DNA from: an uncultured Chryseobacterium sp.
GTDB taxonomy: Bacteria; Bacteroidota; Bacteroidia; Flavobacteriales_F; PHOS-HE28
Length of the DNA: 64,000 nucleotides
Reading direction: 5' to 3'
Assembly (NCBI GenBank): GCA_964649165.1
Contig: CAZYPC010000003.1
Coordinates: 11,430 to 75,429, forward strand
Shown here piece by piece: positions 1 to 64,000 of this stretch (within the stretch, counting starts at the first letter, position 1; each line of letters starts with the position of its first letter). Both the position numbers and the translations under genes were made by a program. Below the pieces are notes generated by a model, which ran no database searches, was not told the DNA's origin, and saw only the letters and a list, made by a program, of their open reading frames with translations.

Positions 1-83
1 GTGCGCTTTGAGAAGAGGCGTTAGACGTTATCGCGTGCTTGTCCCACGACGCCGGACAACCAACAACCGTCAACCGACAACCC

Positions 84-713
84 TCACGACGCTCTCCGCA
101 TCTGCACCGGCCGCTCCACCTGCACTTCGGCCGTGGGGTCGATGAAGTAGATGCGTCGGTCGTTGAGGCACCTGCATTTGTAGCGCTTGCGCAGTTGCGG
201 ACCCTTCACGAAGATCTTCTGCTGGAAGCGGAAGACCGTGGTTTCGCGCAGTTCCTCCAGGAAGGGCAGGGGGTCGGCGTCGTACCGGCGGAGCACCCGC
301 ATCAATCCATGGTCGGTGCAGCTGCTGCTGGGCGCGTCCTCCAGGTGATGCTCCAAGGCATGAAGGACATCCGCCGGGAAGACCTCCCGACTGAGGAAGG
401 GGCGCATCAGCCGGCGATACTCCGCTTTCCATTCCTTGCCATGGGGCTGGTGGCGCTTGAACTTCTCGAACGTGCAGTAGTGCGCGAACTCATGCACCAG
501 CACCGTGAGGAAGGCGTACTTGTTCAGGTCCGTGTTCACCGAGATGCGGTGCGGCATGAGCTTGTTGCCCACCCGGTAATCGCCCAGCTTGCTCTTGCGG
601 CTCGGGCTCAGGCGCACCACCACCGGATGACGGCGCAGCCAGCTGACGACCACGGGCCAGGAGGCGGCCGGTACATGGGCCCGCAGGGCAAGGATGTCAG
701 TTGATCGCGTCAT
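84..713 (-). CDS. SprT-like zinc metalloprotease domain protein
   Basis: ATG start. HEFAHY (HExxH) zinc motif, about 200 aa, basic C-terminal part typical of the SprT family. Confidence 0.7.
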   Translation of the reverse strand: MTRSTDILALRAHVPAASWPVVVSWLRRHPVVVRLSPSRKSKLGDYRVGNKLMPHRISVNTDLNKYAFLTVLVHEFAHYCTFEKFKRHQPHGKEWKAEYRRLMRPFLSREVFPADVLHALEHHLEDAPSSSCTDHGLMRVLRRYDADPLPFLEELRETTVFRFQQKIFVKGPQLRKRYKCRCLNDRRIYFIDPTAEVQVERPVQMRRAS

Positions 714-936
714 GCTCCGTAATTGCTGGAGGGTTCCCGTTCATGCTCCATATCCCATCTCTGCCCTCCTGCTTCGGAACAGCGTTCCAATGCGGGCAAT
801 CACATCCTTTCTTGCGGCTCTTGCGCGCCGCGCCGTATTTGGGTCCGCTCGCGCAGCCCGTGCCGACGATCGTGGTGGTGAGGAACGCTCCGGCGAGGAT
901 CATGGTGGCGAGGGAGCGTTTCCTGTGCATTTCCAT
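697..936 (-). CDS. small putative lipoprotein (hypothetical)
   Basis: Internal ATG of track ORF 697..960 (-) giving MEMHRKRSLATMILAGAFLTTTIVGTGC... Basic n-region, hydrophobic core and a lipobox-like GTGC. High GC3 codon usage matching the genome, unlike the overlapping + strand ORFs 694..966 and 701..946. Confidence 0.35.
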   Translation of the reverse strand: MEMHRKRSLATMILAGAFLTTTIVGTGCASGPKYGAARKSRKKGCDCPHWNAVPKQEGRDGIWSMNGNPPAITEHDAIN

Positions 937-982
937 CCCGAGGTAACGGGATACAGGCAAATGTAATTGCCAACCACCCGGT

Positions 983-1792
983 GTGGAAGACCCTCGCGAA
1001 AAGAGGTCGGGGACCCTTGACCGGGCCTATTTTGGCCCTCGTTCCCGCGCCTTGAACCTCCTGTTCCATACCGGCCATTACTTCCAGTTGCTGGGGGAGG
1101 TTTTTTCCAAACCCGAGCGGTTCAGCTTGTACTGGAAGCGCACGGTGGAGGAGATCGACCTGCTGGGCGTCAAGAGCTTGGGTATCGTGGCGCTGCTCTC
1201 GGTCTTCATGGGGGCGGTCATCACCATCCAGACCAAGACCAACATCGATTCGGCCTGGATACCCCAGTACGTGGTCGGGTTCACCGCCCGGCAAAGCACC
1301 ATCCTGGAGTTCAGCCCCACCATCATCAGCCTGATCCTGGCCGGGAAGGTGGGCAGCAACATCGCGGCGGAGATCGGCTCCATGCGCGTGAAGGAGCAGA
1401 TCGATGCCTTGGACATCATGGGCGTGAACAGCGCGGGCTACCTCATCCTGCCGAAGGTGGCCGCCGCCATCATCATCAACCCCTTCCTGGTCATCATCAG
1501 CATGTTCCTCAGCATTTTCGGGGGTTGGCTGGTGGGGACCGGAACGGGCATCATCAGCACGAGCGCCTATGTCCAAGGCATCCAGTGGGACTTCGACCCC
1601 TACATCATCCAGTACGCGCTGATCAAGACGGTGGTCTTCGCCATCATCATCACCACGATCAGCGCTTACCAGGGCTACTACACGAAGGGTGGCACCCGCG
1701 AAGTGGGCATCAGCAGCACCCGTGCCGTGGTGTACAGCGATGTGGTGATCCTGATCATGAACTACCTGCTCACCCAGCTCCTGCTCATATGA
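983..1792 (+). CDS. mlaE: ABC transporter permease, MlaE family (phospholipid/toluene-tolerance type)
   Basis: About 270 aa polytopic membrane protein with the conserved MlaE core (ILEFSPTIISLILAGKVGSNIAAEIGSMRVKEQIDAL). GTG start. Its stop overlaps the start of the next ATPase gene. Confidence 0.8.
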   Translation: MEDPREKRSGTLDRAYFGPRSRALNLLFHTGHYFQLLGEVFSKPERFSLYWKRTVEEIDLLGVKSLGIVALLSVFMGAVITIQTKTNIDSAWIPQYVVGFTARQSTILEFSPTIISLILAGKVGSNIAAEIGSMRVKEQIDALDIMGVNSAGYLILPKVAAAIIINPFLVIISMFLSIFGGWLVGTGTGIISTSAYVQGIQWDFDPYIIQYALIKTVVFAIIITTISAYQGYYTKGGTREVGISSTRAVVYSDVVILIMNYLLTQLLLI

Positions 1793-2550
1793 TCGAGGTG
1801 CAACACCTCAGCAAGCGCTTCGGGAACAACCAGGTGCTGTCCGACATCAGCGCCGTGTTCGAGAAGGGGCGTGTGAACCAGATCATCGGCAAGAGCGGAA
1901 GCGGGAAGAGCGTGCTGTGCAAGTGCATCGTCGGGCTTTTCGTACCGGAGGAAGGGGAGGTGCTTTACGATGGCCGCTCCTTCCACCACCTGGACAAGGA
2001 GCAGAAACGCGAGGTGCGGCAGGAGATCGGCATGCTGTTCCAGAGCAGCGCACTGTTCGACTCGCTCACCGTGCTCGAGAACGTGCTCTTCCCCCTGCGC
2101 ATGTTCGCCACGATGGAGGAGAGCGAAATGGAGGACCGAGCGCAACTCTGCCTGAAGCGCGTGAAGATCGAGGGAAAGGACAAGCTCTATCCCAGCGAGA
2201 TCAGCGGGGGCATGCAGAAGCGCGTGGGCATCGCAAGGGCCATCGCCATGAACCCCAAGTACCTGTTCGTGGACGAGCCCAACAGCGGCCTCGATCCGCA
2301 GACGAGCATCGTGATCGACAACCTGATCAACGAACTGACGGAGGAATACGACATGACCACGATCATGATCACGCACGACATGAACAGCGTGATGGAGGCC
2401 GGGGACAACATCCTGTTCATCCACGAAGGGAAGGCCTGGTGGAAGGGCACGCGCCAGGAGATGTTGGAGAGCGACAACCGCGAGCTGAACGACTTCATTT
2501 TCGCCAGTGGCCTCATGCGCAAGGTGAAGGAGGCCGCGAAGAGGGGGTGA
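1789..2550 (+). CDS. mlaF: ABC transporter ATP-binding protein, MlaF family
   Basis: Internal ATG (MIEVQHLSKRFG...) of track ORF 1525..2550. Walker A GKSGSGKS, signature SGGMQKRV, Walker B LFVDEP. ATGA overlap with mlaE. Confidence 0.85.
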   Translation: MIEVQHLSKRFGNNQVLSDISAVFEKGRVNQIIGKSGSGKSVLCKCIVGLFVPEEGEVLYDGRSFHHLDKEQKREVRQEIGMLFQSSALFDSLTVLENVLFPLRMFATMEESEMEDRAQLCLKRVKIEGKDKLYPSEISGGMQKRVGIARAIAMNPKYLFVDEPNSGLDPQTSIVIDNLINELTEEYDMTTIMITHDMNSVMEAGDNILFIHEGKAWWKGTRQEMLESDNRELNDFIFASGLMRKVKEAAKRG

Positions 2551-2679
2551 GGCCGGAGGCCGGTTGACGGTTATCTGTTGTTGGTTGTCAGGCTGCCGAT
2601 GGCGCGCCTTGAAGATCGGTCAATCGACCGCTATCGCGCGCTTGTTCCGTTCCGACGGACAACCACCAACCGACAACAG

Positions 2680-2720
2680 AAACCCCGGCATCCGGAGTCC
2701 GCTCCGGGTGCCGGGGTTTC
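2680..2720. terminator. GC-rich hairpin between convergent mlaF and T9SS cargo gene (bidirectional terminator candidate)
   Basis: AAACCCCGGCATCCGGAG-tcc-gCTCCGGGTGCCGGGGTTT perfect about 18-bp stem, followed by TTCTTCGGGG. Confidence 0.6.
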
Positions 2721-2733
2721 TTCGGGGCTGACG

Positions 2734-4566
2734 TCAGAACCGCTGCACCTTGCCGGTGTGGCGAACGCCGTTGATGATCACGCTATAGTGGTAGACCCCG
2801 GCGGTGAGCGCCGCGCCATCGAGGCGATAGCGCTGCTGTCCGGCGGTGAGCTTTCCGAGGCTCTTCGCCACCACCTGACGTCCCAATGCATCATGCAGTT
2901 CGATGCGCACATCGGCGGTGCGGGCCAGCTCGAAGCGCAGGTCGCAGGCGTTGTCGAAGGGGTTCGGTCCCGCCTGTACCACCGATACCAGACCGTCCGT
3001 TTCGGCGATGCCGATGGGACCGCTGGCCAGCACCGCACGCACCATCGGCGTCTTGGTGATGGTGAACTCCATGTTCGCCGCCAGGTTGGGGTAGTGGATC
3101 AGCGCGATCTGCAGGGGTACGAAACCGCTGGTCGCGAAACGGATGCTGTCCGAGGCCTGGAACGTGCCAGCCATCACCTGCACCACGTCGCCTGAGAACA
3201 CGTCGATCGGGTTGGTGAAGTTCATGGTGAAGAACGAAGTACCACCGATGTCGTTGAGGTCGGCTGCTTCGATCGTGTGCTCCACGCTGAAATCACCACG
3301 CAGGGAAGGGTGGGATGCATTGTCCGCCGCCAGGTCATACACCGCGCCATAGACGAGACCGCCTACCGGTGTCGCATTGTGAACGGCGGCCTGCACGGCG
3401 ATGATCTGGTCGTCCACTTGGAACTGGAACTTCGACCCCACCTCATAGTTCTCGGCGAGGTTGTCCGGAGCCTGACGCTGGAACCCGGTCACCGCGCCAT
3501 TGTCCAAGGCATATACGCTTCCGGAGACGGCGAATTCCCGCACCTCCGTGTTGTTCTCAGGAACTTCGTCCGCCTCGTTCTGTGTGAGGGAGAAAGTCAC
3601 CTCGTAGTTCCCGATCTCGCCATTGGGCTGGAACAGGTCGAAGAGCTGCTCGTACTCGTTGCCGGGATCAACGTCCACAGCGTCCGCAGACCAGGTGAAG
3701 TCGTCACCGTTCGGACCAACGATGGCCATCGTGGCTACAACACCGGTCTGCTGCATATAACCCTTGTTCTTCACCTTGGCCTTCGCTTCCAGCGCAACGA
3801 GGTGCGCCTGTGGGTAAATGGTGTAAGGCTGGAAGTCCGGTCCGGTGTTGGCGAAATCGAAGGAGGTGGTGAAGGCGCTGAGCAGGGCCATGTCGTTCTC
3901 CGGCAGCTCATCGATGGCGATGTTGTCCACCTGCCAGCCATAATCCCAGGTGGCGGCGTAGCGGAAACGGATGCGCACGTTGGCCGGGTTGGCAGCTACA
4001 AGGTCGCTGATGTTCACATCGACCGCCTCCGGATTCGGGCGGCCGTCGCGGCCCACACCATCGTTGATCAGGATATCGTCCCAGTTGGCGCCGTCGTCGG
4101 TGGAAACACCCACCCACACATCCACCAGGTCCTCGTCGAACACTTGGTAGTACTGATCGAAGGTGAGGCGCAGGTTCGCCGGAGCGCTGGACAGGTCGAT
4201 CACGGGGCTCACCAACGAGCTCTCGTTGAAGAGGCCGGATTCGCCCTCGAAGTCGTCGTCGAAAATGGCCCAGCCCGTGGTCGTATTCATCACGGGCACG
4301 GGGTATTGGCTGGAGGTCGGGCCGGGACCGGTGTTGGTCCAATGCCACACCACGGAGCCCTCATCGTTCGTCACCGTCCATCCGTTCAGGTCATTGTCGA
4401 AATTCTCCGTGAAGAATGCGCTGCCCTTGGGCATGCCTCGCTCGCCTTTGACGCATGGTTGATGATATCCGTGTTTGGCCTCCGGATGCAGCGGGAATTC
4501 AACGCGGTTCTGCGCCGTCGCGCAAAGGGCCATCATGCACAATGGCCAGGTGTAAAGTCGTTCCAT
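2734..4566 (-). CDS. secreted MAM-like (choice-of-anchor-J-like) domain protein with T9SS C-terminal sorting domain, paralog A
   Basis: Signal peptide MERLYTWPLCMMALCATAQ (internal start of ORF 2734..4626). ENFDNDLNGWTV...WHWT MAM-like N-domain. C-terminal about 80 aa ends ...GVYHYSVIINGVRHTGKVQRF, typical of a Por/T9SS CTD. Confidence 0.7.
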   Translation of the reverse strand: MERLYTWPLCMMALCATAQNRVEFPLHPEAKHGYHQPCVKGERGMPKGSAFFTENFDNDLNGWTVTNDEGSVVWHWTNTGPGPTSSQYPVPVMNTTTGWAIFDDDFEGESGLFNESSLVSPVIDLSSAPANLRLTFDQYYQVFDEDLVDVWVGVSTDDGANWDDILINDGVGRDGRPNPEAVDVNISDLVAANPANVRIRFRYAATWDYGWQVDNIAIDELPENDMALLSAFTTSFDFANTGPDFQPYTIYPQAHLVALEAKAKVKNKGYMQQTGVVATMAIVGPNGDDFTWSADAVDVDPGNEYEQLFDLFQPNGEIGNYEVTFSLTQNEADEVPENNTEVREFAVSGSVYALDNGAVTGFQRQAPDNLAENYEVGSKFQFQVDDQIIAVQAAVHNATPVGGLVYGAVYDLAADNASHPSLRGDFSVEHTIEAADLNDIGGTSFFTMNFTNPIDVFSGDVVQVMAGTFQASDSIRFATSGFVPLQIALIHYPNLAANMEFTITKTPMVRAVLASGPIGIAETDGLVSVVQAGPNPFDNACDLRFELARTADVRIELHDALGRQVVAKSLGKLTAGQQRYRLDGAALTAGVYHYSVIINGVRHTGKVQRF

Positions 4567-4679
4567 CAGAACAAGGGGTTTCCGGCGAAGATATCGCACA
4601 CTGCTGTACGCCTCCGAACGTTCCACCCCGTGGTTGATGGACGGTTGTGGATAGGTTGTGACGCGACCGCATCAGGCCC

Positions 4680-4735
4680 AAAAAAAAGCGAAGCCCCCCG
4701 GAACCCCGGAGTTTCATCCAGGGCCGGGGGGCTTC
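4680..4735 (-). terminator. Rho-independent terminator of paralog B (minus strand)
   Basis: GAAGCCCCCCGG...CCGGGGGGCTTC 12-bp stem immediately 3' of the gene, followed on the minus strand by a T8 tract (A8 on plus at 4681-4688). Confidence 0.7.
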
Positions 4736-4756
4736 GTCTATCAGGTCCGTCGATCC

Positions 4757-6673
4757 TTAGTGGATCACGGTCATGCGCTTGGTCAAACGGGTGCCGTCGG
4801 CGGTGAGCGAGTAGAAGTACACGCCCTCGTTCAGGCTCGTGGTATCGAACTGCAGGCGATGGCTACCCGCGCCGCGCTTGCCCACGGCCTGTGTGGCCAC
4901 GAGCTTGCCGCTCATGTCATGCACCTCCAGGTTCAGGTTGGCGGCCTCCTTCAGGTCGAAGGGGATCACCGTGATGCCCGTGGCCGGGTTCGGGATGTTC
5001 TGGCCCAGGCCGATGCCGTTCTGGCGGTCGCCTTCTTCGATGCCCACGCTCGGGTTGAAGTTCATGCGCACCAGCGGCATGTCATTCGTGTAGAACCATA
5101 CCAGACCCGCGTCCGGTTCATCCGTGGGGGGATCATAGTAGATGAAGGTCGTTTGGTCTTCGGACACCCCATTGATGGCCGTCCGCACCTCTGCGCCGCC
5201 GAAGTGCTTGATACAAACGAAGTAATCCAGTCCAGCTTCCAGGAACTGGGGTTCGCTGAAGATCAACGAGATCACCTTGGTGCCATTGGTCCCATTCAGT
5301 TCGCTACTGGCGATGGTGTGGTCCATCGTTTCGGAGAGCTCGACCTCCACGTCGCTTCCGTCCTTCAGCAGGCCCACGATCGGAACCCCAACAGGGCTGG
5401 GGCTGCCACCGTTACGGATGGCCACGTCAACGGCGTACAGTTCCACATCGTTCGCGATATGGAAACCGTTGCACAACTCGTATTCGCCGCTGCCGATGTC
5501 CTCATAGGAAGCCGCCGTTCCTCCGTCACGTGAGTAGATGAACTCCTTCACCTTGAAGGAACTCTCTGCAGTGTTGTTGTCGTCCGTGGTGTCCCCCACG
5601 GTTGAAGTTGCCGTGTACGTGACATCATAGGTGCCTTCCGTGGCCGGCGGGATGAAGTCGGGTGAAACGTACACCGTCTGTTGGCAGGCGTCCACATCCA
5701 CGGTCTGGTTCTGGTCCAGCACCGTGTTGGCGCCTTCCATGACCTTGAAGTTCAAGACTGTGCCGGTCTGAGCCAGAGAGCCGTTGCTCCTCACCGTCAT
5801 GCTGAGCGGAACCGGGCGCAGTTGGCTGAAGGGATACACCGTGTAGTTCAACGAATCGTAGGAGATGGCCGTGTTCAGGTCCCAGTAGGACTGTGAGGCG
5901 CTCTCCAGCACCAGGTCATGTTGTGCCGGCTCGATCAATTTCACATCATCGATCTGCCAGTGGTAGTGGGAGGATCCCGAGTTGGTACCGTCGTGCATGA
6001 ACCGGAATTGCACCTGGCTGGCGTTCCCTGAAAGGATATCGCAGGAAATGTTCGCGGTCGCCGTCACTGTCCCGGTCCCCGCATTGATCGGGGTGCTGGG
6101 AAGGACATGGACGCCCGAGGACCACAAGCTGCCCCCGTTCGTGCTCACTTGCACATACCAAGGCACTTCACCGCAGCACCAGCGTCCCGCCATCTCGAAC
6201 TCGACGACCACGTTGGGCGTCGCGCTCAGGTCGAGTACGGGGGAAACCAGTCCGGCATCCCAGTTGACAGGCGAAGAGACGATGGTCGTATCGCTCCAGT
6301 CCGTGTTGGCTGAATCCGTGGCCAGCAGCATCCAGCCATTATCGGCGGTGGTCGAGTTGATCACCTCGCCGGGGTCGGTGTACGCGCCGTTCGGGGCGCT
6401 GTGCGTGTAGTGCCAGAGGCTGCCGTCGGCTTCGTTCGTGGTCCATGCGCCAAAACCGTTGTTACCTGCCATGCCGTTGGCGAAGTCCTCGCTGAAGACG
6501 ACATCACCGGGCGCGCGGTCTTGTGCCTCCGCCGTACCAGCGCCAGTAAGGGATGTTGCGTGGGTCAGGCCATGAGGACGGGCCCACTGAGGCAGTTGCG
6601 GTTTGTTCACACGCTGCGCTTGCGCGGCCCCGGCCGTGCAGGCCAGCAGGAGCAGAAGGTACTTGTGGTTCAT
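4757..6673 (-). CDS. secreted MAM-like domain protein with T9SS CTD, paralog B
   Basis: Signal peptide MNHKYLLLLLACTAGAAQAQ (internal start of ORF 4757..6712). EDFANGMAGNNGFGAWTT...WHYT N-domain. C-terminal ...GVYFYSLTADGTRLTKRMTVIH. Confidence 0.7.
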   Translation of the reverse strand: MNHKYLLLLLACTAGAAQAQRVNKPQLPQWARPHGLTHATSLTGAGTAEAQDRAPGDVVFSEDFANGMAGNNGFGAWTTNEADGSLWHYTHSAPNGAYTDPGEVINSTTADNGWMLLATDSANTDWSDTTIVSSPVNWDAGLVSPVLDLSATPNVVVEFEMAGRWCCGEVPWYVQVSTNGGSLWSSGVHVLPSTPINAGTGTVTATANISCDILSGNASQVQFRFMHDGTNSGSSHYHWQIDDVKLIEPAQHDLVLESASQSYWDLNTAISYDSLNYTVYPFSQLRPVPLSMTVRSNGSLAQTGTVLNFKVMEGANTVLDQNQTVDVDACQQTVYVSPDFIPPATEGTYDVTYTATSTVGDTTDDNNTAESSFKVKEFIYSRDGGTAASYEDIGSGEYELCNGFHIANDVELYAVDVAIRNGGSPSPVGVPIVGLLKDGSDVEVELSETMDHTIASSELNGTNGTKVISLIFSEPQFLEAGLDYFVCIKHFGGAEVRTAINGVSEDQTTFIYYDPPTDEPDAGLVWFYTNDMPLVRMNFNPSVGIEEGDRQNGIGLGQNIPNPATGITVIPFDLKEAANLNLEVHDMSGKLVATQAVGKRGAGSHRLQFDTTSLNEGVYFYSLTADGTRLTKRMTVIH

Positions 6674-6884
6674 ATAGGTCAGGTCTTTCGTTTTTTCTGA
6701 AGGAGCGGCCAATTTAACCGGTTGGCGGCTGAGTCCGATCGTTGTTCGGGATCTTCCTCACGGTCCATCACCGGCCATCTTTCAGACGCCACGGAGGGCA
6801 TTCGCCGTTGCAGGACCGCAGGCCATGGACCCATTGGGTCTATACAGGTCCAACCGGTCCTGTGTGATCTTCCGGCTGGGGAAG

Positions 6885-6929
6885 TTGCGAAAAGATGAAC
6901 GCCCCCCGGGGAACCGGGAGGCGTTCATC
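6885..6929 (-). terminator. Rho-independent terminator of paralog C (minus strand)
   Basis: GAACGCCCCCCGG-ggaa-CCGGGAGGCGTTC hairpin 3' of gene 6946.., followed on the minus strand by a TCTTTTCG tract. Confidence 0.6.
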
Positions 6930-6945
6930 AGATGTGATGTCGGTA

Positions 6946-8820
6946 TCAGTTGAGCGAAATGCGCTGCACGGTGGCCTTCTCCTTGTTCGAGATACGCACC
7001 GAGTACACGCCCTTCGCCAGGTCGCTCAGGTCGACCGTGCTCGTGCCGTTCAAACGCCGGGTCGAAACCGTTTCGCCCAGGGCGTTGATCAGCTCCACGG
7101 TGTAGGTGCCTTGAACGGTGAAGTTCAAGTTCACCAGGCCGCTGGTGGGGTTGGGGAACAGGTTCACCCCCGTCAGTTCCTCGCGCTCTTCCATGCCGAT
7201 GTTGGGGTCGGATAGGAGGCGGATGACGAACGCGTTCCCGTTGCCGGCCGTTCCCGGCTCATCTCCCGCTTGTGTCGGCTCTGGCAGGTAGATGTAACTG
7301 CCCGGTTGTGGTACAGTGAAGTCGTCGTTGATGCGGATATCGAAGGTATTGCCTGCGCTGAACAGCTTCACCCCTGCGAAGTATCCGGTAGCGGGATCCA
7401 GGTCGTAGGACTCGGTGAAGGGCAGGATCACGAAGCCTGCATCGATGTCGGCCTGCGTAAGCGTGTATTCCGCGCTGCTGACGAGCGGCGCGGTGGGGTC
7501 ATCGGCGAACACATCCGTGGTGTCGTGCAGGGTAGCCTGGATGGAACCGCCCGGTACGGATTGGTCATTGATCCCGACATAGGCCCCGTAGGCCGTCCAC
7601 GTTTCCCGAGCGAAGTAGTTCGTGAAGCAGAACATGCCGTCCGGGTTGTTCGCGAACGAAGCCGTACCGAGGGATGAAAGGATGTTCTCGGGGTAGACAC
7701 CCAGACCATCGAGGGAGTACTCATCCTCGGTCACTTGGAACACGCGCACGATCGTATCGTTGGCGGGATCGCCATCGCTGGCCTGATCGTTCGTGGTGAT
7801 CCACATCGTGGTGGTGTAAGTGCCCACCGGCCAGTCGCCGATGGTCACATTCTCATCCGCGTTGTAGGATTCGCCCGAAGCCAGGTCCACTGCTGAAGTG
7901 GAATAGTCCAGTACCACCGCATTGGATTGATCCTTGGTCTGTACATGCAACACGACGTTGGTCTGCGGGTTGATGCCGAAATTGGCCAGTTCACCGCCCA
8001 GGTTGAGGTTGGTGCCGAGCTGACCCAGCGGAACGCGTGCGTATTCGTTGCCATCGCCGGTGTGGCTGATGAAGTTGCTCGCCAAGCCCACGTCATAAGG
8101 CAGCTGCTCGAAGATGTTCACGTCATCCACGTACCAGGTATAGCCCCAGATCCCGTAGAACAGGAAGCGCACATACACTGTGGACTGGCCACCGGCCGCC
8201 TCACTGATGTTGACCCGCTTGATCGTAGGGTTGGGTACAGGTACGCCGCTGGACAGTTCACCGGGATACCACACCGGGTAAATGCCCACCGGCAGGTCTA
8301 CGGTAGCGGTGTCGCTCGGGACCTGGGGCCAGTTGTTAGGATCGGTGGTGATCACCACATACGTCTGCTCATTGGAGTAGCGGCGGTACATGGTCTGGAA
8401 TTCCAGGATGACGTTCGGGTAGGCGCTCAGATCGATGGGGGCCACCGTCGAGAGCTCGGCCTTCTCGTAATCCGTCCCGTCCTGGTTGGCACCCAGATCG
8501 GAATCGTACATCGCGTAACCATCGTCAGACGTGCTGCTGGCGATCGCGGTAGTCGGGAAGCCGCCGGTGGACTCGAGGCCCACGCCCACTTCCCAATCCC
8601 AATCGAAGGCGTCGGCCGGGTGGGTGGCCACCCAATCCGCAGGAACGGCGAAGGTGTTGGACCAGATCACAGCCCGGTCCTCAGAGGCCGGGGTCGCGGT
8701 CGAGTGCCCGGTCCGCTGAAGGACGGGTTCGGCCATGCGGGCCTGACGGACGTGCGACTGCGCCAGAGCGGCGGAACCGATCGTCGCCAAAGCCAGGAAT
8801 GAAGCGTAACGCTTGTTCAT
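6946..8820 (-). CDS. secreted protein with T9SS CTD, paralog C (divergent N-terminus)
   Basis: Signal peptide MNKRYASFLALATIGSAALAQ (internal start of ORF 6946..8841). Central region alignable with the neighbouring paralogs. C-terminal ...GVYSVRISNKEKATVQRISLN CTD. Confidence 0.65.
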   Translation of the reverse strand: MNKRYASFLALATIGSAALAQSHVRQARMAEPVLQRTGHSTATPASEDRAVIWSNTFAVPADWVATHPADAFDWDWEVGVGLESTGGFPTTAIASSTSDDGYAMYDSDLGANQDGTDYEKAELSTVAPIDLSAYPNVILEFQTMYRRYSNEQTYVVITTDPNNWPQVPSDTATVDLPVGIYPVWYPGELSSGVPVPNPTIKRVNISEAAGGQSTVYVRFLFYGIWGYTWYVDDVNIFEQLPYDVGLASNFISHTGDGNEYARVPLGQLGTNLNLGGELANFGINPQTNVVLHVQTKDQSNAVVLDYSTSAVDLASGESYNADENVTIGDWPVGTYTTTMWITTNDQASDGDPANDTIVRVFQVTEDEYSLDGLGVYPENILSSLGTASFANNPDGMFCFTNYFARETWTAYGAYVGINDQSVPGGSIQATLHDTTDVFADDPTAPLVSSAEYTLTQADIDAGFVILPFTESYDLDPATGYFAGVKLFSAGNTFDIRINDDFTVPQPGSYIYLPEPTQAGDEPGTAGNGNAFVIRLLSDPNIGMEEREELTGVNLFPNPTSGLVNLNFTVQGTYTVELINALGETVSTRRLNGTSTVDLSDLAKGVYSVRISNKEKATVQRISLN

Positions 8821-8977
8821 GGGTCGTTGGGGTTGTTGCAATAAGGGGTTGAGGGGCGAAAGTAGTTACGAGCCGTTGTCCATGGGATAAATGGAGTGCC
8901 AGGTCCTCGTCACGGAATGCGCGTTCCGTTTCCAACGTTCGCACGAAGCGGTCATTCGACACGTGGCCTAGGGAGGG

Positions 8978-10750
8978 TCAGTGCCCCACAACCAAACGGG
9001 CAGTGCGCGCGGTGTCAGGACCTGAGATGCGGATCAGGTACACCCCGCTAGGCCACGCGCTGATATCCAGCCGGGTGGTTCGGACACCTGTCGGCAGTCC
9101 GGTCGTCATCATACGCAGGCCCCTGCTGTCGTAAACGACCAGCGTCGAGGGTCCTTCGAGGAGTCTGCCGAAGCGGATCGTTGCACTCTCTGTCGCCGGG
9201 TTCGGGGACAGGACCAGTTCCTTGGCATATCCAGATTGGTCGCTCGAAAGGCCCGTCACCGGCTCGCTGAGGTGCAATCGAACGATCGGAGCAACGGTGG
9301 GATAGGAGATCAGGAAGCTCTGCGCGTCAATGACGAACGCAGCGCCTTCGGGAACGGAACCGCCGGAAGCCACCCGCAACACTCCGCTATCCGGCAGGCA
9401 GCGAACGAGCGCCAGCACGTCCTCTCCTGTAACGGCATAGGCGCTGTCCAAGGGGATGTAAACGGACCCTCCCGCAAAACTGAGCCCCAGGTCCTCATCG
9501 CTCACGGTGTGCGCGGCCGATGAGGACAGCAGGTTCAATGTGCCGTCCATCAATAGCGCGTGGACCCGGGAGCCGGGAGCCGTGCCTGCCCCGAACCGTA
9601 CGCTGATGCCGCGGACCACGCTCCCATCCCCGGTCAGCTCATAACGGCAGCCAGCCGAAAAACCGCTATCCGTGCCACAAACGGTGCTCGCCAGGTCGTT
9701 GTCCAAGGCCATGGCATTATTCCCCTCACCGGCAGACGTGACCCGGTAGCCCAACCCGGCGGAATTGTCCGAGGGTTCCTCATCCGCATTCAAGGCCTCG
9801 ACGGTCAGGGTCATCGTGATCAGACCCGGTTCGTCCACCATGAAGCCGGTAGTCCAACTGACCAAGGTGTCCTGTAGTGGTGCGAGCGTCTCCAACACGT
9901 TGGTGGTGATCGTCGTGGGGGGATCCACGCCCAAAGAGATGTCAGCATGTACCCGCACCGTTGAGGCCGTGGACGTGCCGTTGTTGCGGATGCGTGCTGA
10001 TAGCTGAAGCGGGGTCTGCTGCTCGAAGGGCATGCGTGTATAGCCGAGGGACCGCACGCTGGTGTTGAAGGAACTGGCCGTCGTGTTACCGAGCCAGGCC
10101 CCGGACAATGCGATGTCGTTCGGAACGCGGGCGAACACGCACACATCATCGATCGCGATACCCGATGCCCATTCATTGTTGTCGTCGTACCGGAAGCGCA
10201 GTTGCACCTGGCCGCCGGCGAAAGCCCCCAGATCCGCTGTGCGCTGCTGCCACGCGCCAAGCAACGCCGGGATCTCCTCGATCCAGGTCCAGGAGCTGCC
10301 GTCCGGGCTTGCCCACAGGGAAGCTTGACCGTTGAACGGCCGACCATCGTGATAGACCCGATAGGTGACGGCCGGGTCCGTTGCTGCGGTGAGGTCGAAG
10401 AAGGGAGAGAACAGCGAGAGGTCGTTCATGGCGCAATCGCATGGCGCCGCGTCGTCGTTGGCCATGGCGAACGTGTTGCCGACGGGCTCATCCGGCACGG
10501 GGAAATACCCCGCGGCGTTGGCTTGGCTCGCGTCACCGACCTGCCAGGGAGCGACGAACGCACCGGTGCCGTTCCCATCGACGTCCAACCGTTCTACTTC
10601 GGCCGGTAGCCCGACCCAACCGGATGGCAGACCGCCGGCGGGAAAGCTCTCGCTGTACAGACACAGCGCCCGTGATTGCGCCCGGCATTGCCACATGGCC
10701 ATCATCAGAAGGATGCTGAAGGTCAGTCGGCCCATAACAGGTGTGCGCAT
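8978..10750 (-). CDS. secreted MAM-like domain protein with T9SS CTD, paralog D
   Basis: Signal peptide MRTPVMGRLTFSILLMMAMWQCRAQ is internal to ORF 8978..10936, and the 62 codons upstream of it contain the terminator of paralog E. C-terminal ...GVYLIRISGPDTARTARLVVGH. Confidence 0.65.
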   Translation of the reverse strand: MRTPVMGRLTFSILLMMAMWQCRAQSRALCLYSESFPAGGLPSGWVGLPAEVERLDVDGNGTGAFVAPWQVGDASQANAAGYFPVPDEPVGNTFAMANDDAAPCDCAMNDLSLFSPFFDLTAATDPAVTYRVYHDGRPFNGQASLWASPDGSSWTWIEEIPALLGAWQQRTADLGAFAGGQVQLRFRYDDNNEWASGIAIDDVCVFARVPNDIALSGAWLGNTTASSFNTSVRSLGYTRMPFEQQTPLQLSARIRNNGTSTASTVRVHADISLGVDPPTTITTNVLETLAPLQDTLVSWTTGFMVDEPGLITMTLTVEALNADEEPSDNSAGLGYRVTSAGEGNNAMALDNDLASTVCGTDSGFSAGCRYELTGDGSVVRGISVRFGAGTAPGSRVHALLMDGTLNLLSSSAAHTVSDEDLGLSFAGGSVYIPLDSAYAVTGEDVLALVRCLPDSGVLRVASGGSVPEGAAFVIDAQSFLISYPTVAPIVRLHLSEPVTGLSSDQSGYAKELVLSPNPATESATIRFGRLLEGPSTLVVYDSRGLRMMTTGLPTGVRTTRLDISAWPSGVYLIRISGPDTARTARLVVGH

Positions 10751-10882
10751 GGATCTGTTCCCGTCCTCGAACGTAGGTGGCGCACTGATCCGTACCGGCG
10801 CGTTGACGTTCTGGAGCGAAGGGCCGCGAAAGTAGCCCAAGTCAGTACGTGGCCCCGTGCTTGAAGCGGACGCCAGGAAATG

Positions 10883-10908
10883 AAAAGGTCCCCTCGCGGA
10901 GACCTTTT
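10883..10908 (-). terminator. hairpin terminator of paralog E
   Basis: AAAAGGTC-ccctcgcgga-GACCTTTT hairpin with T-rich flanks, 25 nt downstream of the stop of gene 10933..12759. Confidence 0.5.
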
Positions 10909-10932
10909 CTGTCACGGTCGATCGTGGGCCCG

Positions 10933-12759
10933 TCACCGTCGCGCTTGGTGGACGAGTTTCACCGTTGACCGCACACCACTTGATCCAACCATCACCGTGT
11001 AGACCCCTGCTCCAAGATCCTCACCATCCACGGTGAAGCGTTGTTCTCCGGCAGGCAGGTGGCCGAGGTTCCCGTTCCGCACCAGACGACCCGCCGCATC
11101 GCGCATTTCCCAGCGAACCGCTCCTGCGCGTTCGTTCGTGAAGCTGACTGTCGCCTCGCTCTCGAATGGCGATGGCCATGCGCGCAGTCCCGCCCTCACG
11201 GGCTCCAATACTTCCACGCCTACATCGTTGGCGAGCCTCATGCGCACCATGGGTGTGGCGGTCGTGTAGTACCATGATCCGGAATCGAGCGGACGGACAA
11301 AGGAGAGTTGTGGCTCGCTGGTACCGCTCGTCCCGGTGAAGACGTTCCCGTAGTCGGTCTGCACGTAAACACAGGCCAGGTACATCCTTTCGTTATCCAG
11401 CGTTGTTGGTATGAGCAGGGGCAGGTGAATGAAGTGTGTACCTCCGTACGCGTTGATGTCCGACTCCGAAATGGTGTAGAGGTCGCTGCTGCCCACGTAG
11501 CTGTTCAGTCCTTCGTAGACCATCGCTGTGATCAAGGCGCCAGGTTCTGTTCCCGGGCCCACGGCCACATCCACGCCTTCCAAGGTGCGATCATATCCCT
11601 GCACCCAGAAGCGGTTGCCCAATTCATATCCCTCCCCACCGTTGTCGCGCGAATTATCGACCTGGCCTTCGTCGCGGGCAAAGGCCTCCTGGTCGATGCG
11701 GATGGTGAACTCCTTCACGTTGTCGCCCGGTTCGGCATCTTCCTGGTCCTGCAGGATGGTGAACACATAGTGATAGTCCCCCACCACGTCCGGCGGCTCG
11801 ATGCCTGCAAGCACTAGCGTATCCTGCGCTGTCGGGGCCAACGAGATGGCTGGACTGATGTGGGTGGTGGTAAAGCCATCAGGGCCGGTCACCTCCGCGC
11901 GGAGGCGCACATTGGTCTGTACCAGGCTACCGTTGTTCGCGATCACGGCCTGATAGCTCAACGGGCGTACTTCGCCTTGTGGGTAGCTCGTACAGGGTGT
12001 TCCATAGTATCCTGTGCCCGGAGCGTGTTCTTCACCGATGAGATCCACCATCGTCAGGTTGTCCTGTGGGACCGGCAGGAGCGAGACCTCATCCACCTGC
12101 CAGCTGTAGGTGTATCCTTCATCGCTGATCCATTCGAAACGGATGCGGATGTCGTCGGAGATGGGCGTCAGCGCCGAACTGATGTTCAGTAACACCGTTT
12201 GCGCGCTTGGGGCACCCGGCGTCATCTGGTTACCGGGCAGGTCCTGGTTCACCGGGTAGGTCATCCAGTGATCCCCGCCATCACCGCTCACGTGCACGAG
12301 CGTCTGATCATCGTTCAGTTGGCGGAAGCTCTGTTCGAACCGCAGCAACATATAGTGCGTGCTTCCGAAGCCCAGCAGTGGGGGCGATGTGATCGTTGTG
12401 TTCTCCGGTGATCCGGCTGTGCCGTGGGCGTCACTGTCGGCCTGGATCCAATGACCTCCCGGATAGCCGGAGGTGCCTTGGAGCGGTCCCGGAGTGTAGC
12501 CTTCATCATTGCCGGTGCTGGTGAGTTCCCAAGGAACATTCCCGACCGGTGTCTCTACCGTCCAGCCGTTCAGTCCGTTCTCGAAATTCTCCGTCATCAG
12601 CGTCAGTGCATCGGACCGGTCGCCCGCCCTGCCCGCAGGTCGGTCACCGGAGACGAGTGCCGGAGTCTTGTGGTTCAGGACAGGTGCTTGAGCTGTCCCC
12701 TGTTGTGCGGCGAGCCATAAAGGCATCGACAGCAGCGCGATGGTAGATGTGCTTCGCAT
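10933..12759 (-). CDS. secreted MAM-like domain protein with T9SS CTD, paralog E
   Basis: Signal peptide MRSTSTIALLSMPLWLAAQ. TENFENGLNGWTVETPVGNVPWELT MAM-like motif. C-terminal ...GVYTVMVGSSGVRSTVKLVHQARR CTD. Confidence 0.7.
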   Translation of the reverse strand: MRSTSTIALLSMPLWLAAQQGTAQAPVLNHKTPALVSGDRPAGRAGDRSDALTLMTENFENGLNGWTVETPVGNVPWELTSTGNDEGYTPGPLQGTSGYPGGHWIQADSDAHGTAGSPENTTITSPPLLGFGSTHYMLLRFEQSFRQLNDDQTLVHVSGDGGDHWMTYPVNQDLPGNQMTPGAPSAQTVLLNISSALTPISDDIRIRFEWISDEGYTYSWQVDEVSLLPVPQDNLTMVDLIGEEHAPGTGYYGTPCTSYPQGEVRPLSYQAVIANNGSLVQTNVRLRAEVTGPDGFTTTHISPAISLAPTAQDTLVLAGIEPPDVVGDYHYVFTILQDQEDAEPGDNVKEFTIRIDQEAFARDEGQVDNSRDNGGEGYELGNRFWVQGYDRTLEGVDVAVGPGTEPGALITAMVYEGLNSYVGSSDLYTISESDINAYGGTHFIHLPLLIPTTLDNERMYLACVYVQTDYGNVFTGTSGTSEPQLSFVRPLDSGSWYYTTATPMVRMRLANDVGVEVLEPVRAGLRAWPSPFESEATVSFTNERAGAVRWEMRDAAGRLVRNGNLGHLPAGEQRFTVDGEDLGAGVYTVMVGSSGVRSTVKLVHQARR

Positions 12760-12976
12760 GTGCGCGATGGAATTTGTTCGTTCCGGTGATCGGCCAGGGG
12801 TGGACCGGTCTTGTCGGAAGCGAACGTACCCGCGCTGGAAGCCCTGCTGTTAGTGGAATGTGACCGTTCGGGATGACGCGCGCGAATGGTTCGCGTGGAC
12901 ACATCAAGGACAAAGCTGGGGCCTTGAACTGTGAAGGAACGTGAAAGGTGAGGAGCGGTTGTACCAGTGGTCAGTT

Positions 12977-13018
12977 GGCAGTGGCGGTGAGCGGTGCGCG
13001 CTGCTCACCGCCACTGCC
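12977..13018. terminator. perfect 16-bp stem hairpin 3' of gcvP
   Basis: GGCAGTGGCGGTGAGC-loop-GCTCACCGCCACTGCC, followed by a CACTGCCACTGCCAACTGG direct repeat. No obvious U-tract. Confidence 0.4.
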
Positions 13019-13033
13019 ACTGCCAACTGGAGT

Positions 13034-15898
13034 TCACGCCTCCTGTGTCTCGTACTCCTCGATCGGCGGGCAGGTGCAGATCAGGTTGCGATCGCCGAAC
13101 GCGTTGTCCACACGGCTCACGGTGGGCCAGTACTTCCACTCACGGTTCACGTGCGCGGGGAAAGCCGCCTGCTCGCGCGTGTATGCGTGGTTCCATTCGT
13201 TGCCGCAGACCTCCTCGCTCGTGTGCGGTGCGTTCTTCAGCACGTTGTCCGCCTTGTCGGCCTGGCCTTTCTCCAAGGCGGCCACTTCCTTCCGGATGCC
13301 CACCATCGCCTCGATGAAGCGATCGAGCTCGGCTTTGCTCTCGCTCTCCGTCGGCTCCACCATCAGCGTTTCCGCAACAGGGAAGCTAACCGTTGGCGCG
13401 TGGAAACCGTAATCCATCAAGCGCTTCGCGATGTCGCTCACGTCCACCCCAGCAGCGCGTTTGAAGTCGCGGCAATCAAGGATCATTTCGTGTGCCACCA
13501 TGCCTTCGCTGCCGACGTAGAGGATGGGGTAGTGCTTCTCCAGTTTCGCACGGAGGTAGTTCGCGTTCAGGATCGCGTAGCGTGTGGAGTCGGTCAGTCC
13601 ATCACCACCGAGCATCTTGATGTAGCCGTAGCTGATCAGCAGGATCAGCGAGCTTCCCCATGGGGCCGCACTCACCGCAGGCACGGCTTTCTCGCCGCCG
13701 GTCCTGATCACGGGGTGGCCGGGCAGGAAGGGCTTCAGCTTGTCGTTCACACAGATCGGACCCATGCCGGGGCCGCCGCCGCCGTGCGGGATCGCGAAGG
13801 TCTTGTGCAGGTTCAGGTGGCACACGTCGGCGCCGATGTCGCCCGGACTGGTCAGGCCCACCTGTGCGTTCATGTTCGCGCCGTCCATGTACACCAGGCC
13901 ACCGTTCGCGTGAATGGTGCTGGTGATCTCCTTTATCGTCTCCTCGTACACGCCGTGCGTGCTCGGGTAGGTCACCATCAGGCAGCTCAGCGTGTCCTTG
14001 TATTGTTCGGCCTTCGCCTTGAGGTCCGCAACGTCCACGTGGCCTTCCTCATCGGCTTTCACCACCACGATGTTCATGCCCACCATGGCGGCGCTCGCAG
14101 GGTTGGTGCCGTGTGCGCTGCTCGGGATGAGCGCGACATTGCGCTTGCCATCGCCCCGCGCTTCGTGATAGGCACGGATCACCAGCAGCCCGGCGTATTC
14201 GCCCTGCGCGCCGCTGTTCGGTTGCAGGCTCACCGCGGTGAAGCCCGTGCACTTCGCGAGCGCATCGCTCAACTGGCGGAAGACCTCCTGGTAGCCCTCG
14301 GTCTGATCGACCGGCGCGAAGGGGTGGATGCCCGCCCATTCCGGCCAGGTCAATGGCAACAGTGTGCTGGCTGCGTTCAACTTCATCGTGCATGAGCCCA
14401 GTGGGATCATGCCGTGCATCAGGGAGAAATCCTTGTTCTCGAGCCGCTTGATGTAGCGCTGTAGTTCGAGTTCGGTGTGGTGTGTATTGAACACCGGATG
14501 CGTGAGGATGGCACTCTTGCGTTGCAGGTCCGCAGGGACGGCCAACGTGCTGCCATTGCCGCTCATCGCCGGGGCCTTTGCGCCGATCGCCTCGGCCAAG
14601 GTGGCCACCACGTCGTTCGCATCGCTTGCGCGCACGGTCTCGTCGAAGGCGATGCTCACGTTGCTTCCGTCGTAACGGAAATTGATGCTGCGCTTCTCCG
14701 CAGCGGCCTTCACCGCTTTCACATCCTTCACGCCGCTCAGCGTAATGGTGTCGAAGAAGCCCGCGTTCGCCACGGTGTACCCGATCGCTTTCGCTGCTTC
14801 GGCCACGTTGCGCGTGTGCGCATGCACGTTGCGCGCGATGCGTTCCAACCCTTCAGGTCCATGGTACACGGCGTACATGCCGGCCATCACGGCGAGCAGT
14901 GCTTGTGCCGTACAGATGTTGCTCGTGGCCTTGTCGCGGCGGATGTGCTGCTCGCGCGTTTGCAGCGCCATGCGCAGGCCCTGCTTGCCTCGACGGTCCT
15001 GGCTCACACCGATGATGCGGCCCGGGATCAGGCGCTTGAACTCGTCCGTCGTGCAGAAGAACGCGGCGTGCGGACCGCCATAGCCCATCGGCACGCCGAA
15101 GCGCTGACTATTGCCGACGCAGACATCCGCGCCCCACTCACCGGGGGGGGTGAGCAGAACGAGAGCGAGCAGGTCGGCACACACCGCCGTGCGAACACCC
15201 GCGGCTTTCGCCTTGCTGACCAACGCGCGATAGTCGTTCACGCTGCCGTCGATCGCCGGGTATTGCAGCGCGAGGCCGAAATAGCCATCGGTCGGATTGA
15301 AGTCCTTCACATCACCCACGACGAGTTTTACGCCGATCGGCGTGCAGCGCGTGCGGAGCACGTCGATGTTCTGAGGGAAGAGGCCTTTGTCGGCGAAGAA
15401 CTTGTGTGCGTTGGTGAGTTCCTTCGGACGCGCGGCATAGAGCATGTGCATCGCCTCGGCGATGGCCGTAGCCTCGTCGAGCAGAGATGCGTTCGCGATG
15501 GGCAGACCGGTAAGCTCGCTGCACATCGTCTGGAAGTTCAGCAATGCTTCGAGCCGGCCCTGAGAGATCTCCGCCTGATATGGCGTGTAGGCCGTGTACC
15601 AACCCGGGTTCTCGAACACGTTCCGTTGGATGGGCGGTGGAAGTATGGTGCCGCTGTAGCCCAGGCCGATGTAGCTGCGGAAGACCTTGTTCTTCGCGCC
15701 GAGCGCACGCATGTTGTCCAGGTGCTGACGCTCGGTCATCGCCGGCCCTACATCGAGCGCGTTCGCACGGCGGATGCCTTTGGGTACGGTGCGATCGATC
15801 AGTTCATCGAGGCTGCCCACGCCAACGGCTTTCAGCATGGCGCTCGTCTCAGCGTCGTTCGGTCCGATGTGGCGCTCGCGGTAGGTGACGGAGTTCAT
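13034..15898 (-). CDS. gcvP: glycine dehydrogenase (decarboxylating), glycine cleavage system P protein
   Basis: 954 aa. N-terminal MNSVTYRERHIGPNDAE... Two aminotransferase-like halves and a PLP-lysine region. Full-length collinear with single-chain GcvP. Confidence 0.95.
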   Translation of the reverse strand: MNSVTYRERHIGPNDAETSAMLKAVGVGSLDELIDRTVPKGIRRANALDVGPAMTERQHLDNMRALGAKNKVFRSYIGLGYSGTILPPPIQRNVFENPGWYTAYTPYQAEISQGRLEALLNFQTMCSELTGLPIANASLLDEATAIAEAMHMLYAARPKELTNAHKFFADKGLFPQNIDVLRTRCTPIGVKLVVGDVKDFNPTDGYFGLALQYPAIDGSVNDYRALVSKAKAAGVRTAVCADLLALVLLTPPGEWGADVCVGNSQRFGVPMGYGGPHAAFFCTTDEFKRLIPGRIIGVSQDRRGKQGLRMALQTREQHIRRDKATSNICTAQALLAVMAGMYAVYHGPEGLERIARNVHAHTRNVAEAAKAIGYTVANAGFFDTITLSGVKDVKAVKAAAEKRSINFRYDGSNVSIAFDETVRASDANDVVATLAEAIGAKAPAMSGNGSTLAVPADLQRKSAILTHPVFNTHHTELELQRYIKRLENKDFSLMHGMIPLGSCTMKLNAASTLLPLTWPEWAGIHPFAPVDQTEGYQEVFRQLSDALAKCTGFTAVSLQPNSGAQGEYAGLLVIRAYHEARGDGKRNVALIPSSAHGTNPASAAMVGMNIVVVKADEEGHVDVADLKAKAEQYKDTLSCLMVTYPSTHGVYEETIKEITSTIHANGGLVYMDGANMNAQVGLTSPGDIGADVCHLNLHKTFAIPHGGGGPGMGPICVNDKLKPFLPGHPVIRTGGEKAVPAVSAAPWGSSLILLISYGYIKMLGGDGLTDSTRYAILNANYLRAKLEKHYPILYVGSEGMVAHEMILDCRDFKRAAGVDVSDIAKRLMDYGFHAPTVSFPVAETLMVEPTESESKAELDRFIEAMVGIRKEVAALEKGQADKADNVLKNAPHTSEEVCGNEWNHAYTREQAAFPAHVNREWKYWPTVSRVDNAFGDRNLICTCPPIEEYETQEA

Positions 15899-15964
15899 GG
15901 AGGGGTCTTCAGGAAAGGGCGACGAAGATAGAAGGGGGGATGCCGCCGTCTATCTTGGCCCGCG

Positions 15965-16591
15965 ATGCGCCCGAGCCTCCTGCTCCTGTTCCTGCTCCTG
16001 CTGCTGCCGGCTTGGGCACAGGACCGGATCAACCTGATGAACGGACAGGTCCTGGAGGGCAGGGTCCTTGGCCAAAGCACCCTGGAGATCCGCTACCAGG
16101 TGAAAAAGAAGGACCGGCTCATCGAACGCAGCGAACCGACGGAGGGGGTCTTCAGTGTGACCGATAGTCTGGGAAAAGAGAAGGTGTGGTACTTCATGGA
16201 CACCGTCTTCGGCAACGACCTGTCGATCCCACAGATGAGGCGGTACCTGGTGGGTGAACGCGATGCGCGCAATGGCTACAAGCCCTGGGGACCGATGATC
16301 GGTGGCTTCCTCGTCGGTGCGGGCACGGTGATCGCCATGGACCTAGAAGTGAATTCGCTCATCATACCGCCGGCCTACGCGGGCCTGATGGCCTGGCCAC
16401 GTGTGAACGTTACGCGTGGCTCGATCAGTGATCCGGGCATGGAAGGCGATCCGTACTACGCGATGGGTTATTCCGCCGCCGGCCGTCCGAAGCGGGTGAT
16501 CAAGAGCTTGATCGCATCGGCGCTTGGCGTGGGTGTGGGGCTCTTCGTCCGGCAGGTCATCATCAATCCGAACCAGCCATCCGGTTACTGA
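15965..16591 (+). CDS. hypothetical exported protein
   Basis: ATG start. Leu-rich signal peptide MRPSLLLLFLLLLLPAWAQ. Genome-typical codon usage. Divergent from gcvP. Confidence 0.5.
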   Translation: MRPSLLLLFLLLLLPAWAQDRINLMNGQVLEGRVLGQSTLEIRYQVKKKDRLIERSEPTEGVFSVTDSLGKEKVWYFMDTVFGNDLSIPQMRRYLVGERDARNGYKPWGPMIGGFLVGAGTVIAMDLEVNSLIIPPAYAGLMAWPRVNVTRGSISDPGMEGDPYYAMGYSAAGRPKRVIKSLIASALGVGVGLFVRQVIINPNQPSGY

Positions 16592-16635
16592 GCCTCGCCG
16601 GCAGGTTCGCAGGGCATCCGTGGTAGCTTTTGGCC

Positions 16636-17508
16636 ATGAATGATCCGCACGCCATACGGAACCCCGTGATGCAATGGCTGGTGTACGGCCATGTGTGGCT
16701 GGCGCTGTGCGTGGCCGCGCAGGTGTGGTGGACGGGTCTTTTCATGGCCGAGGCACCCGAACTGTGGCGGTATAACCTCGCTGCCGCATCGGGTACGATC
16801 GCTGGCTACGGCTTCATGCGCTGGGTGCGATCGCGTGAGCCCAAGCTGCGGGCGTCAGCCCACCTTAGCTGGTTCAGCGAGCGGTACGCGCTGATGCTCG
16901 CCATCGCTGTGGTCTGCTGCATCGCAGCAGCGGTCCTCTGCTGGCCCCCCCGGTGGCCCGTCCATCGCTGGCTGCTGCCCGCCGGCGCGCTCGCGTTCCT
17001 GTACGTGTCACCGTTCACGGCGAAGGACGGCCTCACCATCGGCCTTCGTCGCGTTCCGGGACTGAAGCTCTTCGTCATCGCCATCGTGTGGGTGCTCGCC
17101 GTGGTGGCCGTGCCCATGGAATACGACCTCGCCGGACACTCGCCCATGAGCATCGTGCTCATGATGTGCATGCGTTTGCCTCTGTTCCTGGCTCTCATCA
17201 TCGCCTTCGACATCCGGGACATGCCTTTCGACCCGCCGGTGCTCCGCACGATACCACAGATCATGGGTGCGCGTGGAGCGAAGACCGTGGCGCTCTTGCT
17301 GCTCGTTTGCTCCGCACTCTTCGAACATGTGTTCCTGCGATCATTGGAACACACCACGAGCGCCTGGCTCATCCTGCCGGCCTATGCGCTTGCGGCCGTG
17401 CTCATCTTCCGGGCCGCCCCCGGCAGGGGACCGTTGTACTACGCGATATTGATGGACGGGATCCTGGTCCTCATCCCCGTGGCGGTGAGGATCGGCATGG
17501 GCTTCTGA
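16636..17508 (+). CDS. polytopic membrane protein, possibly UbiA-superfamily prenyltransferase-like
   Basis: 8-9 predicted TM helices. Asp-rich DIRDMPFD (DxxDxxxD) motif in a cytoplasmic loop. Internal ATG start (track ORF begins with TTG at 16630). Confidence 0.4.
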   Translation: MNDPHAIRNPVMQWLVYGHVWLALCVAAQVWWTGLFMAEAPELWRYNLAAASGTIAGYGFMRWVRSREPKLRASAHLSWFSERYALMLAIAVVCCIAAAVLCWPPRWPVHRWLLPAGALAFLYVSPFTAKDGLTIGLRRVPGLKLFVIAIVWVLAVVAVPMEYDLAGHSPMSIVLMMCMRLPLFLALIIAFDIRDMPFDPPVLRTIPQIMGARGAKTVALLLLVCSALFEHVFLRSLEHTTSAWLILPAYALAAVLIFRAAPGRGPLYYAILMDGILVLIPVAVRIGMGF

Positions 17509-17515
17509 TACGCCT

Positions 17516-17881
17516 TTATTTCCGCCAGCCGCGCAGCTGGGCGAGTTCCTCCGGGGTCCAACGCAGGTCCGCGAACGAGTGCATCAGCTCTTTGGTCACG
17601 TCCCGGCCACCGCTCAGGTTGGTGCCCAGTGCTCCGGGGGTATAGATCAATCCCCAAGGGAAACCCCACCAACCAAGAAAGAACGAGATCAGCGTGAACG
17701 GAAGGCTATGCTTCCAATGCGACCCATCGTGGCGGATGAAGTACACGTCCGAGGAACGCCGGAAAGTCATGACGACGATCGAGATCGTATAGTCGAACAT
17801 CCGGAACGCCCCCCCATTCATCACCTCTGCTTTGATCATCTCGGGTGATAGTCCCTCGATGCCCTTGATCTTCGAGCCCAT
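17516..17881 (-). CDS. small hypothetical membrane protein
   Basis: Internal ATG (MGSKIKGIEGLSPEMIK...) of ORF 17516..17995 that avoids overlap with hemL. Trp-rich hydrophobic segment FFLGWWGFPWGLIY. Confidence 0.4.
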   Translation of the reverse strand: MGSKIKGIEGLSPEMIKAEVMNGGAFRMFDYTISIVVMTFRRSSDVYFIRHDGSHWKHSLPFTLISFFLGWWGFPWGLIYTPGALGTNLSGGRDVTKELMHSFADLRWTPEELAQLRGWRK

Positions 17882-17930
17882 CGTTCCGTGAAGGGCCTGA
17901 CTGACCCGTGTCCACGAAGATGATCTTTTC

Positions 17931-19232
17931 TCACGACCTGAGCGTGGCGTCCAGTGCTTCGCACCAGGCCGTTCCGATCCGGTCGATGTGCGCATCCGTG
18001 TGCGCTGCGCAGATAAAGCCTACCTCATATCCGGAAGGTGCCGCGTACACGCCGCGCTCAAGCAGGGCCGCGTGCAGTTTCGCGTAGCTCTTCATGCTGC
18101 CCGGGTCTATCGCGCTCGCTTCCTTGATGTGTTCGCCCCGCGCGAAGAAGCTCCAGAAGATCGAACCGAGGTGATCGACGTGGCAGTCGTATCCCTTCGA
18201 CCTCGCATGTGTGTTCACGCGGTCGCACAGCGTTGCGGTCTTCCGTTCCAGGTCCGGGTAGAATCCCGGTTTCGTGCATTCCTGCAATTGCGCGAGCCCG
18301 GCGGCCATCGCGACCGGATTGCCGCTGAGCGTGCCCGCTTGGTAGACCGGTCCGTCGGGCGCGATGTGCTTCATCAGTTCGAGCAGCCCGCCGTACGCCC
18401 CCACGGGCATGCCCCCGCCGATGATCTTGCCATAGGTCACCAGGTCCGGGATGATGCCGTAATGCGCCGTGGCCCCGCCGAAGCCGATGCGGAATCCGCT
18501 GATGACCTCATCGAAAATGAGCACGCCGCCATGCTTCGTGCACAGCTCACGTAGTTTCAGCAAGAACGACTTGTCCTGCAGGAGTAGCCCGTTGTTCGCC
18601 GGCACGGGTTCGATGATGGCGCAGGCGATGCGGTCCCCATGCTTCGCGAAGGCGGCTTCCAGTGCGGCCTCGTCGTTCAACGGAACGACGATGGTGAGCG
18701 CCGCGAGCGCTTCAGGAACGCCCGCCGAAGACGACGTGCCGAACGTCGCCAACCCGCTGCCCGCGTTCACCAACAGGCTGTCGAAGTGCCCGTGGTAGCA
18801 GCCGTCGAATTTGATGATGAGGTCCCGCTTCGTTGCACCGCGCGCAAGACGGATCGCGCTCATCACCGCCTCGGTACCGCTGCTGGTAAAGCGCATTCGC
18901 TGGATGAACGGGTTGCGCTCCATGATGAAGGAGGCCAGCGCATTCTCCTCCTCCGTCGGCGCACCGAACGTGCTGCCCTTGGCTGCTGTTCGTGTGATGG
19001 CCTCGACCACGCGGGGATGCGCGTGCCCGAGGATGAGCGGCCCCCAGCTATGGCACAGGTCGATGAAGCGGTTGCCATCGGCGTCGATGACCTCGGCGCC
19101 TTCGCCGCGCGCGAAGAACAGGGGCGTGCCACCGACACTCTTGAACGCACGGACGGGTGAATTCACCCCGCCAGGGAAGAGTTGAAGGGCCTTTTGGTAC
19201 AGCTGCTCGGAGCGTGTGCGTGCAATGGACAT
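17931..19232 (-). CDS. hemL: glutamate-1-semialdehyde 2,1-aminomutase
   Basis: 433 aa. N-terminal SEQLYQKALQLFPGGVNSPVRAF... PLP class-III aminotransferase fold. Full-length match to HemL architecture. Confidence 0.95.
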   Translation of the reverse strand: MSIARTRSEQLYQKALQLFPGGVNSPVRAFKSVGGTPLFFARGEGAEVIDADGNRFIDLCHSWGPLILGHAHPRVVEAITRTAAKGSTFGAPTEEENALASFIMERNPFIQRMRFTSSGTEAVMSAIRLARGATKRDLIIKFDGCYHGHFDSLLVNAGSGLATFGTSSSAGVPEALAALTIVVPLNDEAALEAAFAKHGDRIACAIIEPVPANNGLLLQDKSFLLKLRELCTKHGGVLIFDEVISGFRIGFGGATAHYGIIPDLVTYGKIIGGGMPVGAYGGLLELMKHIAPDGPVYQAGTLSGNPVAMAAGLAQLQECTKPGFYPDLERKTATLCDRVNTHARSKGYDCHVDHLGSIFWSFFARGEHIKEASAIDPGSMKSYAKLHAALLERGVYAAPSGYEVGFICAAHTDAHIDRIGTAWCEALDATLRS

Positions 19233-19284
19233 CGGTCAGGTTTCGGGGCGGCGAAGCTCCTACTTTCGTCGGCCTACCCGTCAC

Positions 19285-20595
19285 ATGTCCGTCACCTTCG
19301 AGAATTCCCTCGCCTTCGCCCAGCGTATGGACCAGCAGGATCCGCTGCGCGACCTCCGCAACGAGTTCTTGTTCCCGCAACACAACGGTACCCCCGTCAT
19401 CTATTTCACGGGCAACTCGCTCGGCCTTCAACCGAAGGGCGCCGCCGCCGCGTTGAAGCAGGAGCTGGACGATTGGGCCACCTTCGGGGTGGAAGGGCAC
19501 TTCCAGGCGAAGAATCCCTGGTATCCCTATCACGAGTTCTTCAGCGAGAGCCTGGCGCGCATCGTGGGTGCGAAGCCGACGGAAGTGGTCGCCATGAACG
19601 GGCTGACGACGAACCTTCACCTGCTTATGGTGTCGTTCTATCGGCCCAGCGGGAAGCGAACGAAGATCCTTTGTGAGGAACGACCGTTCCCGAGCGACAC
19701 GTATGCCTTCAAGTCACAAGCCGAATTCCATGGGCTCGACGCGAACAGCACGGTGATCGGCATGAAGCCGCGCGCCGGTGAGCATACGTTGCGCACCGAG
19801 GACATCGTGAAGCGCATCGAAGAACTCGGCGATGAACTCGCGCTCGTCTGCTTCGGTGGCGTGAACTTCCTGACCGGTCAGGCCTTTGATATGAGATCCA
19901 TCACCGAGGCCGGACAGCGGGTCGGTGCTGTGGTCGGCTTCGATCTCGCGCATGCTGCTGGCAACCTCAAGCTCGCGATGCACGATTGGAGCGTGGACTT
20001 CGCCTGTTGGTGCAGCTACAAGTACCTCAACAGCGGACCGGGAAGCATCGCGGGCGCGTTCGTTCACGAAAGACATCACCGCGAGAAGCTTCCGCGCTTC
20101 GCGGGCTGGTGGGGCCACGACAAGAACGAGCGCTTCCTGATGGAACCCGAGTTCAAACCGATGGCGAGCGCCGAAGCGTGGCAGTTGAGCAATGCCCCGG
20201 TCTTCAGCATGGCCGTGCATCGGGCGTCGCTCGACCTGTTCGACCGCGCAGGTATGGATGCGCTCCGCGCGAAGAGCGAACAGCTCACCGGTTTCCTGAA
20301 ACTGGTGCTGAATGAGATCTCGGTGGAGCACGCGAACCTCTTCGAGATCATCACGCCGAACGACCCTGCGGAACGCGGTTGCCAACTGAGCCTGCTTGTG
20401 CGCGAGAACGGAAGGGCACTCTTCGATGCGCTCACCAAGAACGGCGTGGTCGTCGACTGGCGCGAACCGAATGTCATCCGGATGGCGCCGGTGCCACTGT
20501 ACAACAGTTTTGAGGATGTGTTCCGTTGCGGTGAAGTGTTGAACAACGCATTGCGCGCTAACGCCTTCGCCGACGCTTCGGCGAGCAAAGCATGA
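19285..20595 (+). CDS. kynU: kynureninase
   Basis: Internal ATG (MSVTFENSLAFAQRMDQQDPL...) of ORF 19216..20595. Class-V aminotransferase fold with the conserved kynureninase N-terminal region. ATGA overlap with the downstream KMO gene. Confidence 0.85.
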   Translation: MSVTFENSLAFAQRMDQQDPLRDLRNEFLFPQHNGTPVIYFTGNSLGLQPKGAAAALKQELDDWATFGVEGHFQAKNPWYPYHEFFSESLARIVGAKPTEVVAMNGLTTNLHLLMVSFYRPSGKRTKILCEERPFPSDTYAFKSQAEFHGLDANSTVIGMKPRAGEHTLRTEDIVKRIEELGDELALVCFGGVNFLTGQAFDMRSITEAGQRVGAVVGFDLAHAAGNLKLAMHDWSVDFACWCSYKYLNSGPGSIAGAFVHERHHREKLPRFAGWWGHDKNERFLMEPEFKPMASAEAWQLSNAPVFSMAVHRASLDLFDRAGMDALRAKSEQLTGFLKLVLNEISVEHANLFEIITPNDPAERGCQLSLLVRENGRALFDALTKNGVVVDWREPNVIRMAPVPLYNSFEDVFRCGEVLNNALRANAFADASASKA

Positions 20596-21938
20596 GTAAC
20601 ATCACGATCGTCGGCGGTGGACTTGTGGGGAGCCTGCTCGCTGTCTTCCTCGCGAAACGCGGCCACAAGGTGAATGTGTTCGAGCGCCGCGGCGATCCAC
20701 GCAAGACGGATGTGTACGCGGGGCGCAGCATCAACCTCGTCGTTTCGCACCGCGGCTGGACGGCCTTGCGTGCGGCCGGTGTGGAGGATGCCGTGAAGGC
20801 GATCACCGTGCCCGTGTACGCGCGCATGATGCACGACCGCGATGGCAAGCTCAATCGTGTGCCGTACAGCATCGATAACCGCGCGATCTATTCGGTTTCA
20901 CGCGGCGAACTGAACCGTCGATTGCTCACGGAGGCGGAGAAGCTGCCGAACGTGAAGCTGTTCTTCGACCATAGATGTTTGGATGTCGATCTCGCGAACG
21001 CGGAATGTGTCTTCGAGAACGGCGGTGCGCGCGTGACCCGGAAGGCGGACGTTGTCTTCGGCAGCGATGGAGCATTCAGCGCCGTGCGCCAGAAGATGAT
21101 GCAAGGGCGCTTCACGTACAGCCAGGAGTACATCGAGCACGACTACAAGGAGGTGGCCTTCCCTGCGAACGCGGACGGTACGCCCAAGATGGACCCGCAG
21201 TGCCTGCACATCTGGCCGCGCCGCTACTACATGATGATGGGCCTGGCCAACCAGGACGGTGGCTTCACCGGTACGCTCTTCATGCCGAACACGCACACGG
21301 AGAACGCCCCGGGCTTCGATGTCGTGAAGACCGAGGAACAAGTGACGAAGTTCTTCGCTGACCATTTCGCGGATGCGATGCCCATCGTGCCTGACCTGGT
21401 GCAGCAATACCTGCGCAACCCTCAGAGCTCGCTTGTGATCATCCGCTGCAATCCGTGGCAGGTGAATGGCAAGGTGGCGCTGATCGGTGATGCGGCCCAC
21501 GCGATCGTTCCCTTCTACGGCGAGGGCATGAACGCGGGCTACGAGGATTGCAAGGTGCTGAACGACCTGCTGAACGAACACGGCGACGACAACTGGTCCA
21601 AGGTGCTCCCGCGCTACGCCGCCAAACGCAAGCCGAACGGGGACGCCATCGCCGACCTGTCACTCCGCAACTTCATCGAGATGCGCGACCTGGTGGCCGA
21701 TCCGAAGTTCCTGCTGCGCAAGAAGATCGAAGGCCACCTGCAAGCGAAGCACCCGGACCAATGGCTGCCGCTCTACAGCCAGGTGAAGTTCAGCGACATC
21801 GAGTACAAGGACGCGTGGAAGGAGGGGCTGCGGCACGACCGGATCATGGAGGAGGTGCTGGCGATGCCGGGGATCGAGGAGAAGTGGGGGAGTGAAGAGG
21901 TGGAGAAGAAGGCGCTGCAATTGATGCGGGCAACCTAG
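20592..21938 (+). CDS. kmo: kynurenine 3-monooxygenase (FAD-dependent)
   Basis: N-terminal FAD-binding IVGGGLVGSLLAVFLAKRG. About 450 aa. Translationally coupled to kynU. Confidence 0.8.
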   Translation: MSNITIVGGGLVGSLLAVFLAKRGHKVNVFERRGDPRKTDVYAGRSINLVVSHRGWTALRAAGVEDAVKAITVPVYARMMHDRDGKLNRVPYSIDNRAIYSVSRGELNRRLLTEAEKLPNVKLFFDHRCLDVDLANAECVFENGGARVTRKADVVFGSDGAFSAVRQKMMQGRFTYSQEYIEHDYKEVAFPANADGTPKMDPQCLHIWPRRYYMMMGLANQDGGFTGTLFMPNTHTENAPGFDVVKTEEQVTKFFADHFADAMPIVPDLVQQYLRNPQSSLVIIRCNPWQVNGKVALIGDAAHAIVPFYGEGMNAGYEDCKVLNDLLNEHGDDNWSKVLPRYAAKRKPNGDAIADLSLRNFIEMRDLVADPKFLLRKKIEGHLQAKHPDQWLPLYSQVKFSDIEYKDAWKEGLRHDRIMEEVLAMPGIEEKWGSEEVEKKALQLMRAT

Positions 21939-21943
21939 TTGTA

Positions 21944-22477
21944 ATGAAGTGGGGTGGCCTTACTGCCGTCGCCTCCTTGGTAGCGATCACCCTGCTGGAT
22001 GGGTGCAAGGGCCGTCTGACACTGACCTCTGCTTATCGGGATGCTTCGGGTCATCGCCTTTCGTTCTTTGACGATTCCCTTTTCATCGGTGCTGTCGGTG
22101 ATCCAAGTCAGGCGTTCTATCGTATGACATCTACGTCCCATGGGCACTACCGTATCCGACCCGACTCAAGCATCATCTTGTATTCGGACACAGATCGGGT
22201 CGACTCCTTCTGCGCGGCACAAGGACGCGACGTCACCGTCCTGAAGGGCTATCGACTGACAAGGATGAGGGATGGCCTGGAACCGGACCGACCCTATCGC
22301 GGAGATCCGACCAATGACCCGTTCTTGTTAGAAATGTGGTCGTATGGACCCGATCGGAGCGAAAGGCTCGATCTGGAGCGCGCTGCCTGGAACTTGAAAC
22401 ACTGTGGTCACCCGTATCGACGATGCCGGAAAAGGACCTGGCTGCGGTTGGGGGTGGCCAAGGTGCCACTGCGATAG
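21944..22477 (+). CDS. hypothetical lipoprotein (atypical codon usage)
   Basis: Signal/lipobox LLDGC. GC3 visibly lower than neighbouring genes. Confidence 0.4.
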   Translation: MKWGGLTAVASLVAITLLDGCKGRLTLTSAYRDASGHRLSFFDDSLFIGAVGDPSQAFYRMTSTSHGHYRIRPDSSIILYSDTDRVDSFCAAQGRDVTVLKGYRLTRMRDGLEPDRPYRGDPTNDPFLLEMWSYGPDRSERLDLERAAWNLKHCGHPYRRCRKRTWLRLGVAKVPLR

Positions 22478-22605
22478 ACCTCTGAGCCCTGGCAGGTGGA
22501 TCTGACTCATCCCTTGATGGATCTTGGCGACCGGCTGTCGAAGCCATTCAGAATGACGACATCAGACGCGTGCGCGCCGCTATCTTTGGACAACCAACGC
22601 GCCCC

Positions 22606-22842
22606 ATGTCCGAGACCGAACTGAAGAAGCGCCTCATCGGCCGCATACAGCGTTCGCGGAACAGCGCCTTGTTGCGCGAGGCCTACCGCTTGATGGGAAC
22701 GGATGCTGCCGACCTTGAGCCGTACAAGCTGAGCAAGGAGCAGAAGGCGTCCATCGCGAAGGGTAAAAGGGACATCAAGGAGAGTCGCACGCTTTCCGCA
22801 GCGAAGGCGAACAAGGCCATTGATGAGTGGCTCGGCAAGTAG
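22606..22842 (+). CDS. putative type II antitoxin (addiction-module component)
   Basis: About 78 aa charged helical protein (internal ATG MSETELKK of ORF 22570..22842). 16-nt overlap with the downstream RelE/ParE-like gene. Confidence 0.5.
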   Translation: MSETELKKRLIGRIQRSRNSALLREAYRLMGTDAADLEPYKLSKEQKASIAKGKRDIKESRTLSAAKANKAIDEWLGK

Positions 22843-23120
22843 TCTGGTCGTTGAACGCGCAGAGGGAGAAGGTCGCCATTCTGCACTACTGGGTGGAATG
22901 CAACGGTTCCACGGCCTACAGCGCCAAACTTGATGAGATGTTCAGGTCCGCTTTGAGCCGCGTAGCCCAGCATCCAAAGCTCGGTCGGTCGACGAGTGAT
23001 CCTGACGTCCGGATGAAAGTCGTCGGCGAGTTCGAGATCTTCTATTCGCTCACGCAGGACACTGTACATGTGTTGTCGGTCTGGCGCGGCACAAGGGATC
23101 CTGTGGGCAGACCCTATTGA
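22827..23120 (+). CDS. type II toxin, RelE/ParE family
   Basis: 97 aa. ILHYWVE...VHVLSVWRGTRDP motifs characteristic of the ParE/RelE fold. Confidence 0.6.
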   Translation: MARQVVWSLNAQREKVAILHYWVECNGSTAYSAKLDEMFRSALSRVAQHPKLGRSTSDPDVRMKVVGEFEIFYSLTQDTVHVLSVWRGTRDPVGRPY

Positions 23121-23135
23121 CGCCACCCTGCGCGC

Positions 23136-23951
23136 ATGCCCTACCTCGCCCGCTTCAGCCTGAACGCTCCGCGCAGCCATCCGTTCCCGTTCGATATCCC
23201 TTCAGTGCGCTTCGCCAAGGACATCGGCCTCGGTGCGCCGGTGACCTGCTTCGTCGGAGACAACGGCACGGGCAAGTCCACCTTGTTGGAGGTGTTGGCC
23301 TACCGGCTCCAGCTTCCGCGCATGGATGGCTCCGGCTACGGTGGGCGAGGGTTCGCAGCGGCCCGCAAACTCTTGCCTTTCCTGACGGTGGAATTCGCCT
23401 TGCATCGTACCACGGGCTTTTTCTTCCGGGCGGAGGATTTCGGTGACCTGCTGAACAGTGTGGACCGGCAGGACCAACGGCTGCATGCTCAGCTGGAGGA
23501 GTTGCATGGCGATGTACCGGACCACATCATCGCGGCGATGAAGGACAGCTCGAACCACCAGTTGCATCGGGTGCGCAGGAACTATGGCCAGGAACTGCAG
23601 GGATTCTCCCACGGCGAGGCCTACCTGCACATCTTGCAGCAACAGGTCCGTGGGCCAGGGATCTACCTGCTGGATGAACCCGAAGCTGCTCTTTCACCGG
23701 CGCGGCAACTCGCCCTGCTCCATTTCATGCAGGAACATTTGAAGGAGCACCGGTCCCAGTTCATCATCGCTACCCATGCGCCCATCATCATGGCCTTCCC
23801 GAAAGCGCTGTTGTACGAGATCGCCCCGGATGGCATGGAACTGAAACGATTGGAGGAATTAGAGAACTACACGTTCACCAAAGCGTTCCTTGCTGACCCA
23901 GGACGGTTCCTGGCCGCGCTGGACAACCGGGATGCGCGGTCTTTCGGATGA
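23136..23951 (+). CDS. stand-alone ABC/SMC-type (AAA_21-like) ATPase
   Basis: Walker A GDNGTGKST. Q-loop/signature region. Walker B LLDEPEAALS. H-loop ATHAP. No transmembrane or partner domain. 271 aa. Confidence 0.6.
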   Translation: MPYLARFSLNAPRSHPFPFDIPSVRFAKDIGLGAPVTCFVGDNGTGKSTLLEVLAYRLQLPRMDGSGYGGRGFAAARKLLPFLTVEFALHRTTGFFFRAEDFGDLLNSVDRQDQRLHAQLEELHGDVPDHIIAAMKDSSNHQLHRVRRNYGQELQGFSHGEAYLHILQQQVRGPGIYLLDEPEAALSPARQLALLHFMQEHLKEHRSQFIIATHAPIIMAFPKALLYEIAPDGMELKRLEELENYTFTKAFLADPGRFLAALDNRDARSFG

Positions 23952-24015
23952 GCCGCATGTCGCTGTCAGCCCAAGTGGGGACCATAAATGAGAGGCGGCC
24001 GACTTCCTTTGGGCC

Positions 24016-24543
24016 GTGGACACCGCCGCGACGTTCAGAGCGCTGTACGATGCGCACGCCCGCATGGTCTACAACCTCTGCCTGAACCATCTGCGCAACG
24101 CGGATGAAGCGGCCGAAGCCACACAGGATGTCTTCGTGAAGGTCCACGAAAAGCTGTCGGGTTTCAAGGGCGATGCGACCCTGCGCACCTGGATCTACAG
24201 GATCACGATCAATACGTGTCTGGACCGGTTGAAGGCGCGCAAGCGGAAGAAACGCGCGTTGTTCGGCTGGTTGAGCCTTTCGGATGAACATGTCGAACGC
24301 GCCGCATCCGCCGTGTTCGATCACCCTGGCGTTGCCGCTGAGGATCGAGAGGCCCTCGAACGCTTGTTCGTGATGGTCGATGACCTGCCCGGACAGCAGC
24401 GGACCGCCTTGCTGCTGAAGACCTCCGAGGACCTGTCGATGGTCGCCATCGCCGAGGTGATGGGTATTTCATCGAAGGCGGTGGAATCGCTTTTGTCCCG
24501 CGCCCGTGCCAACCTGCGTCAACGCCTGCCCAACGAAGGATGA
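24016..24543 (+). CDS. RNA polymerase sigma-70 factor, ECF subfamily
   Basis: Region 2 (VKVHEKLSGFKG...WIYRITIN) and region 4 (LPGQQRTALLLKTSEDLSMVAIAEVMGIS) motifs. 175 aa. Confidence 0.85.
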   Translation: MDTAATFRALYDAHARMVYNLCLNHLRNADEAAEATQDVFVKVHEKLSGFKGDATLRTWIYRITINTCLDRLKARKRKKRALFGWLSLSDEHVERAASAVFDHPGVAAEDREALERLFVMVDDLPGQQRTALLLKTSEDLSMVAIAEVMGISSKAVESLLSRARANLRQRLPNEG

Positions 24544-24574
24544 ACACGTATCTGTCGTCAAACACCGCAAGAAC

Positions 24575-24847
24575 ATGGACACGAACGCCCCGGAAGACCT
24601 GCTGAAGCGCGTAGCGCGCGTCGATCCGCCACCGTTCCTGTTCACGCGCATAGAAGCCCGCCTGGCGAGCGGGGCATTGATGCGGGTGCCGCGCGCTCGA
24701 CTGGTCGCCGTGGCTTGTGGGCTGGCACTGCTGCTGCTGGCGAACGTGAGCGTGATCATGCGGGCGTCACGCGCTGCGGCCGGCCCATCTTTGTGCGACG
24801 TGGCCGAAGGAATGGGCATGAACGTGACCAACCAGCTCTACCAATGA
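24575..24847 (+). CDS. putative anti-sigma factor (single-pass membrane protein)
   Basis: Immediately downstream of the ECF sigma gene. About 90 aa with one TM helix LVAVACGLALLLLANVSVIM. Internal ATG of ORF 24506..24847. Confidence 0.45.
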   Translation: MDTNAPEDLLKRVARVDPPPFLFTRIEARLASGALMRVPRARLVAVACGLALLLLANVSVIMRASRAAAGPSLCDVAEGMGMNVTNQLYQ

Positions 24848-25296
24848 CGCGCACCCGCTTGTTGTCCATCGCGGTGGTGGCGCTGGTAGTGCTCAACCTG
24901 ACCACGCTCGGTGTGCTCTTCTTCCGAAGGCCGCCGCACCCGCACGGGCGGCATGAGGGACCGAGGGCGATCATCATCGAACGGCTGCAACTGGATGCGG
25001 ACCAGGTGAAGGTCTATGAGGGCTTGATCCGGGACCACCGTGGCAAGATCGAAGAGCTCGACCGGCACATGCTGGAGTTGCGCGGGCGCCTCTACGATGC
25101 TGAGTATCCCTTGTCCGCGGACTCGATCATCTCCCTCATCGGCGAAACGCAGAGCACGATCGAGCGTACGCACACCGACCACTTCGCGCGCATCCGTGCG
25201 ATCTGCCGGCCCGATCAGTTGCCGTTGTTCGACAGTATGACCAAAGATCTCGCCGGTTTCTTCCGGAACGGCCCACCACCGCTGAAAGAGCCGTAA
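24844..25296 (+). CDS. membrane-anchored periplasmic sensor-like protein (CnrX / Spy-CpxP-like, His-rich)
   Basis: ATGA overlap with the anti-sigma gene. N-terminal TM anchor followed by HPHGRHEGP and a helical LxxQ-containing domain (LQLDADQ, ICRPDQ). Third member of a sigma / anti-sigma / sensor trio. Confidence 0.4.
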   Translation: MTRTRLLSIAVVALVVLNLTTLGVLFFRRPPHPHGRHEGPRAIIIERLQLDADQVKVYEGLIRDHRGKIEELDRHMLELRGRLYDAEYPLSADSIISLIGETQSTIERTHTDHFARIRAICRPDQLPLFDSMTKDLAGFFRNGPPPLKEP

Positions 25297-25973
25297 TGAA
25301 GGCGCTGCTGACGATCGTGTTGGGCGCCGCCCTGAGCATTCCCGATACCCGCGCGCAACGCATCGCGTTCACCCCGGTGGTACGCGATGTTCCGCTTGTG
25401 CTGGACAAGCCGTTCGTGCTCGGTGATCAAGGGCCGGTCACCATCACGCAGTTCAAGTTCTATGTCGGTCAATTCACGTTCTACCGCGCAGGGAAGCCGC
25501 TCGTGTATGACCACAGCTACTATCTCATCGACGCCGCGGATACCACGACCTTCGATGTGGGGACGGTCTTTCGGCCAACTCCCATCGACTCGGTTTCCTT
25601 CCTGCTTGGTGTGGACAGCCTCACCAACGTGAGCGGCGTCTTCGGCGGTGACCTCGATCCGATCAAGGGCATGTACTGGACATGGAACAGCGGTTACATC
25701 AACCTGAAGCTGGAAGGCACGAGCCCACGTTCACCCTACGCGACGCATGCGTTCGAATTGCATTTGGGCGGCTACCTGCCACCGTTCCCTACGGTGCAGC
25801 GCGTAACCCTTCCATTGCACGGCCTCGGACCTTGGCACTTCGGTGTTGACGTTGTACCGCTTCTCGAGTCCGCTGACGTCAGTACGCGATGCAATGTGAT
25901 GTCCCCGGGAGAACAAGCGCTGCGACTTTCCAAGGCCTCGGTTACGATGTTCAAGAGCGATGCGCTGCGGTAA
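25296..25973 (+). CDS. MbnP-like periplasmic (copper-binding-type) protein, WxW motif
   Basis: Signal peptide MKALLTIVLGAALSIPDTRAQ. YWTWNSGY (WxW) motif. Predicted beta-rich. About 225 aa. Overlaps the downstream di-haem peroxidase gene by 14 nt. Confidence 0.5.
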   Translation: MKALLTIVLGAALSIPDTRAQRIAFTPVVRDVPLVLDKPFVLGDQGPVTITQFKFYVGQFTFYRAGKPLVYDHSYYLIDAADTTTFDVGTVFRPTPIDSVSFLLGVDSLTNVSGVFGGDLDPIKGMYWTWNSGYINLKLEGTSPRSPYATHAFELHLGGYLPPFPTVQRVTLPLHGLGPWHFGVDVVPLLESADVSTRCNVMSPGEQALRLSKASVTMFKSDALR

Positions 25974-26988
25974 ATGGTTGGTGATCCCGTTGACAGGCGT
26001 GCTGTGCGCCTTGATGGCCGCTGGAACCATGCCGGCACATCCGGTACAACTCGGGGTGCCGAAAGGTTGGCCCCCGATGAGCTACGATCTTTCTCGGAAC
26101 CCGTTGACGCAGGAGGGCATCGCGCTCGGCCGGAAGCTCTTCCATGATCCCCTTCTTTCGCTCGACAGCAGTACTTCCTGCTCGAGTTGTCATCTCTCCT
26201 ACACGGCCTTCAGCCACACGGACCACCAGCTGAGCCACGGCATCCACGACAGCATCGGCACGCGCAACGCGCCCGCCCTGATGAACCTGGCGTGGAGCAA
26301 GACCTTCATGTGGGACGGCGCGGTGAACCACCTGGATATGCAGCCCCTCGCGCCGATCAACCATTCCGGGGAGATGGGTGAGAGCACGCAGCATGTCGTG
26401 TTCAAACTGGAGAACAGCCGCACCTATCGTCGTCTTTTCGCGGAGGCGTTCGGTGACTCCATGATCCTGAGCGACCGCATGTTGAAAGCGCTCGCGCAGT
26501 TCCAGCTTTCGCTCGTGTCCGCAGGTTCCCGCTATGACCGGATGAAGGCCGGCGTCGAGCTTTTCACCGAACAAGAGCGGAACGGCTACCTGTTGTTCCA
26601 GGCGCATTGTAACACCTGCCACAAGGAGCCGCTCTTCACCACCGGCGAGTTCGCCAACAACGGCCTGCCCCCGGACAGTCTGCTGCGGGATGGCGGGCGC
26701 ATCCGCATCACGCACGACCCCGAGGATTCGCTGAAATTCAAGATCCCCACGTTGCGCAACGTCGAGTATTCGTTCCCCTACATGCACGACGGGCGGTTCA
26801 AACGGTTGCGCCAGGTGATCGACCACTACGCGAGCGGGATCATGACCTCCGGATCATCGGCCCCCCAGTTGAAGAAGCCGATCATGCTGACACCGGAGGA
26901 ACGCACGGACCTCGTGGCCTTCCTCCTCACCCTGAGCGACCGGGAGTTCGTGATGGACCCGGACCATGCGGCGCCCAGGAACTACTGA
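25960..26988 (+). CDS. di-haem cytochrome c peroxidase family protein (MauG/MbnH-like)
   Basis: Two CxxCH haem motifs (CSSCH, CNTCH). Signal peptide. 342 aa, with the overall CCP/MauG length and spacing. Confidence 0.8.
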   Translation: MRCGKWLVIPLTGVLCALMAAGTMPAHPVQLGVPKGWPPMSYDLSRNPLTQEGIALGRKLFHDPLLSLDSSTSCSSCHLSYTAFSHTDHQLSHGIHDSIGTRNAPALMNLAWSKTFMWDGAVNHLDMQPLAPINHSGEMGESTQHVVFKLENSRTYRRLFAEAFGDSMILSDRMLKALAQFQLSLVSAGSRYDRMKAGVELFTEQERNGYLLFQAHCNTCHKEPLFTTGEFANNGLPPDSLLRDGGRIRITHDPEDSLKFKIPTLRNVEYSFPYMHDGRFKRLRQVIDHYASGIMTSGSSAPQLKKPIMLTPEERTDLVAFLLTLSDREFVMDPDHAAPRNY

Positions 26989-27036
26989 GCGAAGGATGCG
27001 TGCGCGGACGTCGTCCAACGGTCACACCCCACCGAG

Positions 27037-28857
27037 ATGAAGTCCACCACCGCACTCGCCTGTCTTCTCCTGGCGTCCGGAACAAGGGCCCAGCTGGGCC
27101 CGAACATCACGCAATGGCTCGTGAACACGACGGGCACGACGGGTCGCCACTACGTATCCGGCAACAGCACACCGATCAATGACGCGGTGCAGGTGAACGT
27201 GCAGAACGTGAAGTACAGCGCGAGCCAGGTGTACGTGACCTGCACGGGCATCCCGTCGTATGTCACCGGCCCTTTCCTGGACGGGAATCCTTCGTCGGCA
27301 ACGAACCAGAACGCGATCTTCCGGTTGCCGCGCATCCCTGTACAGAACACCGGAACGCCCACCAATACCACGGGTGGCAACATCGGCATCTTCATCAATG
27401 GCGTCGCGTTCTTCGACTACCGCGACGGTGTTTCCTGGAGGAACGCCACGCAGCAATTGTGCGGAGGTCCGATCCAACCGATGTGCACGGGTGATGGTGT
27501 CTGGAACCGCGACGCCGTGCCTGCGGAGCGTGCGGGCTTCGATTGCTCGAAGGGCCACCCGGCCATGGGCAACTACCATCATCATCAGAACCCGAGCGCC
27601 TTCAACCTGGACATCAATGTGATCTCCACGGTATGCAACCTGTACGCGGCGGATGGTCTCTATGCCATCGACAGCACGCGACATTCCCCGTTGCTGGGAT
27701 TCGCGTATGATGGGTTCCCGGTGTATGGCGCTTACGGCTACGCGAATGCGGATGGCACCGGGGGTCTCAAGCGCATCCGCTCGAGCTACCAGGTCCGGAA
27801 CATCACAGTGCGCACGCACTACGCGAACGGCACGGATGTCACCGATGGCCCTGCCGTGAACACGACCTATCCGCTCGGTTACTTCCGCGAGGACTATGAG
27901 TACATCGCGCATGCGGAACCGTACTATCTGGATGCGCACAACGGCCGTTCCTGCGTAACCCCCGAATATCCCGGCGGCACGTACGCCTACTTCTGTTCCG
28001 TGGACGCGAACTGGAATTCAGCTTACCCGTACATCGTGGGGCCGACGTTCTACGGCGTGGTGACGGGAGCGAAGGTGGCCTCCATCGCTGAGACGGTCAC
28101 CACGTACAGTTGGGTGAAGCTGGCGGCACGCGTCTACCTGCAGGGACCATATGATAGCGGTTCCGGTCTGATGAACGATGGGCTGCGCGCTGCTTCATTG
28201 CTTCCGACCACACAGCCGTACACCGCCTTGGGATACAGCTTTACGGGGACAACGGTGACCAATGGGACAGTGGCTCCGGGAGTCTTCACCACGACCACGG
28301 GGAACAACGCCATCGTCGATCATGTGATCGTTGAATTGCGCAACGCCGTCACACCTTCCACCGTGCTCGCGAGTTGCCCCGCCCTGCTGCAGCGCGATGG
28401 TGATGTGGTGGCGCTCGATGGCCGATCCACACTTGTCATCGCCATCGCACCGGGCACCTACCACGTGGCCCTGCGTCATCGCAACCATCTCGGTGTGATG
28501 ACGGGCACCGCGGTCGCGCTGGGCAACAACTCCACCACGGTGGATCTCACGTCCACCGGAACAACGTTGTACGGTAGCAATGCCACAGCGACGGTAGGTG
28601 CAACGCGTTTGTTGTGGTCAGGTGATGTCAGCTACAACAAGACGCTCGCCTACACCGGCAGCGGGAACGATCGCGATCCCATCCTCGTGACAGTGGGCAG
28701 CACCACGCCGAACAACACGGTTGCGGCTTACAGCTCATCCGACGTCGACCTCGATGGTTCGGTCAAATACACCGGCAGCAACAACGACCGGGACCGTATC
28801 CTGGTGAATGTCGGCAGCACGACACCCAACAGCATCCAGAACGAACAACTCCCCTGA
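27037..28857 (+). CDS. secreted YHYH-domain (His-rich) protein with C-terminal dockerin-like repeats
   Basis: Signal peptide. GNYHHHQNPSAF, DSTRHSPLLGFAYDGFPVYGAYGY and YAYFC motifs. C-terminal repeated DxDxDG/NNDRD calcium-binding-like repeats. About 70 % identical to the next gene across the core. Confidence 0.6.
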   Translation: MKSTTALACLLLASGTRAQLGPNITQWLVNTTGTTGRHYVSGNSTPINDAVQVNVQNVKYSASQVYVTCTGIPSYVTGPFLDGNPSSATNQNAIFRLPRIPVQNTGTPTNTTGGNIGIFINGVAFFDYRDGVSWRNATQQLCGGPIQPMCTGDGVWNRDAVPAERAGFDCSKGHPAMGNYHHHQNPSAFNLDINVISTVCNLYAADGLYAIDSTRHSPLLGFAYDGFPVYGAYGYANADGTGGLKRIRSSYQVRNITVRTHYANGTDVTDGPAVNTTYPLGYFREDYEYIAHAEPYYLDAHNGRSCVTPEYPGGTYAYFCSVDANWNSAYPYIVGPTFYGVVTGAKVASIAETVTTYSWVKLAARVYLQGPYDSGSGLMNDGLRAASLLPTTQPYTALGYSFTGTTVTNGTVAPGVFTTTTGNNAIVDHVIVELRNAVTPSTVLASCPALLQRDGDVVALDGRSTLVIAIAPGTYHVALRHRNHLGVMTGTAVALGNNSTTVDLTSTGTTLYGSNATATVGATRLLWSGDVSYNKTLAYTGSGNDRDPILVTVGSTTPNNTVAAYSSSDVDLDGSVKYTGSNNDRDRILVNVGSTTPNSIQNEQLP

Positions 28858-28880
28858 CGCACCTTCGCGCCCCAACGATC

Positions 28881-30257
28881 ATGAACAGAATATTCCCGCT
28901 CATTATGGCCCTGGCTATGTCCGCCTTCGCCTCCGCACAGACCGATCCGGTGATCATTGATTGGTTGTTCAACACAACGGGCATCACCGGCTCGCACTAT
29001 GTGTCCGGTAACTCGACGCCGATCCAGGATGCGGCGCAGGCGAACGTGCAGCAAGTGCAGTATTCGGACGACTGGTCTTACGTACACACGCAGGGCATTC
29101 CCGCATACATCACCGGACCGTTCCTGGACGGCAACCCGAACCAGGCGGGCGGGCAGAACGCCATCTTCAGGATCCCGCGTACGCCACAGCCCAACCAAGG
29201 CACCTTGGATGTGACCACTGGCGGTGATATCGGTGTGTTCATCAACGGGGTCGCGCTGTTCGATTTCCGCGATGGCTGCGGCTGGAACCCCAACACCAAC
29301 GCGCTTTGCGGAGGTCCCGGCAATCCGCCCTGTCCTGGTCCGCCCGGCCAACTGCAGGATTGGAACCGCGATGCGATCGTGGCCGAACGGGCAGGTTTCG
29401 ATTGTGCCAAAGGGCACCCGCAACAACAAGGGACTTACCACCACCATCAGAACCCCAGCGCGTTCAACCTCGACCTCACGGTGCTCTCCAACGTCTGCGA
29501 CCTCTACCTCGCCGATGGTCTTTATGCCATCGACAGCACGGAGCATTCACCGCTGCTGGGCTTCGCGTTCGATGGCTATCCGATCTATGGAGCATACGGC
29601 TATGCGAACGTGGACGGCACAGGCGGCATCACGCGCATCCGGTCGGGCTATCAGTGGCGGAACATCACCACGCGCACTACGCATGCCGATGGTACCGATG
29701 TGAGCGATGGCCCTGCTGTGAACGAGACCTACCCGATCGGCTATTTCCGCGAGGACTATGAATTCCTGACCCATCCGGAGCCTTTCTACCTGGACGAACA
29801 CAACGGTCGCTTCTGTGTGACGCCGGAGTTTCCCTCCGGCACGTACGCCTACTTCTGCACGGTCGACGCCGCTTGGAACTCGGTCTATCCCTATGTCGTT
29901 GGCCCAACCTTCTACGGTGTGAAGACGGCGACCCTGGTAACGACCATCACGGAGGCTGTGACCACCTACGATCCCTTGACCGCGGCTGTGGCTTCCATCG
30001 CGCCGGAAGATGACCGTGTGACCGTGTTCCCCAACCCCGGTGGCGATCTGATCGCGGTGCAGGTGCATGGCATCGTTCGCGAGAACCTGCCCATCGCACT
30101 TTACGACATGAGCGGCAAGCTCGTGCGTTCGGAGGTGATCAAGCAGGGAAGTACGATCTGGTACCTGGACACCCGCACCCTGTACGATGGCTTGTACAAC
30201 GTGCGCATCGGACAGGGCCGTGGGGCCATCTGCACCCAGGTGCAGGTGGTCCATTGA
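28881..30257 (+). CDS. secreted YHYH-domain (His-rich) protein with T9SS C-terminal sorting domain
   Basis: Paralog of 27037..28857 (GTYHHHQNPSAF etc.). C-terminal VFPNPGGDL...LYDMSGKLV...GLYNVRIGQ... CTD. Confidence 0.65.
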   Translation: MNRIFPLIMALAMSAFASAQTDPVIIDWLFNTTGITGSHYVSGNSTPIQDAAQANVQQVQYSDDWSYVHTQGIPAYITGPFLDGNPNQAGGQNAIFRIPRTPQPNQGTLDVTTGGDIGVFINGVALFDFRDGCGWNPNTNALCGGPGNPPCPGPPGQLQDWNRDAIVAERAGFDCAKGHPQQQGTYHHHQNPSAFNLDLTVLSNVCDLYLADGLYAIDSTEHSPLLGFAFDGYPIYGAYGYANVDGTGGITRIRSGYQWRNITTRTTHADGTDVSDGPAVNETYPIGYFREDYEFLTHPEPFYLDEHNGRFCVTPEFPSGTYAYFCTVDAAWNSVYPYVVGPTFYGVKTATLVTTITEAVTTYDPLTAAVASIAPEDDRVTVFPNPGGDLIAVQVHGIVRENLPIALYDMSGKLVRSEVIKQGSTIWYLDTRTLYDGLYNVRIGQGRGAICTQVQVVH

Positions 30258-30334
30258 TGGATCACACGTCGCGGGGTTGACACTTCGGCGTGGTCGGTGC
30301 GCGTTGTTGGGACGGGACAGCCCAACTTCGTGGC

Positions 30335-31174
30335 ATGAAGCGCTTGGTCCTGATCGGTTGTTTGTTCGTGCCCGTGTTGCTCTCAGCGCAGGGGTTGATG
30401 GAACGCAAGCACCCGGACATTTTCCCGCTCGATGGCAAGATGAAGCGCAGCGGCTTCTTCATTGCGCCGGGCGTGACATGGGCGCTTGCACCGTTCAAGG
30501 ACCGGGAGGAACACGATGAATTCGGTTCGGATACGATGGTCGATGCGGTGTATCACGGCATTGGCAAGCTCGGGCTGTATCTCGAAGCGGGCTGGTTCAT
30601 CTCCACGCGCGATCCAGTGATCATCGACTATTGGGACTTCGGGCTGGCGTACAAACAATTGAAAGGGCGGGAAGAGTCGGAGGGCTCGTTCGCACGGGGT
30701 GATAGCATTGGCCAGTGGTTCAGTGAGGGGGACTTCAACGATCAGCATCTCACCCTTGCGATCAACGCGAACAAACTGTTCTGCGTGCGCGACTATCGGT
30801 TCTTCCAGTTCAGCCTGGGGGCCAACGTGGACTGGCGCTTCGGAGAGGGCCGTGACTTCGAGGGCTTCTTCGTGCCCGACTCACAGGACTTTCCGCCGGA
30901 GTTCATCGGCCAGGCGCACGCCAAACTCGGCTTCGGCTTCAAGCTCACGCAGCAGTTGATGATCATTCCCGCGATCGAGACACCTTTCTTCAGCGTAATG
31001 CCGGAGGATCAGGGTTTCGGACGCCTTCAGTGGTTCAACACCACGTACCGCCCGCTCATCTTCAGTGTCCGTTTCCTCTTCCTCCGCTATCCCAACGGAT
31101 GGGCATGCCCTCCGGTGAAGAACAACGAGTTCGAACGGCACAAGGTGGTGAACCCGGAGTACAAGCGGAGGTAG
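30335..31174 (+). CDS. hypothetical exported / outer-membrane-like protein
   Basis: Internal ATG with signal peptide MKRLVLIGCLFVPVLLSAQG. Alternating aromatic / beta-strand-like pattern. C-terminal F-rich end. Confidence 0.45.
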   Translation: MKRLVLIGCLFVPVLLSAQGLMERKHPDIFPLDGKMKRSGFFIAPGVTWALAPFKDREEHDEFGSDTMVDAVYHGIGKLGLYLEAGWFISTRDPVIIDYWDFGLAYKQLKGREESEGSFARGDSIGQWFSEGDFNDQHLTLAINANKLFCVRDYRFFQFSLGANVDWRFGEGRDFEGFFVPDSQDFPPEFIGQAHAKLGFGFKLTQQLMIIPAIETPFFSVMPEDQGFGRLQWFNTTYRPLIFSVRFLFLRYPNGWACPPVKNNEFERHKVVNPEYKRR

Positions 31175-31178
31175 TGCG

Positions 31179-34100
31179 TCAACGTGGCGTGTGCGCCTGA
31201 ACGGTCTTCGTATCGGTCGGTCCCAGGACCAGTATCGGCCCGCTGTTGTTCAATACCAGGAGGCATTCGCCTCGACCGGCGATCGCGATGGGAAGCACGT
31301 GACGCGTATCGTATGGAATGGAGATGCCGCTTGCCCGACCCTCGACCGGAGTCAGCCCTCCCTTGCCGTCGCCGCGCAATAAGAGACCCATGCTCGCGTC
31401 GTACCGCGGGGTCTCAGCCTCGGCGCCGTAGTGGTTGCCGGCCACCAACAGATCCATCCGGCCATCCTTGTCGGCATCCAGCATCCGGAGAGATCGCGCA
31501 GCGGAGACCTGCGCGGCCATCGGCAACGGCCTTGCCTCGAAATGCCCGTTGACGTTGATGAACAGCGCACTCGCGAAGCTGGTCGCCTTCAACCGCAGAG
31601 CGTCATTGAGCGCCGCGCCATAGATGTTCTCCAAGGTGGCATCGGCGAATGCCTTGTAGGTAGGGAACCGGCCTTGGATGAACGGCATCTGTCGGCTTGA
31701 ACACTCGCGACCGCGCACCGGCAATTCACACTGGTCACCCGTTTTCGCGAGCACGATGTCGTTGGTGCCGCTGTGGTCCAGATCCCCCATATAGACCTGG
31801 AGCGGCTTGTCGTTGGACGGATGGAACTTGTTGTTCAGGCCGATGTTGCCTGCCGCCAGGTCAAGATCGCCGTCGCCATCGATGTCACCGACGGTCATTC
31901 CCTGCCACCAGCCGGTCAGCGACGTGTCGAGCACACTGGAGGAGATGTCCTTGAATGCACTGCCCGTGTTCTTGAGCACACGTATGGGCATCCATTCGCC
32001 GCATAGCAGGAGTTCCGCACGCTTGTCGTTGTCGATGTCCGAGAACAGCGCTTGCGTGATGAGTCCTGGTCGTGGAAGTGAGGTCAGCCATGTGGATGAA
32101 ACGTCCTTGAAGGTGCCGTGGTCGTTCAACAGCACCTGACTTGCCGGCGGGGAAGGCCAGGCCCCGGGAACGTTCCGGCCTCCGACGAAGAGATCGGGAT
32201 CACCGTCGCCATCGATGTCATCGGAGGCGATGGCCGATGCGCTCACCCGGAGGTCCGGCAGGGCCTGTTCGGCGTAGTCGAACGCACCGTGGCCATCGTT
32301 GGTGAACATCCGGGCCCGGTACCGCTCATCCCCCGGAGGGAATTCCGTGCTACCAGCGGCCAGGTACAGGTCCGCGTCATGGTCGCCATCCGCGTCGAAG
32401 AAAAGCGCGCCGTTGAACTCGGAGGTTCGGAAGACGTTCCACGGTTGCGCGGGTGCCGGAGCGAATTGTCCGGTGCTTTTCTGGAGGAGCAACAGGCATG
32501 GACTTCCGGCCGAAGCCGTCAGGAAAAGGTCGTCGAGACCATCACCGTTCACGTCGGCTACCGCAGCCGCAGGGCCGTGCATGCTCTGGCGGTGGGGCAG
32601 AAGGGACTCCGCCTTGAACTCATCGTAGGCGTTCTCATGATGACCGAAGCGCAATCCCAAATCACCGGCGATCTCCCTGAAAAGTGGTCGAGTGCGCGTT
32701 GTGCGCGGTCGTTCCCGCAACGATGAACGATCGACGGTGAGCCGTTCGTTCCGTTCCGGACCGATCAGCACTGTCTGCCGGCCATCAGGCCAATCGATCA
32801 CCACGGAATCGATGTGGTCATCGGGAACGCCGAAATGCAACACCGGTTCCACGCTGCCCTGGTACCCGCGCGCGGGGAACAGGGCACACACCTGGCGGCC
32901 GCTGGCCGAATGGAGTTCGGCTGACGCGCCAGTGGCGAACGGGTTTTTCGCCTCGCCTTTCAAGACCAGTTGCAGATAACCCGCGCCCGTGTTCTCGCGC
33001 GTGAGATTGCGCACCACCGTCGCCGGGGAGTTCACATTGACCGTCACCAGGTCCAGGTCCCCGTCCAGGTCAAGATCCGCGTACGTGCCCCCGTTGCTCA
33101 AGGTCTTCTGGTGATAGCCCCATTCGTCCATCGCCTTGGTGAACGTGAGATCATGCGCGTTGCGGAAGACCATCTTCTCCGGAACGTGCGTGGGCGCGAG
33201 GTCCAGGAGCGGTTCGAAAGCCACCTGCTTGCTGGAAGCACCGGTGAATTTGCGCACTTGGTCCCTGAAATCGTTGTTGCCCACATCCCGTGCGATGCCA
33301 TTGGTGACGAACAGGTCCTTCCACCCATCGTTGTCCAGGTCGACGAACAAAGGGGCCCAGCTCCAGTCGGTGCGGTCCACTCCGGCCATCTGCGCCACCT
33401 CGCTCCAGGTGCCATCACCGTTGTTGCGCTGGAGCGTGTTGATCATGTACTGGTAGTGCATTCCACGGTCCACCATCGCGTCGAACTGCCCCGGTGCCAT
33501 GCTCGCCATGTTCTCCTTGTTCAGCTTGTGGTCGCCGGGGGTCATGTCCAATACGCACAGGTCCGGATCGCCATCGTTGTCGTAGTCCGCGCGATCGATG
33601 CCCATGCTGAAGTAGGACGTGTGCTTCAGCGCCTGCCGGGAGATGTCGGTGAAGTGAGGGATGGCACCGGGTCCGCGTGTGCCGTCGTTCACCATCATGA
33701 GGTCGGGCGTGTAGAAATCGTTCGTCACATAGATGTCCAACAGACCATCCGCGTTCAGATCGCCCAGTGCGGCACCAAGGCCATAGTGGTGGCTCGCCAA
33801 CCCGGCTTCCAACGTCCCATCGACAAAGTGGCCACTGCCGTCATTCAGGTACAATTTGTTCGACGTGCCCGGGTCGTAAGGGGGCTTGGGGCCTGCGAGC
33901 TCCTTCCCGAGGGGGAGGAAGTCGGATCGGTGTGAAGCGATGAAGCAGTCGAGGTCGCTGTCTCGGTCCACATCGGCGAAGTAGGCCATCGTGTTGTGCC
34001 CTTCGTCCGCCAGACCGGCAGTGGCCGCATCTTCCTTGAACCGGCCTTCGCCGAGGTTGATGAACAACTTGTTGCGGCGGGTCGCCGCCGCCCACCCAGC

Positions 34101-34556
34101 GGGGCCGGATGCGCAGACATAGATGTCCAGGCGACCGTCCGCGTTCACGTCCGCCATGCTCACCCCCGTTGCCCAGATGGCGTCGATGTTGAACCCGGCA
34201 TCCTCAGATATGTCCTTGAACCTCATCCCGCCGAGATTCTTGTACAGGGCGCCTCCACTCCGGTAGCTCGCGAAGGCGAGGTCCGCCAGGCCGTCCCCAT
34301 CAATGTCACCGGCCGCGACGCCACCACCGTTGTACATGTAGAGGTAGCGGAAGTAATTGGCCTCGTTGTCCTCGATGATGGTGTTGCTGAAGGTTATTCC
34401 CGTGCTGTCTGGGCCTAGAACTTCCAGGCGGGTGCCGGACTTCGGAGCAACTGAAGTGTCTTGCCTGGGTGCTGGCCGCTCGCACGCGGCAATGAGGAGC
34501 GCGACGATGAAGCATGCGCTACAACCGTTCACAAAGGACCTCCGGGCTCCGTTCAT
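31179..34556 (-). CDS. CRTAC1-family lipoprotein with FG-GAP/VCBS repeats and ASPIC/UnbV C-terminal domain
   Basis: Lipobox LIAAC. Multiple DxDGDGxxD FG-GAP calcium-binding repeats. C-terminal UnbV/ASPIC-like region. 1125 aa. Confidence 0.75.
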   Translation of the reverse strand: MNGARRSFVNGCSACFIVALLIAACERPAPRQDTSVAPKSGTRLEVLGPDSTGITFSNTIIEDNEANYFRYLYMYNGGGVAAGDIDGDGLADLAFASYRSGGALYKNLGGMRFKDISEDAGFNIDAIWATGVSMADVNADGRLDIYVCASGPAGWAAATRRNKLFINLGEGRFKEDAATAGLADEGHNTMAYFADVDRDSDLDCFIASHRSDFLPLGKELAGPKPPYDPGTSNKLYLNDGSGHFVDGTLEAGLASHHYGLGAALGDLNADGLLDIYVTNDFYTPDLMMVNDGTRGPGAIPHFTDISRQALKHTSYFSMGIDRADYDNDGDPDLCVLDMTPGDHKLNKENMASMAPGQFDAMVDRGMHYQYMINTLQRNNGDGTWSEVAQMAGVDRTDWSWAPLFVDLDNDGWKDLFVTNGIARDVGNNDFRDQVRKFTGASSKQVAFEPLLDLAPTHVPEKMVFRNAHDLTFTKAMDEWGYHQKTLSNGGTYADLDLDGDLDLVTVNVNSPATVVRNLTRENTGAGYLQLVLKGEAKNPFATGASAELHSASGRQVCALFPARGYQGSVEPVLHFGVPDDHIDSVVIDWPDGRQTVLIGPERNERLTVDRSSLRERPRTTRTRPLFREIAGDLGLRFGHHENAYDEFKAESLLPHRQSMHGPAAAVADVNGDGLDDLFLTASAGSPCLLLLQKSTGQFAPAPAQPWNVFRTSEFNGALFFDADGDHDADLYLAAGSTEFPPGDERYRARMFTNDGHGAFDYAEQALPDLRVSASAIASDDIDGDGDPDLFVGGRNVPGAWPSPPASQVLLNDHGTFKDVSSTWLTSLPRPGLITQALFSDIDNDKRAELLLCGEWMPIRVLKNTGSAFKDISSSVLDTSLTGWWQGMTVGDIDGDGDLDLAAGNIGLNNKFHPSNDKPLQVYMGDLDHSGTNDIVLAKTGDQCELPVRGRECSSRQMPFIQGRFPTYKAFADATLENIYGAALNDALRLKATSFASALFINVNGHFEARPLPMAAQVSAARSLRMLDADKDGRMDLLVAGNHYGAEAETPRYDASMGLLLRGDGKGGLTPVEGRASGISIPYDTRHVLPIAIAGRGECLLVLNNSGPILVLGPTDTKTVQAHTPR

Positions 34557-34602
34557 GGTCGGCCAAGCTAAGACCGCGTGCGGCCAGCCCTGGCTCCGGT
34601 CC

Positions 34603-35235
34603 TCAGCGCAGGAAGGGGTTCAGTCGTCGTTCCTCGCCGATCGTGGTGTCCGGCCCATGGCCGCAATGCACGACCACATGGTCGCCCAGCGGAAAGAGCT
34701 TTTCACGGATGCTGGTGAGCAGGGTTTCCATGTCCCCGCCGGGGAGATCCGTGCGACCGATGCTCCGCTGGAACAGCACGTCGCCACTGATGACGAAGCG
34801 ATCCTCCGGGCACCACAAAGCAATGTGGCCAGGTGCATGGCCGGGTACGAACAGCACGTCCAGCGACCTGTCGCCGAACCGGATGATGTCGCCCTCCTTG
34901 AGGAACAGCGTCGGTTCCGGCGGGGCTTCACACGGCACACCGTACATCCGTCCCTGCCGCTCGGCCGCGTGCAGCAGGGGCAGGTCGCCCATGTGCATCT
35001 GAGGTGACAACCCGAAACGCTTGTGCATCAAAGCACAGCCGAGAACATGGTCGATATGCGCGTGGGTGAGCACAAGGCGGGTGGGGAGCAAGCCGTTCTC
35101 ATCAAGCCACGTTTCCAGCTCATGCTGTTCGGCCGTATCGAAGCATCCCGGATCCACCACGATGGCCTCGCGGCCGTCGTCCAAGACCCAGGTGTTCTCT
35201 TGGAAGGGGTTGAAGGTGAACCGGGTGACGCGCAA
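34603..35235 (-). CDS. MBL-fold metallo-hydrolase (glyoxalase II-like)
   Basis: THAHIDH zinc motif. 210 aa. Collinear with the hydroxyacylglutathione hydrolase family. Confidence 0.8.
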   Translation of the reverse strand: MRVTRFTFNPFQENTWVLDDGREAIVVDPGCFDTAEQHELETWLDENGLLPTRLVLTHAHIDHVLGCALMHKRFGLSPQMHMGDLPLLHAAERQGRMYGVPCEAPPEPTLFLKEGDIIRFGDRSLDVLFVPGHAPGHIALWCPEDRFVISGDVLFQRSIGRTDLPGGDMETLLTSIREKLFPLGDHVVVHCGHGPDTTIGEERRLNPFLR

Positions 35236-35327
35236 AACGGTCGGAAAAGCGTGAACTTCGCGGGGTCTCCCCGGTCCCAGGCACGGCCCTTGGAACGCGG
35301 GTCGGCGAAAATAGCCTTGGTGTCCCG

Positions 35328-38300
35328 GTGATCAAACGCGTCCAACTCCTCTTCCCGGTCCTTTTCCTGGTCTGTTCAGGGGCATTCGGCCAGTTCTACA
35401 ACGGCAGTCAACAGGAGTTCGGCAAGAACCGCGTCCAGTACCAGGATTTCCTCTGGCAGTATTATCGGTTCCCGGAACTGGAGACCTACTTCTACAAAGG
35501 TGGCCGCGATGTGGCCCGCTTCGTCTCCATCAGCGGACACCGGAACAAGCGTGAGCTGGAGAAGTTCTTCGACTTCACCGTGGACGACCGCATCCAGTTC
35601 GTGGTGTACAACTCGCTCACCGACTTCCGGCAGAGCAACGTGGGCGTCACGGGCGATGAGCAGTACAACATCGGGGGAGTAACGCGCATCGTAGGCACCA
35701 AGGTGTTCGTGTACAATGAAGGCGACCATGATCTGCTGGAACGTCAGGTGCGCAGCGGCATCGCGCAGTTGATGATCGACCAGATGATGTACGGGGGCAA
35801 CTGGCGTGAGGTGCTGAAGAACAGCACCCTGCTCAACCTGCCGGAGTGGTACACGAAGGGCCTGGTGGCTTATTGCGCCGGTCCGTGGGACGCACGCAGT
35901 GAGAGCCGTATCCGCGATGGTGTGCTCGGTACGCGGTTCAAGCGCTTCAACCGGTTGGAAGGGGATGACGCGATGCTCGCCGGCCTGACCGTATGGACAT
36001 ACGTGGCGGAGACCTATGGCCCCAGTGTGATCCCGAACATCCTGTACATGACGCGCGTCAGCCGGAATCCGGAGAGCGGGTTCAACTACGTGCTCGGCGT
36101 CGGCCTCAAGCAACTGACACAGGAGTGCATGGACCACTACCGCACTCGGTTCGCCGAAGAGGATCGCCTCCGCGCCGAGGTGAAGATGGACGAGCTGAAA
36201 GTGAAGACGCGGAAGACGCGCACCTACAGCGAATTCAAACTGAGCCCGGATGGCAAGTACGCGGCCTGGGTGAGCAATGAACTCGGGCAATACAAGCTGT
36301 GGCTCTATGACCGCACCACGAAGAAGGCCAAGCGGCTGGCCAAGGGCGAGAAGAAGCTCAACCGCATCGTGGACAAGAGTTTTCCCGTGATCGCATGGCA
36401 TCCCACGGGCCGTGCGCTCACTTGGACGAGCGAAAAAAAGGGTGAGCTCTTCCTGACCACCTACACGCTCGACGACAGGACATTCACCCGCAAGCCTGTG
36501 TTCATGCTGGAAAAGGTGCTCAGCATGGCCTACAGCGAAGATGGCCAGAACATGGTGTTCAGCGGAGTGCGCGAGGGAAGGACCGATCTGTATCTCTACT
36601 ACACCATCGGCAACAGGCAGGAACAACTGACCGATGACCAGTTCGATGATCTCGACCCCAGCTTCGCCGACGGTGGTGCATCGATCCTCTTCAGCAGCGA
36701 TCGCCCTGATGACACGTTGCGCGCGAACACCGATGTGGTCTGGAGCCACCTGCGCAAGGACATCTTCCGCTATGACCTCCGCTCGCGCTCGAACATCCTG
36801 GCCCGTCTGACGAGTACCCCGGACGCGGATGAGCGGGAGCCGATGACCTATGACAGTGCGAACTACACGTACCTCAGCACCGCAGGGCATGTGACGGATC
36901 GCTGGCTGCTGCACTTCGACAGTACGATCACCGCCATCGACACCACGGTCCATTACCGGTACTTCACCACCGAGGCACAGGTAACGAGGCAAAAGCGCGG
37001 CATCGATGAGCAGGATGTCGTCGCTCGCCGGGGTTGGCTTTCGCAGCTCGTCTATGCCAACGGCAAGTATCACTTCCATGTAGGCGGCACCAGCGAAGCC
37101 ATGGCCCCGACCGGAGATGGCGCCGTTGGGCCTGGACCGGAACACAAGGAAAGCCCAACGGGCAGCACCATCACGGACGACATGAGCCCGGTGGTGAAGG
37201 TGGATCCGATCATCGGTCGCGACACGTCGGCCCAGGCTGTCGACATCCACAACTACCGTTTCGTTGATGAAGGCCCGGCGGCGCCGGGAACACGCCCGGA
37301 GAATGTGCCCCCTACAGACCTGAACAATGGCGTCCATATGGCGCAAGCGGCGGCCACGGATACCACGATGATCACCCGACTGGTCTTCCCGGAACAGCGC
37401 AACTACAACGTGAACTTCGCCACGGACGAGGTGCTTACCCAATTGGACAACAGCTACGAGGGGCGCTTCTACCAGAACCTGACGGACAATTTCGCTTTGA
37501 ATCCCGGCCTCAGCGGATTCACGCGCATGGCCATGAGCGACCTGTTCGAGGACTACAAGGTGATCGGTGGCTTCCGTCTGGCGCTGGACCTGAACAACAA
37601 CGACTACATGCTGCGCCTGCAGAATTTCAAGCGCAGACTGGACAAGGACCTCATCCTGCAACGCCGCGCGATCCAGGGCGTGACCGATGTCGGCGTGGCC
37701 AAGCTGCACACGCACATGGCCACCTACCGCATGACCTGGCCCTTCAGCGAACTGGCCAGCATCCGCGGTTCGCTGATCTACAGGTACGACCGCGTAGTGA
37801 CGCAGAGCACGGACAATGCTTCACTCGCATTCCCGAACCGCTACGACCAGACCGCCGGGGCCAAACTGGAATACGTCTACGACAGCAGCATCCCGCGCGG
37901 GCTCAACCTCTACACCGGGTGGAAGGCGAAGGTGTTCGCCGAGTACTATGTGGAGCCCGATGGCCAGAAGACCGATATGAAGGTCGTGGGCCTGGACGTC
38001 CGGCATTCATTACGCGTGCATCGTGACCTGATCTGGGTGACGCGCCTGGCGGGCTCTTCCGCACTCGGCAGTCGCAAGGTCCTCTTCACCCTAGGGGGCG
38101 TGGACAACTGGCTTTTCCCCAAGGTGGACCAGTCAACCCCGGTGGATCAGAGCCAGAACTACTTCTATCAATCCCTCGCCGTGCCGATGCGCGGCTTCTT
38201 CTACAACGCGCGCAACGGCAACAGTTTCGCGGTGGCGAACACCGAACTGCGTGTGCCCATTTTCCGGTATCTCCTGAACAAGCCCATCCGCAGTGATTTC

Positions 38301-38579
38301 GTTCAGAACTTCCAGGTGGCCGCCTTCGGTGATGTAGGCACCGCCTGGACAGGGACGGATCCTTATTCATCGGACAACTCCTTCAACAATCAGGTGATCC
38401 AGAGCAATCCGTTCGTCATCACCATCAAGAACCAGCGGGAGCCCATCATCTACAGCTATGGCTTCGGTCTGCGCACCCGCCTCCTGGGCTACTTCGTACG
38501 TGCTGATTGGGCTTGGGGCATCGACGATAAGCGCCGCCTGCCGCAGGTCTTCCACTTGTCCCTGAACCTTGACATCTGA
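35328..38579 (+). CDS. large exported protein with PD40/TolB-like beta-propeller repeats and a C-terminal Omp85-like beta-barrel-like region
   Basis: GTG start with signal peptide. Conserved N-terminal domain. LSPDGKYAAWVS and FSSDR PD40-type repeats. C-terminal alternating-hydrophobic strands ending FGLRTRLLGYFVRADWAWGI. 1083 aa. Confidence 0.55.
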   Translation: MIKRVQLLFPVLFLVCSGAFGQFYNGSQQEFGKNRVQYQDFLWQYYRFPELETYFYKGGRDVARFVSISGHRNKRELEKFFDFTVDDRIQFVVYNSLTDFRQSNVGVTGDEQYNIGGVTRIVGTKVFVYNEGDHDLLERQVRSGIAQLMIDQMMYGGNWREVLKNSTLLNLPEWYTKGLVAYCAGPWDARSESRIRDGVLGTRFKRFNRLEGDDAMLAGLTVWTYVAETYGPSVIPNILYMTRVSRNPESGFNYVLGVGLKQLTQECMDHYRTRFAEEDRLRAEVKMDELKVKTRKTRTYSEFKLSPDGKYAAWVSNELGQYKLWLYDRTTKKAKRLAKGEKKLNRIVDKSFPVIAWHPTGRALTWTSEKKGELFLTTYTLDDRTFTRKPVFMLEKVLSMAYSEDGQNMVFSGVREGRTDLYLYYTIGNRQEQLTDDQFDDLDPSFADGGASILFSSDRPDDTLRANTDVVWSHLRKDIFRYDLRSRSNILARLTSTPDADEREPMTYDSANYTYLSTAGHVTDRWLLHFDSTITAIDTTVHYRYFTTEAQVTRQKRGIDEQDVVARRGWLSQLVYANGKYHFHVGGTSEAMAPTGDGAVGPGPEHKESPTGSTITDDMSPVVKVDPIIGRDTSAQAVDIHNYRFVDEGPAAPGTRPENVPPTDLNNGVHMAQAAATDTTMITRLVFPEQRNYNVNFATDEVLTQLDNSYEGRFYQNLTDNFALNPGLSGFTRMAMSDLFEDYKVIGGFRLALDLNNNDYMLRLQNFKRRLDKDLILQRRAIQGVTDVGVAKLHTHMATYRMTWPFSELASIRGSLIYRYDRVVTQSTDNASLAFPNRYDQTAGAKLEYVYDSSIPRGLNLYTGWKAKVFAEYYVEPDGQKTDMKVVGLDVRHSLRVHRDLIWVTRLAGSSALGSRKVLFTLGGVDNWLFPKVDQSTPVDQSQNYFYQSLAVPMRGFFYNARNGNSFAVANTELRVPIFRYLLNKPIRSDFVQNFQVAAFGDVGTAWTGTDPYSSDNSFNNQVIQSNPFVITIKNQREPIIYSYGFGLRTRLLGYFVRADWAWGIDDKRRLPQVFHLSLNLDI

Positions 38580-38589
38580 CGAGCACCCA

Positions 38590-38958
38590 ATGGCTTTGTC
38601 CACCGTGCTGATCCTTGTCGTGATCGGCGTGATGGCCGGGATGCTGAGCGGCTTCGTGGGCGTGGGAGGAGGGATCATCATCGTGCCTGCGCTCATGTGG
38701 GCGCTGGGTTACACCCAGCATCAGGCCACGGGGACCAGCCTTGCCGTGCTGTTGCTGCCCGTCGGGGTCCTTGCCGTGTGGAACTACTACAAGGCGGGCA
38801 ACGTCAATTGGCAGGCAGCGCTCGTCATCGGCGCGGGTTTCGTCGCAGGAGCATACTTCAGCAGCAGCTACGCGCTTACGCTTCCACCGGGAACGGTGAA
38901 GAAGGTCTTCGGCGGCGTGATGATCATCGCGGCGATCAAGCTCATCTTCGGCAAGTGA
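38590..38958 (+). CDS. TauE/SafE (DUF81) family small membrane transporter-like protein
   Basis: About 122 aa with 4 TM helices and Gly-rich GFVGVGGGIIIVPAL motif (half-size TauE). Internal ATG of ORF 38569..38958. Confidence 0.5.
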   Translation: MALSTVLILVVIGVMAGMLSGFVGVGGGIIIVPALMWALGYTQHQATGTSLAVLLLPVGVLAVWNYYKAGNVNWQAALVIGAGFVAGAYFSSSYALTLPPGTVKKVFGGVMIIAAIKLIFGK

Positions 38959-40139
38959 TCGAACACATCAAAGCCGAAGCCGCACGCCGGCTTCCGGACA
39001 TCATCGCCTGGAGACGACACCTGCACGCCCATCCGGAACTGAGCTATGCTGAACGCGAGACCGGCCGTTACATCGCGGCGCGCTTGCGCAGCCTTGGGAT
39101 AGAGGTGCGTGAAGGAGTGGCGGATACAGGCTTGATCGGCGTGGTGTATGGTGGGAAGTCGGGCCAGGGATGCGTTTGCCTACGGGCTGACATCGATGCG
39201 CTACCGATCCAGGAGAGCAACACCTGCGACTATCGCAGCGTGAACGATGGCGTGATGCATGCGTGCGGGCACGACGCGCATAGTGCGATGGTCCTGGGAG
39301 CTGGGGCGATCCTGCACGCGCTGCGCGAACATTGGGGCGGCACGGTGCTCCTGCTCTTCCAACCGGGCGAGGAGAAGATCCCCGGCGGGGCCACCCTCGT
39401 GTTGAAGGACGACGCCCTGCGCGACCCCAGACCCTCGGCGATCATCGGACAGCATTGCACGCCGGAACTTGAAGTGGGCAAGCTCGGTTTCCGCGCAGGA
39501 CCGTTCATGGCCAGCAGTGATGAACTGTACGTGACGGTGAAGGGAAAAGGGGGGCATGCCGCGCAGCCGGACAAGCTCATCGACCCGATCATGATCATGG
39601 CTCATCTGCTGCCCAGGTTGAAGGCGGATTTCGCAGCGCGCTATGGTGCGGCGACCATGCCATCACTGCTCGCCTTCGGTAAGGTGGAGGCCCTCGGTGC
39701 CACCAACGTGGTACCCGATGAAGTGAAGCTCGCCGGCACGTTGCGCGCCTTCAACGAGGAGGCGAGAGCCGATATGCACATCTGGCTTCCCGAACGAGCG
39801 AACGCCATCTGCGCCGAGCAGCGGGGTAGCTGTGACTTCCGGGTGATGAAGGGCTATCCCGTGCTGGTGAACAACGATGCGCTCACCGCCCACATGCGCG
39901 CGGCTGCGGTGGAGCTGGTGGGTGCGCGGAACGTGGTGGATATGGATCTCCGCATGGGCAGCGAGGATTTCGCCTTCTACACCCATGTGATGCCCGGGTG
40001 CTTTTTCAGGCTCGGCACCGGTGTGCCGGGTGCTCCGACGAGGAACCTGCATACGTCGGCATTCGACATTGACGAGGAGGCGATGCGGATCGGGAGCGCG
40101 ATGATGGCGCTTTCGGTTTCGCACGAGTTGGGTTTCTGA
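38955..40139 (+). CDS. M20D family amidohydrolase (hippurate hydrolase / aminoacylase-like)
   Basis: GTG start overlapping the TauE stop (GTGA). HACGHD metal-binding motif and dimerisation domain. Frame is internal to track ORF 38697..40139. Confidence 0.8.
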   Translation: MIEHIKAEAARRLPDIIAWRRHLHAHPELSYAERETGRYIAARLRSLGIEVREGVADTGLIGVVYGGKSGQGCVCLRADIDALPIQESNTCDYRSVNDGVMHACGHDAHSAMVLGAGAILHALREHWGGTVLLLFQPGEEKIPGGATLVLKDDALRDPRPSAIIGQHCTPELEVGKLGFRAGPFMASSDELYVTVKGKGGHAAQPDKLIDPIMIMAHLLPRLKADFAARYGAATMPSLLAFGKVEALGATNVVPDEVKLAGTLRAFNEEARADMHIWLPERANAICAEQRGSCDFRVMKGYPVLVNNDALTAHMRAAAVELVGARNVVDMDLRMGSEDFAFYTHVMPGCFFRLGTGVPGAPTRNLHTSAFDIDEEAMRIGSAMMALSVSHELGF

Positions 40140-40195
40140 ACTGCCCCGTCGGCGAGCGCCGCAAAGGTCCGCGCTGCTAGCGCAGACTCTTGACA

Positions 40196-40360
40196 TCACT
40201 TGAGCAATAGCCACCAGACCACCACCCAAACACCCAGCACGAAAGCACCCGTGCGGAATTCGTCCATGTGTTCTTGAAGGTCCTCCTTGACCAACCAACG
40301 GTAGAGGAACCATCCGATGGCGAACGCCGACATCGCGATCGATCCGAAGAAGAAGGTCAT
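40196..40360 (-). CDS. small (54 aa) two-TM hypothetical membrane protein immediately downstream of recQ
   Basis: ATG 4 nt after the recQ stop. MTFFFGSIAMSAFAIGWFLY...GAFVLGVWVVVWWLLLK. Genome-like GC3. Not in the ORF track because it is shorter than 60 aa. Confidence 0.35.
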   Translation of the reverse strand: MTFFFGSIAMSAFAIGWFLYRWLVKEDLQEHMDEFRTGAFVLGVWVVVWWLLLK

Positions 40361-40364
40361 CGCA

Positions 40365-42554
<2,190 letters not shown>

Positions 42555-42789
42555 TGAGCTTGTGCGGCTGGAGCATGCCGCCGAGAATGTTTTGGCGCTT
42601 AAATGTAGAACACGGCGATGAAATCAACGAACGCTCCTTAACACGTCTTGTGATCCTTCCGACGAAGCGGTTGAAGTGAGCGATGGAGCTGTTGAGAACT
42701 GCCGATGCGTCGCACTGAGGCCTTACCGGCACGGGCTATCTTTGGCGCGGAGCCGTATCCACGGCGCACAGCCCGAGGGAACCGTCCGC

Positions 42790-43626
42790 ATGGCCGCGCA
42801 GGGAAAGGAAATGTCGTTCCTCGAGCACTTGGAGGAGTTGCGATGGACCTTGGTGCGATCGGCCTTCGCGCTGGTGGCCTGTATGGTGGGCGTCTTCGTC
42901 TGGATCGAGGATATCTATGACGGTTTCGTCATGGGTCCGTCACGTTCGGACTTCATCACCTACCGTGTGCTTTGCGCACTTGGCCGCCGTTCGGGCATGG
43001 CGGATGCCTTCTGTGTGACGGATATGAAGTTCAACCTCTTCAGCAATTCGCCGCAGCAGGAATTCATGATGTCCTTCAGCCTGTCCTTCACCTTCGGCCT
43101 GATCCTGGCCAGCCCGGTGATCATCTGGCAGCTCTGGCGCTTCGTGGCTCCCGGGTTGAAACCGTCGGAACGATCCGCCGTGCGCGGCACCGTCTTCTTC
43201 GTGGCCCTGCTTTTTCTGCTCGGGGCCGCGTTCGCCTACTGGGTGCTTGCTCCAATGAGCCTCCAGTTCTTCTCCACCTACTCGTTGAGCCCCGACATCC
43301 AAAAGATCTGGACGTTGGATAGCTACGTGGGGATCTTCAACAGCTTCCTGCTCTGGACCGGTGTGGCGTTCGAGCTGCCCGTGATCATGGTCTTCCTGGC
43401 GCGCATCGGGATCGTGGGTCCCGCCTTCCTGCGGCAATACCGCAAGCATGCGTTCGTCGTCATCCTCATCGTGGCCGCCATCATCACGCCGCCTGACGTG
43501 GTCAGCCAGATCATCGTCACCGTTCCCCTGGTCGGGCTCTACGAGATCAGTATTTTTCTGGCCGCACGGACCGAGCGCCGGCGCCTCGCTGTGGAAACCG
43601 CCACCAGTACCGCCATCGCGCGCTGA
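42790..43626 (+). CDS. tatC: twin-arginine translocase subunit TatC
   Basis: Internal ATG (MAAQGKEMSFLEHLEELRWTL...). Six TM helices. Conserved TatC N-terminal motif. Track ORF 42676..43626 carries a 38-codon non-coding-looking 5' extension. Confidence 0.85.
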   Translation: MAAQGKEMSFLEHLEELRWTLVRSAFALVACMVGVFVWIEDIYDGFVMGPSRSDFITYRVLCALGRRSGMADAFCVTDMKFNLFSNSPQQEFMMSFSLSFTFGLILASPVIIWQLWRFVAPGLKPSERSAVRGTVFFVALLFLLGAAFAYWVLAPMSLQFFSTYSLSPDIQKIWTLDSYVGIFNSFLLWTGVAFELPVIMVFLARIGIVGPAFLRQYRKHAFVVILIVAAIITPPDVVSQIIVTVPLVGLYEISIFLAARTERRRLAVETATSTAIAR

Positions 43627-43634
43627 CCATCCCG

Positions 43635-46129
43635 ATGTGCCGCCTGTTCCGATCATTGCCGCGTGCGCTCCCGGTCCTTGGTTCCTTCATCGCCTCCAGC
43701 CTCCTCCACGCGCAAACAACGCGCGTCACCGGCAAGGTCACGGACGCCAATACGGGTGAGCCGCTCCCCTTCACCAGTGTGGCTTTTCTCGATAGTCGCA
43801 TCACCACCTCCACCGACTTCGATGGCGTCTATCACTTCGACACCTACTACGCCACGGACAGCCTGCGCGCCACGTCGGTAGGGTACCGGCCGCTCACTTT
43901 CGCAGTACGGCGTGATCAGGCACAGACGATCGACTTCGCCCTTCACCCCGCGCTCGCCGACCTGCCTGAGGTGGTGGTCACCTACACGGAGAACAGCGCC
44001 TTCGCCATCCTGCGGCAAGTGGTGCGCAACAAGCCGGCGAACAACCGCGCCAAGCTCGCCGCCTACGAGTACGAGAGCTACAACAAGGTGGAGTTCGACC
44101 TGAACAACATCACCGAGGACTTCAAGAAGAAGAAGCTCTTCAAGGACTTCAACTTCATCTTCGACTATGTGGACACCACCACGAAGAAACCCTCGTTGCC
44201 GATCTTCATGACGGAGACGCTCAGCGATGTCTACTACCGGCAGGAGCCGAAGACGCGCCGGGAGATCATCAAGGGCAACCGGGTGAGCGGGGTGGAGAAC
44301 GAGAGCATCACCCAGTTCATGGGCGACATGTACCAGAACGTGAACATCTACGAGAACTTCCTGACGCTCTTCGGGAAGAACTTCACCAGCCCGATCGCGG
44401 ATGGCGGCAAGGCGCACTACGACTACCTGCTCGTGGACAGCAACTGGGTGGGACACAACTGGTGCTATCGGATCCGCTTCAAGCCCAAACACCTCCAGCA
44501 GCTCTGCTTCACCGGTGAGATGTGGATCAACGATACCAGCTTCGCCGTACGTCGCATCGATGCCGGCATCGACCCCGGCACCAACCTCAACTTCGTGCAG
44601 GACTTCGCCGTGCACCAGGAGTATGACGAGGTGGCCCACGAGGTGTGGATGCTCACCAAGGACGAGCTCTTCGTGGACCTCAATCCTTTGAAGGACGACG
44701 GCACGAAGGAGAACCCGCTGCAGGGCCTCTACGGCCGCCGCAACGCGAGCTACCGCGATTTCACCATCAACAAGCCGCGCGACGACGCCTTTTTCTCCGG
44801 CGTGAGCGAAGTGGTCGTGGACGTGGATCCGCTGAGCGAGGGAGCCGATTTCTGGGATCAGCACCGCCACACGCAGCTGAGCAAGCGCGAGAACGACATC
44901 TACCACATGGTGGACACGATGAAGCGCGTGCCCAAGTTCAGAACCTACCTGGACATCATCAGCACGGTGGTGACCGGCTACTACAAGGCCGGGCTCGTGG
45001 AGATCGGCCCGTATTTCAACGTGTACAGCTTCAACCCGGTGGAGGGCAACCGCTTCCGCATGGGCCTGCGCACCAGCGACAAGTTCAGCAAGCGCACGGA
45101 GTACGATGCCTTCGGTGCCTTCGGAACGAAGGACGAAGAGTTCAAGTACGGGTTCGGCGGGCGCACCTTCATCTCCAAGGAGCCGCGCCAGATCCTGGGG
45201 GTGCATTATTCGCACGACATCGAACAGCTCGGACAGAGCACCAGCGCTTTCCGGCAGGACAATGTGTTGAGCAGCGCGTTCCGCCGCACGCCCAACAACA
45301 AGCTGACAATGGTGGACGAGTACAAGCTCACCTACGAACGTGAATGGTTCCAGGGCTTCAGCACCACACTGCTGCTGCGGTCGCGCACGCTCTTCCCGCG
45401 CGGCGGCCTCAACTACAAGCGCTATGTGGATGGTGAGCCGGAACCGCTCAACGTGCCTTCCATCCGGACCGCTGAGGTGGCCGTCAACACGCGGTATGCC
45501 TACCGGGAGAAGTTCGTGAGCGGCACGTTCCGCCGGGTGAGCCTCGGCACGAAATACCCGGCTTTCGAATTACATGCGGCGTTCGGCCTTCCGGATGTCT
45601 TCGGCAGCGACTATCGCTACCAGAAACTCGTCCTGCGCGGCAGCCAACGCGTGCCCACCGGCGCGCTCGGCAATCTGCGCTACGCGGCGGAGACCGGCCG
45701 CATCTGGGGAACGTTGCCCTATCCCTTGCTCATCGTACACCCCGGCAACGAGACCTTCTACTTCGATGAGGGCGCTTACAACACCATGAACTTCTTCGAG
45801 TTCATCAGCGACCGCTATGCGAGCCTCTGGGTGCAGCAACACTTCGATGGCTTTTTCCTGAACCGCATCCCACTGTTCCGACGGTTGAAATGGCGCGAGG
45901 TGATCGGCGCGAAGGCCCTCTTGGGCGACCTCGACCAGAAGCACGCGAACGAGCTCGTGCTGCTGGACATCATGCGGCGGTTGAACGACGGCCCTTTCGT
46001 CGAGGCCAGTGCGGGTCTGGAGAACATCCTCAAAGTGCTGCGCGTGGATGGGGTTTGGCGATTGACCTACCGAGATTCACCCCGGGCGACCAACTTCGCG
46101 CTCCGGCTGAAACTGACGATCAACTTCTG

Positions 46130-46130
<1 letters not shown>
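43635..46130 (+). CDS. CarboxypepD_reg-like domain / DUF5686-type conserved Bacteroidota exported protein
   Basis: Signal peptide. N-terminal [19 protein letters not shown] carboxypeptidase-regulatory-like domain. 831 aa. Confidence 0.6.
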
Positions 46131-46861
<731 letters not shown>

Positions 46862-46950
46862 GGAGGTCTATGGTCCGAGGTCTATGGTCCTAGGCCGCTC
46901 AAGACGTGACCTGCATGGCCATAGACCATAGACCTCGGACCAGATCACGT
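46862..46950. repeat. long imperfect palindrome with internal tandem repeat (bidirectional terminator / REP-like element)
   Basis: GGGAGGTCTATGGTCCGAGGTCTATGGTCCTAGG...CCATAGACCATAGACCTCGGACC. About 25-bp arms. GAGGTCTATGGTCC present twice in the left arm. Lies between convergent lptB and purS. Confidence 0.55.
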
Positions 46951-46966
46951 CATGATCGAGTTTTCC

Positions 46967-47221
46967 TCACGCCTCTTCCACCGAGAAGCTGTACTTCTCC
47001 ATGATCAGGTTGGCGAGCAGCTTCTTGCACGCTTCATCCACCTTGGCCTCCGCCGTCTTCTTGTCCGCGGCTTCCACCTGGAGTGTGATGTGCTTGCCGA
47101 TGCGCACACCGGTGATCTCCGGCAGGCCGAGGTTGTTCATGCTGCCGCTCACGGCCTTGCCCTGCGGGTCCAGCAGGTTGTCGTGCGGCATGACGTCGAT
47201 GTTGGCTTTGAAGGTCTTCAT
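46967..47221 (-). CDS. purS: phosphoribosylformylglycinamidine synthase subunit PurS
   Basis: Internal ATG (MKTFKANIDVMPHDNLLDPQGKAV...). About 84 aa. Canonical PurS sequence. Confidence 0.8.
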   Translation of the reverse strand: MKTFKANIDVMPHDNLLDPQGKAVSGSMNNLGLPEITGVRIGKHITLQVEAADKKTAEAKVDEACKKLLANLIMEKYSFSVEEA

Positions 47222-47320
47222 GGTTGGAATGCGTTCACCGCCACGGCGCAACGAACTCCAAGGCAACGCAACATTCTTGTTGCATGGCGAATACCGTTGC
47301 GTTCGTGGCGACGTGGCGGT

Positions 47321-48103
47321 TCAATTCTGAGCGGGTTTCGGGAAAAGCTTGCCCCACACCGGGCTCAGCAGGTAGGTGATCAGGATCAAAGGAACGGACA
47401 GGATGCCGTAGAGCAAAGCGAGCACCACACCCATGCCGATCAGCAGAAAGATCACTTCGTTGCCCCTCCAGCCCTTGTGCTTGAACTTCAGGGAGGGGAG
47501 GGGAAGTTCGGAGAGCATCAGGATGGCCATGCCAATGGCGACCACAAGTACCAAGTTCGGAGAAGAGAGCAGGGTAGACGTACCCTCCACCAGCCAGTCA
47601 TGACCGGGACCGGGATGGACGGCTGTTCCGGTCGCTCCCAAGATCATCGAAACCCAGAACAGACCGTTCGAAGGGGTCGGCAGGCCCAGAAAACCGCTGG
47701 TTTGGCGCGTGTCCAGATTGAACTTCGCGAGCCGCCAGCAAGAAGCGATCACCAGTAGCATGGAAGCCGTGAACACCGGCCAATTCTGTTGCACAATGGG
47801 CTCCTCTACAAGGTGCGGAGGGGGATAAATAGTCCATCCCGAACCACTCATGCTGAAGAGTGCGAAGGCCGGCGCCACCCCAAAGCTCACCATGTCCGCC
47901 AGGCTGTCCAACTGAGCGCCCAGCGGCGTACCCCCACCCAAGGCCCGTGCGGCCAGCCCATCGAACACGTCAAAGACCGCGGCCAGGAAGATCAACCCAC
48001 AGGCGATCGTGAGTTGTCCTTGAGAGGCCAGAAGAATGGAGGCCACCCCGCAGGCTAGGTTCGCCGTGGTAAGCAGGTCAGGAATGCGCGGGAAGCGGGC
48101 CAA
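47321..48103 (-). CDS. CDP-alcohol phosphatidyltransferase (phosphatidylserine synthase-like)
   Basis: DVFDGLAARALGG...GAQLDSLADMVSFG CDP-OH transferase motif and multiple TM helices. Probable TTG start giving MARFPRIPDLLTTANL. Track ORF extends to 48295 with a GTG start. Confidence 0.55.
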   Translation of the reverse strand: MARFPRIPDLLTTANLACGVASILLASQGQLTIACGLIFLAAVFDVFDGLAARALGGGTPLGAQLDSLADMVSFGVAPAFALFSMSGSGWTIYPPPHLVEEPIVQQNWPVFTASMLLVIASCWRLAKFNLDTRQTSGFLGLPTPSNGLFWVSMILGATGTAVHPGPGHDWLVEGTSTLLSSPNLVLVVAIGMAILMLSELPLPSLKFKHKGWRGNEVIFLLIGMGVVLALLYGILSVPLILITYLLSPVWGKLFPKPAQN

Positions 48104-48213
48104 TCGGTTGGGCGCCAAGTCGCCGACAGGCGTGGGGGCGCGCGAAGTTGGGATAAATTCGACGCAATAAGGGAGGCCACCCTCTGTTAGAGGTTGCGTC
48201 AATACGCAGACGA

Positions 48214-49317
48214 ATGAAGACCATCGGATCGAAGGGAGTGAAGTGCGCGCTGATCGCATCGGCCTTGGCGTGCGCCGTGGGCAACGGCCTGGCACAGGAC
48301 GCGCCCAAATACAGCAATGAGTTCCTCGCCATCGGCGTAGGTGCCCGCGCGTTGGGCATGGGCTACGCCTACACCGCCGGCGTGAACGATGTGACCAGCG
48401 GCTACTGGAACCCGGCAGGCCTCATGGGCATCCGTGGCGACCTGCAGGTGGCCGCCATGCACAGCGAGTATTTCGCCGGCATCGCCAAGTACGACTACAT
48501 CGGCATCGGCAAGCGCATCGACACCACCAGCGCGATCAGCTTCTCCGTGATCCGCTTCGGGGTGGACAACATCCCCAACACCACGGACCTCATCGACAAC
48601 AACGGGAACCTGGACTACGACCGCATCACCACGTTCACTGCCGCAGACCATGCCTTCCTGATCAGCTATGCGCGCAAGCTGAAGATCCCCGGTCTCCGCG
48701 TGGGCGCCAACGCCAAGATCATCTACCGTAAGGTGGGACCCTTCGCCAAGGCGTGGGGCTTCGGCTTGGATGCGGGCGCGCAGTATGACAAAGGCACCTG
48801 GAGATTGAGCGCCATGGCCCGCGATGTCACCAGCACCTTCAACGCGTGGAGCTACACACTGGATCAGCGCACCCTGGATGTCTTCGCGCAGACGGGAAAT
48901 GAGATCCCGACGAACGGCGTGGAGGTCACCCTGCCCCGCCTTGTGCTGGGCGTGGCCCGTGAGGTGAAGATCACTGGCAAGCTGGGCCTGATCGCATCGC
49001 TCGACCTGGAGAACACCTTCGATGGCAAGCGGAACACCGTACTCGCTTCCGATCTCTGGAGCGCTGATCCCCGCTTCGGCCTGGAGCTGGGATATGCAGG
49101 CGTCGTTTTCGTGCGTGGCGGCGTGAACAACATGCAGTACGTCACCGAGATCGACGGGCAGAAAGCGTTCGACTTCCAACCGAACATCGGCGTGGGCCTG
49201 AAGATCAAGAGCGTGGTGTTGGACTACGCGCTCACGAACATCGGCACAACGGGCGTGGCGCTCTATTCGAACGTGTTCTCGCTCCGCTTCGATCTGTACA
49301 AACCGAAGGCGACATGA
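48214..49317 (+). CDS. porV: T9SS outer-membrane beta-barrel protein PorV (LptO)-like
   Basis: Signal peptide. NEFLAIGVGARALGMGYAYTAGVNDVTSGYWNPAGL N-terminal motif typical of FadL-like PorV. About 367 aa. Terminal beta-strand ends with F/Y. Confidence 0.6.
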   Translation: MKTIGSKGVKCALIASALACAVGNGLAQDAPKYSNEFLAIGVGARALGMGYAYTAGVNDVTSGYWNPAGLMGIRGDLQVAAMHSEYFAGIAKYDYIGIGKRIDTTSAISFSVIRFGVDNIPNTTDLIDNNGNLDYDRITTFTAADHAFLISYARKLKIPGLRVGANAKIIYRKVGPFAKAWGFGLDAGAQYDKGTWRLSAMARDVTSTFNAWSYTLDQRTLDVFAQTGNEIPTNGVEVTLPRLVLGVAREVKITGKLGLIASLDLENTFDGKRNTVLASDLWSADPRFGLELGYAGVVFVRGGVNNMQYVTEIDGQKAFDFQPNIGVGLKIKSVVLDYALTNIGTTGVALYSNVFSLRFDLYKPKAT

Positions 49318-52300
49318 GGCGACTCGTACTCTCGGTGCTTTTGGCGGTCTCCGCTTGCTGGGCAACGGCACAGCAGAACTACGGCAACGAATGGATCAAT
49401 TACGACCAGCGCTACTGGGCTTTCTGGGTCGGAACCACCCAGGTGGCCTGGCCCGATCCCATCGACGGGTTCTGGCGCATCGATAGTGCCACACTGGCCA
49501 ACGCGGGTTTCCCCGTTGCCTCCACCGACGCACAGACGATACAGGTCTGGGGGCGTGAGCACCAAGTGCCTATCTGCTTTCCCGGTGATTCGGACCATGT
49601 GTTCAATGGCACGGACTTCATCGAATTCTATGTGCCGAAGAACGACGCGTGGCTCGATACCGCCTTGTGGGATGATCCGGCACACATCAACAACCCGTAT
49701 TACTCGGCCATCGGCGACAGCATCCAGTACTTCCTCACCATCGGCACTGCGGCCGAAAGCGAGCGTGTCCTGTACGAGGGGCCCGGCGATTGGGCGAGCC
49801 TGCCGGTGATCGAGGACTGGTACTGGGCCGAGTCCACGTTGGTGCCGACCTGGCCGTTCACGTACAAGCGTGGCAAGCGGGACTATCTGGGGACCACCAC
49901 ATCCTACATGTGCGAGGGCGAAGGGTTCTCGTTCAACGACTACGGAACGAACGGCGCTGACCTGACCGTCGTGGAGGACCTGCAACTGCCCTGGCCATGG
50001 ATCAACACTGCGGCACCTCCCCTCAAACTGTCAGCGGTGATCCTGGGGGCCAACTCGGCCAGCCAACTCCAGCACCCTGATCACCACCTGCGCTTCTCGG
50101 CCGGAACCGGATCCTTCAACCAGGTGATCGATACGATATGGACGGCGGAGAAGACGATCAAGCTGCAGGTGAGCATACCCGCAGGCGGGTATGCGAACCC
50201 CTGGGTTCCCACGACCTTCAAGCTCGTCCATGACCTGGATGATATTTACCAGGACCTGCCTCCGGACTACCCGGACCTCCAGTCCCTTTCCTACCTCCGC
50301 GCAGAGTATCCGCACGCGATCGGTGACGGCACGTTCCCCACGCAGTCCCACCGCATGAAGTTCCCCAACGATGGGCAGGACATCCGCATGCAGTTCTATA
50401 CGAACTGGGATCCGGTGATCTACGTGTTCGGGGATACAGTGCGGCGCATCACCACGGAACTGGCCAACGGTGGCTGGAAGAACTGCCGGTTACCCTACGA
50501 CCCGTCCAGCGACACCACGTTCGCCTACATGAGCAGCACTGGCACCATTCGGCTGGTGGATACCATCTTCCAGGTGAATGGTGATGGTTTCTTCAACGAC
50601 TACGGTGCGTTGAACACGGACAGCGCGTTGATCATCGTGACGCACCCCAAGCTCATGAACGGAGCGTTGCAGTACGCGCAGTACCGCGAATCGAGCCAGC
50701 ACAACCACTACAACACCGTGGTCGCGAACGTGATGGAACTCTACCAGCAGTTCGGGGGTGGCATCCTGCGTCATCCCGTGGCCATCCGCCGCTTCGCGAA
50801 GAACCTGCTCGACCGTTTCGATACGAAGCCCCAGGGTCTGTTCATCATCGGGAAGGGAACGCAGGCCCCTCGCTACGGATTCAATGATCTGAGCGGTTAT
50901 CGCAGCATGTGGCCTGGCGATTCCACGGCGCGCAAACTCTGCCTGGTTCCTTCGTTCGGCTATCCACCAAGCGACGCGCTCCTCACCATGGGGATCTCGG
51001 GGAATGACTGGGACCAGTCGATCCCCGTGGGCAGGCTCGCCGCGCAGACCGAGCAGCAGGTGATCGATTACAAGGACAAGGTGCAGGAATTGGAGCAACA
51101 GCAATCCGTTCCCGCTGCTTGGATGAAGAACATCCTGCATTTCCGAGGCGGTTTCAATGACAACGAGGTGCTCCTTTTCCAAGGCGCGCTCACCAACTTC
51201 CAGCTGATCGCCGAGGACACCTGTTTCGCGGGGCACGTCACCCAATTCGTGAAGAACCCGGATGAACTGATCTCCCAAGCCTCGGCCGACAGTGTGTATG
51301 ACCTCGTGGAACAGGGCGTAACGCTGATGACCTTCTTCGCGCACGCCAGCGGAGGTGGGTTCGATATCAGCATCGACCAACCGGGCAACTACCAGTGGAA
51401 CGGGCGCTATCCGTTCATGATCGGCAACTCCTGTTACACCGGCAACATCCACCTGCCCTCATCGAGCAGCGGAAGCGAGCAGTTCGTGTTACCCGCCGGC
51501 GCCGGCGCCATAGCCTTTCTGGCCTCCAATGACCTGGGGGTGAGCACGCCGCTGTGGGGCATGACCTCCAATTTCTACACGAGCTTCAGCCGCAAGCACT
51601 ACGGAAGCAGCATCGGCCGGCACATCCAGTACATGGATTCCGTTGCGCTCTTCACCGATTGGAGCGACATCACCACGGACGCCACCGTGCACCAATTCAC
51701 ACTGCATGGTGACCCGACGCTCAAGATGAATTCGCCGCTCCAGCCGGACATGGAGATCACACCTGCGGATGTCCGTCTCTCGCCGGATCCGGTCACAGCG
51801 GATGTGGACAGCTTCCAAGTGCGGGCCAGGGTACGAAACCTCGGCAATGCTTGCCAGTGCCCGGAATTCCCGGTAACGGCCACCCGGCTGGTCCCCGGGA
51901 ACAACGATCCGCTCACCGAAGCCACAGAACATATGGATCTGAACACCTTCGAGGATACGGTGCGGTTCACCTTGCCAGTGCTTGCGGATAGTGGCGGAGC
52001 AGGGATCAATACGCTTAACGTCAGCGTGGATCTTGTACAGAGTCCTTTCGGTATCGTTGACGAGTATGAGGATCTGTCGAACAACGAGGTCAGCAAGGCG
52101 TTCCTGGTAACGAGCGGGGATCTGATACCGGTGGACCCGTTCAATTTCGCCATCACGCTCGATCCCGCGCCAGTGCTGCAAGCGAGTACAGGGGATCCGT
52201 TCGCTCCCATGCGGGGCTACGTCTTCCAGATCGATACGATCGACACGTACGACAGTCCGATGATGGAGGAAGGTCACGTGAACGCCCCGGGTGGCGTCGT

Positions 52301-54557
52301 GAACTGGCAGCCGCCGTCCATCTATTCCTTGAACACGCTACAGGATAGCCTGGTCTACTTCTGGCGATGCAGCGTGGACAGCACAGGCAACGACGGCTTC
52401 GACTGGAAGGAGTTCTCCTTCCAGTACATCCCAGGCCGGAAGGGTTGGGGGCAGGCCCATCACATGCAGTTCAAGGACACCTCCGCGAACAACAGCTTCG
52501 AGAACCTGTTGCACCGCCGACCGGAGAGGGATTTTGAGTTCTACACAGGGGCGAGGAACGTCGGGGCGGTCGTTCAAGGGAATTCAGCAGCCATCGTGAA
52601 GTGGACGAAGGATCTCGTTACTCAGGAAGGCAGCCCGGGCTGTTTGGGTGCGAGCCCAAGTTTCATGGTGGCGGTGATCGATCCGTTCGACTTCACACCT
52701 TGGACGACCCGATGGAATGGAACCGGACACCATCTGGGCGCGATCAATGACCACATCGACGGCAGTGAACCAAGTCAACACCTCAACTACTGCTGGACCC
52801 CCACACGGCCGTACAAGGCTTTCCAGTTCCCGATCTTCGATCCGCTGTCGCCGTGGAGGGATAGTCTTCGCTACGCATTGGAGGATTCAATACCGGATGG
52901 GCACTACCTTCTCATGTACACAGTGGGTTTCCTGCTGAAGGACAGCCTGGAAAGTGATGGTATCGATGACCTGCTTATCGAGATGGGAGCGACCCAGTAT
53001 CCTTCACTTCCGGATTCCGTTCCATATATCTTTTTCTGTAGAAAGGGATTCCCCGGAACAGCCCAAGAGGTAGCCGGCACGACCAGTTCCTCTCTCATAG
53101 ATTTCGCCACGTTCGTTGACATCGTTGGCAACAGCGGCAGTATGCGGGCTCCGCGCTCTGCGGAGATGCTCCTATGGAATTCGCTGCACTGGGAGATCGA
53201 CCCGACTTTGCCCACGGATAGCGCTTGGATCCAATTGCGCACTGTGAACCAGGAAGAGAATGCCGAGGCACTGACGTACGAAGTGGACCCTGGCGCCACA
53301 ACGGATTCGCTCTGGTTGGATACGATCGGGGTCAACAGCGTGCTTCACCCGAGGATCCGGCTGAGCGGATCGTACAAGAGTGTTTTGAGCGATGATCCAT
53401 ATCCTGCCCAGACCAAGCGCTGGCAGATCGTGGGTACGCCCGCTCCGGAATGCGCGATCGATCCACCGCTCGGTTATTTCATGAACGTGGACAGCCTGTT
53501 CGAGGGCCAGACCGCACGTGTGATGGTGGCCGTACACAACATCAGCGATGTGCCTATGGACAGCCTGCTCATGGCGGCCTGGGTCACGGATGAGGACAAT
53601 GTGCGCCATACCGTGCATTGGGAGCGCAAAGCACCTCTTCCCGTGGACGGCGTGGTGCTGGACACCATCTCCATTACGCTGGCCGACGGTTATGCGGGCA
53701 TGAACGCGCTGGTGATCGAGGCGAACCCGGTGGATACGACCACGGGCATCTATGACCAACGTGAACAGTACCACTTCAACAACATCGCCACGCTCCGTTT
53801 TGAAACGTTGAAGGACCGCGAGAACCCGGTGCTTGACGTGACCTTCGACGGCGTGCATATCCTGGATGGGGACATCGTGAGCGCCAAGCCGGAGATCAAG
53901 ATGACGCTGGACGATGAGAACACCACATTGCTTTTCGACGACCTGAGCGATACAGCACAGATCAAGGTGTTCCTGCTACGCCCGGATACCACGGCTGAAG
54001 TGCGCATACCGTTCCACGACAACGCTACCGGGGAGGACATCATGCAGTTCATCCCTACCACGGGTTCCGAGAACGTGTGCAAGGTGATGTGGCATCCCGG
54101 CCAGCTTGCTGACGGGGTCCACAGGCTCCGCGTGCAAGCCTCCGACATCAGCCGGAACGAGAGCGGATCGCACGACTACACGGTGAAATTCGAGGTGATC
54201 AACAAGCCGACGATCACCGAGGTGCTCAACTATCCCAATCCGTTCACGACCAGCACCCGTTTCGTATTCACGCTTACGGGGAGTGAAGTGCCCACAGGCA
54301 TGCGCATCCGGATCATGACGATCAGCGGGCGCGTGGTGCGGGAGATCATGCAGAACGAGCTCGGGCCATTGCACATCGGGCGGAACATCACCGAGTACGC
54401 GTGGGATGGACATGACCAGTTCGGAGACAAGCTGGCTCGTGGTGTCTACCTCTACCAGGTGGTGGCCCAGTTGAACGGGCAGGACATCGAATACCGGGAG
54501 ACCAGCGCTGGTGGCTACTTCACCAAGGGATTCGGCAAGATGTACCTCCTGCGCTGA
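49314..54557 (+). CDS. porU: T9SS C-terminal signal peptidase PorU-like (gingipain/C25-family) protein, unusually long
   Basis: ATGA overlap with porV. Signal peptide. NEWINYDQRYWAF N-terminal motif. C25-like His (FFAHASGG) and Cys (MIGNSCYTGN) catalytic dyad. Own T9SS CTD at the C-terminus (NYPNPFTTSTRFVF...GVYLYQVVAQ). 1747 aa. Confidence 0.6.
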   Translation: MRRLVLSVLLAVSACWATAQQNYGNEWINYDQRYWAFWVGTTQVAWPDPIDGFWRIDSATLANAGFPVASTDAQTIQVWGREHQVPICFPGDSDHVFNGTDFIEFYVPKNDAWLDTALWDDPAHINNPYYSAIGDSIQYFLTIGTAAESERVLYEGPGDWASLPVIEDWYWAESTLVPTWPFTYKRGKRDYLGTTTSYMCEGEGFSFNDYGTNGADLTVVEDLQLPWPWINTAAPPLKLSAVILGANSASQLQHPDHHLRFSAGTGSFNQVIDTIWTAEKTIKLQVSIPAGGYANPWVPTTFKLVHDLDDIYQDLPPDYPDLQSLSYLRAEYPHAIGDGTFPTQSHRMKFPNDGQDIRMQFYTNWDPVIYVFGDTVRRITTELANGGWKNCRLPYDPSSDTTFAYMSSTGTIRLVDTIFQVNGDGFFNDYGALNTDSALIIVTHPKLMNGALQYAQYRESSQHNHYNTVVANVMELYQQFGGGILRHPVAIRRFAKNLLDRFDTKPQGLFIIGKGTQAPRYGFNDLSGYRSMWPGDSTARKLCLVPSFGYPPSDALLTMGISGNDWDQSIPVGRLAAQTEQQVIDYKDKVQELEQQQSVPAAWMKNILHFRGGFNDNEVLLFQGALTNFQLIAEDTCFAGHVTQFVKNPDELISQASADSVYDLVEQGVTLMTFFAHASGGGFDISIDQPGNYQWNGRYPFMIGNSCYTGNIHLPSSSSGSEQFVLPAGAGAIAFLASNDLGVSTPLWGMTSNFYTSFSRKHYGSSIGRHIQYMDSVALFTDWSDITTDATVHQFTLHGDPTLKMNSPLQPDMEITPADVRLSPDPVTADVDSFQVRARVRNLGNACQCPEFPVTATRLVPGNNDPLTEATEHMDLNTFEDTVRFTLPVLADSGGAGINTLNVSVDLVQSPFGIVDEYEDLSNNEVSKAFLVTSGDLIPVDPFNFAITLDPAPVLQASTGDPFAPMRGYVFQIDTIDTYDSPMMEEGHVNAPGGVVNWQPPSIYSLNTLQDSLVYFWRCSVDSTGNDGFDWKEFSFQYIPGRKGWGQAHHMQFKDTSANNSFENLLHRRPERDFEFYTGARNVGAVVQGNSAAIVKWTKDLVTQEGSPGCLGASPSFMVAVIDPFDFTPWTTRWNGTGHHLGAINDHIDGSEPSQHLNYCWTPTRPYKAFQFPIFDPLSPWRDSLRYALEDSIPDGHYLLMYTVGFLLKDSLESDGIDDLLIEMGATQYPSLPDSVPYIFFCRKGFPGTAQEVAGTTSSSLIDFATFVDIVGNSGSMRAPRSAEMLLWNSLHWEIDPTLPTDSAWIQLRTVNQEENAEALTYEVDPGATTDSLWLDTIGVNSVLHPRIRLSGSYKSVLSDDPYPAQTKRWQIVGTPAPECAIDPPLGYFMNVDSLFEGQTARVMVAVHNISDVPMDSLLMAAWVTDEDNVRHTVHWERKAPLPVDGVVLDTISITLADGYAGMNALVIEANPVDTTTGIYDQREQYHFNNIATLRFETLKDRENPVLDVTFDGVHILDGDIVSAKPEIKMTLDDENTTLLFDDLSDTAQIKVFLLRPDTTAEVRIPFHDNATGEDIMQFIPTTGSENVCKVMWHPGQLADGVHRLRVQASDISRNESGSHDYTVKFEVINKPTITEVLNYPNPFTTSTRFVFTLTGSEVPTGMRIRIMTISGRVVREIMQNELGPLHIGRNITEYAWDGHDQFGDKLARGVYLYQVVAQLNGQDIEYRETSAGGYFTKGFGKMYLLR

Positions 54558-54571
54558 GGAGCCTTGGCGCC

Positions 54572-55663
54572 ATGCACGGGCATTCACGCACCCGCTGGTC
54601 CTTCGTCGCCCTGTTCCTGTTGCTGCTGGCTGCGCTATGGGCGGCGCGCGGCATCCATGACGACAAGGAGGCGCTGAAGTACACAGGTTGCGCGCAGGAT
54701 CTCCTCAAAGGTGATGCGCATGACCTCTTCGGTCGCTACAAGGCCTACGCGAGTTATGTGCTGTTCCTCGTTCCGTGCATCGCCCTTGGAATGCCGGCGC
54801 TCGCGGTGATCGCGCAGGCCACGCTCGCGGTTCTTGCCGCGTTGGCCTTGGCCCGGCTGGTGGAACGCCTGTCAGGAAGCGTTCGGGCCGGTACGGTCGC
54901 GATGGCGATCGCCCTGTTGTGCTATCCTTTCCAGGAGTGGGTTCTTGCGTTGTATACGGAGTCCTTTTTCGCGAGCATCGCTGTGCTCTTTCTGGAACGG
55001 GCCACACAGCCTGGGCGGACGCCATGGACGGCTTTTCTGCTGGGGGGCGCTCTGTTGTTCGCCAGACCGAACGGGATCCTTTTCGTACTGCCGGTGCTCA
55101 TTTGGGGATCGCGCGAGCCGTTCGAACTACCGCATTGGATGCGACCGATGGCTTGTACCGTACTCCTTCTGCTGGTCTTGGTGCTTCCGGGGGTTCCACG
55201 TGACCACCTCGGTGTGATCGTTGAAGGTCATGTCATCTGCGGATTCCCTGAGCGTCCCGGCGCCCTGGAGCACTTCCAAGGGACCACGATACTCGACGCT
55301 CAGCGCGTCCTTTTCCAGGAGCCGACATACGCCGCAGGACTTTTTGTGCGCCGTGCGGCCTCGCTTTTCACGCTCACGCGCACGTACTATTCATCCGGAC
55401 ACAACTTGCTCCTCATGCCTCTCTATGCGCTGTTCGGCTTCGCCGCGCTGGGTTGGTGGAGAACCAGAGCCGATTCCATGGCCGGCCTCTTGCTTGCCAT
55501 CTTCCTGCTGAACGTCGCGCTCATCGGCTTGACCTACGATGAGTGGAACGGGCGCTTTCTCGTGCCTCTCTGGCCTTTGGTCATCGCATTCGCGGCGATA
55601 GGTCTGGACCGGGTTATCGAACGGTCCAGGAGTGGTGGGGCAACGGGTTCGACCACGTCCTAG
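54572..55663 (+). CDS. hypothetical polytopic membrane protein (possible glycosyltransferase-like)
   Basis: About 10 predicted TM helices. Genome-like codon usage. Located between porU and lnt. Confidence 0.4.
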   Translation: MHGHSRTRWSFVALFLLLLAALWAARGIHDDKEALKYTGCAQDLLKGDAHDLFGRYKAYASYVLFLVPCIALGMPALAVIAQATLAVLAALALARLVERLSGSVRAGTVAMAIALLCYPFQEWVLALYTESFFASIAVLFLERATQPGRTPWTAFLLGGALLFARPNGILFVLPVLIWGSREPFELPHWMRPMACTVLLLLVLVLPGVPRDHLGVIVEGHVICGFPERPGALEHFQGTTILDAQRVLFQEPTYAAGLFVRRAASLFTLTRTYYSSGHNLLLMPLYALFGFAALGWWRTRADSMAGLLLAIFLLNVALIGLTYDEWNGRFLVPLWPLVIAFAAIGLDRVIERSRSGGATGSTTS

Positions 55664-55739
55664 GTCCGTGGATGGACTATCCTCGATCCTACATTCGCCC
55701 CCTCGCCCGCAGCCGCTCCAGGGGGCCTGTGCGGACATC

Positions 55740-57404
55740 ATGCGCCAACGTCGCTACTACCTCTTCAGCGCGCTGCTGACCGGCCTTCTACTGGCTTTCT
55801 GCTGGCCCGCGAACGGCGGCCTGACACCGTTGGTCTTTCTGGCCTGGGTACCGTTGCTGTTGGCTGAGGAGCGCTTCGCGACGGATCATAAGACCCAACG
55901 GCCGCGGCACTTCATGCCTTTTGTGTTCGTGGCGGTGGCGACGTGGAACGCGCTCACCACCTGGTGGCTCTATTGTGTGAGCGAGCCCTTGGACGCCAAG
56001 CTGTTCGCGGTGATCGGGCCTAACATCGGGAATGATCTGTTGATGTGTCTCCCCTGGCTCGTGATGCGCTGGTCCCGGTGGTTCCTCACCGGTCGATGGG
56101 TGCGCGCAGTGCTCGTCGTCGCATGGATCGCTTTCGAACGCTTCCACATGCACTGGGATCTGAGCTGGCCCTGGCTCACACTGGGCAATGTGTTCGCTTC
56201 CCACACCGATTGGGTGCAGTGGTACGAGTACACGGGCCATCTCGGAGGAACGCTCTGGATATGGGGTGTGAACCTCGCGGTGTTCCACGTTCTGGCCACT
56301 GTACGCACCGATGGCGCGCGTCGCCGTCCGGGTATCGTCGCGGCCTGTTCGATCGCCGTGCCTTTCGTCGTTTCGGAATGGCGGTATGTCACGTTCCGTG
56401 AACAGGGAGAGCCGGCGGAAGTGGTCGTCGTGCAACCCGACATCGATCCCTACGACCAGAAGTTCGCCGAGGATCCGCTCGTGCAACTCGACCGTATGCT
56501 GGACCAGGCAGAGGGTGCGGTGACGGATAGCACGGTGCTGGTGGTGATGCCGGAAACCTCCCTGCAAGAGCAGCCGCGCTTGAGCGATGAGAACGGACAG
56601 CTGGTCTTTCATGGCCTTTGGGAGAACGATCTCGGACGTTCGTTGAGCGTCCAGCGCATCCGCACGTTCCTTGCGGCGCATCCCGGTCTTGCGCTGGTAA
56701 GCGGTATGTCCTCGGCCTATTTGTTCCCGGAAGGGGCGCGTCTGCCGGCTACGGCGCGTATCCTGGACGGTGCGGGTCGGGGCTTTGATGCCTACAACGC
56801 GGCGTTGCTCGTGCGGGCGAACGGTACGTTCGAGAGCTACCGCAAGAGCAAGCTCGTGCCGGGGGTGGAGCTTCTTCCGTTCGAAGAATATCTCGGGCCG
56901 ATCAGTGCGCTGGCGCTCGACCTGGGCGGCACCACCGGAAGCCTCGGCACCCAGGAGGAGCGCGAGGTGCTTGCGGCCACACCCCGGATCGCCTTCGCTC
57001 CGGTGATCTGCTACGAGAGCATCTACGGGGATCACGTCGCGGCACATGTCCGCAATGGTGCCAGATTCCTGGCGATCATGACCAATGATGCCTGGTGGGA
57101 TGATAGTCCTGCTTATCGGCAACACCTCGCCTACGGGGCACTTCGGGCCGTCGAAACGCGCCGGTCGATCGCCCGCTCGGCCAATACGGGGATCTCCTGT
57201 TTCATCGATCAGCGCGGGGATATTCATGATCCGACGCAGTGGTGGGTGCCGGCTGCGGAACGAGGCGTCGTCCTCCTTCGAGACGATCTGACCTTCTACG
57301 CGGCGCATGGTGACCTTATAGGAGGCGGAGCGCAGTGGGGTCTGGCGATCATCCTGGCGGGGTTGCTGGCCGGGTTGGTCTGGCGACTAGTGACACGTCG
57401 GTGA
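55740..57404 (+). CDS. lnt: apolipoprotein N-acyltransferase
   Basis: Internal ATG (MRQRRYYLFSALLTGLLLAF...). N-terminal TM bundle plus C-terminal CN-hydrolase domain with conserved ...ICYESIYG... About 555 aa. Confidence 0.8.
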   Translation: MRQRRYYLFSALLTGLLLAFCWPANGGLTPLVFLAWVPLLLAEERFATDHKTQRPRHFMPFVFVAVATWNALTTWWLYCVSEPLDAKLFAVIGPNIGNDLLMCLPWLVMRWSRWFLTGRWVRAVLVVAWIAFERFHMHWDLSWPWLTLGNVFASHTDWVQWYEYTGHLGGTLWIWGVNLAVFHVLATVRTDGARRRPGIVAACSIAVPFVVSEWRYVTFREQGEPAEVVVVQPDIDPYDQKFAEDPLVQLDRMLDQAEGAVTDSTVLVVMPETSLQEQPRLSDENGQLVFHGLWENDLGRSLSVQRIRTFLAAHPGLALVSGMSSAYLFPEGARLPATARILDGAGRGFDAYNAALLVRANGTFESYRKSKLVPGVELLPFEEYLGPISALALDLGGTTGSLGTQEEREVLAATPRIAFAPVICYESIYGDHVAAHVRNGARFLAIMTNDAWWDDSPAYRQHLAYGALRAVETRRSIARSANTGISCFIDQRGDIHDPTQWWVPAAERGVVLLRDDLTFYAAHGDLIGGGAQWGLAIILAGLLAGLVWRLVTRR

Positions 57405-57479
57405 TCTTCGCCGGCGCGTGCCGCCGTTATTTCGCGCCCCGTCGGATGAGCGCGCCCTCATCCCTTCCACCTCCGCTCA

Positions 57480-58529
57480 ATGGCTTCTTCCATCACCGGT
57501 GTATTGCTGATGAACGTGGGGACGCCGGACAGCCCACGCACTTCCGACGTTCGCCGCTATCTGGAACAGTTCCTGGGAGATGGACGGGTGATCGACCTGT
57601 CCTGGCTCGGCAGAAAGCTCCTGGTCAACGGGATCATCGCTCCTTTCCGCGCCCCCAAGAGTGCCAGGGCCTACGGCAAGCTCTGGACCCCGCAAGGTTC
57701 ACCGCTCGTCGTCCATGGCAACGCTTTGCGCGATGCGTTGTCGGTCGAGCTGGGCCCCGATCATCGGGTGGCCCTGGCCATGAGCTATCAGCGTCCATCC
57801 ATCCAGGAGGGCTTGCTGGCGCTACGGAGAGCGGGGGCGCAGCGTATCGTGCTCGTGCCCCTTTATCCCCAGTATGCTTCGTCCTCCACGGGCGCGTCAT
57901 TGCAGGCCGCCTTCCGGGAGATCGGGGAATGGAACGACATTCCATCGATCTCCACGATCCCTTCCTTCTACAGGGAAGAGGGCTATCTCGCGGCTTTCAC
58001 CGAGCGCATCCTGTCTTGCGTGCCGAAGGGCTACGACCACGTGCTTTTCAGCTTCCATGGATTGCCTGAACGGCATATGCATCGCTCCCACACACCCTGT
58101 TCGTCCTACCTCGATCGTAACGTGAACGAACGGCCGGTGTCAGGATGTCCCTGCGAGATCGCGGACCATGATGAGCATCCTAGCTGTTACAAGATGCAGT
58201 GCCATTGGACGGCACGCGCGCTCGCTATGCGATGCGGTCTTGAACAGGGCAGGTGGTCCGTAGGGTTCCAAAGCCGCCTGAACAGCGAATGGGTGCGCCC
58301 TTTCAGCGATGTGCGCGTTCAGGAACTTGCCAGGGAAGGGCACAAGAAGTTGCTCGTGGTCAGTCCGGCGTTCGTGGCGGATTGCCTGGAGACGCTCATC
58401 GAGATCGGCGAAGAATACGCTGAGCTGTTCCAACACCACGGTGGAGAGGAATTGCGGCTTGTTCCCAGCCTGAACGCATCCCCGATCTGGGTGGACGCCT
58501 TGGCCGCACTCGTCCGCAAAGCGGGTTGA
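57480..58529 (+). CDS. hemH: ferrochelatase
   Basis: N-terminal GVLLMNVGTPDSP. Conserved His in the FSFHGLPERH region. 349 aa. Confidence 0.9.
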   Translation: MASSITGVLLMNVGTPDSPRTSDVRRYLEQFLGDGRVIDLSWLGRKLLVNGIIAPFRAPKSARAYGKLWTPQGSPLVVHGNALRDALSVELGPDHRVALAMSYQRPSIQEGLLALRRAGAQRIVLVPLYPQYASSSTGASLQAAFREIGEWNDIPSISTIPSFYREEGYLAAFTERILSCVPKGYDHVLFSFHGLPERHMHRSHTPCSSYLDRNVNERPVSGCPCEIADHDEHPSCYKMQCHWTARALAMRCGLEQGRWSVGFQSRLNSEWVRPFSDVRVQELAREGHKKLLVVSPAFVADCLETLIEIGEEYAELFQHHGGEELRLVPSLNASPIWVDALAALVRKAG

Positions 58530-58569
58530 TCCGTGTTCAGCGGACCTTGGTACCGAACGGTCGGAAAGC

Positions 58570-58597
58570 AGAGAAGCCGCCCGAAGGCGGCTTCTCT
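58570..58597. terminator. bidirectional Rho-independent terminator between hemH and convergent T9SS cargo gene
   Basis: AGAGAAGCCGCC-cgaa-GGCGGCTTCTCT perfect 12-bp stem with GNRA-like tetraloop, followed by TTGAAAAT. Confidence 0.7.
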
Positions 58598-58614
58598 TGA
58601 AAATATGGGGACGA

Positions 58615-60000
58615 TCAGTGCAGGAACACGCGACGGGTCATCACGTCGCTGGAGTTCTGCAGGGTTACCACATACAGGCCCGTCGCGATACCGTTCTTGC
58701 TGATGTGCAAGGGCGTGAAGCCTTTGTTGATCGCTTGCGCGGGGCGGTTCAGCATCACCTTGCCTTGCGCGTCGGTGAGGATCACGTCATAGATGTTCGC
58801 GATCGTGGAACTGACGGTCACCTGAAGTTCGGAACCATCGTCCCAAGCGTTCACGATCTCCGTATTGTTCGCATCGCAACCGGCAGCGATGGCCGTGAAC
58901 ATCTCCACGCGGCCGTCCACATCGGTCTGGCTCAGGCGATAGTAGGCCAGGCCATCGGCATACTCATCATAGAACGTGTAGTTGACCTCGCTTGTTGAGT
59001 TGCCTGCGGCTTCCACGCGACCGATCTCTTCCCATACGTCGCCCGTAGGGCTCTTCTCGATCGTGAAGTAGTCGTTGTTCGTTTCCGTGGCCGTGCTCCA
59101 CTTCAACTGCACCTTCCCACCAACGCAGTCACCGTTCCAAGAGGTGAGCTCGATCGGGAGGGGATTATCCACCGATGAAAGTGTCCAACTGCGGAAGAAA
59201 TTAGCGTTCGTTACCAGGACGTTGCTCACCGTACTGCGACCAGCAGAGGGAAGACCGGGAGCGTAGGCCGAACCCAAGGGCTGCGATTGATAGTCGCCCC
59301 ATTTGTTCAAGCCCGGATTGAAGCGCTGAGCCTGAAGTTCGGTTGGGCTGGCCTGTGTACTAGGCACAAGCGCATCCCTGTCTACTCCCGGGGTCGCACC
59401 GGCCACGTCAATATCTTGACCATCATCGTTGATGAAGGTCATTTTCGCGTCAGGTGCGGTGGTGTATGCCCATGGTGCGGCTTTCGGGTCGATGATCCAG
59501 AAGCGGTTCACCGCGTTCATCGAGTTATCCGGGGAACCCAGGAAGAAATCGTTCATGTGGGTCACTCCGGTCGGCAGATACAGCGTGTTGTCCCACTGGG
59601 CGCCAGCAACGATCTGGTGATTGAAAGTCGAGAGTACGAACGACATGCTGTCGCTGCCTGCGGGGCCTGTGCCCGCTGTGGTTTTCTCAAAGGTGAGCGG
59701 GATCTTCGTATTGGTCTGGGCGATGAACGGTACGGTGTAGATGCCGGTCGTCGCGCTGTTGTTCCATCGGATCCGGTTGTTCTGATGCTCAGTTTTGATG
59801 TTCCCGTTGCCCGCCACCAATTGAGTAATGCCTGTAGTGGCCGGATTGTCGATGACCATGTACGTGGTGGTCGTCGGATTCGCTCCATAGACGACATACG
59901 CTTCGCCAAAGGCAGAACTGGCGAAGACCAAGCGCGCGTTCTGCCCGAAAGACAGCGTTGCGATCGTACCGGCAACAAGGAGGAGTACAGGTTTCTTCAT
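58615..60000 (-). CDS. secreted hypothetical protein with T9SS C-terminal sorting domain
   Basis: Internal ATG with signal peptide MKKPVLLLVAGTIATLSFGQ. C-terminal ...GLYVVTLQNSSDVMTRRVFLH CTD. Confidence 0.6.
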   Translation of the reverse strand: MKKPVLLLVAGTIATLSFGQNARLVFASSAFGEAYVVYGANPTTTTYMVIDNPATTGITQLVAGNGNIKTEHQNNRIRWNNSATTGIYTVPFIAQTNTKIPLTFEKTTAGTGPAGSDSMSFVLSTFNHQIVAGAQWDNTLYLPTGVTHMNDFFLGSPDNSMNAVNRFWIIDPKAAPWAYTTAPDAKMTFINDDGQDIDVAGATPGVDRDALVPSTQASPTELQAQRFNPGLNKWGDYQSQPLGSAYAPGLPSAGRSTVSNVLVTNANFFRSWTLSSVDNPLPIELTSWNGDCVGGKVQLKWSTATETNNDYFTIEKSPTGDVWEEIGRVEAAGNSTSEVNYTFYDEYADGLAYYRLSQTDVDGRVEMFTAIAAGCDANNTEIVNAWDDGSELQVTVSSTIANIYDVILTDAQGKVMLNRPAQAINKGFTPLHISKNGIATGLYVVTLQNSSDVMTRRVFLH

Positions 60001-60210
60001 GGCAGCGTCAAATGTAGTTGAAGACCGGTCTGGAAGACAACCCCCCGAACCACTTTTCGCCTGTTGCTGGGAACCCTTTTCGCGCCTGTTTTTCAGCAAG
60101 TTGCGAAAAATGGCGAAGGGAAAAGGGGGCATCAGGCGCGTCGTCATCAGTTGTCTTGGACCGACGGGTCAACGGAAGCATGACGCAATGTTCCCGGATG
60201 GGTTGCCACC

Positions 60211-61467
60211 ATGCGGATAACTTGGACCCGAACTAGTTATGAACAGTGGATGGCTTCTTTCCGCCCACCCGCCCAACCCCTGAATTGGGCAGCGCTCGCC
60301 GGCTTTCCGGATCTCCTCGTCAGGCGCAATTCGGACCGTGACGAGTGGTTGGTCGCAGCCCGCTCCGGCGGCGGGCCGATATCCCGGCGGCCGGGCAACA
60401 ACGGTGCTTGGGTCGGACATCTCGCTTTCGATCTTCAGGACGCTTGGGACCGGGTTCCAAGCCGCTTTCCCAACGGCCCGCTGCCCGGTTCCGCCTGGTG
60501 GGAACCGGAGCTGTTGCTGGTGCTGCGGTCAGGTCAGCCTCATGTGCTGGTCGATAAGGCCACTCGCTCTGCGGGAGAAGTAGGTGGTGATCTGCTGTCA
60601 CGACCTGGTGCCAGGACCAGCGGAACGGACCCCGTCAGTTGGAACCCAAGAACGACCAAGGCCCAGTACCTGGCTACCGTTGAAAAGCTCCTTGGGCACC
60701 TGCAGCGCGGGGATATCTATGAGGTGAACTATTGCACCGAACGGACGGCGACGTTGCGCGGATCAGACCCGTTCGATGTTTTTGGCCGACTTGTGGAGCA
60801 CACGAATGCGCCCTACGCGGCCTTCTATCGAAGCGGGGACTTTTTCGCCTTGTGCATGAGCCCGGAGCATTTTCTGCGGATCGAGAACAGGCGTGCATCG
60901 ACGCGGCCGATGAAAGGCACACGCCCACGGTCGAACGATCCAGCGGTGGATGCTCGTCTGAAGTATGAACTCGCCACCGATGTCAAGGAGCGCAGCGAGA
61001 ACATCATGGCCGTGGACGTCGCGCGCCATGATCTCAGTCGCTTTGCCGCATCTGGCTCCGTGCGGGTTGATGAGCTTTGCGCGGTGAAGTCCTATCCGAA
61101 CGTTCACCAATTGGTCAGCACAGTGAGCGCCGAACTCCGCGAAGGAGCTGATCCATGGGATGCCGTACGCGCCGCATTCCCTATGGCCAGCATGACAGGC
61201 GCGCCCAAGCGGAGCGCTTTGCGACTGATCGATGCCGTGGAGGACATGCCGCGTGGCCTGTTCAGCGGAAGCCTGGGTTACCAGCTGCCCGACGGTACGC
61301 TTGACCTCAATGTGGTGATCCGGACCATCACCTATGATGCCTCCACCGGCCGCGCGTCGCTCATCACCGGCAGCGCGATCACCGCGTTGAGCGATCCGGA
61401 GAAAGAGTGGGAGGAGTGCGAGCTGAAGGCGATGAGCGTGCTTCAAGCGCTGGGCCATGCTGGATGA
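60211..61467 (+). CDS. chorismate-binding enzyme, aminodeoxychorismate synthase component I-like (PabB/TrpE family)
   Basis: Conserved C-terminal chorismate-binding domain (...FPMASMTGAPKRSALRLIDAVEDMPRGLFSGSLGY...). About 418 aa. No adjacent trpG/trpD. Confidence 0.6.
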   Translation: MRITWTRTSYEQWMASFRPPAQPLNWAALAGFPDLLVRRNSDRDEWLVAARSGGGPISRRPGNNGAWVGHLAFDLQDAWDRVPSRFPNGPLPGSAWWEPELLLVLRSGQPHVLVDKATRSAGEVGGDLLSRPGARTSGTDPVSWNPRTTKAQYLATVEKLLGHLQRGDIYEVNYCTERTATLRGSDPFDVFGRLVEHTNAPYAAFYRSGDFFALCMSPEHFLRIENRRASTRPMKGTRPRSNDPAVDARLKYELATDVKERSENIMAVDVARHDLSRFAASGSVRVDELCAVKSYPNVHQLVSTVSAELREGADPWDAVRAAFPMASMTGAPKRSALRLIDAVEDMPRGLFSGSLGYQLPDGTLDLNVVIRTITYDASTGRASLITGSAITALSDPEKEWEECELKAMSVLQALGHAG

Positions 61468-62773
61468 GGTGCGGCGTTTCATCCGGCGCGAGCGGATGCT
61501 GAAGGACGGCGAGCCTGTATGGGTGGCGGTGAGCGGGGGCATTGACAGCATGGTCTTACTGCACATGCTTCGCGAACTGGGGCATGCATGCTCCGTCGCA
61601 CATGTGGACCATGGCCTGCGTGGCGAGCAGAGCGATGCCGATCGGCTTTTTGTGGAGGATCACTGCCGCGGGCTCGGCTTGCCCTTCCGGGCGCTGAAGG
61701 CGGATGTGAAGACCCGCGCGGAGGAGAATGACCTTTCCATGCAGCAGGCCGGGCGCGGGATCCGTTATGAATGGCTGGGTGAACTCTGGCGTGAACATCC
61801 CATGCCCATCGCGATGGGTCACCACGCGAACGATGCGATCGAAAGCCTCTTCATCAACCTGATGCGCGGCACCGGTGTTCACGGATGGAGCGCGATCCGC
61901 CCGGTCAGCGGCATCTACGTGCGTCCCATGCTATGCGTTGGGCGTGACGCGATCGCCCGCTACGCTGAAGAGCACGGCGTCCCTTTTCGCGAGGATCCCA
62001 GCAATGCCGATCCCAAGTACCTGCGCAACCGCATCCGCCATGAACTGCTGCCGCTGGTGGAAGCCATGCGCCCGGGTGCCCTCCAGACCATGGCGCGTTC
62101 CGTGGGCCTGCTGCGTGAGTTGGAGGAAGCCGGGCAACAAATGAGCATCGCGGCGCTCGCCGGGATCGGGCCATCTCCTGAGGGAGCGCTCCGGGTGCCC
62201 TTTGATCGTGTGGAGAATTCCACGATACCGGACCTTGTACTGCACCGACTGCTGCGCCATGTGGGATTCCACCCGTCCACCCTGGATCGCATTCGGGAGG
62301 CCATCGCCGAGCGCAGCACCGGAGCGGTGTTCACGGCAGGTCGGTGGCAGGCCTGCGTGGACAGGGATGCACTGATCATCAGCCGGGCGACGGCGGACCT
62401 CGTCTCGGTCACGATCGAACGGGAGCAGACCTCGGATTCCGCAGGTGAGTTCAGCTGGGAGACCAACGAGGGCACTTTTCCCCTACCGTTGAATGGCGCT
62501 CTGGAGGCCGTCCTCGATGCGGACCGCTTGTCCTTTCCTCTCGAGCTTCGCCCATGGCACGAAGGGGATCGGATCAGGCCGATGGGTCTGGACGGAAGCA
62601 AGCTCGTGAGCGATATCCTCATCGATGCCAAGGTGCCCCGGTCCGAAAAGGCTGGCGTGTATGTGCTTGTGAGCGATGGCACGATCGTCTGGGTCTGCGG
62701 ACATCGTATGGCCGAGGGCTATCAATTGACGCCTAACACGCGCACATCCTTCCGGATCATGCGCAGGCCCTGA
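61457..62773 (+). CDS. tilS: tRNA(Ile)-lysidine synthetase
   Basis: PP-loop VAVSGGIDSMVLL. About 438 aa with C-terminal domain. 11-nt overlap with the upstream gene. Confidence 0.85.
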   Translation: MLDEVRRFIRRERMLKDGEPVWVAVSGGIDSMVLLHMLRELGHACSVAHVDHGLRGEQSDADRLFVEDHCRGLGLPFRALKADVKTRAEENDLSMQQAGRGIRYEWLGELWREHPMPIAMGHHANDAIESLFINLMRGTGVHGWSAIRPVSGIYVRPMLCVGRDAIARYAEEHGVPFREDPSNADPKYLRNRIRHELLPLVEAMRPGALQTMARSVGLLRELEEAGQQMSIAALAGIGPSPEGALRVPFDRVENSTIPDLVLHRLLRHVGFHPSTLDRIREAIAERSTGAVFTAGRWQACVDRDALIISRATADLVSVTIEREQTSDSAGEFSWETNEGTFPLPLNGALEAVLDADRLSFPLELRPWHEGDRIRPMGLDGSKLVSDILIDAKVPRSEKAGVYVLVSDGTIVWVCGHRMAEGYQLTPNTRTSFRIMRRP

Positions 62774-62929
62774 TGTCGGACTCGAGGCCAGGCATCGCGA
62801 GAGGTGCTGTGGAACGACCGGTCGCGTTCGCCAGATCGTGTTAAGGCCGTTCCGCTCAGGATCCCAGTGATCCACGCATCGCGCATCCGCGCGGAAAACC
62901 TGCGGCCTACTTTAGCGGCCCTTCGGAAA

Positions 62930-63388
62930 ATGCCCATGCACCGCTCGCTCCTTTCCATCATCGCGTCTTTCTTCGTCGCGATGGCTTTCGCCGGTAACCC
63001 GGTGAGTTGGTCCTTCGCCACGAAGGAAACGGCCACCGGCAGAACGGTCGTGACCTTGCAGGCGACCTGCGAAGAGGGCTGGCACCTGTACGCCCTCACG
63101 CTGCCCCGTGATGATGGTCCTTTCCCCACGGTGATCGCCATAGCGCCGTCAACCGCATTCAAAGCGGGCGCGCCGGTGGAACCCGCGCCGGTAGAGGTGG
63201 AGGATCCCAATTTCCAGATGCTGGTGCGCTACCACGGCCACACGACCGAATTCACCATTCCCGTTGAGCGGGTCTCCAAAGAGGCGTTCAATGTGGAAGG
63301 ATCCGTGGAGTACATGTGCTGCAACGACAAGATGTGCCTGCCGCCTGTGACCGTGAAGTTCAGTGTGCCATTCCCTGCCGTGAAGTAG
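62930..63388 (+). CDS. DsbD N-terminal (alpha) domain-like exported protein
   Basis: Internal ATG with signal peptide MPMHRSLLSIIASFFVAMAFAG. Cys-cluster YMCCNDKMC near the C-terminus as in DsbD alpha domains. About 152 aa. Confidence 0.45.
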   Translation: MPMHRSLLSIIASFFVAMAFAGNPVSWSFATKETATGRTVVTLQATCEEGWHLYALTLPRDDGPFPTVIAIAPSTAFKAGAPVEPAPVEVEDPNFQMLVRYHGHTTEFTIPVERVSKEAFNVEGSVEYMCCNDKMCLPPVTVKFSVPFPAVK

Positions 63389-64000
63389 ATGAGGCCTCGA
63401 TCGCTCCTGCTCGCTTTCCTGCTCGCTCCGGTGCTCCTGCTCGCGCAAGGGGACCAGGGCTACACGCCGCCGATCGAGTGGAAGATCACCGTCGCGAAGG
63501 CCGACGCCGGTTCATACGATCTGCTCTTCAAAGGAGATCTGCAGCCAGGCTTCGTCCTGTACAGTCAGCACATCAACCCCGACATCATCGGGCCGTTGCC
63601 GACCGCATTCCGCTTTGACACCATCCCCGGCATCGAGGTAGCCAAAGAGGTGAGCGAGACCGGAAAGGAAGTGGATGAACATGCAGATCCCATTTGGGAA
63701 AATGCGGTCATCAAGAAATTCAAGGGCTGGGCCGCGTTCACCGCGTCGATCAAGACCACGCTGCCATCGCCCGTGATCACCGGGGCGCTGGACTACATGA
63801 CCTGCGATGATATGGGTTGCACTCCCGGCGGGTTGTACTTCCGGGCACATCTGGCGGAGAATCGCGTGGAGATCGGGACGGTGTCGTTCACTGATTCGTC
63901 GTTGGCCGAAGCGCCGGTTCTTGATCAGGCCGACTGCCGTGCATACGTGATGCCCGGAGTTGACCTGAACAACCCCGTTGTCGATTGTGCCCACTCCGGT
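63389..64000 (+). CDS. thiol:disulfide interchange protein DsbD-like (N-terminal part, truncated by window end)
   Basis: ATG directly after the previous stop (TAGATG). Signal peptide MRPRSLLLAFLLAPVLLLAQG. Second DsbD-alpha-like domain with YMTCDDMGC. The ORF runs off the window. Confidence 0.45.
   Translation, partial: MRPRSLLLAFLLAPVLLLAQGDQGYTPPIEWKITVAKADAGSYDLLFKGDLQPGFVLYSQHINPDIIGPLPTAFRFDTIPGIEVAKEVSETGKEVDEHADPIWENAVIKKFKGWAAFTASIKTTLPSPVITGALDYMTCDDMGCTPGGLYFRAHLAENRVEIGTVSFTDSSLAEAPVLDQADCRAYVMPGVDLNNPVVDCAHSG

Follow-up and report, generated by a model that had tools for sequence, protein, structure and literature searches.

T9SS cargo accounts for a large share of the surface and secreted proteins of environmental Bacteroidota and is mostly unannotated, and Flavobacteriales dominate activated-sludge and freshwater metagenomes. 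Among the closest described relatives of the proteins considered here is T9SS cargo with a choice-of-anchor-J domain, which in Prevotella intermedia represents putative adhesins (PMC11969387). The window (the whole stretch of DNA that was analysed, 64 kb) contains five consecutive minus-strand genes, G1 to G5, whose products resemble this cargo in several respects: they combine a signal peptide with a TIGR04183 / PF18962 sorting domain at the C-terminus, carry a jelly roll of the choice-of-anchor-J type and beta-sandwich spacers but no catalytic domain, and occur in Bacteroidota with T9SS sortase genes. They differ from it in that they score under the cut-off of the choice-of-anchor-J model NF038128, their middle domains are not FN3, and the family is uniform in architecture, at ~610 aa, and keeps a conserved place on the chromosome beside gcvP. 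With moderate confidence, we take the array to be five anciently duplicated T9SS type-A cargo genes that have their own promoters and surface ligand-binding roles.

An N-terminal jelly roll with several structural matches

An AF2 model of the N-terminal domain (pLDDT 87, pTM 0.86) finds, by Foldseek, MAM, gingipain cleaved-adhesin and CBM jelly rolls at TM of about 0.55-0.65. The MAM-type fold is represented by 8a28, 4gwm, 8zi4, 8yt7 and 4yu5 (TMq 0.44-0.65, probability 1.00), and the MAM domains of meprin beta (4gwm, TMq 0.65), LAST-MAM (8a28) and enteropeptidase (8zi4) superpose at TMq 0.59-0.65 with rmsd of 3.9-4.9 A. MAM and InhA-like MAM (PF20773) also share with the N-domain a motif skeleton, E-x-F ... 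W ... SP ... R-F ... W-x-[IV]-D-[DN]-[IV]. The conserved cysteines of MAM, however, are missing from the array N-domain, which unlike MAM has an Asp-box-like hairpin, STDGGxTW (within the motif VSTDGGxTW), as in reelin subrepeat B. No Pfam match to MAM (PF00629) or to Cleaved_Adhesin (PF07675) is found in the five proteins, and PF20773 reaches 15.9 bits against a gathering threshold of 26.9, in G4 only.

The cleaved-adhesin domains of Porphyromonas gingivalis, Kgp K1-K3 and HagA (4itc and 3m1h, from Kgp K1 and K3), resemble the N-domain at TM 0.57-0.61 and 18-19% identity (Foldseek E about 1e-5), and share with it the setting, predicted for the array, of T9SS-secreted Bacteroidota surface proteins. 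Unlike the Kgp adhesin domains, the array N-domain lies outside any protease polyprotein; it is single and N-terminal, whereas the Kgp/HagA domains form a C-terminal repeat array. The best Foldseek match of all is CBM61 (2xom, E 4e-7), and CBM22, CBM11 and CBM16 show a similar likeness at the level of the beta-sandwich superfamily. As in CBMs, aromatic and acidic side chains abound among the residues that are invariant in G1 orthologs, but the N-domain is a sequence member of no CBM family and is not joined to a glycoside hydrolase.

Judged by its sequence, the N-domain looks like a divergent homolog of choice-of-anchor J: all five proteins are sub-threshold for NF038128 (G4 scores 24.5 bits, under the 30-bit cut-off), and 10 of 40 G1 orthologs match it at E<=0.01 (best E 3.2e-8). 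Because the jelly-roll fold is common to lectins, protein-binding MAM domains and enzyme accessory domains, the fold alone cannot name the ligand.

Layout and transcription signals of the array

The five ORFs lie where the earlier note had placed them. G1 (2734..4566, minus strand, 610 aa) begins at MERLYTW, a start backed by 610-aa orthologs with 100% coverage, and consists, in order, of a signal peptide, the N-domain (3883-4431), an Ig-like domain, then another beta-sandwich and finally the type-A T9SS C-terminal domain, or CTD (2737-2997), with borders taken from an AF2 model of pLDDT 80.5. The same architecture is found in G2 (4757..6673, minus strand, 638 aa; N-domain 5906-6514, CTD 4763-5029) and G3 (6946..8820, minus strand, 624 aa; N-domain 8083-8682, CTD 6949-7182), whose orthologs in the related genome L083 have 639 and 624 aa. 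For G4 (8978..10750, minus strand, 590 aa; N-domain 10106-10675, CTD 8984-9238) the mechanical ORF, 8978-10936, is overextended; the true start is the ATG at 10750 (MRTPVMG...), and an MRTPV start is also found in G4 orthologs. G5 (10933..12759, minus strand, 608 aa) has its N-domain at 12049-12615 and its CTD at 10945-11205. These lengths replace the 600-650 aa given earlier. The conserved flanks are, upstream, gcvP for glycine dehydrogenase (13034..15898, minus strand), which has its own long hairpin at 12962-13032, and, downstream, an mlaE / mlaF-like ABC transporter pair (983..2550, plus strand) convergent with G1.

All-against-all BLASTP bears out the paralogy and the low to moderate identity proposed for the five proteins, which are 21-29% identical (E 1e-8 to 1e-62). 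The homology spans nearly the whole proteins and is not limited to the CTD. The shared plan, too, is as described: in every case a signal peptide is followed by a jelly roll like that of MAM and choice-of-anchor J, a beta-rich middle and, at the end, a type-A CTD. The literal motif ENF-N-LNGWT is present in G1 and G5 only, while G2-G4 retain only E/N-x-F...W, and the richness in Thr, Asn, Gly and Val is real but modest (0.31-0.35 vs a background of 0.25). In the second domain CARDB (PF07705) matches 2 of 40 orthologs (E 7.8e-4), as does DUF11, and the five window proteins have no CARDB match in Pfam. The Ig and third domains give generic fold matches only (Foldseek, whole-chain TM about 0.2). 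The third domain, at about aa 350-520, is an all-beta sandwich of ~160 aa in which D355 and R510 are the sole residues invariant among G1 orthologs. No enzyme family from Pfam or NCBIfam is matched by the five proteins or by 40 orthologs, and the mature proteins appear to have no recognisable catalytic domain.

Each gene looks like a separate transcription unit, as had been suggested, with hairpins after four of them and a Bacteroidota -7-like motif, TAnnTT[TCG]G, upstream of all five. The terminators, all for the minus strand, follow G1 (2670..2724, inverted repeat I2; dG -45 kcal/mol, z -5.4), G2 (4680..4739, a GC-rich stem then T8, found by the consensus scan too; dG -45.1 kcal/mol, z -5.8), G3 (6887..6929; dG -32.7 kcal/mol, z -6.8) and G5 (10876..10909; dG -27 kcal/mol, z -2.5); no hairpin is found 3' of G4 (z -0.18). 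The terminator of G5, at about 10882-10909, does lie within the reported 5' end of the next ORF, 8978-10936, and it does so because of the ORF-extension artefact described above. On the same strand the -7-like motif occurs as TATCTTCG 19 nt before the G1 ATG (4586..4593; the distance is the same in the relatives L083 and L086), as TAAATTGG 35 nt before that of G2 (6709..6716), as TACTTTCG 36 nt before that of G3 (8857..8864) and 76 nt before that of G4 (10827..10834, with a second copy at 10768-10775), and as TACGTTCG 61 nt before that of G5 (12821..12828). It is strongly enriched here, with 6 of its 22 copies in the window falling within 1 kb upstream of G1-G5, and its position is kept in orthologs.

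Signal peptides are seen by inspection in all five proteins (basic N-terminus, hydrophobic core, A|Q cleavage context), and all five have a detectable CTD of the TIGR04183 / PF18962 type, a sorting domain of about 80 aa. TIGR04183, for which the NCBIfam cut-off is 23 bits, scores 27.5 bits in G1, 39.7 in G2, 45.4 in G3 and 31.5 in G4; the CTD of G5, at 14.8 bits, is under the cut-off yet alignable with the other four. The CTD model is matched by every one of 40 G1 orthologs, and the family profile matches solved T9SS CTD structures (e.g. 8glj_D, 8qb1_A). The window also encodes a PorU2-like sortase with a Peptidase_C25 domain (49068-54557; NF052324, 554 bits against a cut-off of 450), while the T9SS core genes sprA, gldKLMN and porV are absent from these 64 kb. 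The five products are predicted to be secreted by T9SS and then anchored to the surface or released.

Age of the copies and selection on them

In about 30 uncultured species of Flavobacteriales, five orthogroups lie between gcvP and mlaFE in the order G5-G4-(G3)-G2-G1, each gene having orthologs in 17-30 other species. In a neighbor-joining tree the clades of G1 to G5 receive bootstrap values of 100, 99, 99, 20 and 100, and identity is 33-52% within clades vs 21-31% between them. By these comparisons the five duplicates are old in the lineage of the window. The copy-number comparison that had been proposed gives 1 to 6 copies at the locus, with many species lacking G3 or G5 and distant lineages having a single copy; the array is therefore not an identical, single-copy feature of all relatives. 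At E<=1e-30 the family as a whole counts at least 2,014 clusters (50% identity), almost all of whose representatives have 590-650 aa.

All five genes are under purifying selection, with pairwise dN/dS of 0.06-0.28; since these values are averages over whole genes or 50 codons, with dS near saturation, positive selection at single sites is compatible with them. Within orthogroups the N-domain is the best-conserved part (0.66 in G1 and 0.63 in G5, vs 0.25 between paralogs). Between close strains G2 is much more diverged than its neighbours. The array has no relevant tandem repeats, and direct repeats between copies do not exceed 42 nt and are 74-87% identical. Consistent with the earlier note, no recombinase or DGR reverse transcriptase is found among the annotated ORFs of the window.

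Probable function of the paralogs and alternative explanations

Under the explanation that we favour, each gene would be transcribed from its own Bacteroidota-type promoter, and in four of five cases end at an intrinsic terminator. The product would leave the cytoplasm through Sec, be cut by signal peptidase at A|Q, pass the outer membrane via T9SS guided by its C-terminal domain, and be anchored to the surface or released when a PorU-type sortase removes the CTD. The mature protein would present, at its N-terminus, a jelly roll with an Asp box and a likeness to MAM, gingipain cleaved-adhesin and CBM domains, followed by an Ig domain that weakly resembles CARDB and by another beta-sandwich, and its ligand may be a glycan or other polymer at the cell surface. 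Most likely the products are non-catalytic binding proteins, surface-displayed or secreted, with paralog-specific ligands; the fold is what suggests an adhesin or ligand-binding function. Specificity would differ from paralog to paralog and be conserved in each, an old subfunctionalisation, in a birth-and-death family seeded across Flavobacteriales by one ancestral gene beside gcvP.

The earlier note regarded the array as typical of adhesin or antigen families undergoing duplication and divergence. Variable copy number agrees with this, and a surface-antigen or phage-receptor-decoy family in which variation itself is selected, through duplication, recombination and positive selection, would also account for recent duplicates in two relatives (Kimura d 0.27 in L054, 0.55 in L070), for a G2 that against L004 is a mosaic (pS 0.7-0.8 in the body, 0.14 in the last ~80 aa), for an in-frame stop in the L083 ortholog of G4, and for an array that evolves faster than its housekeeping flanks (G2-G5 58-66% identical, vs 83-91% for gcvP, MlaF and MlaE). 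Ongoing diversification is nevertheless unlikely: in the lineage of the window every copy dates far back and has one-to-one orthologs in the same order, the low dN/dS holds throughout, conservation within orthogroups peaks in the exposed N-domain, and the short repeats between copies come with no tandem repeats, DGR, reverse transcriptase or recombinase. Antigenic variation that is still going on does not fit the pattern, and old subfunctionalisation in a birth-and-death family does.

TfsA and TfsB of Tannerella are paired T9SS-secreted S-layer proteins. By analogy, the fixed gene order over about 30 species, the conservation of each orthogroup and the likeness of members in architecture and size could mean that a single heteromeric surface structure (an S-layer-like coat, a lectin-bearing coat or a fibril) is built from the five paralogs, each of them obligate and non-redundant. 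If this were true, the family, with >2,000 clusters at 50% identity, would stand for a class of cell-surface architecture in Bacteroidota that is both new and widespread. We consider it very unlikely, as G3 or G5 is missing from many species and distant lineages have one copy, so that subunit stoichiometry is not conserved, and the genes, with separate promoters and terminators, do not form an operon. Just as improbable is a set of secreted enzymes in which the third domain is a catalytic module absent from domain databases and the N-domain serves as its CBM. The CBM families that the N-domain resembles are the usual companions of glycoside hydrolases, and whole-chain Foldseek matches are led by N-terminal modules of GH2 enzymes, modules that are themselves non-catalytic. 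The lack of any Pfam or NCBIfam enzyme match in 45 proteins, the all-beta third domain of ~160 aa with its two residues invariant among G1 orthologs, and the concentration of conservation in the N-domain instead all argue against it.

The array of T9SS cargo genes points to no new mechanism; it is a well-behaved birth-and-death example of surface-protein evolution. Its copies show ancient origin and conservation instead of fast variation, which makes it an unremarkable case within a large family that is still uncharacterised. That family is uniform in architecture and has no full-length model in Pfam or NCBIfam. As a natural series of five old, conserved paralogs whose specificities are probably distinct, the array would be useful for testing how the specificity of a lectin-like jelly roll splits.

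Gene calls, paralogy and domain architecture

The five consecutive minus-strand ORFs described in the earlier note are borne out by a mechanical ORF list, and the five-gene array is a real feature, correctly described there. Start corrections, which rest on signal-peptide position, ortholog lengths and transcription signals, place the coding sequences, all on the minus strand, at 2734-4566 for G1, the gene nearest mlaFE (610 aa; mechanical ORF 2734-4626), 4757-6673 for G2 (638 aa; 4757-6712), 6946-8820 for G3 (624 aa; 6946-8841), 8978-10750 for G4 (590 aa; 8978-10936) and 10933-12759 for G5, nearest gcvP (608 aa; mechanical ORF with identical bounds). No sixth family member occurs elsewhere within the 64-kb window. 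All-against-all BLASTP yields near whole-protein alignments for G1-G5 at 21-29% pairwise identity (E 1e-8 to 1e-62); they are therefore true full-length paralogs rather than proteins merely sharing a sorting tag, and the common fold proposed for them outside the T9SS type-A C-terminal sorting domain (CTD; TIGR04183 / PF18962) agrees with this near full-length homology.

The CTD is the sole domain recognized above cut-off by Pfam or NCBIfam models. G1-G4 pass the TIGR04183 cut-off; the G5 CTD scores under it, yet aligns with the other four. A choice-of-anchor J match in G4 is sub-threshold (24.5 bits vs. a cut-off of 30), and among 40 G1 orthologs the CTD is found in 40/40 and choice-of-anchor J in 10/40 (best E 3.2e-8). 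All five proteins are acidic, and their signal peptides, judged by inspection to be of Sec type, all end at an A/Q junction. The reported richness in Thr, Asn, Gly and Val is present but modest (combined fraction 0.31-0.35 vs. 0.25).

An AF2 model of the whole G1 protein, built on the 40 orthologs (pLDDT 80.5), predicts a signal peptide and a disordered linker of ~25 residues, then a jelly-roll domain (the N-domain, residues ~50-222), an Ig-like sandwich (~225-350), a second beta-sandwich (~351-515) and the CTD (527-610). The Ig domain is weakly CARDB/DUF11-like (matches in 2/40 orthologs). Internal duplication among the four domains was considered and rejected (hhalign probabilities <=2.3%). 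In one family relative of 2110 aa, P0116, the Ig plus third-domain module (profile positions 197-495) is repeated seven times in tandem, which shows that the middle module can expand in the fashion of an adhesin stalk.

Because whole-chain Foldseek against the PDB is uninformative, returning generic multi-beta-sandwich matches only (GH2 N-terminal modules, reelin, macroglobulins; TM ~0.2), the N-domain was modelled separately (pLDDT 87, pTM 0.86). By Foldseek, the best PDB neighbours of this model (TM-scores 0.55-0.65) are CBM61 and several other CBMs, MAM domains (LAST-MAM, meprin beta, enteropeptidase), cleaved-adhesin domains K1 and K3 of gingipain Kgp (18-19% identity), InhA2 and reelin repeats. 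Judged from these neighbours, the label "MAM-like / choice-of-anchor-J-like" is right at the level of fold; by sequence the N-domain does not fall within MAM, and it may or may not belong to choice-of-anchor J or the cleaved-adhesin family. In profile searches of PDB sequences, matches to the full-length family profile are confined to CTDs, and the N-domain profile finds nothing significant except Asp-box matches to sialidases. The N-domain skeleton, counted over the five paralogs and 18 G1 orthologs, is invariant at seven positions (E-x-F, W, D in a DDD stretch, S-P, W, R-F and W-x-V-D-[DN]), and the domain also contains an Asp-box-like hairpin, S-T-D-G-G-x-T-W. D103, D105, W211 and D214 are among the invariant N-domain residues. 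A loop, GVGRDGRPNPE, is invariant in the G1 orthologs and absent from the other paralogs.

Independent transcription units

Four genes, the minimum that had been claimed to possess terminators of their own, prove on RNA folding to have a strong hairpin directly after the stop codon: G1 (-45 kcal/mol, z -5.4), G2 (-45.1 kcal/mol, z -5.8, with T8 behind it), G3 (-32.7 kcal/mol, z -6.8) and G5 (~10882-10909; -27 kcal/mol, z -2.5). No comparable hairpin is found 3' of the G4 stop (z -0.18), and G4 transcription may in addition read through into G3. The G5 terminator does fall inside the 5' end of the next ORF, as had been noticed, through over-extension of the G4 ORF; the overlap is an ORF-calling artefact. 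A near-perfect and unusually long hairpin of ~70 nt directly 3' of the gcvP stop (12962-13032) is probably the gcvP terminator, and the array is thus not co-transcribed with gcvP. Rfam searches of the intergenic regions return only chance matches on terminator hairpins, those on 12962-13032 being to miRNA families, and the intergenic regions of the array contain no tRNAs.

A scan for sigma-70 consensus promoters is uninformative, its count not exceeding shuffled expectation, and a Bacteroidota-type -7 motif, examined in its place, stands out plainly. The motif TAnnTT[TCG]G has 22 copies in the whole window (both strands), six of them within the five 200-nt upstream regions, and its spacing to the start codon is identical in the orthologs of two related loci, L083 and L086. 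In L086 there are five copies in 12 kb, all at array genes. This placement and positional conservation argue that each of G1-G5 has its own promoter.

Birth and death at a conserved locus

Run in full over 1.84 billion representative sequences, HMMER finds 2,014 family members at E<=1e-30, nearly all of 590-650 aa and matching end to end, with no dedicated model for the family. Nor did we find literature on it: in the papers found, choice-of-anchor J serves only as an annotation label, and none of them brings T9SS and the MAM domain together. Homologs of G1 number more than 100, almost all of ~608 aa, and those with a named source are "Flavobacteriales bacterium" MAGs. Scanning one genome per GTDB species gave 79 loci, nearly all labelled as Flavobacteriales MAGs (some as Crocinitomicaceae or Parvicellaceae) and many from lakes and from activated sludge, in which these MAGs are abundant. 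Analysed at the ORF level, family members at these loci are always in tandem on a single strand; in 38 loci the next gene upstream, in the same orientation, is gcvP, and in 45 the downstream flank is a convergent mlaF/mlaE pair. Also syntenic across most relatives are a 208-aa secreted protein without a family match (15965-16591, plus strand), divergent from gcvP, and a SprT-like protein (84-713, minus strand) beyond mlaE, so the whole block is a stable part of the chromosome rather than an island. Elsewhere in the window, a plus-strand run of genes at 23992-28857, comprising an ECF sigma factor (23992-24543), an MbnP-like protein (25104-25973), a MauG-like di-haem cytochrome c peroxidase (25900-26988) and a YHYH protein (26989-28857), looks like a copper-related cluster of MbnP/MbnH type.

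Arrays with both flanks (n = 26) hold two to six ORFs, most often four, so copy number does vary among relatives. In more remote lineages (gcvP 58-63% identical), gcvP is usually followed directly by one or two copies, which suggests a single ancestral gene at the site. In a neighbor-joining tree of 194 members, G1-G5 fall in five separate clades of 17-42 sequences each (bootstrap in a reduced 74-taxon set: G1 100, G2 99, G3 99, G4 20, G5 100), with mean identity of 33-52% within clades vs. 21-31% between them. The order G5-G4-(G3)-G2-G1 recurs in ~30 species, G3 and G5 being often absent, and lineage-specific expansions elsewhere include triple G3-like sets and duplicated G1. Recent tandem pairs at the same locus in other Flavobacteriales (L054:5730-9819, Kimura distance 0.27; L070:2-3623, 0.55) show that duplication at the gcvP-adjacent site is recurrent. 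Birth and death is the mode in which the family evolves, yet all five copies in the lineage of the window are old. In Bacteroidota, tandem arrays of paralogous T9SS cargo are commonplace; this one is set apart by the age of its paralogs, its fixed order and its conserved position next to gcvP.

Nei-Gojobori dN/dS against the nearest complete arrays, with dS near saturation, is 0.13 for G1, 0.28 for G2 and G3, 0.22 for G4 and 0.20 for G5 vs. L005 (flanks: gcvP 0.14, MlaF 0.11), and 0.056 for G1 and 0.156 for G2 vs. L004. Constraint on G1 equals that on the housekeeping flanks; at the protein level G2-G5 change two to three times faster, still under purifying selection. G2 looks mosaic with respect to L004:101-2104: its body is ~70% identical (pS 0.7-0.8), and its last ~80 codons, the CTD, show 94% amino-acid identity (pS 0.14), with pS ~0.4 in the neighbouring G1. 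The shift in divergence suggests that a recombination breakpoint lies around codon 500-550 and, therefore, possible allelic exchange of the G2 ectodomain. G2 is also the stretch least conserved (68-78% nucleotide identity) vs. L083, the nearest relative to have a full array. There, the G4 ortholog (L083:3818-5593, GCA_029562495.1; 81% identical) is interrupted by a single in-frame stop, QQTPL*LSAR, at a position that is Q in the window; either the gene is a nonsense pseudogene or the stop is an error in the MAG consensus.

Candidate roles of the secreted products

The array had been read as an adhesin or antigen family undergoing diversification. Copy-number variation and birth and death agree with a diversifying family; ongoing hypervariation does not fit, given old copies, dN/dS of at most 0.28 and N-domains conserved within orthogroups. 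The N-domain is in fact the most conserved region there (G1 0.66, G5 0.63, G2 0.49, G4 0.43), with conservation of 0.25 between paralogs, a pattern of paralog-specific conserved function and not of hypervariation driven by immunity or phage. That the array is a family of antigens or decoys in active diversification is unlikely. DGR, cassette and gene-conversion mechanisms were rejected, as the copies have no nucleotide repeat >42 nt in common and relevant tandem repeats are absent; the scanned window ORFs include no reverse transcriptase or recombinase, as the earlier note had stated. We regard as very unlikely that the G1-G5 products form a heteromeric surface assembly, and give equally little credence to enzymes with an unrecognised catalytic third domain; the 45 proteins scanned match no catalytic family.

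The conserved module of the G1-G5 proteins is a jelly roll of lectin/MAM/adhesin type, and we lean, with some reserve, towards secreted T9SS cargo acting as paralog-specific, non-catalytic binders. The window encodes an 1829-aa protein (49068-54557, plus strand) with a Peptidase_C25 domain, an NCBIfam match to "putative T9SS sortase PorU2" (554 bits, cut-off 450) and a PorU match in its C-terminal part, so the organism has T9SS attachment machinery. By analogy with established type-A cargo, the proteins would be exported by Sec and translocated by the T9SS, and a sortase would remove the CTD, leaving each attached to the surface or released. Fold and conservation point to mature proteins that may bind glycan or another polymer, the five N-domains having probably diverged to different, individually conserved specificities.

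Follow-up and report, generated by a model that had tools for sequence, protein, structure and literature searches.

A conserved operon linking an MbnP/MbnH-type pair and a sigma factor trio to secreted YHYH proteins in Bacteroidota-type genomes

A seven-gene operon, found in hundreds of Bacteroidota-type genomes, joins an ECF sigma factor, a candidate anti-sigma factor and a candidate sensor to an MbnP-like protein (a predicted copper-binding protein), its MauG/MbnH-type di-haem enzyme and secreted proteins, probably enzymes, of an uncharacterised and apparently new fold. No description of this combination was found in the literature accessible to us. The operon was examined in a window of 64,000 nucleotides from an uncultured Chryseobacterium sp. 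(contig CAZYPC010000003.1, positions 11,430 to 75,429; coordinates below are those of the window). A preliminary description, made from the sequence alone, had proposed a metal-responsive module here, and what it observed is borne out in all but a few details. Its interpretation is only partly supported: the module is real and recurrent, but a copper role is inferred rather than shown, since neither a copper response nor copper binding was examined.

Composition of the operon

All seven genes lie on the + strand and are tightly packed, with a 4-nt ATGA overlap, a 1-nt TAATG overlap and a 14-nt overlap at successive junctions. The first (24016-24543) encodes an ECF-type sigma-70 factor of 175 aa (Sigma70_r2, 57.9 bits; Sigma70_r4_2, 46.7 bits; TIGR02937, 94 bits). 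A conserved TTCCTTTGG element (24004-24012, + strand), of unknown role, lies 3 nt before its GTG start and is present at the same place in six of the related loci (L006, L011, L012, L013, L016 and L038); it may be part of a promoter or start signal, although it was not tested further and no shared ECF-type promoter motif could be found. The second gene (24575-24847, in an ORF that opens at 24506) encodes a 90-aa single-pass membrane protein that matches no family. Its position between the sigma and the sensor is conserved, the same gene call appears on L001, and an N-terminal V-x-PPFL-x-TRI motif is conserved in 26 orthologs, but its assignment as a candidate anti-sigma factor rests on position and size only.

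The third gene (24844-25296) encodes a 150-aa, N-terminally membrane-anchored periplasmic protein of the LTXXQ/Metal_resist type (PF13801, 31.5 bits against a cut-off of 29.2), relatives of which are named ‘Spy/CpxP family’ or ‘periplasmic heavy metal sensor’, making it a candidate sensor. The His-rich HPHGRHEGP stretch emphasised in the preliminary description is present but is not conserved in orthologs. Instead, L48..Q (an LxxxQ motif), His65, Phe114, Cys121 and Gln125 are invariant, and His113 is about 90% conserved. The proposed organisation like CnrH/CnrY/CnrX holds for architecture only: the sigma is no closer to CnrH than to SigW, SigH or RpoE, and the sensor profile hits an LTXXQ/Spy-like chain rather than CnrX.

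The fourth gene (25296-25973) encodes an MbnP-like periplasmic protein of 225 aa with a signal peptide and the WxW sequence YWTWNSGY. A score below threshold against MbnP models had been named in advance as grounds for rejecting this assignment; the Pfam score is far above it (PF20243, 120.9 bits), whereas the NCBIfam equivalog model TIGR04052 matches only the core, residues 97-158, at 26.5 bits against a cut-off of 140. M126, W128, W130 and H156 are invariant in 27 diverse orthologs, and these are the predicted residues of a kynurenine-type copper site, the site in MbnP being formed by His, Met and Kyn174 within WxW (PMC11951088). The fifth gene (25960-26988) encodes a 342-aa MauG/MbnH-type di-haem enzyme with CSSCH at residue 74 and CNTCH at residue 217. 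It scores 169.5 bits against PF03150 (CCP_MauG) and 201 bits against TIGR04039, below the cut-off of 363, and its best solved relative is MbnH (6E1C, E 6e-39). Tyr290 is at least 95% conserved and is the last aligned residue of the MauG matches, which end at chain position 294, the position of the Tyr294 haem ligand of MauG. The MbnP/MbnH assignment therefore holds at family level but not at the equivalog thresholds.

The last two genes encode YHYH proteins (PF14240, 182 and 180 bits), both with signal peptides, that are 66% identical over 373 aa, against about 70% in the preliminary description. The motifs YHHHQNPSAF, HSPLLGFA and YAYFC are present. YHYH1 (27037-28857, 606 aa) has an unclassified 250-aa C-terminal region with two copies of a repeat of roughly 25 aa. 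This region was initially read as dockerin-like Ca-binding repeats, but it matches no Pfam or NCBIfam family, even at E ≤ 10, and this reading is not supported. The YHYH1 paralog is present only in the nearest relatives, such as L008. YHYH2 (28881-30257, 458 aa) is T9SS cargo, having a type A C-terminal sorting domain (PF18962, 32.4 bits; TIGR04183, 29.6 bits) that YHYH1 lacks; its listed orthologs, 62-88% identical, all carry both domains. The idea that the two paralogs are demonstrably routed to different surface locations is not supported.

Conservation of the linkage

Loss of the gene order in related genomes had likewise been set out beforehand as a result that would count against the module, but the order is strongly conserved. 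In 80 species-representative genomes, MbnH follows MbnP in 69/72, YHYH follows in 50/64 and the regulatory trio precedes, with the sigma orthologs directly upstream of MbnP, in 36/67. These include Flavobacteriales, Chitinophagales, Saprospiraceae, Ignavibacteria and Kapaibacterium, and conservation across genomes whose MbnP proteins are only 34-65% identical excludes chance. The linkage is also reciprocal. All five YHYH orthologs looked up have sigma, anti-sigma, sensor, MbnP and MbnH upstream, and three of four distant sensor homologs sit next to MbnP and/or YHYH. A divergent YHYH clade, 33-35% identical, occupies the same slot after MbnH in L022, L050 and L062. A TonB-dependent transporter is absent from the operon, as the preliminary description had observed, and from 78 of 80 related loci. 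The accessory genes in the cargo position are T9SS multicopper oxidases and sulfatases; the former, which are bona fide copper enzymes, follow or replace YHYH in 6-7 loci and in L089.

His160, His168, His170, His203 and Asp212 are invariant in 66 diverse YHYH domains, and in the YHYH2 model (pLDDT 93.3) His160 lies on one strand and His168 and His170 on the next.

Possible functions

The gene content, the motifs, the conserved linkage, the T9SS signal and the lack of any structural relative are established by this analysis, whereas every biochemical step, the identity of the metal and the direction of regulation are inferred. In the reading that is preferred, though only tentatively, a sensor-controlled periplasmic MbnP/MbnH copper pair serves T9SS-exported metalloenzymes. 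The sigma factor would be held at the membrane by the 90-aa protein and freed, to transcribe the operon, by a periplasmic signal detected by the LTXXQ/Metal_resist protein. This signal is most likely a thiophilic metal such as copper, bound through His65, His113 and Cys121. The MbnH-like enzyme would oxidise a Trp of the M-x-W-x-W motif of the MbnP-like protein to kynurenine, as is established for MbnP/MbnH of Methylosinus, completing a copper site with Met126 and His156. Copper-loaded MbnP would then serve T9SS cargo that folds in the periplasm before export, this being the YHYH proteins here and multicopper oxidases or sulfatase-family enzymes in the same slot in other genomes. In this view the YHYH domain, with its four-His plus one-Asp cluster, is a metalloenzyme of a fold not yet solved that works on the cell surface or outside the cell, and its recurrent fusions to sulfatase and arylsulfotransferase domains suggest that it acts on sulfated or phenolic extracellular polymers. 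The copper element rests on family knowledge of MbnP and on the multicopper oxidases that share the slot; there are no expression, metal-binding or modification data for any member, and sulfatases are not copper enzymes. The unmet NCBIfam equivalog cut-offs for MbnP and MbnH, the lack of a shared ECF-type promoter motif, the absence of the TonB-dependent transporters through which MbnPH-type genes are linked to copper uptake elsewhere, and L093, with YHYH but no MbnPH beside the trio, also count against this reading.

Sensors of the CnrX type switch on resistance to metal excess, which fits defence better than supply. An alternative, less likely than the preferred reading, is that the sensor detects an overload of copper or another soft metal and the sigma factor induces MbnP, matured by MbnH, as a periplasmic copper sink, a cuprous-oxidase-type multicopper oxidase where one is present, and surface-displayed YHYH as an outer copper-binding or copper-detoxifying layer. 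The CnrYXH-like architecture, the Metal_resist domain, the conserved Cys and two His of the sensor and the near absence of an importer (a TonB-dependent transporter in only 2 of 80 loci) are in accord with this, as are the multicopper oxidases and an AhpC/Redoxin gene that appear in the module, as in copper-resistance loci. However, neither sensor nor sigma is specifically related to its Cnr counterpart, half of the modules lack the trio beside them, no efflux pump is linked to the module, and a 62-88% conserved, 350-residue enzyme-like domain with fusions to sulfatases is not what a passive metal sponge looks like.

YHYH domains occur in cyanophage baseplate and structural proteins, giant viruses and eukaryotes that have no MbnPH, so the domain does not generally need MbnPH. 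A published prediction assigns it a zinc site, of a His triad plus Asp, and a phage-tail hydrolase role (PMC7824862). It is possible, although rather doubtful, that YHYH is a zinc-dependent (or other non-copper) extracellular hydrolase or depolymerase, acting on a surface or environmental polymer, that is merely co-regulated with an MbnP/MbnH pair of independent copper function, the operon being a stress- or substrate-induced set of envelope proteins rather than a metal-delivery chain. The match of the model to the cyanophage domains and the fusions of YHYH to sulfatase, arylsulfotransferase, Ig, cadherin-like and SprB domains, typical of surface enzymes, favour this, as does L093, where the trio is followed directly by YHYH with no MbnPH beside it. 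But co-regulation alone does not explain why MbnP-MbnH-YHYH stays contiguous in 50/64 genomes across orders, and also with the divergent YHYH clade, or why a copper enzyme takes the same slot.

MauG-family enzymes mature proteins encoded next to them (PMC11892367; PMC11951088), and the di-haem enzyme could also, or instead, oxidise a Trp or Tyr of YHYH to install a protein-derived cofactor, as MauG does for methylamine dehydrogenase, with MbnP a second substrate or an adaptor. The three genes are tightly linked and YHYH orthologs keep invariant Trp28, Trp135 and Trp161 and many invariant Tyr, but only Trp9 and Trp142 (domain numbering) are near-invariant family-wide. This seems the least likely of the alternatives, since MbnP retains its own WxW, Met and His site, so that the established substrate is present, and YHYH domains function in phages and eukaryotes without any MauG-like partner.

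Relation to known systems

One of the closest known systems is the MbnP/MbnH pair of methanobactin operons and MbnT-linked loci (Methylosinus trichosporium OB3b; PDB 7L6G and 6E1C), where a periplasmic WxW protein is likewise followed by a MauG-like di-haem enzyme with an ECF sigma encoded nearby. In methanotrophs and Bordetella, MbnPH-type genes are linked to copper uptake through TonB-dependent transporters. The present operon has neither such a transporter nor MbnA/B/C genes, its regulator is a small anti-sigma plus an LTXXQ sensor rather than a FecR-type MbnR, and its partners are T9SS-secreted YHYH, multicopper oxidase or sulfatase proteins. Since the proteins fall below the NCBIfam equivalog cut-offs, they form a separate FCB-group subfamily. 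In the MopE/CorA systems of gammaproteobacterial methanotrophs, a MauG-like di-haem peroxidase (MCA2590/CorB) is also encoded beside a kynurenine-containing copper protein, and a protein that ends up on the surface or in the medium is involved (PMC3621798). There, however, the secreted protein is itself the kynurenine copper protein, whereas here the MbnP-like protein has no export signal beyond Sec and YHYH carries the T9SS signal. The folds are unrelated.

The CnrYXH nickel/cobalt sensing system of Cupriavidus metallidurans has the same three small genes, an ECF sigma, a single-pass anti-sigma of roughly 90 aa and an N-terminally anchored periplasmic helical sensor of about 150 aa in the same Pfam family (PF13801). 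Here the sigma comes first, the conserved candidate ligands are His, His and Cys rather than the CnrX set, and the output is not an efflux pump. As with MauG and pre-methylamine dehydrogenase, a di-haem enzyme with a conserved Tyr at the position of the MauG haem ligand is encoded beside the protein it is expected to oxidise, but there is no TTQ-type substrate and similarity to MauG (81 bits) is lower than to MbnH (138 bits). Finally, the YHYH domains of cyanophage baseplate and structural proteins, and of giant viruses, share the domain, the predicted fold (Foldseek E down to 5e-20) and the conserved His and Asp residues. The viral domains are fused to virion components, whereas the Bacteroidota proteins are free-standing T9SS cargo with extra Cys-containing inserts and are genetically tied to MbnPH.

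Content and conservation of the module

The region 24016-30257 holds seven co-oriented ORFs on the + strand, with the ATGA and TAATG junctions and the 14-nt overlap that had been noted in the preliminary description, and the same gene calls appear on independent metagenome contigs that carry identical proteins. Base composition is uniform across the window, so nothing marks the region as foreign. Pfam assigns Sigma70_r2 and r4_2 to gene 1, nothing to the 90-aa gene 2, Metal_resist (PF13801, 31.5 bits, cut-off 29.2) to gene 3, MbnP (PF20243, 120.9 bits) to gene 4, CCP_MauG (PF03150, 169.5 bits) to gene 5 and YHYH (PF14240, 182 and 180 bits) to genes 6 and 7 (YHYH1 and YHYH2), with a T9SS sorting domain on gene 7 only. 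The observation holds apart from two minor details. The C-terminal 253 residues of YHYH1 (28096-28857), described as carrying dockerin-like calcium-binding repeats, match no dockerin, calcium-repeat or other family and no recognised T9SS signal; they contain two copies of a roughly 25-residue repeat (Y-T-G-S-x-N-D-R-D-x-I-L-V-x-V-G-S-T-T-P-N). The His-rich HPHGRHEGP stretch of gene 3 is not conserved in orthologs.

Loss of gene order in related genomes had been put forward in advance as grounds for abandoning the proposal, and the order is instead conserved. A profile of 27 MbnP-like proteins found at least 592 loci in a collection holding one genome per species. The best 80 come from Flavobacteriales, Crocinitomicaceae, Chitinophagales, Saprospiraceae and Lewinellaceae, and from Ignavibacteria and Kapaibacterium. 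All ORFs of these loci were searched with the window's proteins. When only loci with enough flanking DNA are counted, MbnH directly follows MbnP in 69 of 72, a YHYH gene directly follows in 50 of 64 and lies within 10 kb in 54 of 64, and the sigma plus Metal_resist pair directly precedes in 36 of 67. All-against-all clustering of the neighbours shows that these are the only widely conserved partners. In these loci MbnP is only 34-65% identical to the window's protein, so the order is maintained by selection rather than recent common descent.

The linkage is reciprocal. All five YHYH orthologs whose contigs were looked up have sigma, a small protein, a roughly 150-aa protein, MbnP and MbnH upstream. 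Of four distant homologs of the candidate sensor, gene 3 (25-32% identity), one heads a full module (locus L094), one precedes MbnP (L092) and one directly precedes a T9SS YHYH gene with no MbnPH (L093, 5138-7882). The fourth (L095) stands alone in exactly the synteny where L094 has the full module; the two share identical flanks but L095 has only the trio of sigma, anti-sigma and sensor, so the effector cassette is gained or lost as a unit. The system is thus built from a regulatory trio and an effector cassette, which can separate but usually travel together. In L092 (6486-12483), the trio and MbnP are followed by a 321-aa protein with no family in place of MbnH, and then by genes with caspase-like and FGE-sulfatase domains. 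Aerobic formylglycine-generating enzymes are copper-dependent, which may be what links sulfatases to this module. Cultured strains also carry it (loci L053 and L041): in Chryseobacterium formosus CCTCC AB2015118 the MbnH gene reads as two ORFs in the assembly and a second peroxidase-like gene follows YHYH, whilst Parasediminibacterium sp. JCM 36343 has MbnP-MbnH-YHYH without the trio.

A 279-aa signal-peptide protein with no family (30335-31174) lies directly downstream of the operon and was considered and rejected as an eighth member: it is conserved only in the closest clade (related loci L008-L016 and L038) and is unrelated to the gene in that position in another related locus, L088. Beyond it, a 1125-aa FG-GAP/ASPIC-UnbV repeat protein (31179-34556, - strand) converges on the operon. 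Just upstream (22570-23951), a small ORF, a ParE-family toxin gene (22827-23120) and an AAA_21/AbiEii-type ATPase gene (23136-23951) look like a toxin-antitoxin or defence-like islet that is shared with close relatives. A kynureninase-like gene and a kynurenine-3-monooxygenase-like FAD enzyme (19216-21938; free-kynurenine metabolism) lie 2-4 kb upstream of a protein predicted to carry protein-bound kynurenine. A link between the two was considered and set aside; since the synteny is seen only in the nearest relatives, it is probably coincidence.

Regulatory genes and the MbnP/MbnH pair

An ECF sigma, a small single-pass candidate anti-sigma and a membrane-anchored periplasmic PF13801 protein lie as neighbours, which is the arrangement of CnrYXH-type signalling systems, as proposed at the outset. 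Specific kinship is lacking, however. CnrH ranks seventh among the solved ECF sigmas, and the sigma factor is no closer to it than to SigW, SigH or RpoE. The candidate sensor belongs to the Spy/CpxP/ZraP/CnrX (LTXXQ) superfamily, and database sources name its relatives ‘Spy/CpxP family’ or ‘periplasmic heavy metal sensor’, but amongst solved structures its profile retrieves an LTXXQ chain (5IHF, E 0.013) and not CnrX. Its invariant or near-invariant residues are an LxxxQ motif, His65, His113-Phe114, Cys121 and Gln125. ‘CnrYXH-like’ is therefore a statement about architecture and logic, not about membership; metal-dependent release of the sigma factor was not assayed.

A shared ECF-type two-block promoter motif was sought upstream of the sigma genes and upstream of trio-less MbnP genes, and nothing rose above the shuffled controls. 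A scan of the locus for sigma-70 promoters and terminators and an Rfam scan were likewise empty or at background. The element TTCCTTTGG (24004-24012) lies 3 nt before the GTG start of the sigma gene and is conserved at the same place in six related loci with otherwise divergent upstream DNA; it might belong to a Bacteroidota-type promoter element or mark a different start.

A score below threshold for MbnP had been named beforehand as a result that would count against the proposal, but the gene 4 protein scores 120.9 bits against a Pfam cut-off of 27, covering profile positions 5-184 of 189. NCBIfam agrees on family but not at equivalog level: MbnP_like_WxW (TIGR04052) scores 26.5 bits against a cut-off of 140, and only the core, residues 97-158, aligns. 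In MbnP of Methylosinus, copper is held by a His, a Met, solvent and kynurenine 174, the kynurenine being made by MbnH from the first Trp of a conserved WxW motif (PMC11951088). The Bacteroidota proteins keep an invariant G-M-Y-W-x-W-N-S-G-Y core and an invariant His in H-L-G-G-Y, with M126, W128, W130 and H156 invariant in 27 orthologs, and thus retain the residue types needed. Whether these residues correspond in position to the ligands of 7L6G is not settled by the comparison, since sequence searches of solved structures with the protein and with its profile found nothing and so do not reach 7L6G; kynurenine formation and copper binding were not measured. The protein is encoded directly beside an MbnH-type di-haem enzyme, with which its gene overlaps by 14 nt.

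That enzyme has both CxxCH haem-binding motifs, CSSCH at residue 74 and CNTCH at residue 217, and the CCP_MauG domain. The NCBIfam model for the MbnH family, TIGR04039, gives 201 bits against a cut-off of 363, although it is still the best-scoring NCBIfam family, ahead of MauG at 174 bits. The closest solved relative is 6E1C (137.6 bits, E 6e-39), ahead of the best peroxidase (123 bits) and well ahead of MauG (81 bits). The entry 6E1C is MbnH of Methylosinus trichosporium. Tyr290 is conserved in at least 95% of 71 orthologs and is the last aligned residue of the MauG matches, which end opposite chain position 294. Tyr294 of MauG is the axial ligand of the second haem that distinguishes MauG-type enzymes from ordinary peroxidases, which have Met; the residue-level alignment to MauG was not examined, so that the identity of Tyr290 as the equivalent ligand is left undecided. 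The window operon contains no MbnA/B/C biosynthesis genes and no MbnT TonB-dependent transporter, no such family is among the conserved neighbours, and a TonB-dependent transporter is present in 2 of 80 loci.

The YHYH proteins and other genes in the cargo slot

The YHYH proteins are the least understood part of the module and the most conserved. The two paralogs are 66% identical over 373 residues. Orthologs of YHYH2 are 62-88% identical across the same genomes in which MbnP is 35-60% identical, and all 120 listed orthologs carry the T9SS sorting domain, for which YHYH2 itself scores 32.4 (PF18962) and 29.6 bits (TIGR04183), above both cut-offs. No sorting-domain family matches YHYH1. The YHYH family is large, with 2,284 clusters at 50% identity matching at E ≤ 0.001, and occurs in bacteria, diatoms, cyanophage baseplates and giant viruses. 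Across 66 diverse members only His160, His168, His170, His203, Asp212 and a few Gly, Pro and Tyr residues are invariant (add 19 for YHYH2 numbering).

The domain has no solved structure and no fold relative, and is apparently of a new fold. Sequence searches of solved structures with YHYH matched only the T9SS sorting domain. A structure prediction for YHYH2 from 32 close orthologs was poor (pLDDT 44), but a model from the alignment of 66 diverse representatives is confident (pLDDT 93.3, pTM 0.92) and mostly beta. In this model His160 lies on one strand and His168 and His170 on the next, which suits a metal site, though the coordinates were not inspected. Against predicted viral structures, the model matches YHYH domains of cyanophage structural and baseplate proteins and of giant viruses; models of the AlphaFold database were not included in the comparison. 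The only functional statement found in the literature is a prediction that the domain is a zinc-dependent hydrolase on phage tails, with a His triad and an Asp (PMC7824862). A rival explanation, considered unlikely, is accordingly that YHYH is a non-copper hydrolase that is merely co-regulated with MbnPH.

Fusions point to a surface enzyme linked to sulfate-ester chemistry. Sulfatase-YHYH occurs in three unrelated proteins (P0291 and P0311, and one at locus L051, 14562-19484, which has a Cys-type C-S-P-T-R motif and SprB repeats), and arylsulfotransferase-YHYH with a T9SS signal occurs in one (P0285). SprB, Ig, Calx-beta and cadherin-like repeats with T9SS signals are also found fused to the domain.

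The position after MbnH can be occupied by other genes. Orthologous sulfatase genes lie inside or beside the module in 8-9 of 80 loci, the one in locus L091 having a weak T9SS signal. T9SS multicopper oxidases follow or replace YHYH after MbnPH in 6-7 of 80 loci, and also in L089 (8396-10093); further cases are L058 (6115-7917), L036, L057, L069, L074 and L079. In L089 the operon runs trio, MbnP, MbnH, YHYH, multicopper oxidase, AhpC/Redoxin, a cytochrome c/Tll0287-like protein and a cupin. A divergent YHYH clade (33-35% identity, without the Cys-containing inserts) takes the same place in L022, L050 and L062. The constant theme is MbnP/MbnH followed by T9SS-exported enzymes, one class of which certainly needs copper.

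Possible roles and relation to known systems

In the best-supported reading, the trio senses a periplasmic signal, most likely copper or another soft metal given the conserved His, His and Cys, and releases the sigma factor. MbnH would mature MbnP into a kynurenine copper protein, which would provide or buffer copper in the periplasm for T9SS cargo that folds there before export. This reading is held only tentatively. What the analysis demonstrates is only the anatomy of the module and its conservation, whilst each biochemical step is inferred from family knowledge. Several features argue against it: YHYH works in phages and eukaryotes without MbnPH, sulfatases are not copper enzymes, and L093 lacks MbnPH next to YHYH. 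In addition, CnrX-type logic usually controls resistance rather than supply, and a copper-excess defence system is a possible, though more doubtful, alternative. It is also conceivable, but very unlikely, that MbnH acts on YHYH itself. The initial interpretation, a metal-responsive and perhaps copper-handling module, is thus partly supported: the module is real, widespread and coherent, the copper role is plausible but untested, and the CnrYXH and MbnPH labels hold for how it probably works rather than for strict membership.

A more far-reaching possibility is that YHYH is a previously unrecognised, new-fold family of copper-dependent extracellular enzymes, possibly oxidative depolymerases of sulfated or phenolic polymers, and that in the FCB group the kynurenine copper protein MbnP, matured by MbnH, is their dedicated periplasmic metallochaperone and loads them before T9SS export. 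This is thought unlikely, although not excluded by the evidence. It would be the first described metallation pathway for T9SS cargo, and a physiological role for non-methanotroph MbnPH pairs.

MbnP/MbnH pairs are widespread outside methanotrophs and their physiological role there is open. The module gives them a fixed genetic partner and a fixed regulator in a large, ecologically important group of bacteria, and gives the first functional handle on the YHYH domain. If the copper-supply reading is right, it would show how T9SS cargo acquires metal before export, whereas if the defence reading is right, it would be a new kind of copper-resistance system in Bacteroidota. Either way, the hypotheses are open to direct test in the cultured carriers, C. 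formosus and Parasediminibacterium sp. JCM 36343.

Full-text searches on YHYH (PF14240), MbnP and MbnH found no description of this combination, although prior mention is not excluded because the searches did not extend to the primary MbnPH papers with neighbourhood analyses. MbnP/MbnH pairs themselves are known to occur far beyond methanobactin producers, and are usually described next to TonB-dependent transporters, MbnI/MbnR regulators or copper-chaperone genes (PMC3621798; PMC9426467). The module here differs in three respects: in its regulator, a small candidate anti-sigma plus an LTXXQ candidate sensor; in the absence of a transporter; and in having as its fixed partner T9SS cargo of unknown function, the YHYH proteins, which are uncharacterised and apparently of a new fold.

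Follow-up and report, generated by a model that had tools for sequence, protein, structure and literature searches.

The analysed stretch of DNA, here called the window, is 64,000 nucleotides long and contains a tightly packed gene cluster that begins with a gene for an ECF sigma factor (Table 1). The sigma gene is followed, after a gap of 31 nt (24544-24574), by an open reading frame for a 90-aa protein with one transmembrane helix, which is in turn coupled through an ATGA at 24844-24847 to the reading frame of a 150-aa membrane-anchored protein. A preliminary description of this DNA had proposed these genes to be a sensory cassette resembling CnrYXH of Cupriavidus, and the gene arrangement on which it relied could be read directly in the sequence. 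As it had also stated, the cassette lies directly 5' of MbnPH-like and YHYH genes: the TAA stop codon of the 150-aa reading frame overlaps the ATG of the MbnP-family gene (TAATG, 25294-25298), and the MbnP and MauG/MbnH-like genes overlap by 14 nt.

Table 1. Genes and non-coding features of the sigma factor locus, in positions of the window.
Feature	Position	Strand	Basis
ECF (group 4) sigma-70 family sigma factor, 175 aa, GTG start	24016..24543	+	Pfam, TIGR02937
Putative minimal anti-sigma factor, 90 aa, ATG start	24575..24847	+	Position and architecture (inferred function)
Membrane-anchored CnrX-fold putative periplasmic sensor, 150 aa, PF13801 / LTXXQ superfamily	24844..25296	+	
MbnP-family exported protein (WTW motif), 225 aa	25296..25973	+	PF20243, E 8e-35
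MauG/MbnH-like di-haem cytochrome c peroxidase, 342 aa	25960..26988	+	PF03150, E 1e-49
Exported YHYH-domain protein 1, 606 aa	27037..28857	+	PF14240, E 1e-53
YHYH-domain protein 2, type IX secretion C-terminal sorting domain, 458 aa	28881..30257	+	PF14240, PF18962
Conserved exported protein, last syntenic gene of the cluster	30290..31174	+	No Pfam/NCBIfam match
ECF-type promoter P1 (predicted)	24535..24559	+	Strict pattern and PWM
ECF-type promoter P2 (predicted)	26991..27015	+	Strict pattern and PWM
Conserved non-coding element directly 5' of the sigma start codon	23986..24015	+	Comparison of 7 loci

The sigma factor consists of the Pfam domains Sigma70_r2 and Sigma70_r4_2, the composition of ECF group 4, and scored 94 bits against TIGR02937 (cut-off 43). 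Its best solved relatives were SigW, AlgU-type sigma factors and RpoE. CnrH showed no special kinship: when the sigma factor was compared with PDB sequences, CnrH came seventh among the solved sigma factors (1e-11, versus 2e-15 for SigW), and SigW and RpoE are at least as near. The start codon was fixed at 24016 because nine orthologues keep GTG or ATG at the equivalent codon. Met17 was rejected as an alternative start, as one orthologue has AGG at this position and residues 7-16 evolve as coding sequence.

[quoted passage not shown]

The 90-aa protein has a single hydrophobic span (residues 43-61) with eight K/R on its N-terminal side and one on its C-terminal side, a bias that argues for an N-in orientation. 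With this topology, a cytoplasmic N-terminus of ~40 aa containing ELLxRIxRVDPPPFLFTRIEARL is predicted, followed by a transmembrane helix in which Asn57 was invariant (alignments of 14 and 21 homologues) and a predicted periplasmic tail of ~27 aa with a conserved MGxNxSNQLY end. The protein was always encoded at position +1 of the sigma gene in related loci. Comparison with known anti-sigma domains in Pfam, NCBIfam and PDB sequences gave no detectable similarity, and the HxxxCxxC motif is absent from the protein. A profile of 14 homologues gave no match to CnrY in the PDB sequence set with the CnrH entry 4CXF, class II domains having little sequence signature. Size and topology fit the CnrY type (90 aa, a cytoplasmic N-terminus of ~40 aa, one transmembrane helix), and position and architecture together point to a putative anti-sigma factor.

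The 150-aa protein matched PF13801 with 31.5 bits (gathering threshold 29.2), although the match was restricted to residues 14-86 and included the transmembrane helix. A direct search of PDB sequences returned chance matches only, and the best PDB sequence match of its profile was Spy with an E-value of 0.12. A comparison of folds was therefore needed. The single-chain AF2 model (pLDDT 85) contained helices at residues 39-48, 52-83, 92-120 and 123-141. When it was compared with the PDB using Foldseek, the 15 best folds were CnrX/NccX, followed by CpxP and ZraP among others, and the target-normalised TM scores were 0.65-0.73 for CnrX and 0.56 for NccX; the E-values were modest (4e-3), and chance matches between helical hairpins can occur. 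The alignment of the sensor profile with CnrX by hhalign ran from end to end (E 2e-4). Membership of the CnrX/CpxP/Spy superfamily is supported.

The sensor family is large, comprising 6598 clusters (~6600 at 50% identity), and residue conservation was determined on 155 representatives. The hydrophobic anchor of 22 residues (6-27) holds an Asn at position 18 in 154 of them. H65, H113 and Q54 were present in all 155, Q125 in 154-155, E107 in 148 and H110 in 138, and C121 was near-invariant. Two LTXXQ-like motifs, LDADQ (50-54) and CRPDQ (121-125), align to those of Spy. The LxxQ-type repeats and the HPHGRH stretch noted earlier are thus both present, the latter within HPHGRHEGP at residues 32-40, but this "His-rich" stretch is not conserved in the family. 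According to hhalign (CnrX sequence checked against 3ZG1), H113 corresponds to the CnrX ligand H119 and is the one of five Ni/Co ligands that is kept, while H42, H46, E63 and M123 of CnrX are replaced by R41, I45, I62 and I117. Judged from the helix limits of the model, H65 and H110 would be level with each other in the antiparallel hairpin. The fold, the invariant histidines and the gene neighbours suggest that the protein may sense a metal.

ECF-type promoter motif and conserved gene neighbourhood

A two-block motif with a CGT-containing -10 element, consensus GA(A/G)GGAT-N14-CGT(C/A), was found twice in the cluster. At P1, the -35 element GAAGGAT (24535-24541) lies over the sigma stop codon and a 14-nt spacer separates it from the -10 element CGTC (24556-24559); the anti-sigma ATG follows 15 nt 3' of this site. 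P2 has the same elements at 26991-26997 and 27012-27015, again with a 14-nt spacer, and is followed after 21 nt by the ATG of the first YHYH gene. The strict pattern had 3 matches in the window versus 0.10 expected, and P1 and P2 each scored 29.9 bits with a position weight matrix (PWM), versus a maximum of 16.9 bits for shuffled sequence. A strict match at 62752-62728 on the reverse strand was not assigned to the regulon; it is antisense within a tilS-like gene and its PWM score is at chance level. A PWM match at 53347, inside the gene for a 1747-aa protein, was likewise not counted.

Across 16 non-redundant loci the strict motif had 24 matches versus 0.24 expected, all on the operon strand, and a site equivalent to P1 was found at the same place in these 16 loci. 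Sites equivalent to P2 precede a YHYH or MauG-like gene in L002, L003, L006, L012, L014, L016, L017, L020, L022, L023 and L024. As the motif falls in different reading frames across the loci, it is constrained at the DNA level. The canonical pattern GAAC-N14-18-CGTC had 20 matches in the window versus 18.8 expected, none of them relevant. A search for an ECF promoter upstream of 25296 and 27037 had been suggested; P2 lies at the latter place, and there was no motif upstream of 25296. P1 and P2 are presumably used by the sigma factor of this locus. With the sigma gene outside its own promoter and the genes for anti-sigma factor and sensor inside, the circuit layout is uncommon.

The region upstream of the sigma gene contained a different element, a motif …CCGACTTCCTTTGGGCC-GTG that runs up to the start codon. 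Within it, TTCCTTTG (24004-24011) was invariant in 7 loci at 4-5 nt 5' of the start codon, with differing flanks. The motif may be a non-ECF promoter of the sigma gene itself, from which a leaderless or near-leaderless mRNA would start. A sigma start at Met17 would have left it free as an ordinary promoter. RNAalifold gave no structure for the motif (-0.26 kcal/mol) and its copies within the window showed no excess. The search for an ECF motif 5' of the sigma gene was negative, with a best PWM score of -5.5 bits within ~165 nt upstream of 24016. ECF systems without an ECF motif before the sigma gene are unusual; positive autoregulation is common, but not universal. In five loci a mini-ORF of 3 codons (ATG-nnn-GGn-TGA) occurred upstream; it was discarded because its stop codon is missing in the window. 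Scans of 23-32 kb found no sigma-70 promoter, and terminator-like hairpins occurred there at or below chance; Rfam and tRNA scans gave no match.

The order sigma gene, ~90-aa gene, ~150-aa gene was found in every one of ~20 independent loci and is therefore not a chance arrangement, and in almost all loci the sensor gene is translationally coupled to the anti-sigma gene. The downstream genes formed one of three sets: MbnP/MauG-like/YHYH, YHYH/MORN/Sco1/LTXXQ, or a MauG-like gene alone. Distant members of the sensor family adjoin unrelated genes, as in L007, where the neighbour encodes a TonB-dependent-receptor-like protein. In the window, the MbnP protein, in which the WTW motif is present, is encoded next to the MauG-like di-haem peroxidase, the configuration of an MbnP/MbnH pair. 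As the MbnP-like protein scored under the cut-off of NCBIfam TIGR04052 and the MauG/MbnH-like protein reached 201 bits against the MbnH-family model TIGR04039 (cut-off 363), both are regarded as divergent members. The WxW motif of MbnP has a role in kynurenine and copper binding; the protein binds copper and depends on MbnH for its maturation (PMC11951088).

The second YHYH protein had more than 7000 close homologues. For the YHYH domain the alignment was too shallow and its sequences too much alike for a good model (pLDDT 35), and no functional description was found in the literature on YHYH/PF14240. The product of the last gene was 52-86% identical to proteins at the equivalent place in L002, L003 and L006. 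Sco1/SenC is a copper chaperone. Since the partners of the cassette, sampled in about 12 contexts, are always MbnP/MauG-like proteins, YHYH proteins or Sco1, copper is the likely signal, by guilt by association. That the cassette regulates the neighbouring locus, as first suggested, agrees with the overlapping or tightly packed genes, the conserved synteny and the shared ECF-type motif.

Proposed circuit and alternative readings

The locus is probably an ECF module composed of a sigma factor, a membrane anti-sigma factor and a membrane-anchored periplasmic sensor. Gene arrangement, sensor fold and family, conserved residues, conserved synteny and the promoter motif in two copies are shown by the analysis, and from them the following mechanism can be proposed. 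The sigma factor would be produced from its own non-ECF promoter, and the 90-aa protein would keep it at the membrane by means of a short cytoplasmic N-terminus. The 90-aa protein would also pair with the sensor, both by contact between the transmembrane helices, which have an invariant Asn each, and by the periplasmic tail conserved at the C-terminus of the 90-aa protein. A periplasmic signal would then alter the complex of sensor and anti-sigma factor and free the sigma factor. The signal would most likely be a metal ion bound at H65/H110/H113, a candidate site that would lie about one helical turn from that of CnrX, and given the neighbouring genes copper would be the most likely metal. The freed sigma factor would transcribe from the two GAAGGAT-N14-CGTC promoters: P1 would serve the anti-sigma, sensor, MbnP and MauG/MbnH-like genes and thereby provide both negative feedback and output, and P2 would serve both YHYH genes and probably the last gene.

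The 150-aa protein could instead be a periplasmic chaperone or feedback inhibitor of the CpxP/Spy/ZraP kind, made as part of the regulon to damp the pathway or to protect proteins of the envelope, the signal being perceived by the anti-sigma factor or through regulated proteolysis. Both LTXXQ motifs are retained and Spy was the best PDB sequence match of the profile, but the uncleaved 22-residue anchor with its invariant polar Asn is unlike Spy, CpxP and ZraP, and the nearest folds are those of the sensors CnrX/NccX, well ahead of CpxP and ZraP. Because it lies downstream of P1, the 150-aa gene is predicted to be itself induced, just as cpxP, spy and zraP are induced by their own pathways. Additional LTXXQ/DUF4890 paralogues, which are soluble, occur in related loci, and a third copy of the promoter motif precedes one of these; however, the family-specific invariant histidines are missing from these soluble paralogues as they are from Spy. 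Together with the translational coupling of the sensor gene to the anti-sigma gene, this makes a chaperone an unlikely reading of the 150-aa protein.

The order sigma / anti-sigma / periplasmic partner is also that of rpoE-rseA-rseB. In an RseA/RseB-like mechanism the sensor would mask the tail of the anti-sigma factor, and displacement of the sensor by the signal would allow a periplasmic protease to recognise the exposed tail, the anti-sigma factor then being degraded by regulated intramembrane proteolysis; the conserved extreme C-terminus ...SNQLY(Q/HE) may be of the kind read by tail-specific or PDZ proteases. This is improbable to a similar degree, as neither the cluster nor the related loci that were examined contained a gene for a site-1 or site-2 protease, and the sensor has the fold of CnrX, for which the model described is conformational signalling without a proteolytic step (PMC6851896). 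The periplasmic tail also comprises only ~27 residues. A cytoplasmic (N-out) helical domain that acts on the sigma and anti-sigma factors from inside is very unlikely. Positive charges are as frequent behind the transmembrane helix as ahead of it in the window protein (RRPPHPHGRH), and the same holds for 155 relatives; with +1.8 N-terminal and +2.0 C-terminal of the helix, charge does not decide the orientation. Against this topology, charge density is higher in the N-terminal flank (1.9 K/R in 5 residues), the solved relatives CnrX, NccX, CpxP, Spy and ZraP are all periplasmic, and the conserved anti-sigma tail, which is predicted to lie in the periplasm, needs a partner on that side.

The three-gene switch of sigma factor, anti-sigma factor and periplasmic sensor thus appears to control the adjacent exported, probably copper-handling proteins via two promoter sites that had not been recognised before. 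Switches of this design recur in many uncultured Bacteroidota. It is conceivable, although we put this forward tentatively, that these loci represent a widespread Bacteroidota copper-sensing ECF pathway with a new His65/His110/His113 site, an Asn-Asn contact between transmembrane helices, a non-autoregulated sigma factor and an MbnP/MbnH-YHYH-Sco1 regulon. In such a copper pathway the GAAGGAT-N14-CGTC promoter would drive the sigma factor's own inhibitor together with the sensor, the minimal anti-sigma factor would constitute a new sequence family and the Ni/Co site would have been exchanged. If true, MbnPH pairs would have gained their first regulator outside methanotrophs, and YHYH, a very abundant domain of unknown function, would be tied to copper handling. 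ECF sigma factors are one of the main signalling systems of bacteria; to our knowledge, most ECF groups, especially those of Bacteroidota, have no known signal, promoter or regulon. For a large sensor family, a promoter and a regulon are predicted here and candidate ligand residues are named, all of which are directly testable. A dedicated sensor is linked to two poorly understood sets of exported proteins, the MbnP/MbnH pairs outside methanotrophs and the YHYH proteins, which may help to study how environmental Flavobacteriales acquire or handle copper.

Comparison with known systems

With CpxP, Spy and ZraP the sensor shares two LTXXQ-type motifs, the helical hairpin fold and, as predicted here, induction by its pathway. 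These proteins are soluble and their signal peptides are cleaved, whereas the sensor is membrane-anchored and has an invariant intramembrane Asn and invariant histidines of its own.

In methanotrophs, MbnI, MbnR and MbnT are encoded beside MbnPH and represent FecIRA-type ECF control in a copper context (PMC3621798). The locus described here likewise encodes an ECF sigma/anti-sigma pair beside an MbnP/MbnH pair. The methanotroph system employs a FecR-type anti-sigma factor and a TonB-dependent transducer; here there is no transducer, but an inner-membrane sensor with a CnrX fold. In the ECF groups ECF281 and ECF290, known from genome context only, an anti-sigma factor is encoded at +1 and a PF13801 protein at +2 (Casas-Pastor et al., 2021; PMC7826278). 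A PF13801 "heavy-metal resistance" protein is also found at +2 of the sigma gene here, but as far as the groups can be compared by their description, the anti-sigma factor has neither the zinc finger of ECF281 nor the RskA-like domain of ECF290.

CnrX, CnrY and CnrH of Cupriavidus metallidurans are a precedent for exactly the logic proposed here (PMC6851896). Like this Ni/Co-responsive system (ECF291), the locus combines an ECF sigma factor, a putative single-pass anti-sigma factor of ~90-95 aa whose N-terminus in the cytoplasm is short, and an anchored helical sensor of the dimeric type of ~150 aa. CnrX is the best structural match to the sensor, its ligand H119 is kept as H113, and the anti-sigma factor could use its periplasmic tail for docking to the sensor, as described for CnrY (PMC6851896). 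The parallel drawn in the preliminary description is partly supported. The other four CnrX Ni/Co ligands are replaced, and H65 (invariant) and H110 are new. The sigma factor is no nearer to CnrH than to SigW or RpoE, and the anti-sigma factor has no detectable similarity to CnrY. The genes are ordered sigma / anti-sigma / sensor instead of cnrY-cnrX-cnrH, and the ECF promoter follows the sigma gene, while cnrYp precedes cnrYXH. The predicted targets are exported MbnP, MauG-like and YHYH proteins instead of a cnrCBA-type RND efflux pump, and the host phylum is Bacteroidota. The cassette is not a member of CnrYXH, but by analogy it may well work like it.

The sigma-led cassette and its surroundings

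The three-gene layout set out in the preliminary description, in which an ECF sigma gene is followed after 31 nt by a 90-aa protein and, through an ATGA overlap, by a 150-aa protein, was accurate in the sequence, and the sigma factor was confirmed by Pfam and NCBIfam. The sigma start is secure, since GTG or ATG stands at this position in nine orthologues and the only alternative, Met17, is AGG in one of them. The TAA of the third ORF shares bases with the ATG of the next gene (25294-25298), which encodes an MbnP-family protein. Two YHYH proteins were identified among the neighbours with Pfam and NCBIfam. Their C-termini differ: YHYH2 carries a type IX secretion sorting domain; in its place, YHYH1 extends further and finishes in a tandem repeat (…SGNDRDPILVTVGSTTPNN… / …SNNDRDRILVNVGSTTPNS…).

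The toxin and ATPase genes upstream of the cassette (region 22570-23951) were not kept in the related loci. The kynureninase and FAD monooxygenase genes, ∼3.5 kb upstream of the MbnP/MbnH-like pair, merit mention because the known MbnP/MbnH chemistry yields protein-bound kynurenine; their proximity is probably a coincidence.

Features of the locus and predicted regulatory elements
Feature	Position	Details
Kynureninase (KYNU_C) and FAD monooxygenase (kynurenine 3-monooxygenase-like) genes	19216-21938	overlapping
ParE-family toxin gene	22827-23120	overlapped by small antitoxin-like ORF
AAA_21/AAA_15 ATPase gene	23136-23951	directly upstream of sigma gene
Motif before sigma start	23986-24015	abuts sigma start
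ECF sigma gene	24016-24543	GTG start, 175 aa; Sigma70_r2 and r4_2 (Pfam); TIGR02937, 94 bits, cut-off 43 (NCBIfam)
P1, predicted ECF-type promoter	24535-24559	-35 over sigma stop codon, -10 in 31-nt gap; anti-sigma ATG 15 nt further
Second ORF, putative anti-sigma	24575-24847	90 aa, ATG start, 31 nt after sigma gene
Third ORF, putative sensor	24844-25296	150 aa, ATGA overlap with second ORF at 24844-24847
MbnP-family gene	25296-25973	PF20243, 8e-35 (Pfam)
MauG/MbnH-like di-haem peroxidase gene	25960-26988	PF03150, 1e-49 (Pfam)
P2, predicted ECF-type promoter	26991-27015	in 48-nt gap before YHYH1; ATG 21 nt further
YHYH1	27037-28857
YHYH2	28881-30257	YHYH domain, 28935-29990
Last gene	30290-31174
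FG-GAP/UnbV_ASPIC repeat protein gene	31179-34556, - strand	convergent, 1125 aa, right end of locus

The putative sensor and the putative anti-sigma protein

Near its N-terminus the third protein has an anchor of 22 residues (6-27), a length that exceeds that of a cleaved signal peptide, and then the linker HPHGRHEGP. It scored above the gathering threshold of PF13801 (Metal_resist) with a match spanning residues 14-86 only, TM helix included. A PDB search with its sequence gave no match; a profile of 19 sensor sequences found Spy (E 0.12), with the whole domain covered. The AlphaFold model built on the same 19-sequence alignment (pLDDT 85) showed the TM helix and helices at 39-48, 52-83, 92-120 and 123-141. 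When this model was compared with the PDB by Foldseek, the best 15 matches were all CnrX or NccX, with CpxP and ZraP lower in the list; the CnrX chains had target-normalised TM-scores of 0.65-0.73 at ∼20% identity, and the E-values were modest, as they are for helical hairpins. The sensor profile also aligned end to end with CnrX (E 2e-4; sequence of 3ZG1 except for the M123A mutation of that entry).

From the Ni/Co sphere of CnrX this alignment retained H119 alone, as sensor H113, while the ligands H42, H46, E63 and M123 are replaced by R41, I45, I62 and I117. An exhaustive search placed 6598 clusters in the sensor family at E ≤ 1e-3 and 677 at E ≤ 1e-30. Q54, H65 and H113 were present in 155/155 aligned representatives, Q125, L48 and N18 (within the TM helix) in 154 each, F114 in 153, C121 in 150, E107 in 148 and H110 in 138. 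The His-rich linker, initially singled out as a characteristic element, was not conserved (H32 in 52/155, H34 in 16/155 and H37 in 30/155). Judged from the helix limits of the model, H65 and H110 would lie level in the antiparallel hairpin with H113 on the same face at a distance of one turn, so that a putative His65/His110/His113 site, about one turn from that of CnrX, is geometrically reasonable.

In the 90-aa protein the only hydrophobic span (43-61) is preceded by eight K/R and followed by one, which argues for an N-in, C-out orientation; charge does not settle that of the sensor, whose presumed orientation follows homology. Without a relative in Pfam, NCBIfam or the PDB, the 90-aa protein nevertheless forms a clear family with a conserved cytoplasmic N-terminus (ELLxRIxRVDPPPFLFTRIEARL), an invariant Asn in the TM helix (N57) and a short periplasmic tail with the conserved end MGxNxSNQLY. 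In every locus its gene comes after the sigma gene, and in nearly all of them its translation is coupled to that of the sensor gene. The invariant intramembrane Asn of the two proteins lie at similar depth (sensor N18 12 and anti-sigma N57 14 residues into the helix), which, together with the conserved tail, suggests that both proteins form a transmembrane and periplasmic complex, as described for CnrX and CnrY (PMC6851896).

Predicted promoters of the locus

Scans with the canonical ECF pattern and for sigma-70 promoters returned nothing at the locus. A cross-locus comparison of the short intergenic regions before YHYH genes yielded a shared two-block motif, the strict form of which, GA(A/G)GGAT-N14-CGT(C/A), was present three times in the 64-kb window, where 0.10 occurrences would be expected. 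Two of these are P1 and P2. The third, GAAGGATgtgcgcgtgttaggCGTC (62752-62728, - strand), was rejected: it is antisense in the 3' end of a tilS-like gene, scores at chance level (13.2 bits) and has no convincing downstream gene. The 16 non-redundant related loci (144 kb) contained 24 strict matches against 0.24 expected, all on the operon strand and at the same two places, with a third place, before an LTXXQ gene, in one locus. Alignment of 29 sites gave C-GAAGGAT-N13-T-CGTC-n-AA with an uninformative spacer. By weight matrix P1 and P2 both scored 29.9 bits, compared with 16.9 for the best of 30 shuffles, and no site was found upstream of the sigma gene (-5.5), MbnP, YHYH2 or the last gene. 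Of the two genes before which a search for an ECF promoter had been proposed, the one at 27037 has P2 and MbnP, at 25296, has none.

The reading frame over the -35 block varies between loci, GAA GGA TGA in the window and cGA GGG ATT in the related locus L012, so the constraint is on DNA and not on protein. At L012 (8474-8486) and L020 (2162-2174) the second promoter's -35 shares bases with the final codons and the stop codon of the sensor gene (CCA CCG AGG GAT TGA), which may partly explain the PP-R-D/E C-terminus conserved in the sensor family.

From their co-occurrence we infer that the cassette's sigma factor uses P1 and P2. P1 would drive the anti-sigma, sensor, MbnP and MauG-like genes, and P2 the YHYH genes. 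As the sigma gene lies outside these units, induction would raise the inhibitor and the sensor and not sigma, a negative feedback. Directly before the sigma gene, seven loci share the element (G)CTGA(C/A)C-n-C(T/C)TTCCTTTG (also written …TGAcC-n-CcTTCCTTTG), which lies 4-5 nt from the GTG; in two loci the sequence at this place is different. It is distinct from the ECF motif, and neither RNA structure or hairpin nor a second copy beyond chance was found. It resembles the Bacteroidetes -7 element, TAnnTTTG. The sigma gene may be transcribed from it, in which case the mRNA would have little or no leader.

Related loci, candidate signal and known systems

The relatives are metagenome-assembled genomes of Flavobacteriales and other Bacteroidota; identical copies of the window's own proteins occur in several public assemblies. 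Loci of the window's clade have the order sigma, anti-sigma, sensor, MbnP, MauG-like, one or two YHYH and a conserved unknown gene, with overlaps or gaps of a few bases. In relatives whose sensor identity is 40-45%, the genes after the cassette encode a 255-aa YHYH protein, a MORN-repeat protein, Sco1/SenC, Sco1 being a copper chaperone, and a small DUF4890/LTXXQ protein. Before the gene for this small soluble protein lies a motif copy in L016 (6943-6967) and an imperfect one (CGCAT for CGTAT) in L014 (∼7100-7130), so that the regulon there includes a Spy/CpxP-like sensor paralogue. Further relatives have MbnP, MauG-like and YHYH genes or a MauG-like gene alone. Other or unseen neighbours were limited to distant sensors (26-31% identity; L007 and L008, both Cyclobacteriaceae, and L013). 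In L007 and L008 the GAAGGAT-N14-CGTC motif is missing, and the sigma gene is closely preceded by an additional gene for a soluble PF13801/LTXXQ protein (6616-7077 and 6607-7092, respectively); L007 also has a TonB-dependent-receptor-like gene downstream.

MbnP proteins with a WxW motif bind copper via a kynurenine that MbnH makes (PMC11951088). Together with Sco1 and the export signals on all products, this association makes copper the most economical guess for the signal. Another metal, or an envelope or redox stimulus, is possible, given that peroxide is used by MauG-like enzymes. For YHYH proteins the literature gives no function, and the AlphaFold model of the domain had low confidence (pLDDT 35); among 20 homologues many of its His and Cys are invariant, as in KGHP-x5-YHHHQNP, which suggests a metal or redox site.

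In the ECF classification 2.0, ECF281 and ECF290 have, by genome context, a PF13801 protein at +2; their anti-sigmas are zinc-finger or RskA-like, whereas the 90-aa protein is neither (PMC7826278). Methanotroph MbnPH pairs adjoin FecIR-type ECF systems with a TonB-dependent transducer (PMC3621798), an input device different from that of the window. The preliminary description of a CnrYXH-like regulator of the MbnPH/YHYH locus holds for the sensor fold and the three-part architecture, and P1 and P2 speak for its control of the locus; ligand set, sigma group, anti-sigma sequence, gene order, promoter placement and target genes differ from CnrYXH. On this comparison the module, which appears to work like CnrYXH, is not a member of it. 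It represents a new variant, widespread in Bacteroidota and uncharacterised, of the design that combines a sigma, an anti-sigma and a CnrX-type sensor, with a putative function and now with a predicted promoter and a predicted regulon.

Follow-up and report, generated by a model that had tools for sequence, protein, structure and literature searches.

The MbnP/MbnH pair of Methylosinus trichosporium OB3b (PDB 7L6G, 6e1c) is, to our knowledge, the only known system in which a MauG-type enzyme builds a copper site by converting a tryptophan into kynurenine. PDB entry 7L6G, the crystal structure of MbnP, carries the title 'metallo-mystery pair system four-Cys motif protein'. The WxW motif of MbnP and its kynurenine, Kyn174, have been described (PMC11951088), and the pair has been found conserved well outside methanobactin producers (Kenney & Rosenzweig, 2013; PMC3621798). 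In gammaproteobacterial methanotrophs, the MopE/MCA2590 and CorA/CorB systems likewise combine a kynurenine copper protein with an adjacent gene of the di-haem cytochrome c peroxidase family (PMC3621798, PMC11951088). The copper ligands of MopE and CorA are two His and the kynurenine, and their folds differ from that of MbnP (PMC11951088). In the MauG/pre-methylamine dehydrogenase system, Trp residues of the partner protein are oxidised by a di-haem enzyme that has an inter-haem Trp and a His-Tyr ligated haem, and His-Tyr versus His-Met ligation is the criterion for MauG-type enzymes (PMC11892367).

Here we describe a related locus from an uncultured Chryseobacterium sp., contained in a window of 64,000 nucleotides that constitutes the whole stretch of DNA analysed. 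It holds the same two families as Methylosinus in the same order, MbnP followed by MbnH, with an ECF sigma factor gene upstream in both cases. The features of MauG listed above have a predicted likeness in this locus as well; it differs from the MauG system in having no methylamine dehydrogenase genes and a partner protein with the MbnP fold, and the expected product is kynurenine instead of tryptophan tryptophylquinone.

The MbnP/MbnH pair

The ORF list of the window places a 225-aa protein (25296-25973) and a 342-aa di-haem enzyme (25960-26988) on the forward strand, both with ATG starts and overlapping by 14 nt (25960-25973). Gene calls made independently on public contigs of identical sequence reproduce both genes and their overlap (L083: 4209-4886 and 4873-5901), in full agreement with the initial annotation, which had reported this overlap together with a YWTWNSGY motif in the smaller protein and two CxxCH motifs in the larger one. 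Read by eye, both proteins have signal-peptide-like N-termini, MKALLTIVLGAALSIPDTRA followed by Q and MRCGKWLVIPLTGVLCALMAAGTMPA followed by H, respectively.

The smaller protein belongs to the MbnP family. It matches PF20243 with 120.9 bits (cut-off 27; E=7.7e-35), residues 22-198 covering profile positions 5-184 of 189, and canonical MbnP of M. sporium matches the same Pfam family. The NCBIfam equivalog TIGR04052 (MbnP_like_WxW) gives 26.5 bits, below its cut-off of 140, in a match limited to residues 97-158. In sequence terms, the window protein falls into a subfamily of its own, apart from the curated TIGR04052 equivalog. It is also shorter than the canonical proteins (225 versus 290-326 aa) and the canonical four-Cys motif is absent from it: the mature part of M. 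sporium MbnP contains six Cys, the window protein a single one, C199, at a position where Cys occurs in 11 of 77 orthologues.

The predicted fold of this protein has 7L6G as its unique match, with 17-20% identity in structure alignments; model confidence is lowest (block pLDDT 58-73) at residues 111-130, where the WxW loop lies. A PDB sequence search with the protein returned no match, 7L6G included, and a PDB search with a profile of 33 sequences of its clade yielded none either. Kinship with 7L6G was therefore established through the fold and through hhalign alignment to canonical MbnP, the M. sporium sequence having been reached indirectly, from the 6e1c alignment via P0139 to locus L082.

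In that alignment, M126, W128, W130 and H156 of the window protein pair with M173, W175, W177 and H209 of M. sporium MbnP, W175 (in WNW) being the position of Trp/Kyn174 in the OB3b protein. The YWTWNSGY motif spans residues 127-134, and the peptide around W128 contains GMYWTWNSGYINLK; the codons of M126-Y-W128-T-W130 lie at 25671-25685 (+), that of W128 at 25677-25679. The window protein thus shares with Methylosinus MbnP an aligned WxW whose first Trp stands at the kynurenine position, a Met two residues before that Trp and a His some 30 residues after it. From this alignment W128 is the predicted kynurenine precursor. All four residues are invariant in 77 of 77 orthologues. H156 (25761-25763, +), the only invariant His of the clade, is a candidate copper ligand, as is M126 from its conserved position; M202 is kept in 74 of 77 orthologues. 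The canonical Met two residues ahead of the His (WMVH) has no counterpart in the window protein (FELH).

The larger protein matches PF03150 (CCP_MauG) with E=9.7e-50. Its top-scoring NCBIfam family is TIGR04039 (MbnH) with 201.2 bits, yet under the cut-off of 362.85, followed by TTQ_mauG with 174 bits, far under the MauG cut-off of 444. The closest PDB sequence match is 6e1c (E=6e-39), and the peroxidase 1iqc is matched with E=1.6e-34. Both haem-binding motifs, C74-S-S-C-H78 (26179-26193, +) and C217-N-T-C-H221 (26608-26622, +), are invariant in 72 of 72 orthologues. The same holds for Y290 (26827-26829, +), the predicted Tyr axial ligand of the six-coordinate haem, which pairs with a Tyr of 6e1c (VIDIYSEG versus VIDHYASG). 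Alignments with MauG end at residue 290 of the query and residue 294 of the chain, which we take to be the Tyr ligand of MauG, and the alignment with the Nitrosomonas europaea peroxidase ends one residue earlier. The inter-haem Trp corresponds to W118, in FMWDG, which aligns with a Trp of both 6e1c and 1iqc; this position is Trp in 65 of 72 orthologues and Arg in six. By its sequence, and by its position next to MbnP, the enzyme is a MauG-type di-haem protein and a divergent relative of MbnH, and the predicted Tyr-ligated, MauG-type partner is a further feature shared with Methylosinus. The assignment of the two genes to MbnP-like and MbnH/MauG-like families, made in the initial annotation from the letters of the sequence, is borne out by the Pfam matches, 6e1c, the unique fold match to 7L6G, the WxW alignment and the invariant Trp, His, Met and Tyr residues.

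Related MbnP/MbnH pairs are present in at least 592 species genomes, mainly of Bacteroidota, and 80 related loci were compared in their neighbourhoods. MbnH lies directly 3' of MbnP in 77 of these, across several orders and two phyla. The Pfam E-values of both proteins and this adjacency in 77 of 80 loci show that the two genes are not a chance pair of ORFs. The tight coupling noted in the initial annotation is real and conserved: gene calls of related loci have overlaps or very short gaps between the two genes, the extrapolated distance from the MbnP stop to the MbnH start, about -12 nt in the median, does not exceed 60 nt in 71 of 77 loci, and the M. sporium pair (L082) overlaps by 4 nt, compared with 14 nt in the window. 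We infer that MbnP and MbnH may be co-expressed stoichiometrically. The short, Cys-less subtype is widespread in Bacteroidota and also found in Ignavibacteria/Kapaibacteria MAGs, and some members of the clade are already labelled as MbnP family or MbnP-like by annotation pipelines.

The cassette around the pair

The pair makes up two genes of a same-strand cassette of six, common to the 80 loci compared and extended to eight genes in the window. The functional unit is larger than the two genes covered by the initial annotation, which missed the rest of the cassette. Its core order is ECF sigma factor, small membrane protein, Spy/Metal_resist-like protein, MbnP, MbnH and T9SS-secreted YHYH protein, to which the window adds a second YHYH gene and a conserved ORF without family. 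When the neighbours were clustered without bias, the recurrent families proved to be exactly these six. In 8 of 62 loci the pair lacks YHYH, and in L085 it has neither sigma factor nor YHYH; it is therefore not strictly dependent on them.

The first gene (24016-24543, +) encodes a 175-aa ECF-type sigma-70 factor with Sigma70_r2 and Sigma70_r4_2 domains (Pfam), scoring 94 bits against the NCBIfam sigma70-ECF cut-off of 42.9. An ECF sigma gene lies at most 1.8 kb 5' of MbnP in 36 of the 66 loci with enough upstream sequence, and in the same position in L086-L089. It is followed by a gene for a 90-aa single-pass membrane protein (24575-24847, +; gene call on the identical contigs), with a single hydrophobic stretch, LVAVACGLALLLLANVSVI, and no Pfam match. 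A gene of 82-92 aa occupies this place in L086-L089, and the cluster of homologues spans 20 loci. By gene position alone, this protein is a candidate anti-sigma factor.

The third gene (24844-25296, +) encodes a 150-aa membrane-anchored periplasmic protein of Spy/CpxP/Metal_resist type. At the 5' end its start codon runs into the stop of the preceding gene (ATGA), at the 3' end its stop codon shares 1 nt with the start of MbnP, and the protein is found in 36 of the 66 loci with enough upstream sequence. It matches PF13801 (Metal_resist) with 30.7 bits, the cut-off being 29.2. A profile of 20 orthologues gave a weak PDB match to Spy (3oeo, E=0.014) in which both LTxxQ-like motifs are aligned; the same profile did not reach CnrX, and the single sequence had no match in the PDB. 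No variation is seen at H65, F114, C121 and Q125, and H113 is at least 90% conserved. The protein is a candidate sensor or chaperone. The three upstream genes resemble the metal-sensing CnrH/CnrY/CnrX module of Cupriavidus metallidurans, with its ECF sigma factor, a single-pass protein of about 90 aa and a periplasmic helical Metal_resist protein of about 150 aa; the gene order differs between the two, however, and the conserved H65, H113 and C121 do not correspond to the CnrX ligand set. A scan of the cassette for generic sigma-70 promoters gave no promoter-like site, terminator-like sites were at or below chance, and no motif was enriched ahead of 45 sigma genes when these were searched for a shared bipartite ECF promoter.

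Downstream of the pair lie two genes for YHYH-domain proteins, of 606 aa (27037-28857, +; PF14240, E=1.3e-53) and 458 aa (28881-30257, +; PF14240, E=6.4e-53), their domains scoring 182 and 180 bits, where the cut-off is 25. The C-terminal extension of 246 aa of the former has no Pfam match, and the latter ends in a T9SS C-terminal sorting domain (Por_Secre_tail). A YHYH orthologue is present in 54 of the 62 loci with at least 1.5 kb 3' of MbnH, adjacent to it in 45; in the reverse test, 3 of 3 proteins combining YHYH with T9SS secretion sit directly after MbnP-MbnH. These proteins are very highly conserved (55-75% identity), with H179, H187, H189, H222 and D231 at 95% or more and invariant W28, W135, W161, Y186 and Y236 beside the His cluster. 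The YHYH domain is also known from phage tail proteins and diatoms. Its conserved His triad and Asp have been predicted to form a metal site (PMC7824862), with Zn as the metal predicted by Iyer et al. In the PDB, a single YHYH sequence found no meaningful match and the YHYH profile matched only T9SS sorting domains. The predicted structure was unusable (pLDDT 39.8), probably owing to an over-uniform alignment (67-89% identity). The MopE and CorA systems also include a surface-exposed or secreted copper-binding component, which the T9SS-secreted, His-rich YHYH protein resembles; no sequence relationship of YHYH to MopE/CorA was detected, their structures being missed by its profile in the PDB.

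The last gene (30335-31174, +; gene call in L083) encodes a conserved 279-aa exported protein with no Pfam or NCBIfam match. Its homologues come after YHYH in 7-8 close relatives, and it is possibly a lineage-specific last cassette gene, its membership being uncertain. In six loci the cassette includes a T9SS multicopper oxidase, followed in two of them by a TonB-dependent receptor. Genes for kynureninase and kynurenine monooxygenase lie upstream in the window. We considered and rejected a link between them and kynurenine formation by the pair, because their synteny is confined to close relatives (6 of 80 loci, and L089) and because these enzymes use free kynurenine.

Unlike the Methylosinus locus, the window cassette is without a FecR-type anti-sigma factor, a TonB receptor or methanobactin genes; in their place stand the 90-aa membrane protein, the Spy-like protein and the T9SS-secreted YHYH proteins. 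Among the Pfam-scanned presumed genes of the 64-kb window, none belongs to the methanobactin families (mbnB/mbnC, MATE or TonB transporter), a scan that would miss the short mbnA peptide gene. The initial annotation was right in this respect; its description of the pair as a non-canonical use is overstated, however, because reports of MbnP/MbnH pairs outside methanobactin operons go back to 2013 (PMC3621798). No earlier account of the cassette was found in the literature searched, the published analyses of MbnP neighbourhoods lying outside that search, and the genomic context of the pair may be its new aspect.

Copper supply, copper defence and other readings

We consider it probable that the locus encodes a genuine MbnP/MbnH system within a sigma-controlled cassette, in which Trp128 would be converted into kynurenine to form a Cu(I) site that provides copper for the co-encoded secreted metalloproteins. 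Both proteins would be exported to the periplasm, where MbnH, through its predicted His-Tyr haem, would oxidise Trp128 of MbnP by peroxide-derived high-valent haem chemistry. The resulting kynurenine, together with His156 and either Met126 or Met202, could then bind Cu(I) as in Methylosinus MbnP. MbnP would carry or buffer periplasmic copper, most probably for co-encoded metalloproteins that fold in this compartment before T9SS export; YHYH, and in some genomes the multicopper oxidase, are the presumed clients. Expression of the cassette would be driven by its own ECF sigma factor once the small membrane protein and the Spy-like protein sense an envelope or metal signal. Apart from MbnP homology, the features that point to copper are the multicopper oxidase of six loci, the Metal_resist match and the putative His/Asp site of YHYH. 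The cassette probably handles periplasmic copper under sigma control, possibly for secreted metalloproteins.

The same pair could serve an opposite role, and the cassette could be a defence of the envelope against copper or heavy-metal stress and not a supply line for secreted enzymes, which we regard as rather unlikely. Under such a scheme the sigma factor would be released under metal excess, the Spy-like protein would act as a chaperone, MbnP would sequester toxic periplasmic Cu(I), and the multicopper oxidase, where present, would detoxify Cu(I). Spy, CpxP and ZraP are envelope-stress proteins, and multicopper oxidases of the CueO type are copper-detoxification enzymes; the Metal_resist and weak Spy matches of the 150-aa protein and the oxidase in six loci would fit these roles, and the cassette is without the TonB receptor and FecR-type anti-sigma factor that the canonical Methylosinus locus has as its module for uptake-type signalling. 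Defence, however, leaves unexplained why a secreted and so highly conserved YHYH protein is the most constant partner of the pair; moreover, two loci do have a TonB-dependent receptor, and canonical mbnPH is reportedly tied to copper acquisition. More speculative, and in our judgement doubtful, is that MbnP and MbnH are a dedicated periplasmic maturation machinery for a new class of T9SS-secreted metalloenzyme, YHYH, which would be loaded with copper from the kynurenine-Cu(I) site of MbnP or given an MbnH-made cofactor on one of its invariant Trp or Tyr residues. That YHYH is the second or even the main substrate of MbnH, acquiring a cofactor on an invariant Trp or Tyr during periplasmic transit with MbnP as copper donor or accessory, seems improbable to us. 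MauG-type enzymes do act on protein-bound aromatic residues (PMC11892367, PMC11951088), such residues stand invariant beside the His cluster, and this YHYH subtype is found only beside MbnP-MbnH (3 of 3 in the reverse test, 54 of 62 in the forward one); but the invariant WxW, His and Met of MbnP already account for MbnH, and the pair does without YHYH in 8 of 62 loci and in all canonical proteobacterial ones.

An ordinary periplasmic, H2O2-scavenging cytochrome c peroxidase that incidentally overlaps an unrelated exported protein, for instance of the imelysin type, would be consistent with the score below the NCBIfam MbnH cut-off and with the score of 1iqc, not far under that of 6e1c. The sixth-ligand position, however, is Tyr and not Met in 72 of 72 orthologues, the small protein matches Pfam MbnP and uniquely the MbnP fold, and the two genes stay adjacent in 77 of 80 loci from several orders and two phyla. 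These three lines of evidence led us to reject both the plain peroxidase and the imelysin-type partner, which had been named in the initial annotation as the outcome that would speak against MbnP, leaving this reading with hardly any likelihood.

The gene pair itself is no surprise, as Pfam and annotation pipelines recognise it already. What our comparison adds is that the compact, Cys-less pair is very common in environmental Bacteroidota, where it always keeps its Trp/His/Met core and is wired differently from that of methanotrophs. If the link with YHYH is true, it would point to a client for MbnP, which the field lacks, and would suggest which metal the uncharacterised YHYH domain binds and what it does. 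If maturation of YHYH were the true role, it would give this domain its first functional context, and kynurenine-copper proteins would act as metallochaperones for secreted enzymes. Given a link with YHYH, cultured carriers of the cassette such as Chryseobacterium formosus CCTCC AB2015118 (L048) and Parasediminibacterium sp. JCM 36343 (L036) would be candidate experimental hosts.

The MbnP/MbnH pair and its site residues

The small protein belongs to the MbnP family and its partner to the MauG-type di-haem enzymes, as proposed in the initial annotation. Their ORFs lie at 25296-25973 (+, 225 aa) and 25960-26988 (+, 342 aa) and overlap by 14 nt, in agreement with gene calls on identical public contigs, and on inspection of the sequences the N-termini of both products resemble Sec signal peptides. 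The small protein matches Pfam MbnP (PF20243) over nearly the whole domain (E=7.7e-35), which rules out imelysin or another partner family. Its score against the NCBIfam MbnP_like_WxW equivalog is 26.5 bits, the cut-off being 140, and a sequence search of the PDB gave no match, either with the protein or with a profile of 33 clade sequences.

For comparison, the 6e1c sequence was rebuilt from its alignment and followed through its relatives to canonical MbnP at the Methylosinus sporium locus L082. Aligned with this protein by hhalign (E=6e-4), the clade profile pairs window residues M126, W128, W130 and H156 with M173, W175, W177 and H209, respectively; W128 and W130 fall within the annotated YWTWNSGY motif (residues 127-134), and the WNW of M. 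sporium MbnP occupies the position of Trp/Kyn174 in the M. trichosporium OB3b protein. In the review PMC11951088, Kyn174 derives from the first Trp of WxW, and His, Met, kynurenine and water make up the copper site. The four window residues are invariant in 77 orthologues taken from genomes, and M202 is kept in 74 of the 77. Since overall identity to canonical MbnP is 17-20% and these positions are almost the sole residues in common, their conservation argues for a retained site. The canonical Met of WMVH is not conserved in the window clade, and the single Cys of the window protein is likewise non-conserved; in PDB entry 7L6G, canonical MbnP goes under the name of a four-Cys motif protein. 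The M. sporium locus (ECF sigma, FecR, TonB receptor, MbnP, MbnH) also differs in the length of MbnP, 326 versus 225 aa, and in the overlap of the two genes, 4 versus 14 nt.

The enzyme carries two CxxCH motifs, C74SSCH and C217NTCH, and matches CCP_MauG with E=9.7e-50. Among NCBIfam models MbnH (TIGR04039) ranks best at 201 bits, under its 363-bit cut-off, followed by MauG at 174 bits. The nearest solved relative is 6e1c (E=6e-39), which we take to be M. trichosporium MbnH, and the 98%-identical cluster of its sequence consists of Methylocystaceae MbnH. Several public Methylocystaceae records among the relatives of that sequence are named 'methanobactin export MATE transporter MbnM', which appears to be a propagated mis-annotation of MbnH-family enzymes. 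Y290 of the window enzyme aligns with a Tyr of 6e1c, and alignments with MauG stop at query 290/chain 294; both haem motifs and Y290 are invariant in 72 of 72 orthologues. The diagnostic feature is the residue that serves as sixth ligand to the six-coordinate haem: the MauG-type enzymes MauG, MbnH and BthA use Tyr, canonical peroxidases Met (PMC11892367). In 65 of the 72 orthologues the inter-haem Trp (W118) is kept, and in six Arg replaces it (FMRDG); BthA is reported as the only characterised family member that lacks this Trp (PMC11892367).

The description of the pair as a non-canonical use was overstated. MbnP/MbnH pairs far beyond methanobactin operons were stated in 2013 (PMC3621798), as Kenney et al. 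(2019) also imply in their title; moreover, the clade is covered by Pfam and annotations of some members already read MbnP family or MbnP-like, so that the pair itself is of a known kind. In the literature searched, which lay outside MbnP/MbnH neighbourhood analyses, we found no description of a short, Cys-less MbnP subtype or of a cassette with a Spy-like protein and a T9SS-secreted YHYH protein.

A conserved cassette with its own sigma factor

In the window the pair is part of a same-strand cassette that opens with an ECF sigma gene (24016-24543, +), followed by genes for a 90-aa membrane protein (24575-24847, +) and a 150-aa Spy-like protein (24844-25296, +). Downstream of MbnH lie two YHYH-domain (PF14240) genes, YHYH1 (27037-28857, +) and YHYH2 (28881-30257, +), the latter with a T9SS sorting domain, and a conserved ORF for an exported 279-aa protein without family match (30335-31174, +). 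Adjacent genes either overlap, by 1-14 nt, or are separated by 24-77 nt. A Gln directly follows the putative cleavage site of MbnP and both YHYH proteins on inspection, as is usual for exported proteins of Bacteroidota. Neither methanobactin genes, whose absence had been annotated, nor other copper genes were found among the ORFs scanned across the 64 kb.

Just 5' of the GTG start of the sigma gene (window ~24000-24015) stands the element TTCCTTTGG, conserved at the same place in the close relatives L001, L006, L007, L008 and L011; candidate functions are a translation signal or a -7 promoter box of the Bacteroidota type, in which case the mRNA would have a very short leader or none. Homologues of the 279-aa protein, which might belong to the cassette as an outer-membrane component, lie 3' of YHYH in close relatives (L003-L011, L033), and candidate counterparts of 287 and 295 aa, with no Pfam match, occupy the same position in loci L089 and L087, respectively.

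Relatives occur in at least 592 genomes in a pattern scan that took a single genome for each species. The 80 best loci come mostly from Flavobacteriales, Chitinophagales or Saprospiraceae, and include two Ignavibacteria/Kapaibacteria MAGs (L052, L053) and two cultured strains, Chryseobacterium formosus and Parasediminibacterium sp. The two genes are obligately paired, with MbnH directly 3' of MbnP in 77 of these 80. YHYH is present in 54 of the 62 loci with at least 1.5 kb after MbnH, the remaining eight having the bare pair, and in 45 loci its start lies no more than 400 nt from the MbnH stop. An ECF sigma gene within 1.8 kb upstream, and a Spy/Metal_resist-like protein directly upstream of MbnP, were each detected by BLAST in 36 of 66 loci with at least 1.6 kb available, the same loci serving for both counts, which are lower bounds. 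Conversely, all three YHYH proteins with T9SS domains examined on long contigs directly follow the sigma, small, Spy-like, MbnP and MbnH genes (the Spy-like protein matching Metal_resist in one of the three), and unbiased clustering of neighbours returned exactly these six families as recurrent. One bare-pair locus, L085, adjoins a two-component system. Three YHYH genes occur in L031, as does a GNAT acetyltransferase between MbnP and MbnH; in the distant cassette L086 a CotH-domain protein that also has a T9SS sorting domain (9771-11360) lies between MbnH and YHYH, with a TonB_C protein after.

The 150-aa protein passes the Pfam Metal_resist cut-off narrowly (30.7 against 29.2 bits), and a profile built from its orthologues gives a weak match to Spy, a periplasmic chaperone (E=0.014), in which the two LTxxQ-type motifs line up. 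H65, C121 and Q125 do not vary among the orthologues and H113 is close to invariant, which makes a metal-sensing site conceivable. A sigma factor with a ~90-aa single-pass protein and a ~150-aa anchored helical protein resembles CnrH/CnrY/CnrX in architecture.

YHYH proteins and the possible direction of copper flow

Conservation among loci is far stronger in YHYH (55-75% identity) than in MbnP (35-50%) or MbnH (50-60%), and the invariant residues of YHYH include His, Tyr, Asp, Glu and Trp. PMC7824862 describes the domain as enigmatic, notes a His triad together with an Asp, and predicts Zn binding and hydrolase activity; the literature searched offered no other functional statement, and a sequence search of the PDB returned no solved relative. 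YHYH1 has no recognisable T9SS sorting domain, and its C-terminal 246 aa (28117-28857) contain two GS(G/N)NDRD(P/R)ILV repeats and no Pfam match.

Among neighbours, the next family of note is a multicopper oxidase secreted by the T9SS. It lies in or beside the cassette at six loci (L031, at 5255-7099, L052, L053, L064, L069 and L074) and provides a link to copper independent of MbnP homology. In L053 a TonB-dependent receptor (Pfam) comes after it, and in L052 a gene of the same size (776 aa).

By analogy with characterised pairs, MbnH would oxidise W128 to kynurenine and the modified MbnP would bind Cu(I), which it might pass to, or take from, T9SS cargo folding in the periplasm, such as YHYH or the multicopper oxidase, while the sigma module would respond to a signal from metal or the envelope. 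Such a cassette could serve copper defence, which fits the multicopper oxidase and the Spy-like protein, or copper supply, which fits the strict association with YHYH and the TonB receptors. Supply or relay is preferred, though only modestly, and we consider it unlikely that YHYH is a client of the pair.

Other genes in the window

Genes for a kynureninase (KYNU_C/Aminotran_5) and a kynurenine-3-monooxygenase-like FAD enzyme, overlapping by 4 nt (19216-21938, +), are found about 2 kb 5' of the cassette, which is itself predicted to generate kynurenine in protein-bound form. This synteny is confined to close relatives (six of the 80 loci, and L089), and the proximity is most likely a coincidence involving the free-kynurenine/NAD pathway. 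Between these genes and the sigma gene are two small genes (22570-22842 and 22827-23120, +) overlapping by 16 nt, the second of which weakly matches ParE_toxin in locus L084, and an AAA_21/AAA_15 ATPase gene (23136-23951, +); the segment 22570-23951 looks like a toxin-antitoxin or defence-type insertion. On the opposite strand, four tandem ORFs of like size (608-652 aa; 2734-12759, -), three with T9SS C-terminal sorting domains and N-terminal parts without Pfam match, look like an array of uncharacterised secreted proteins.
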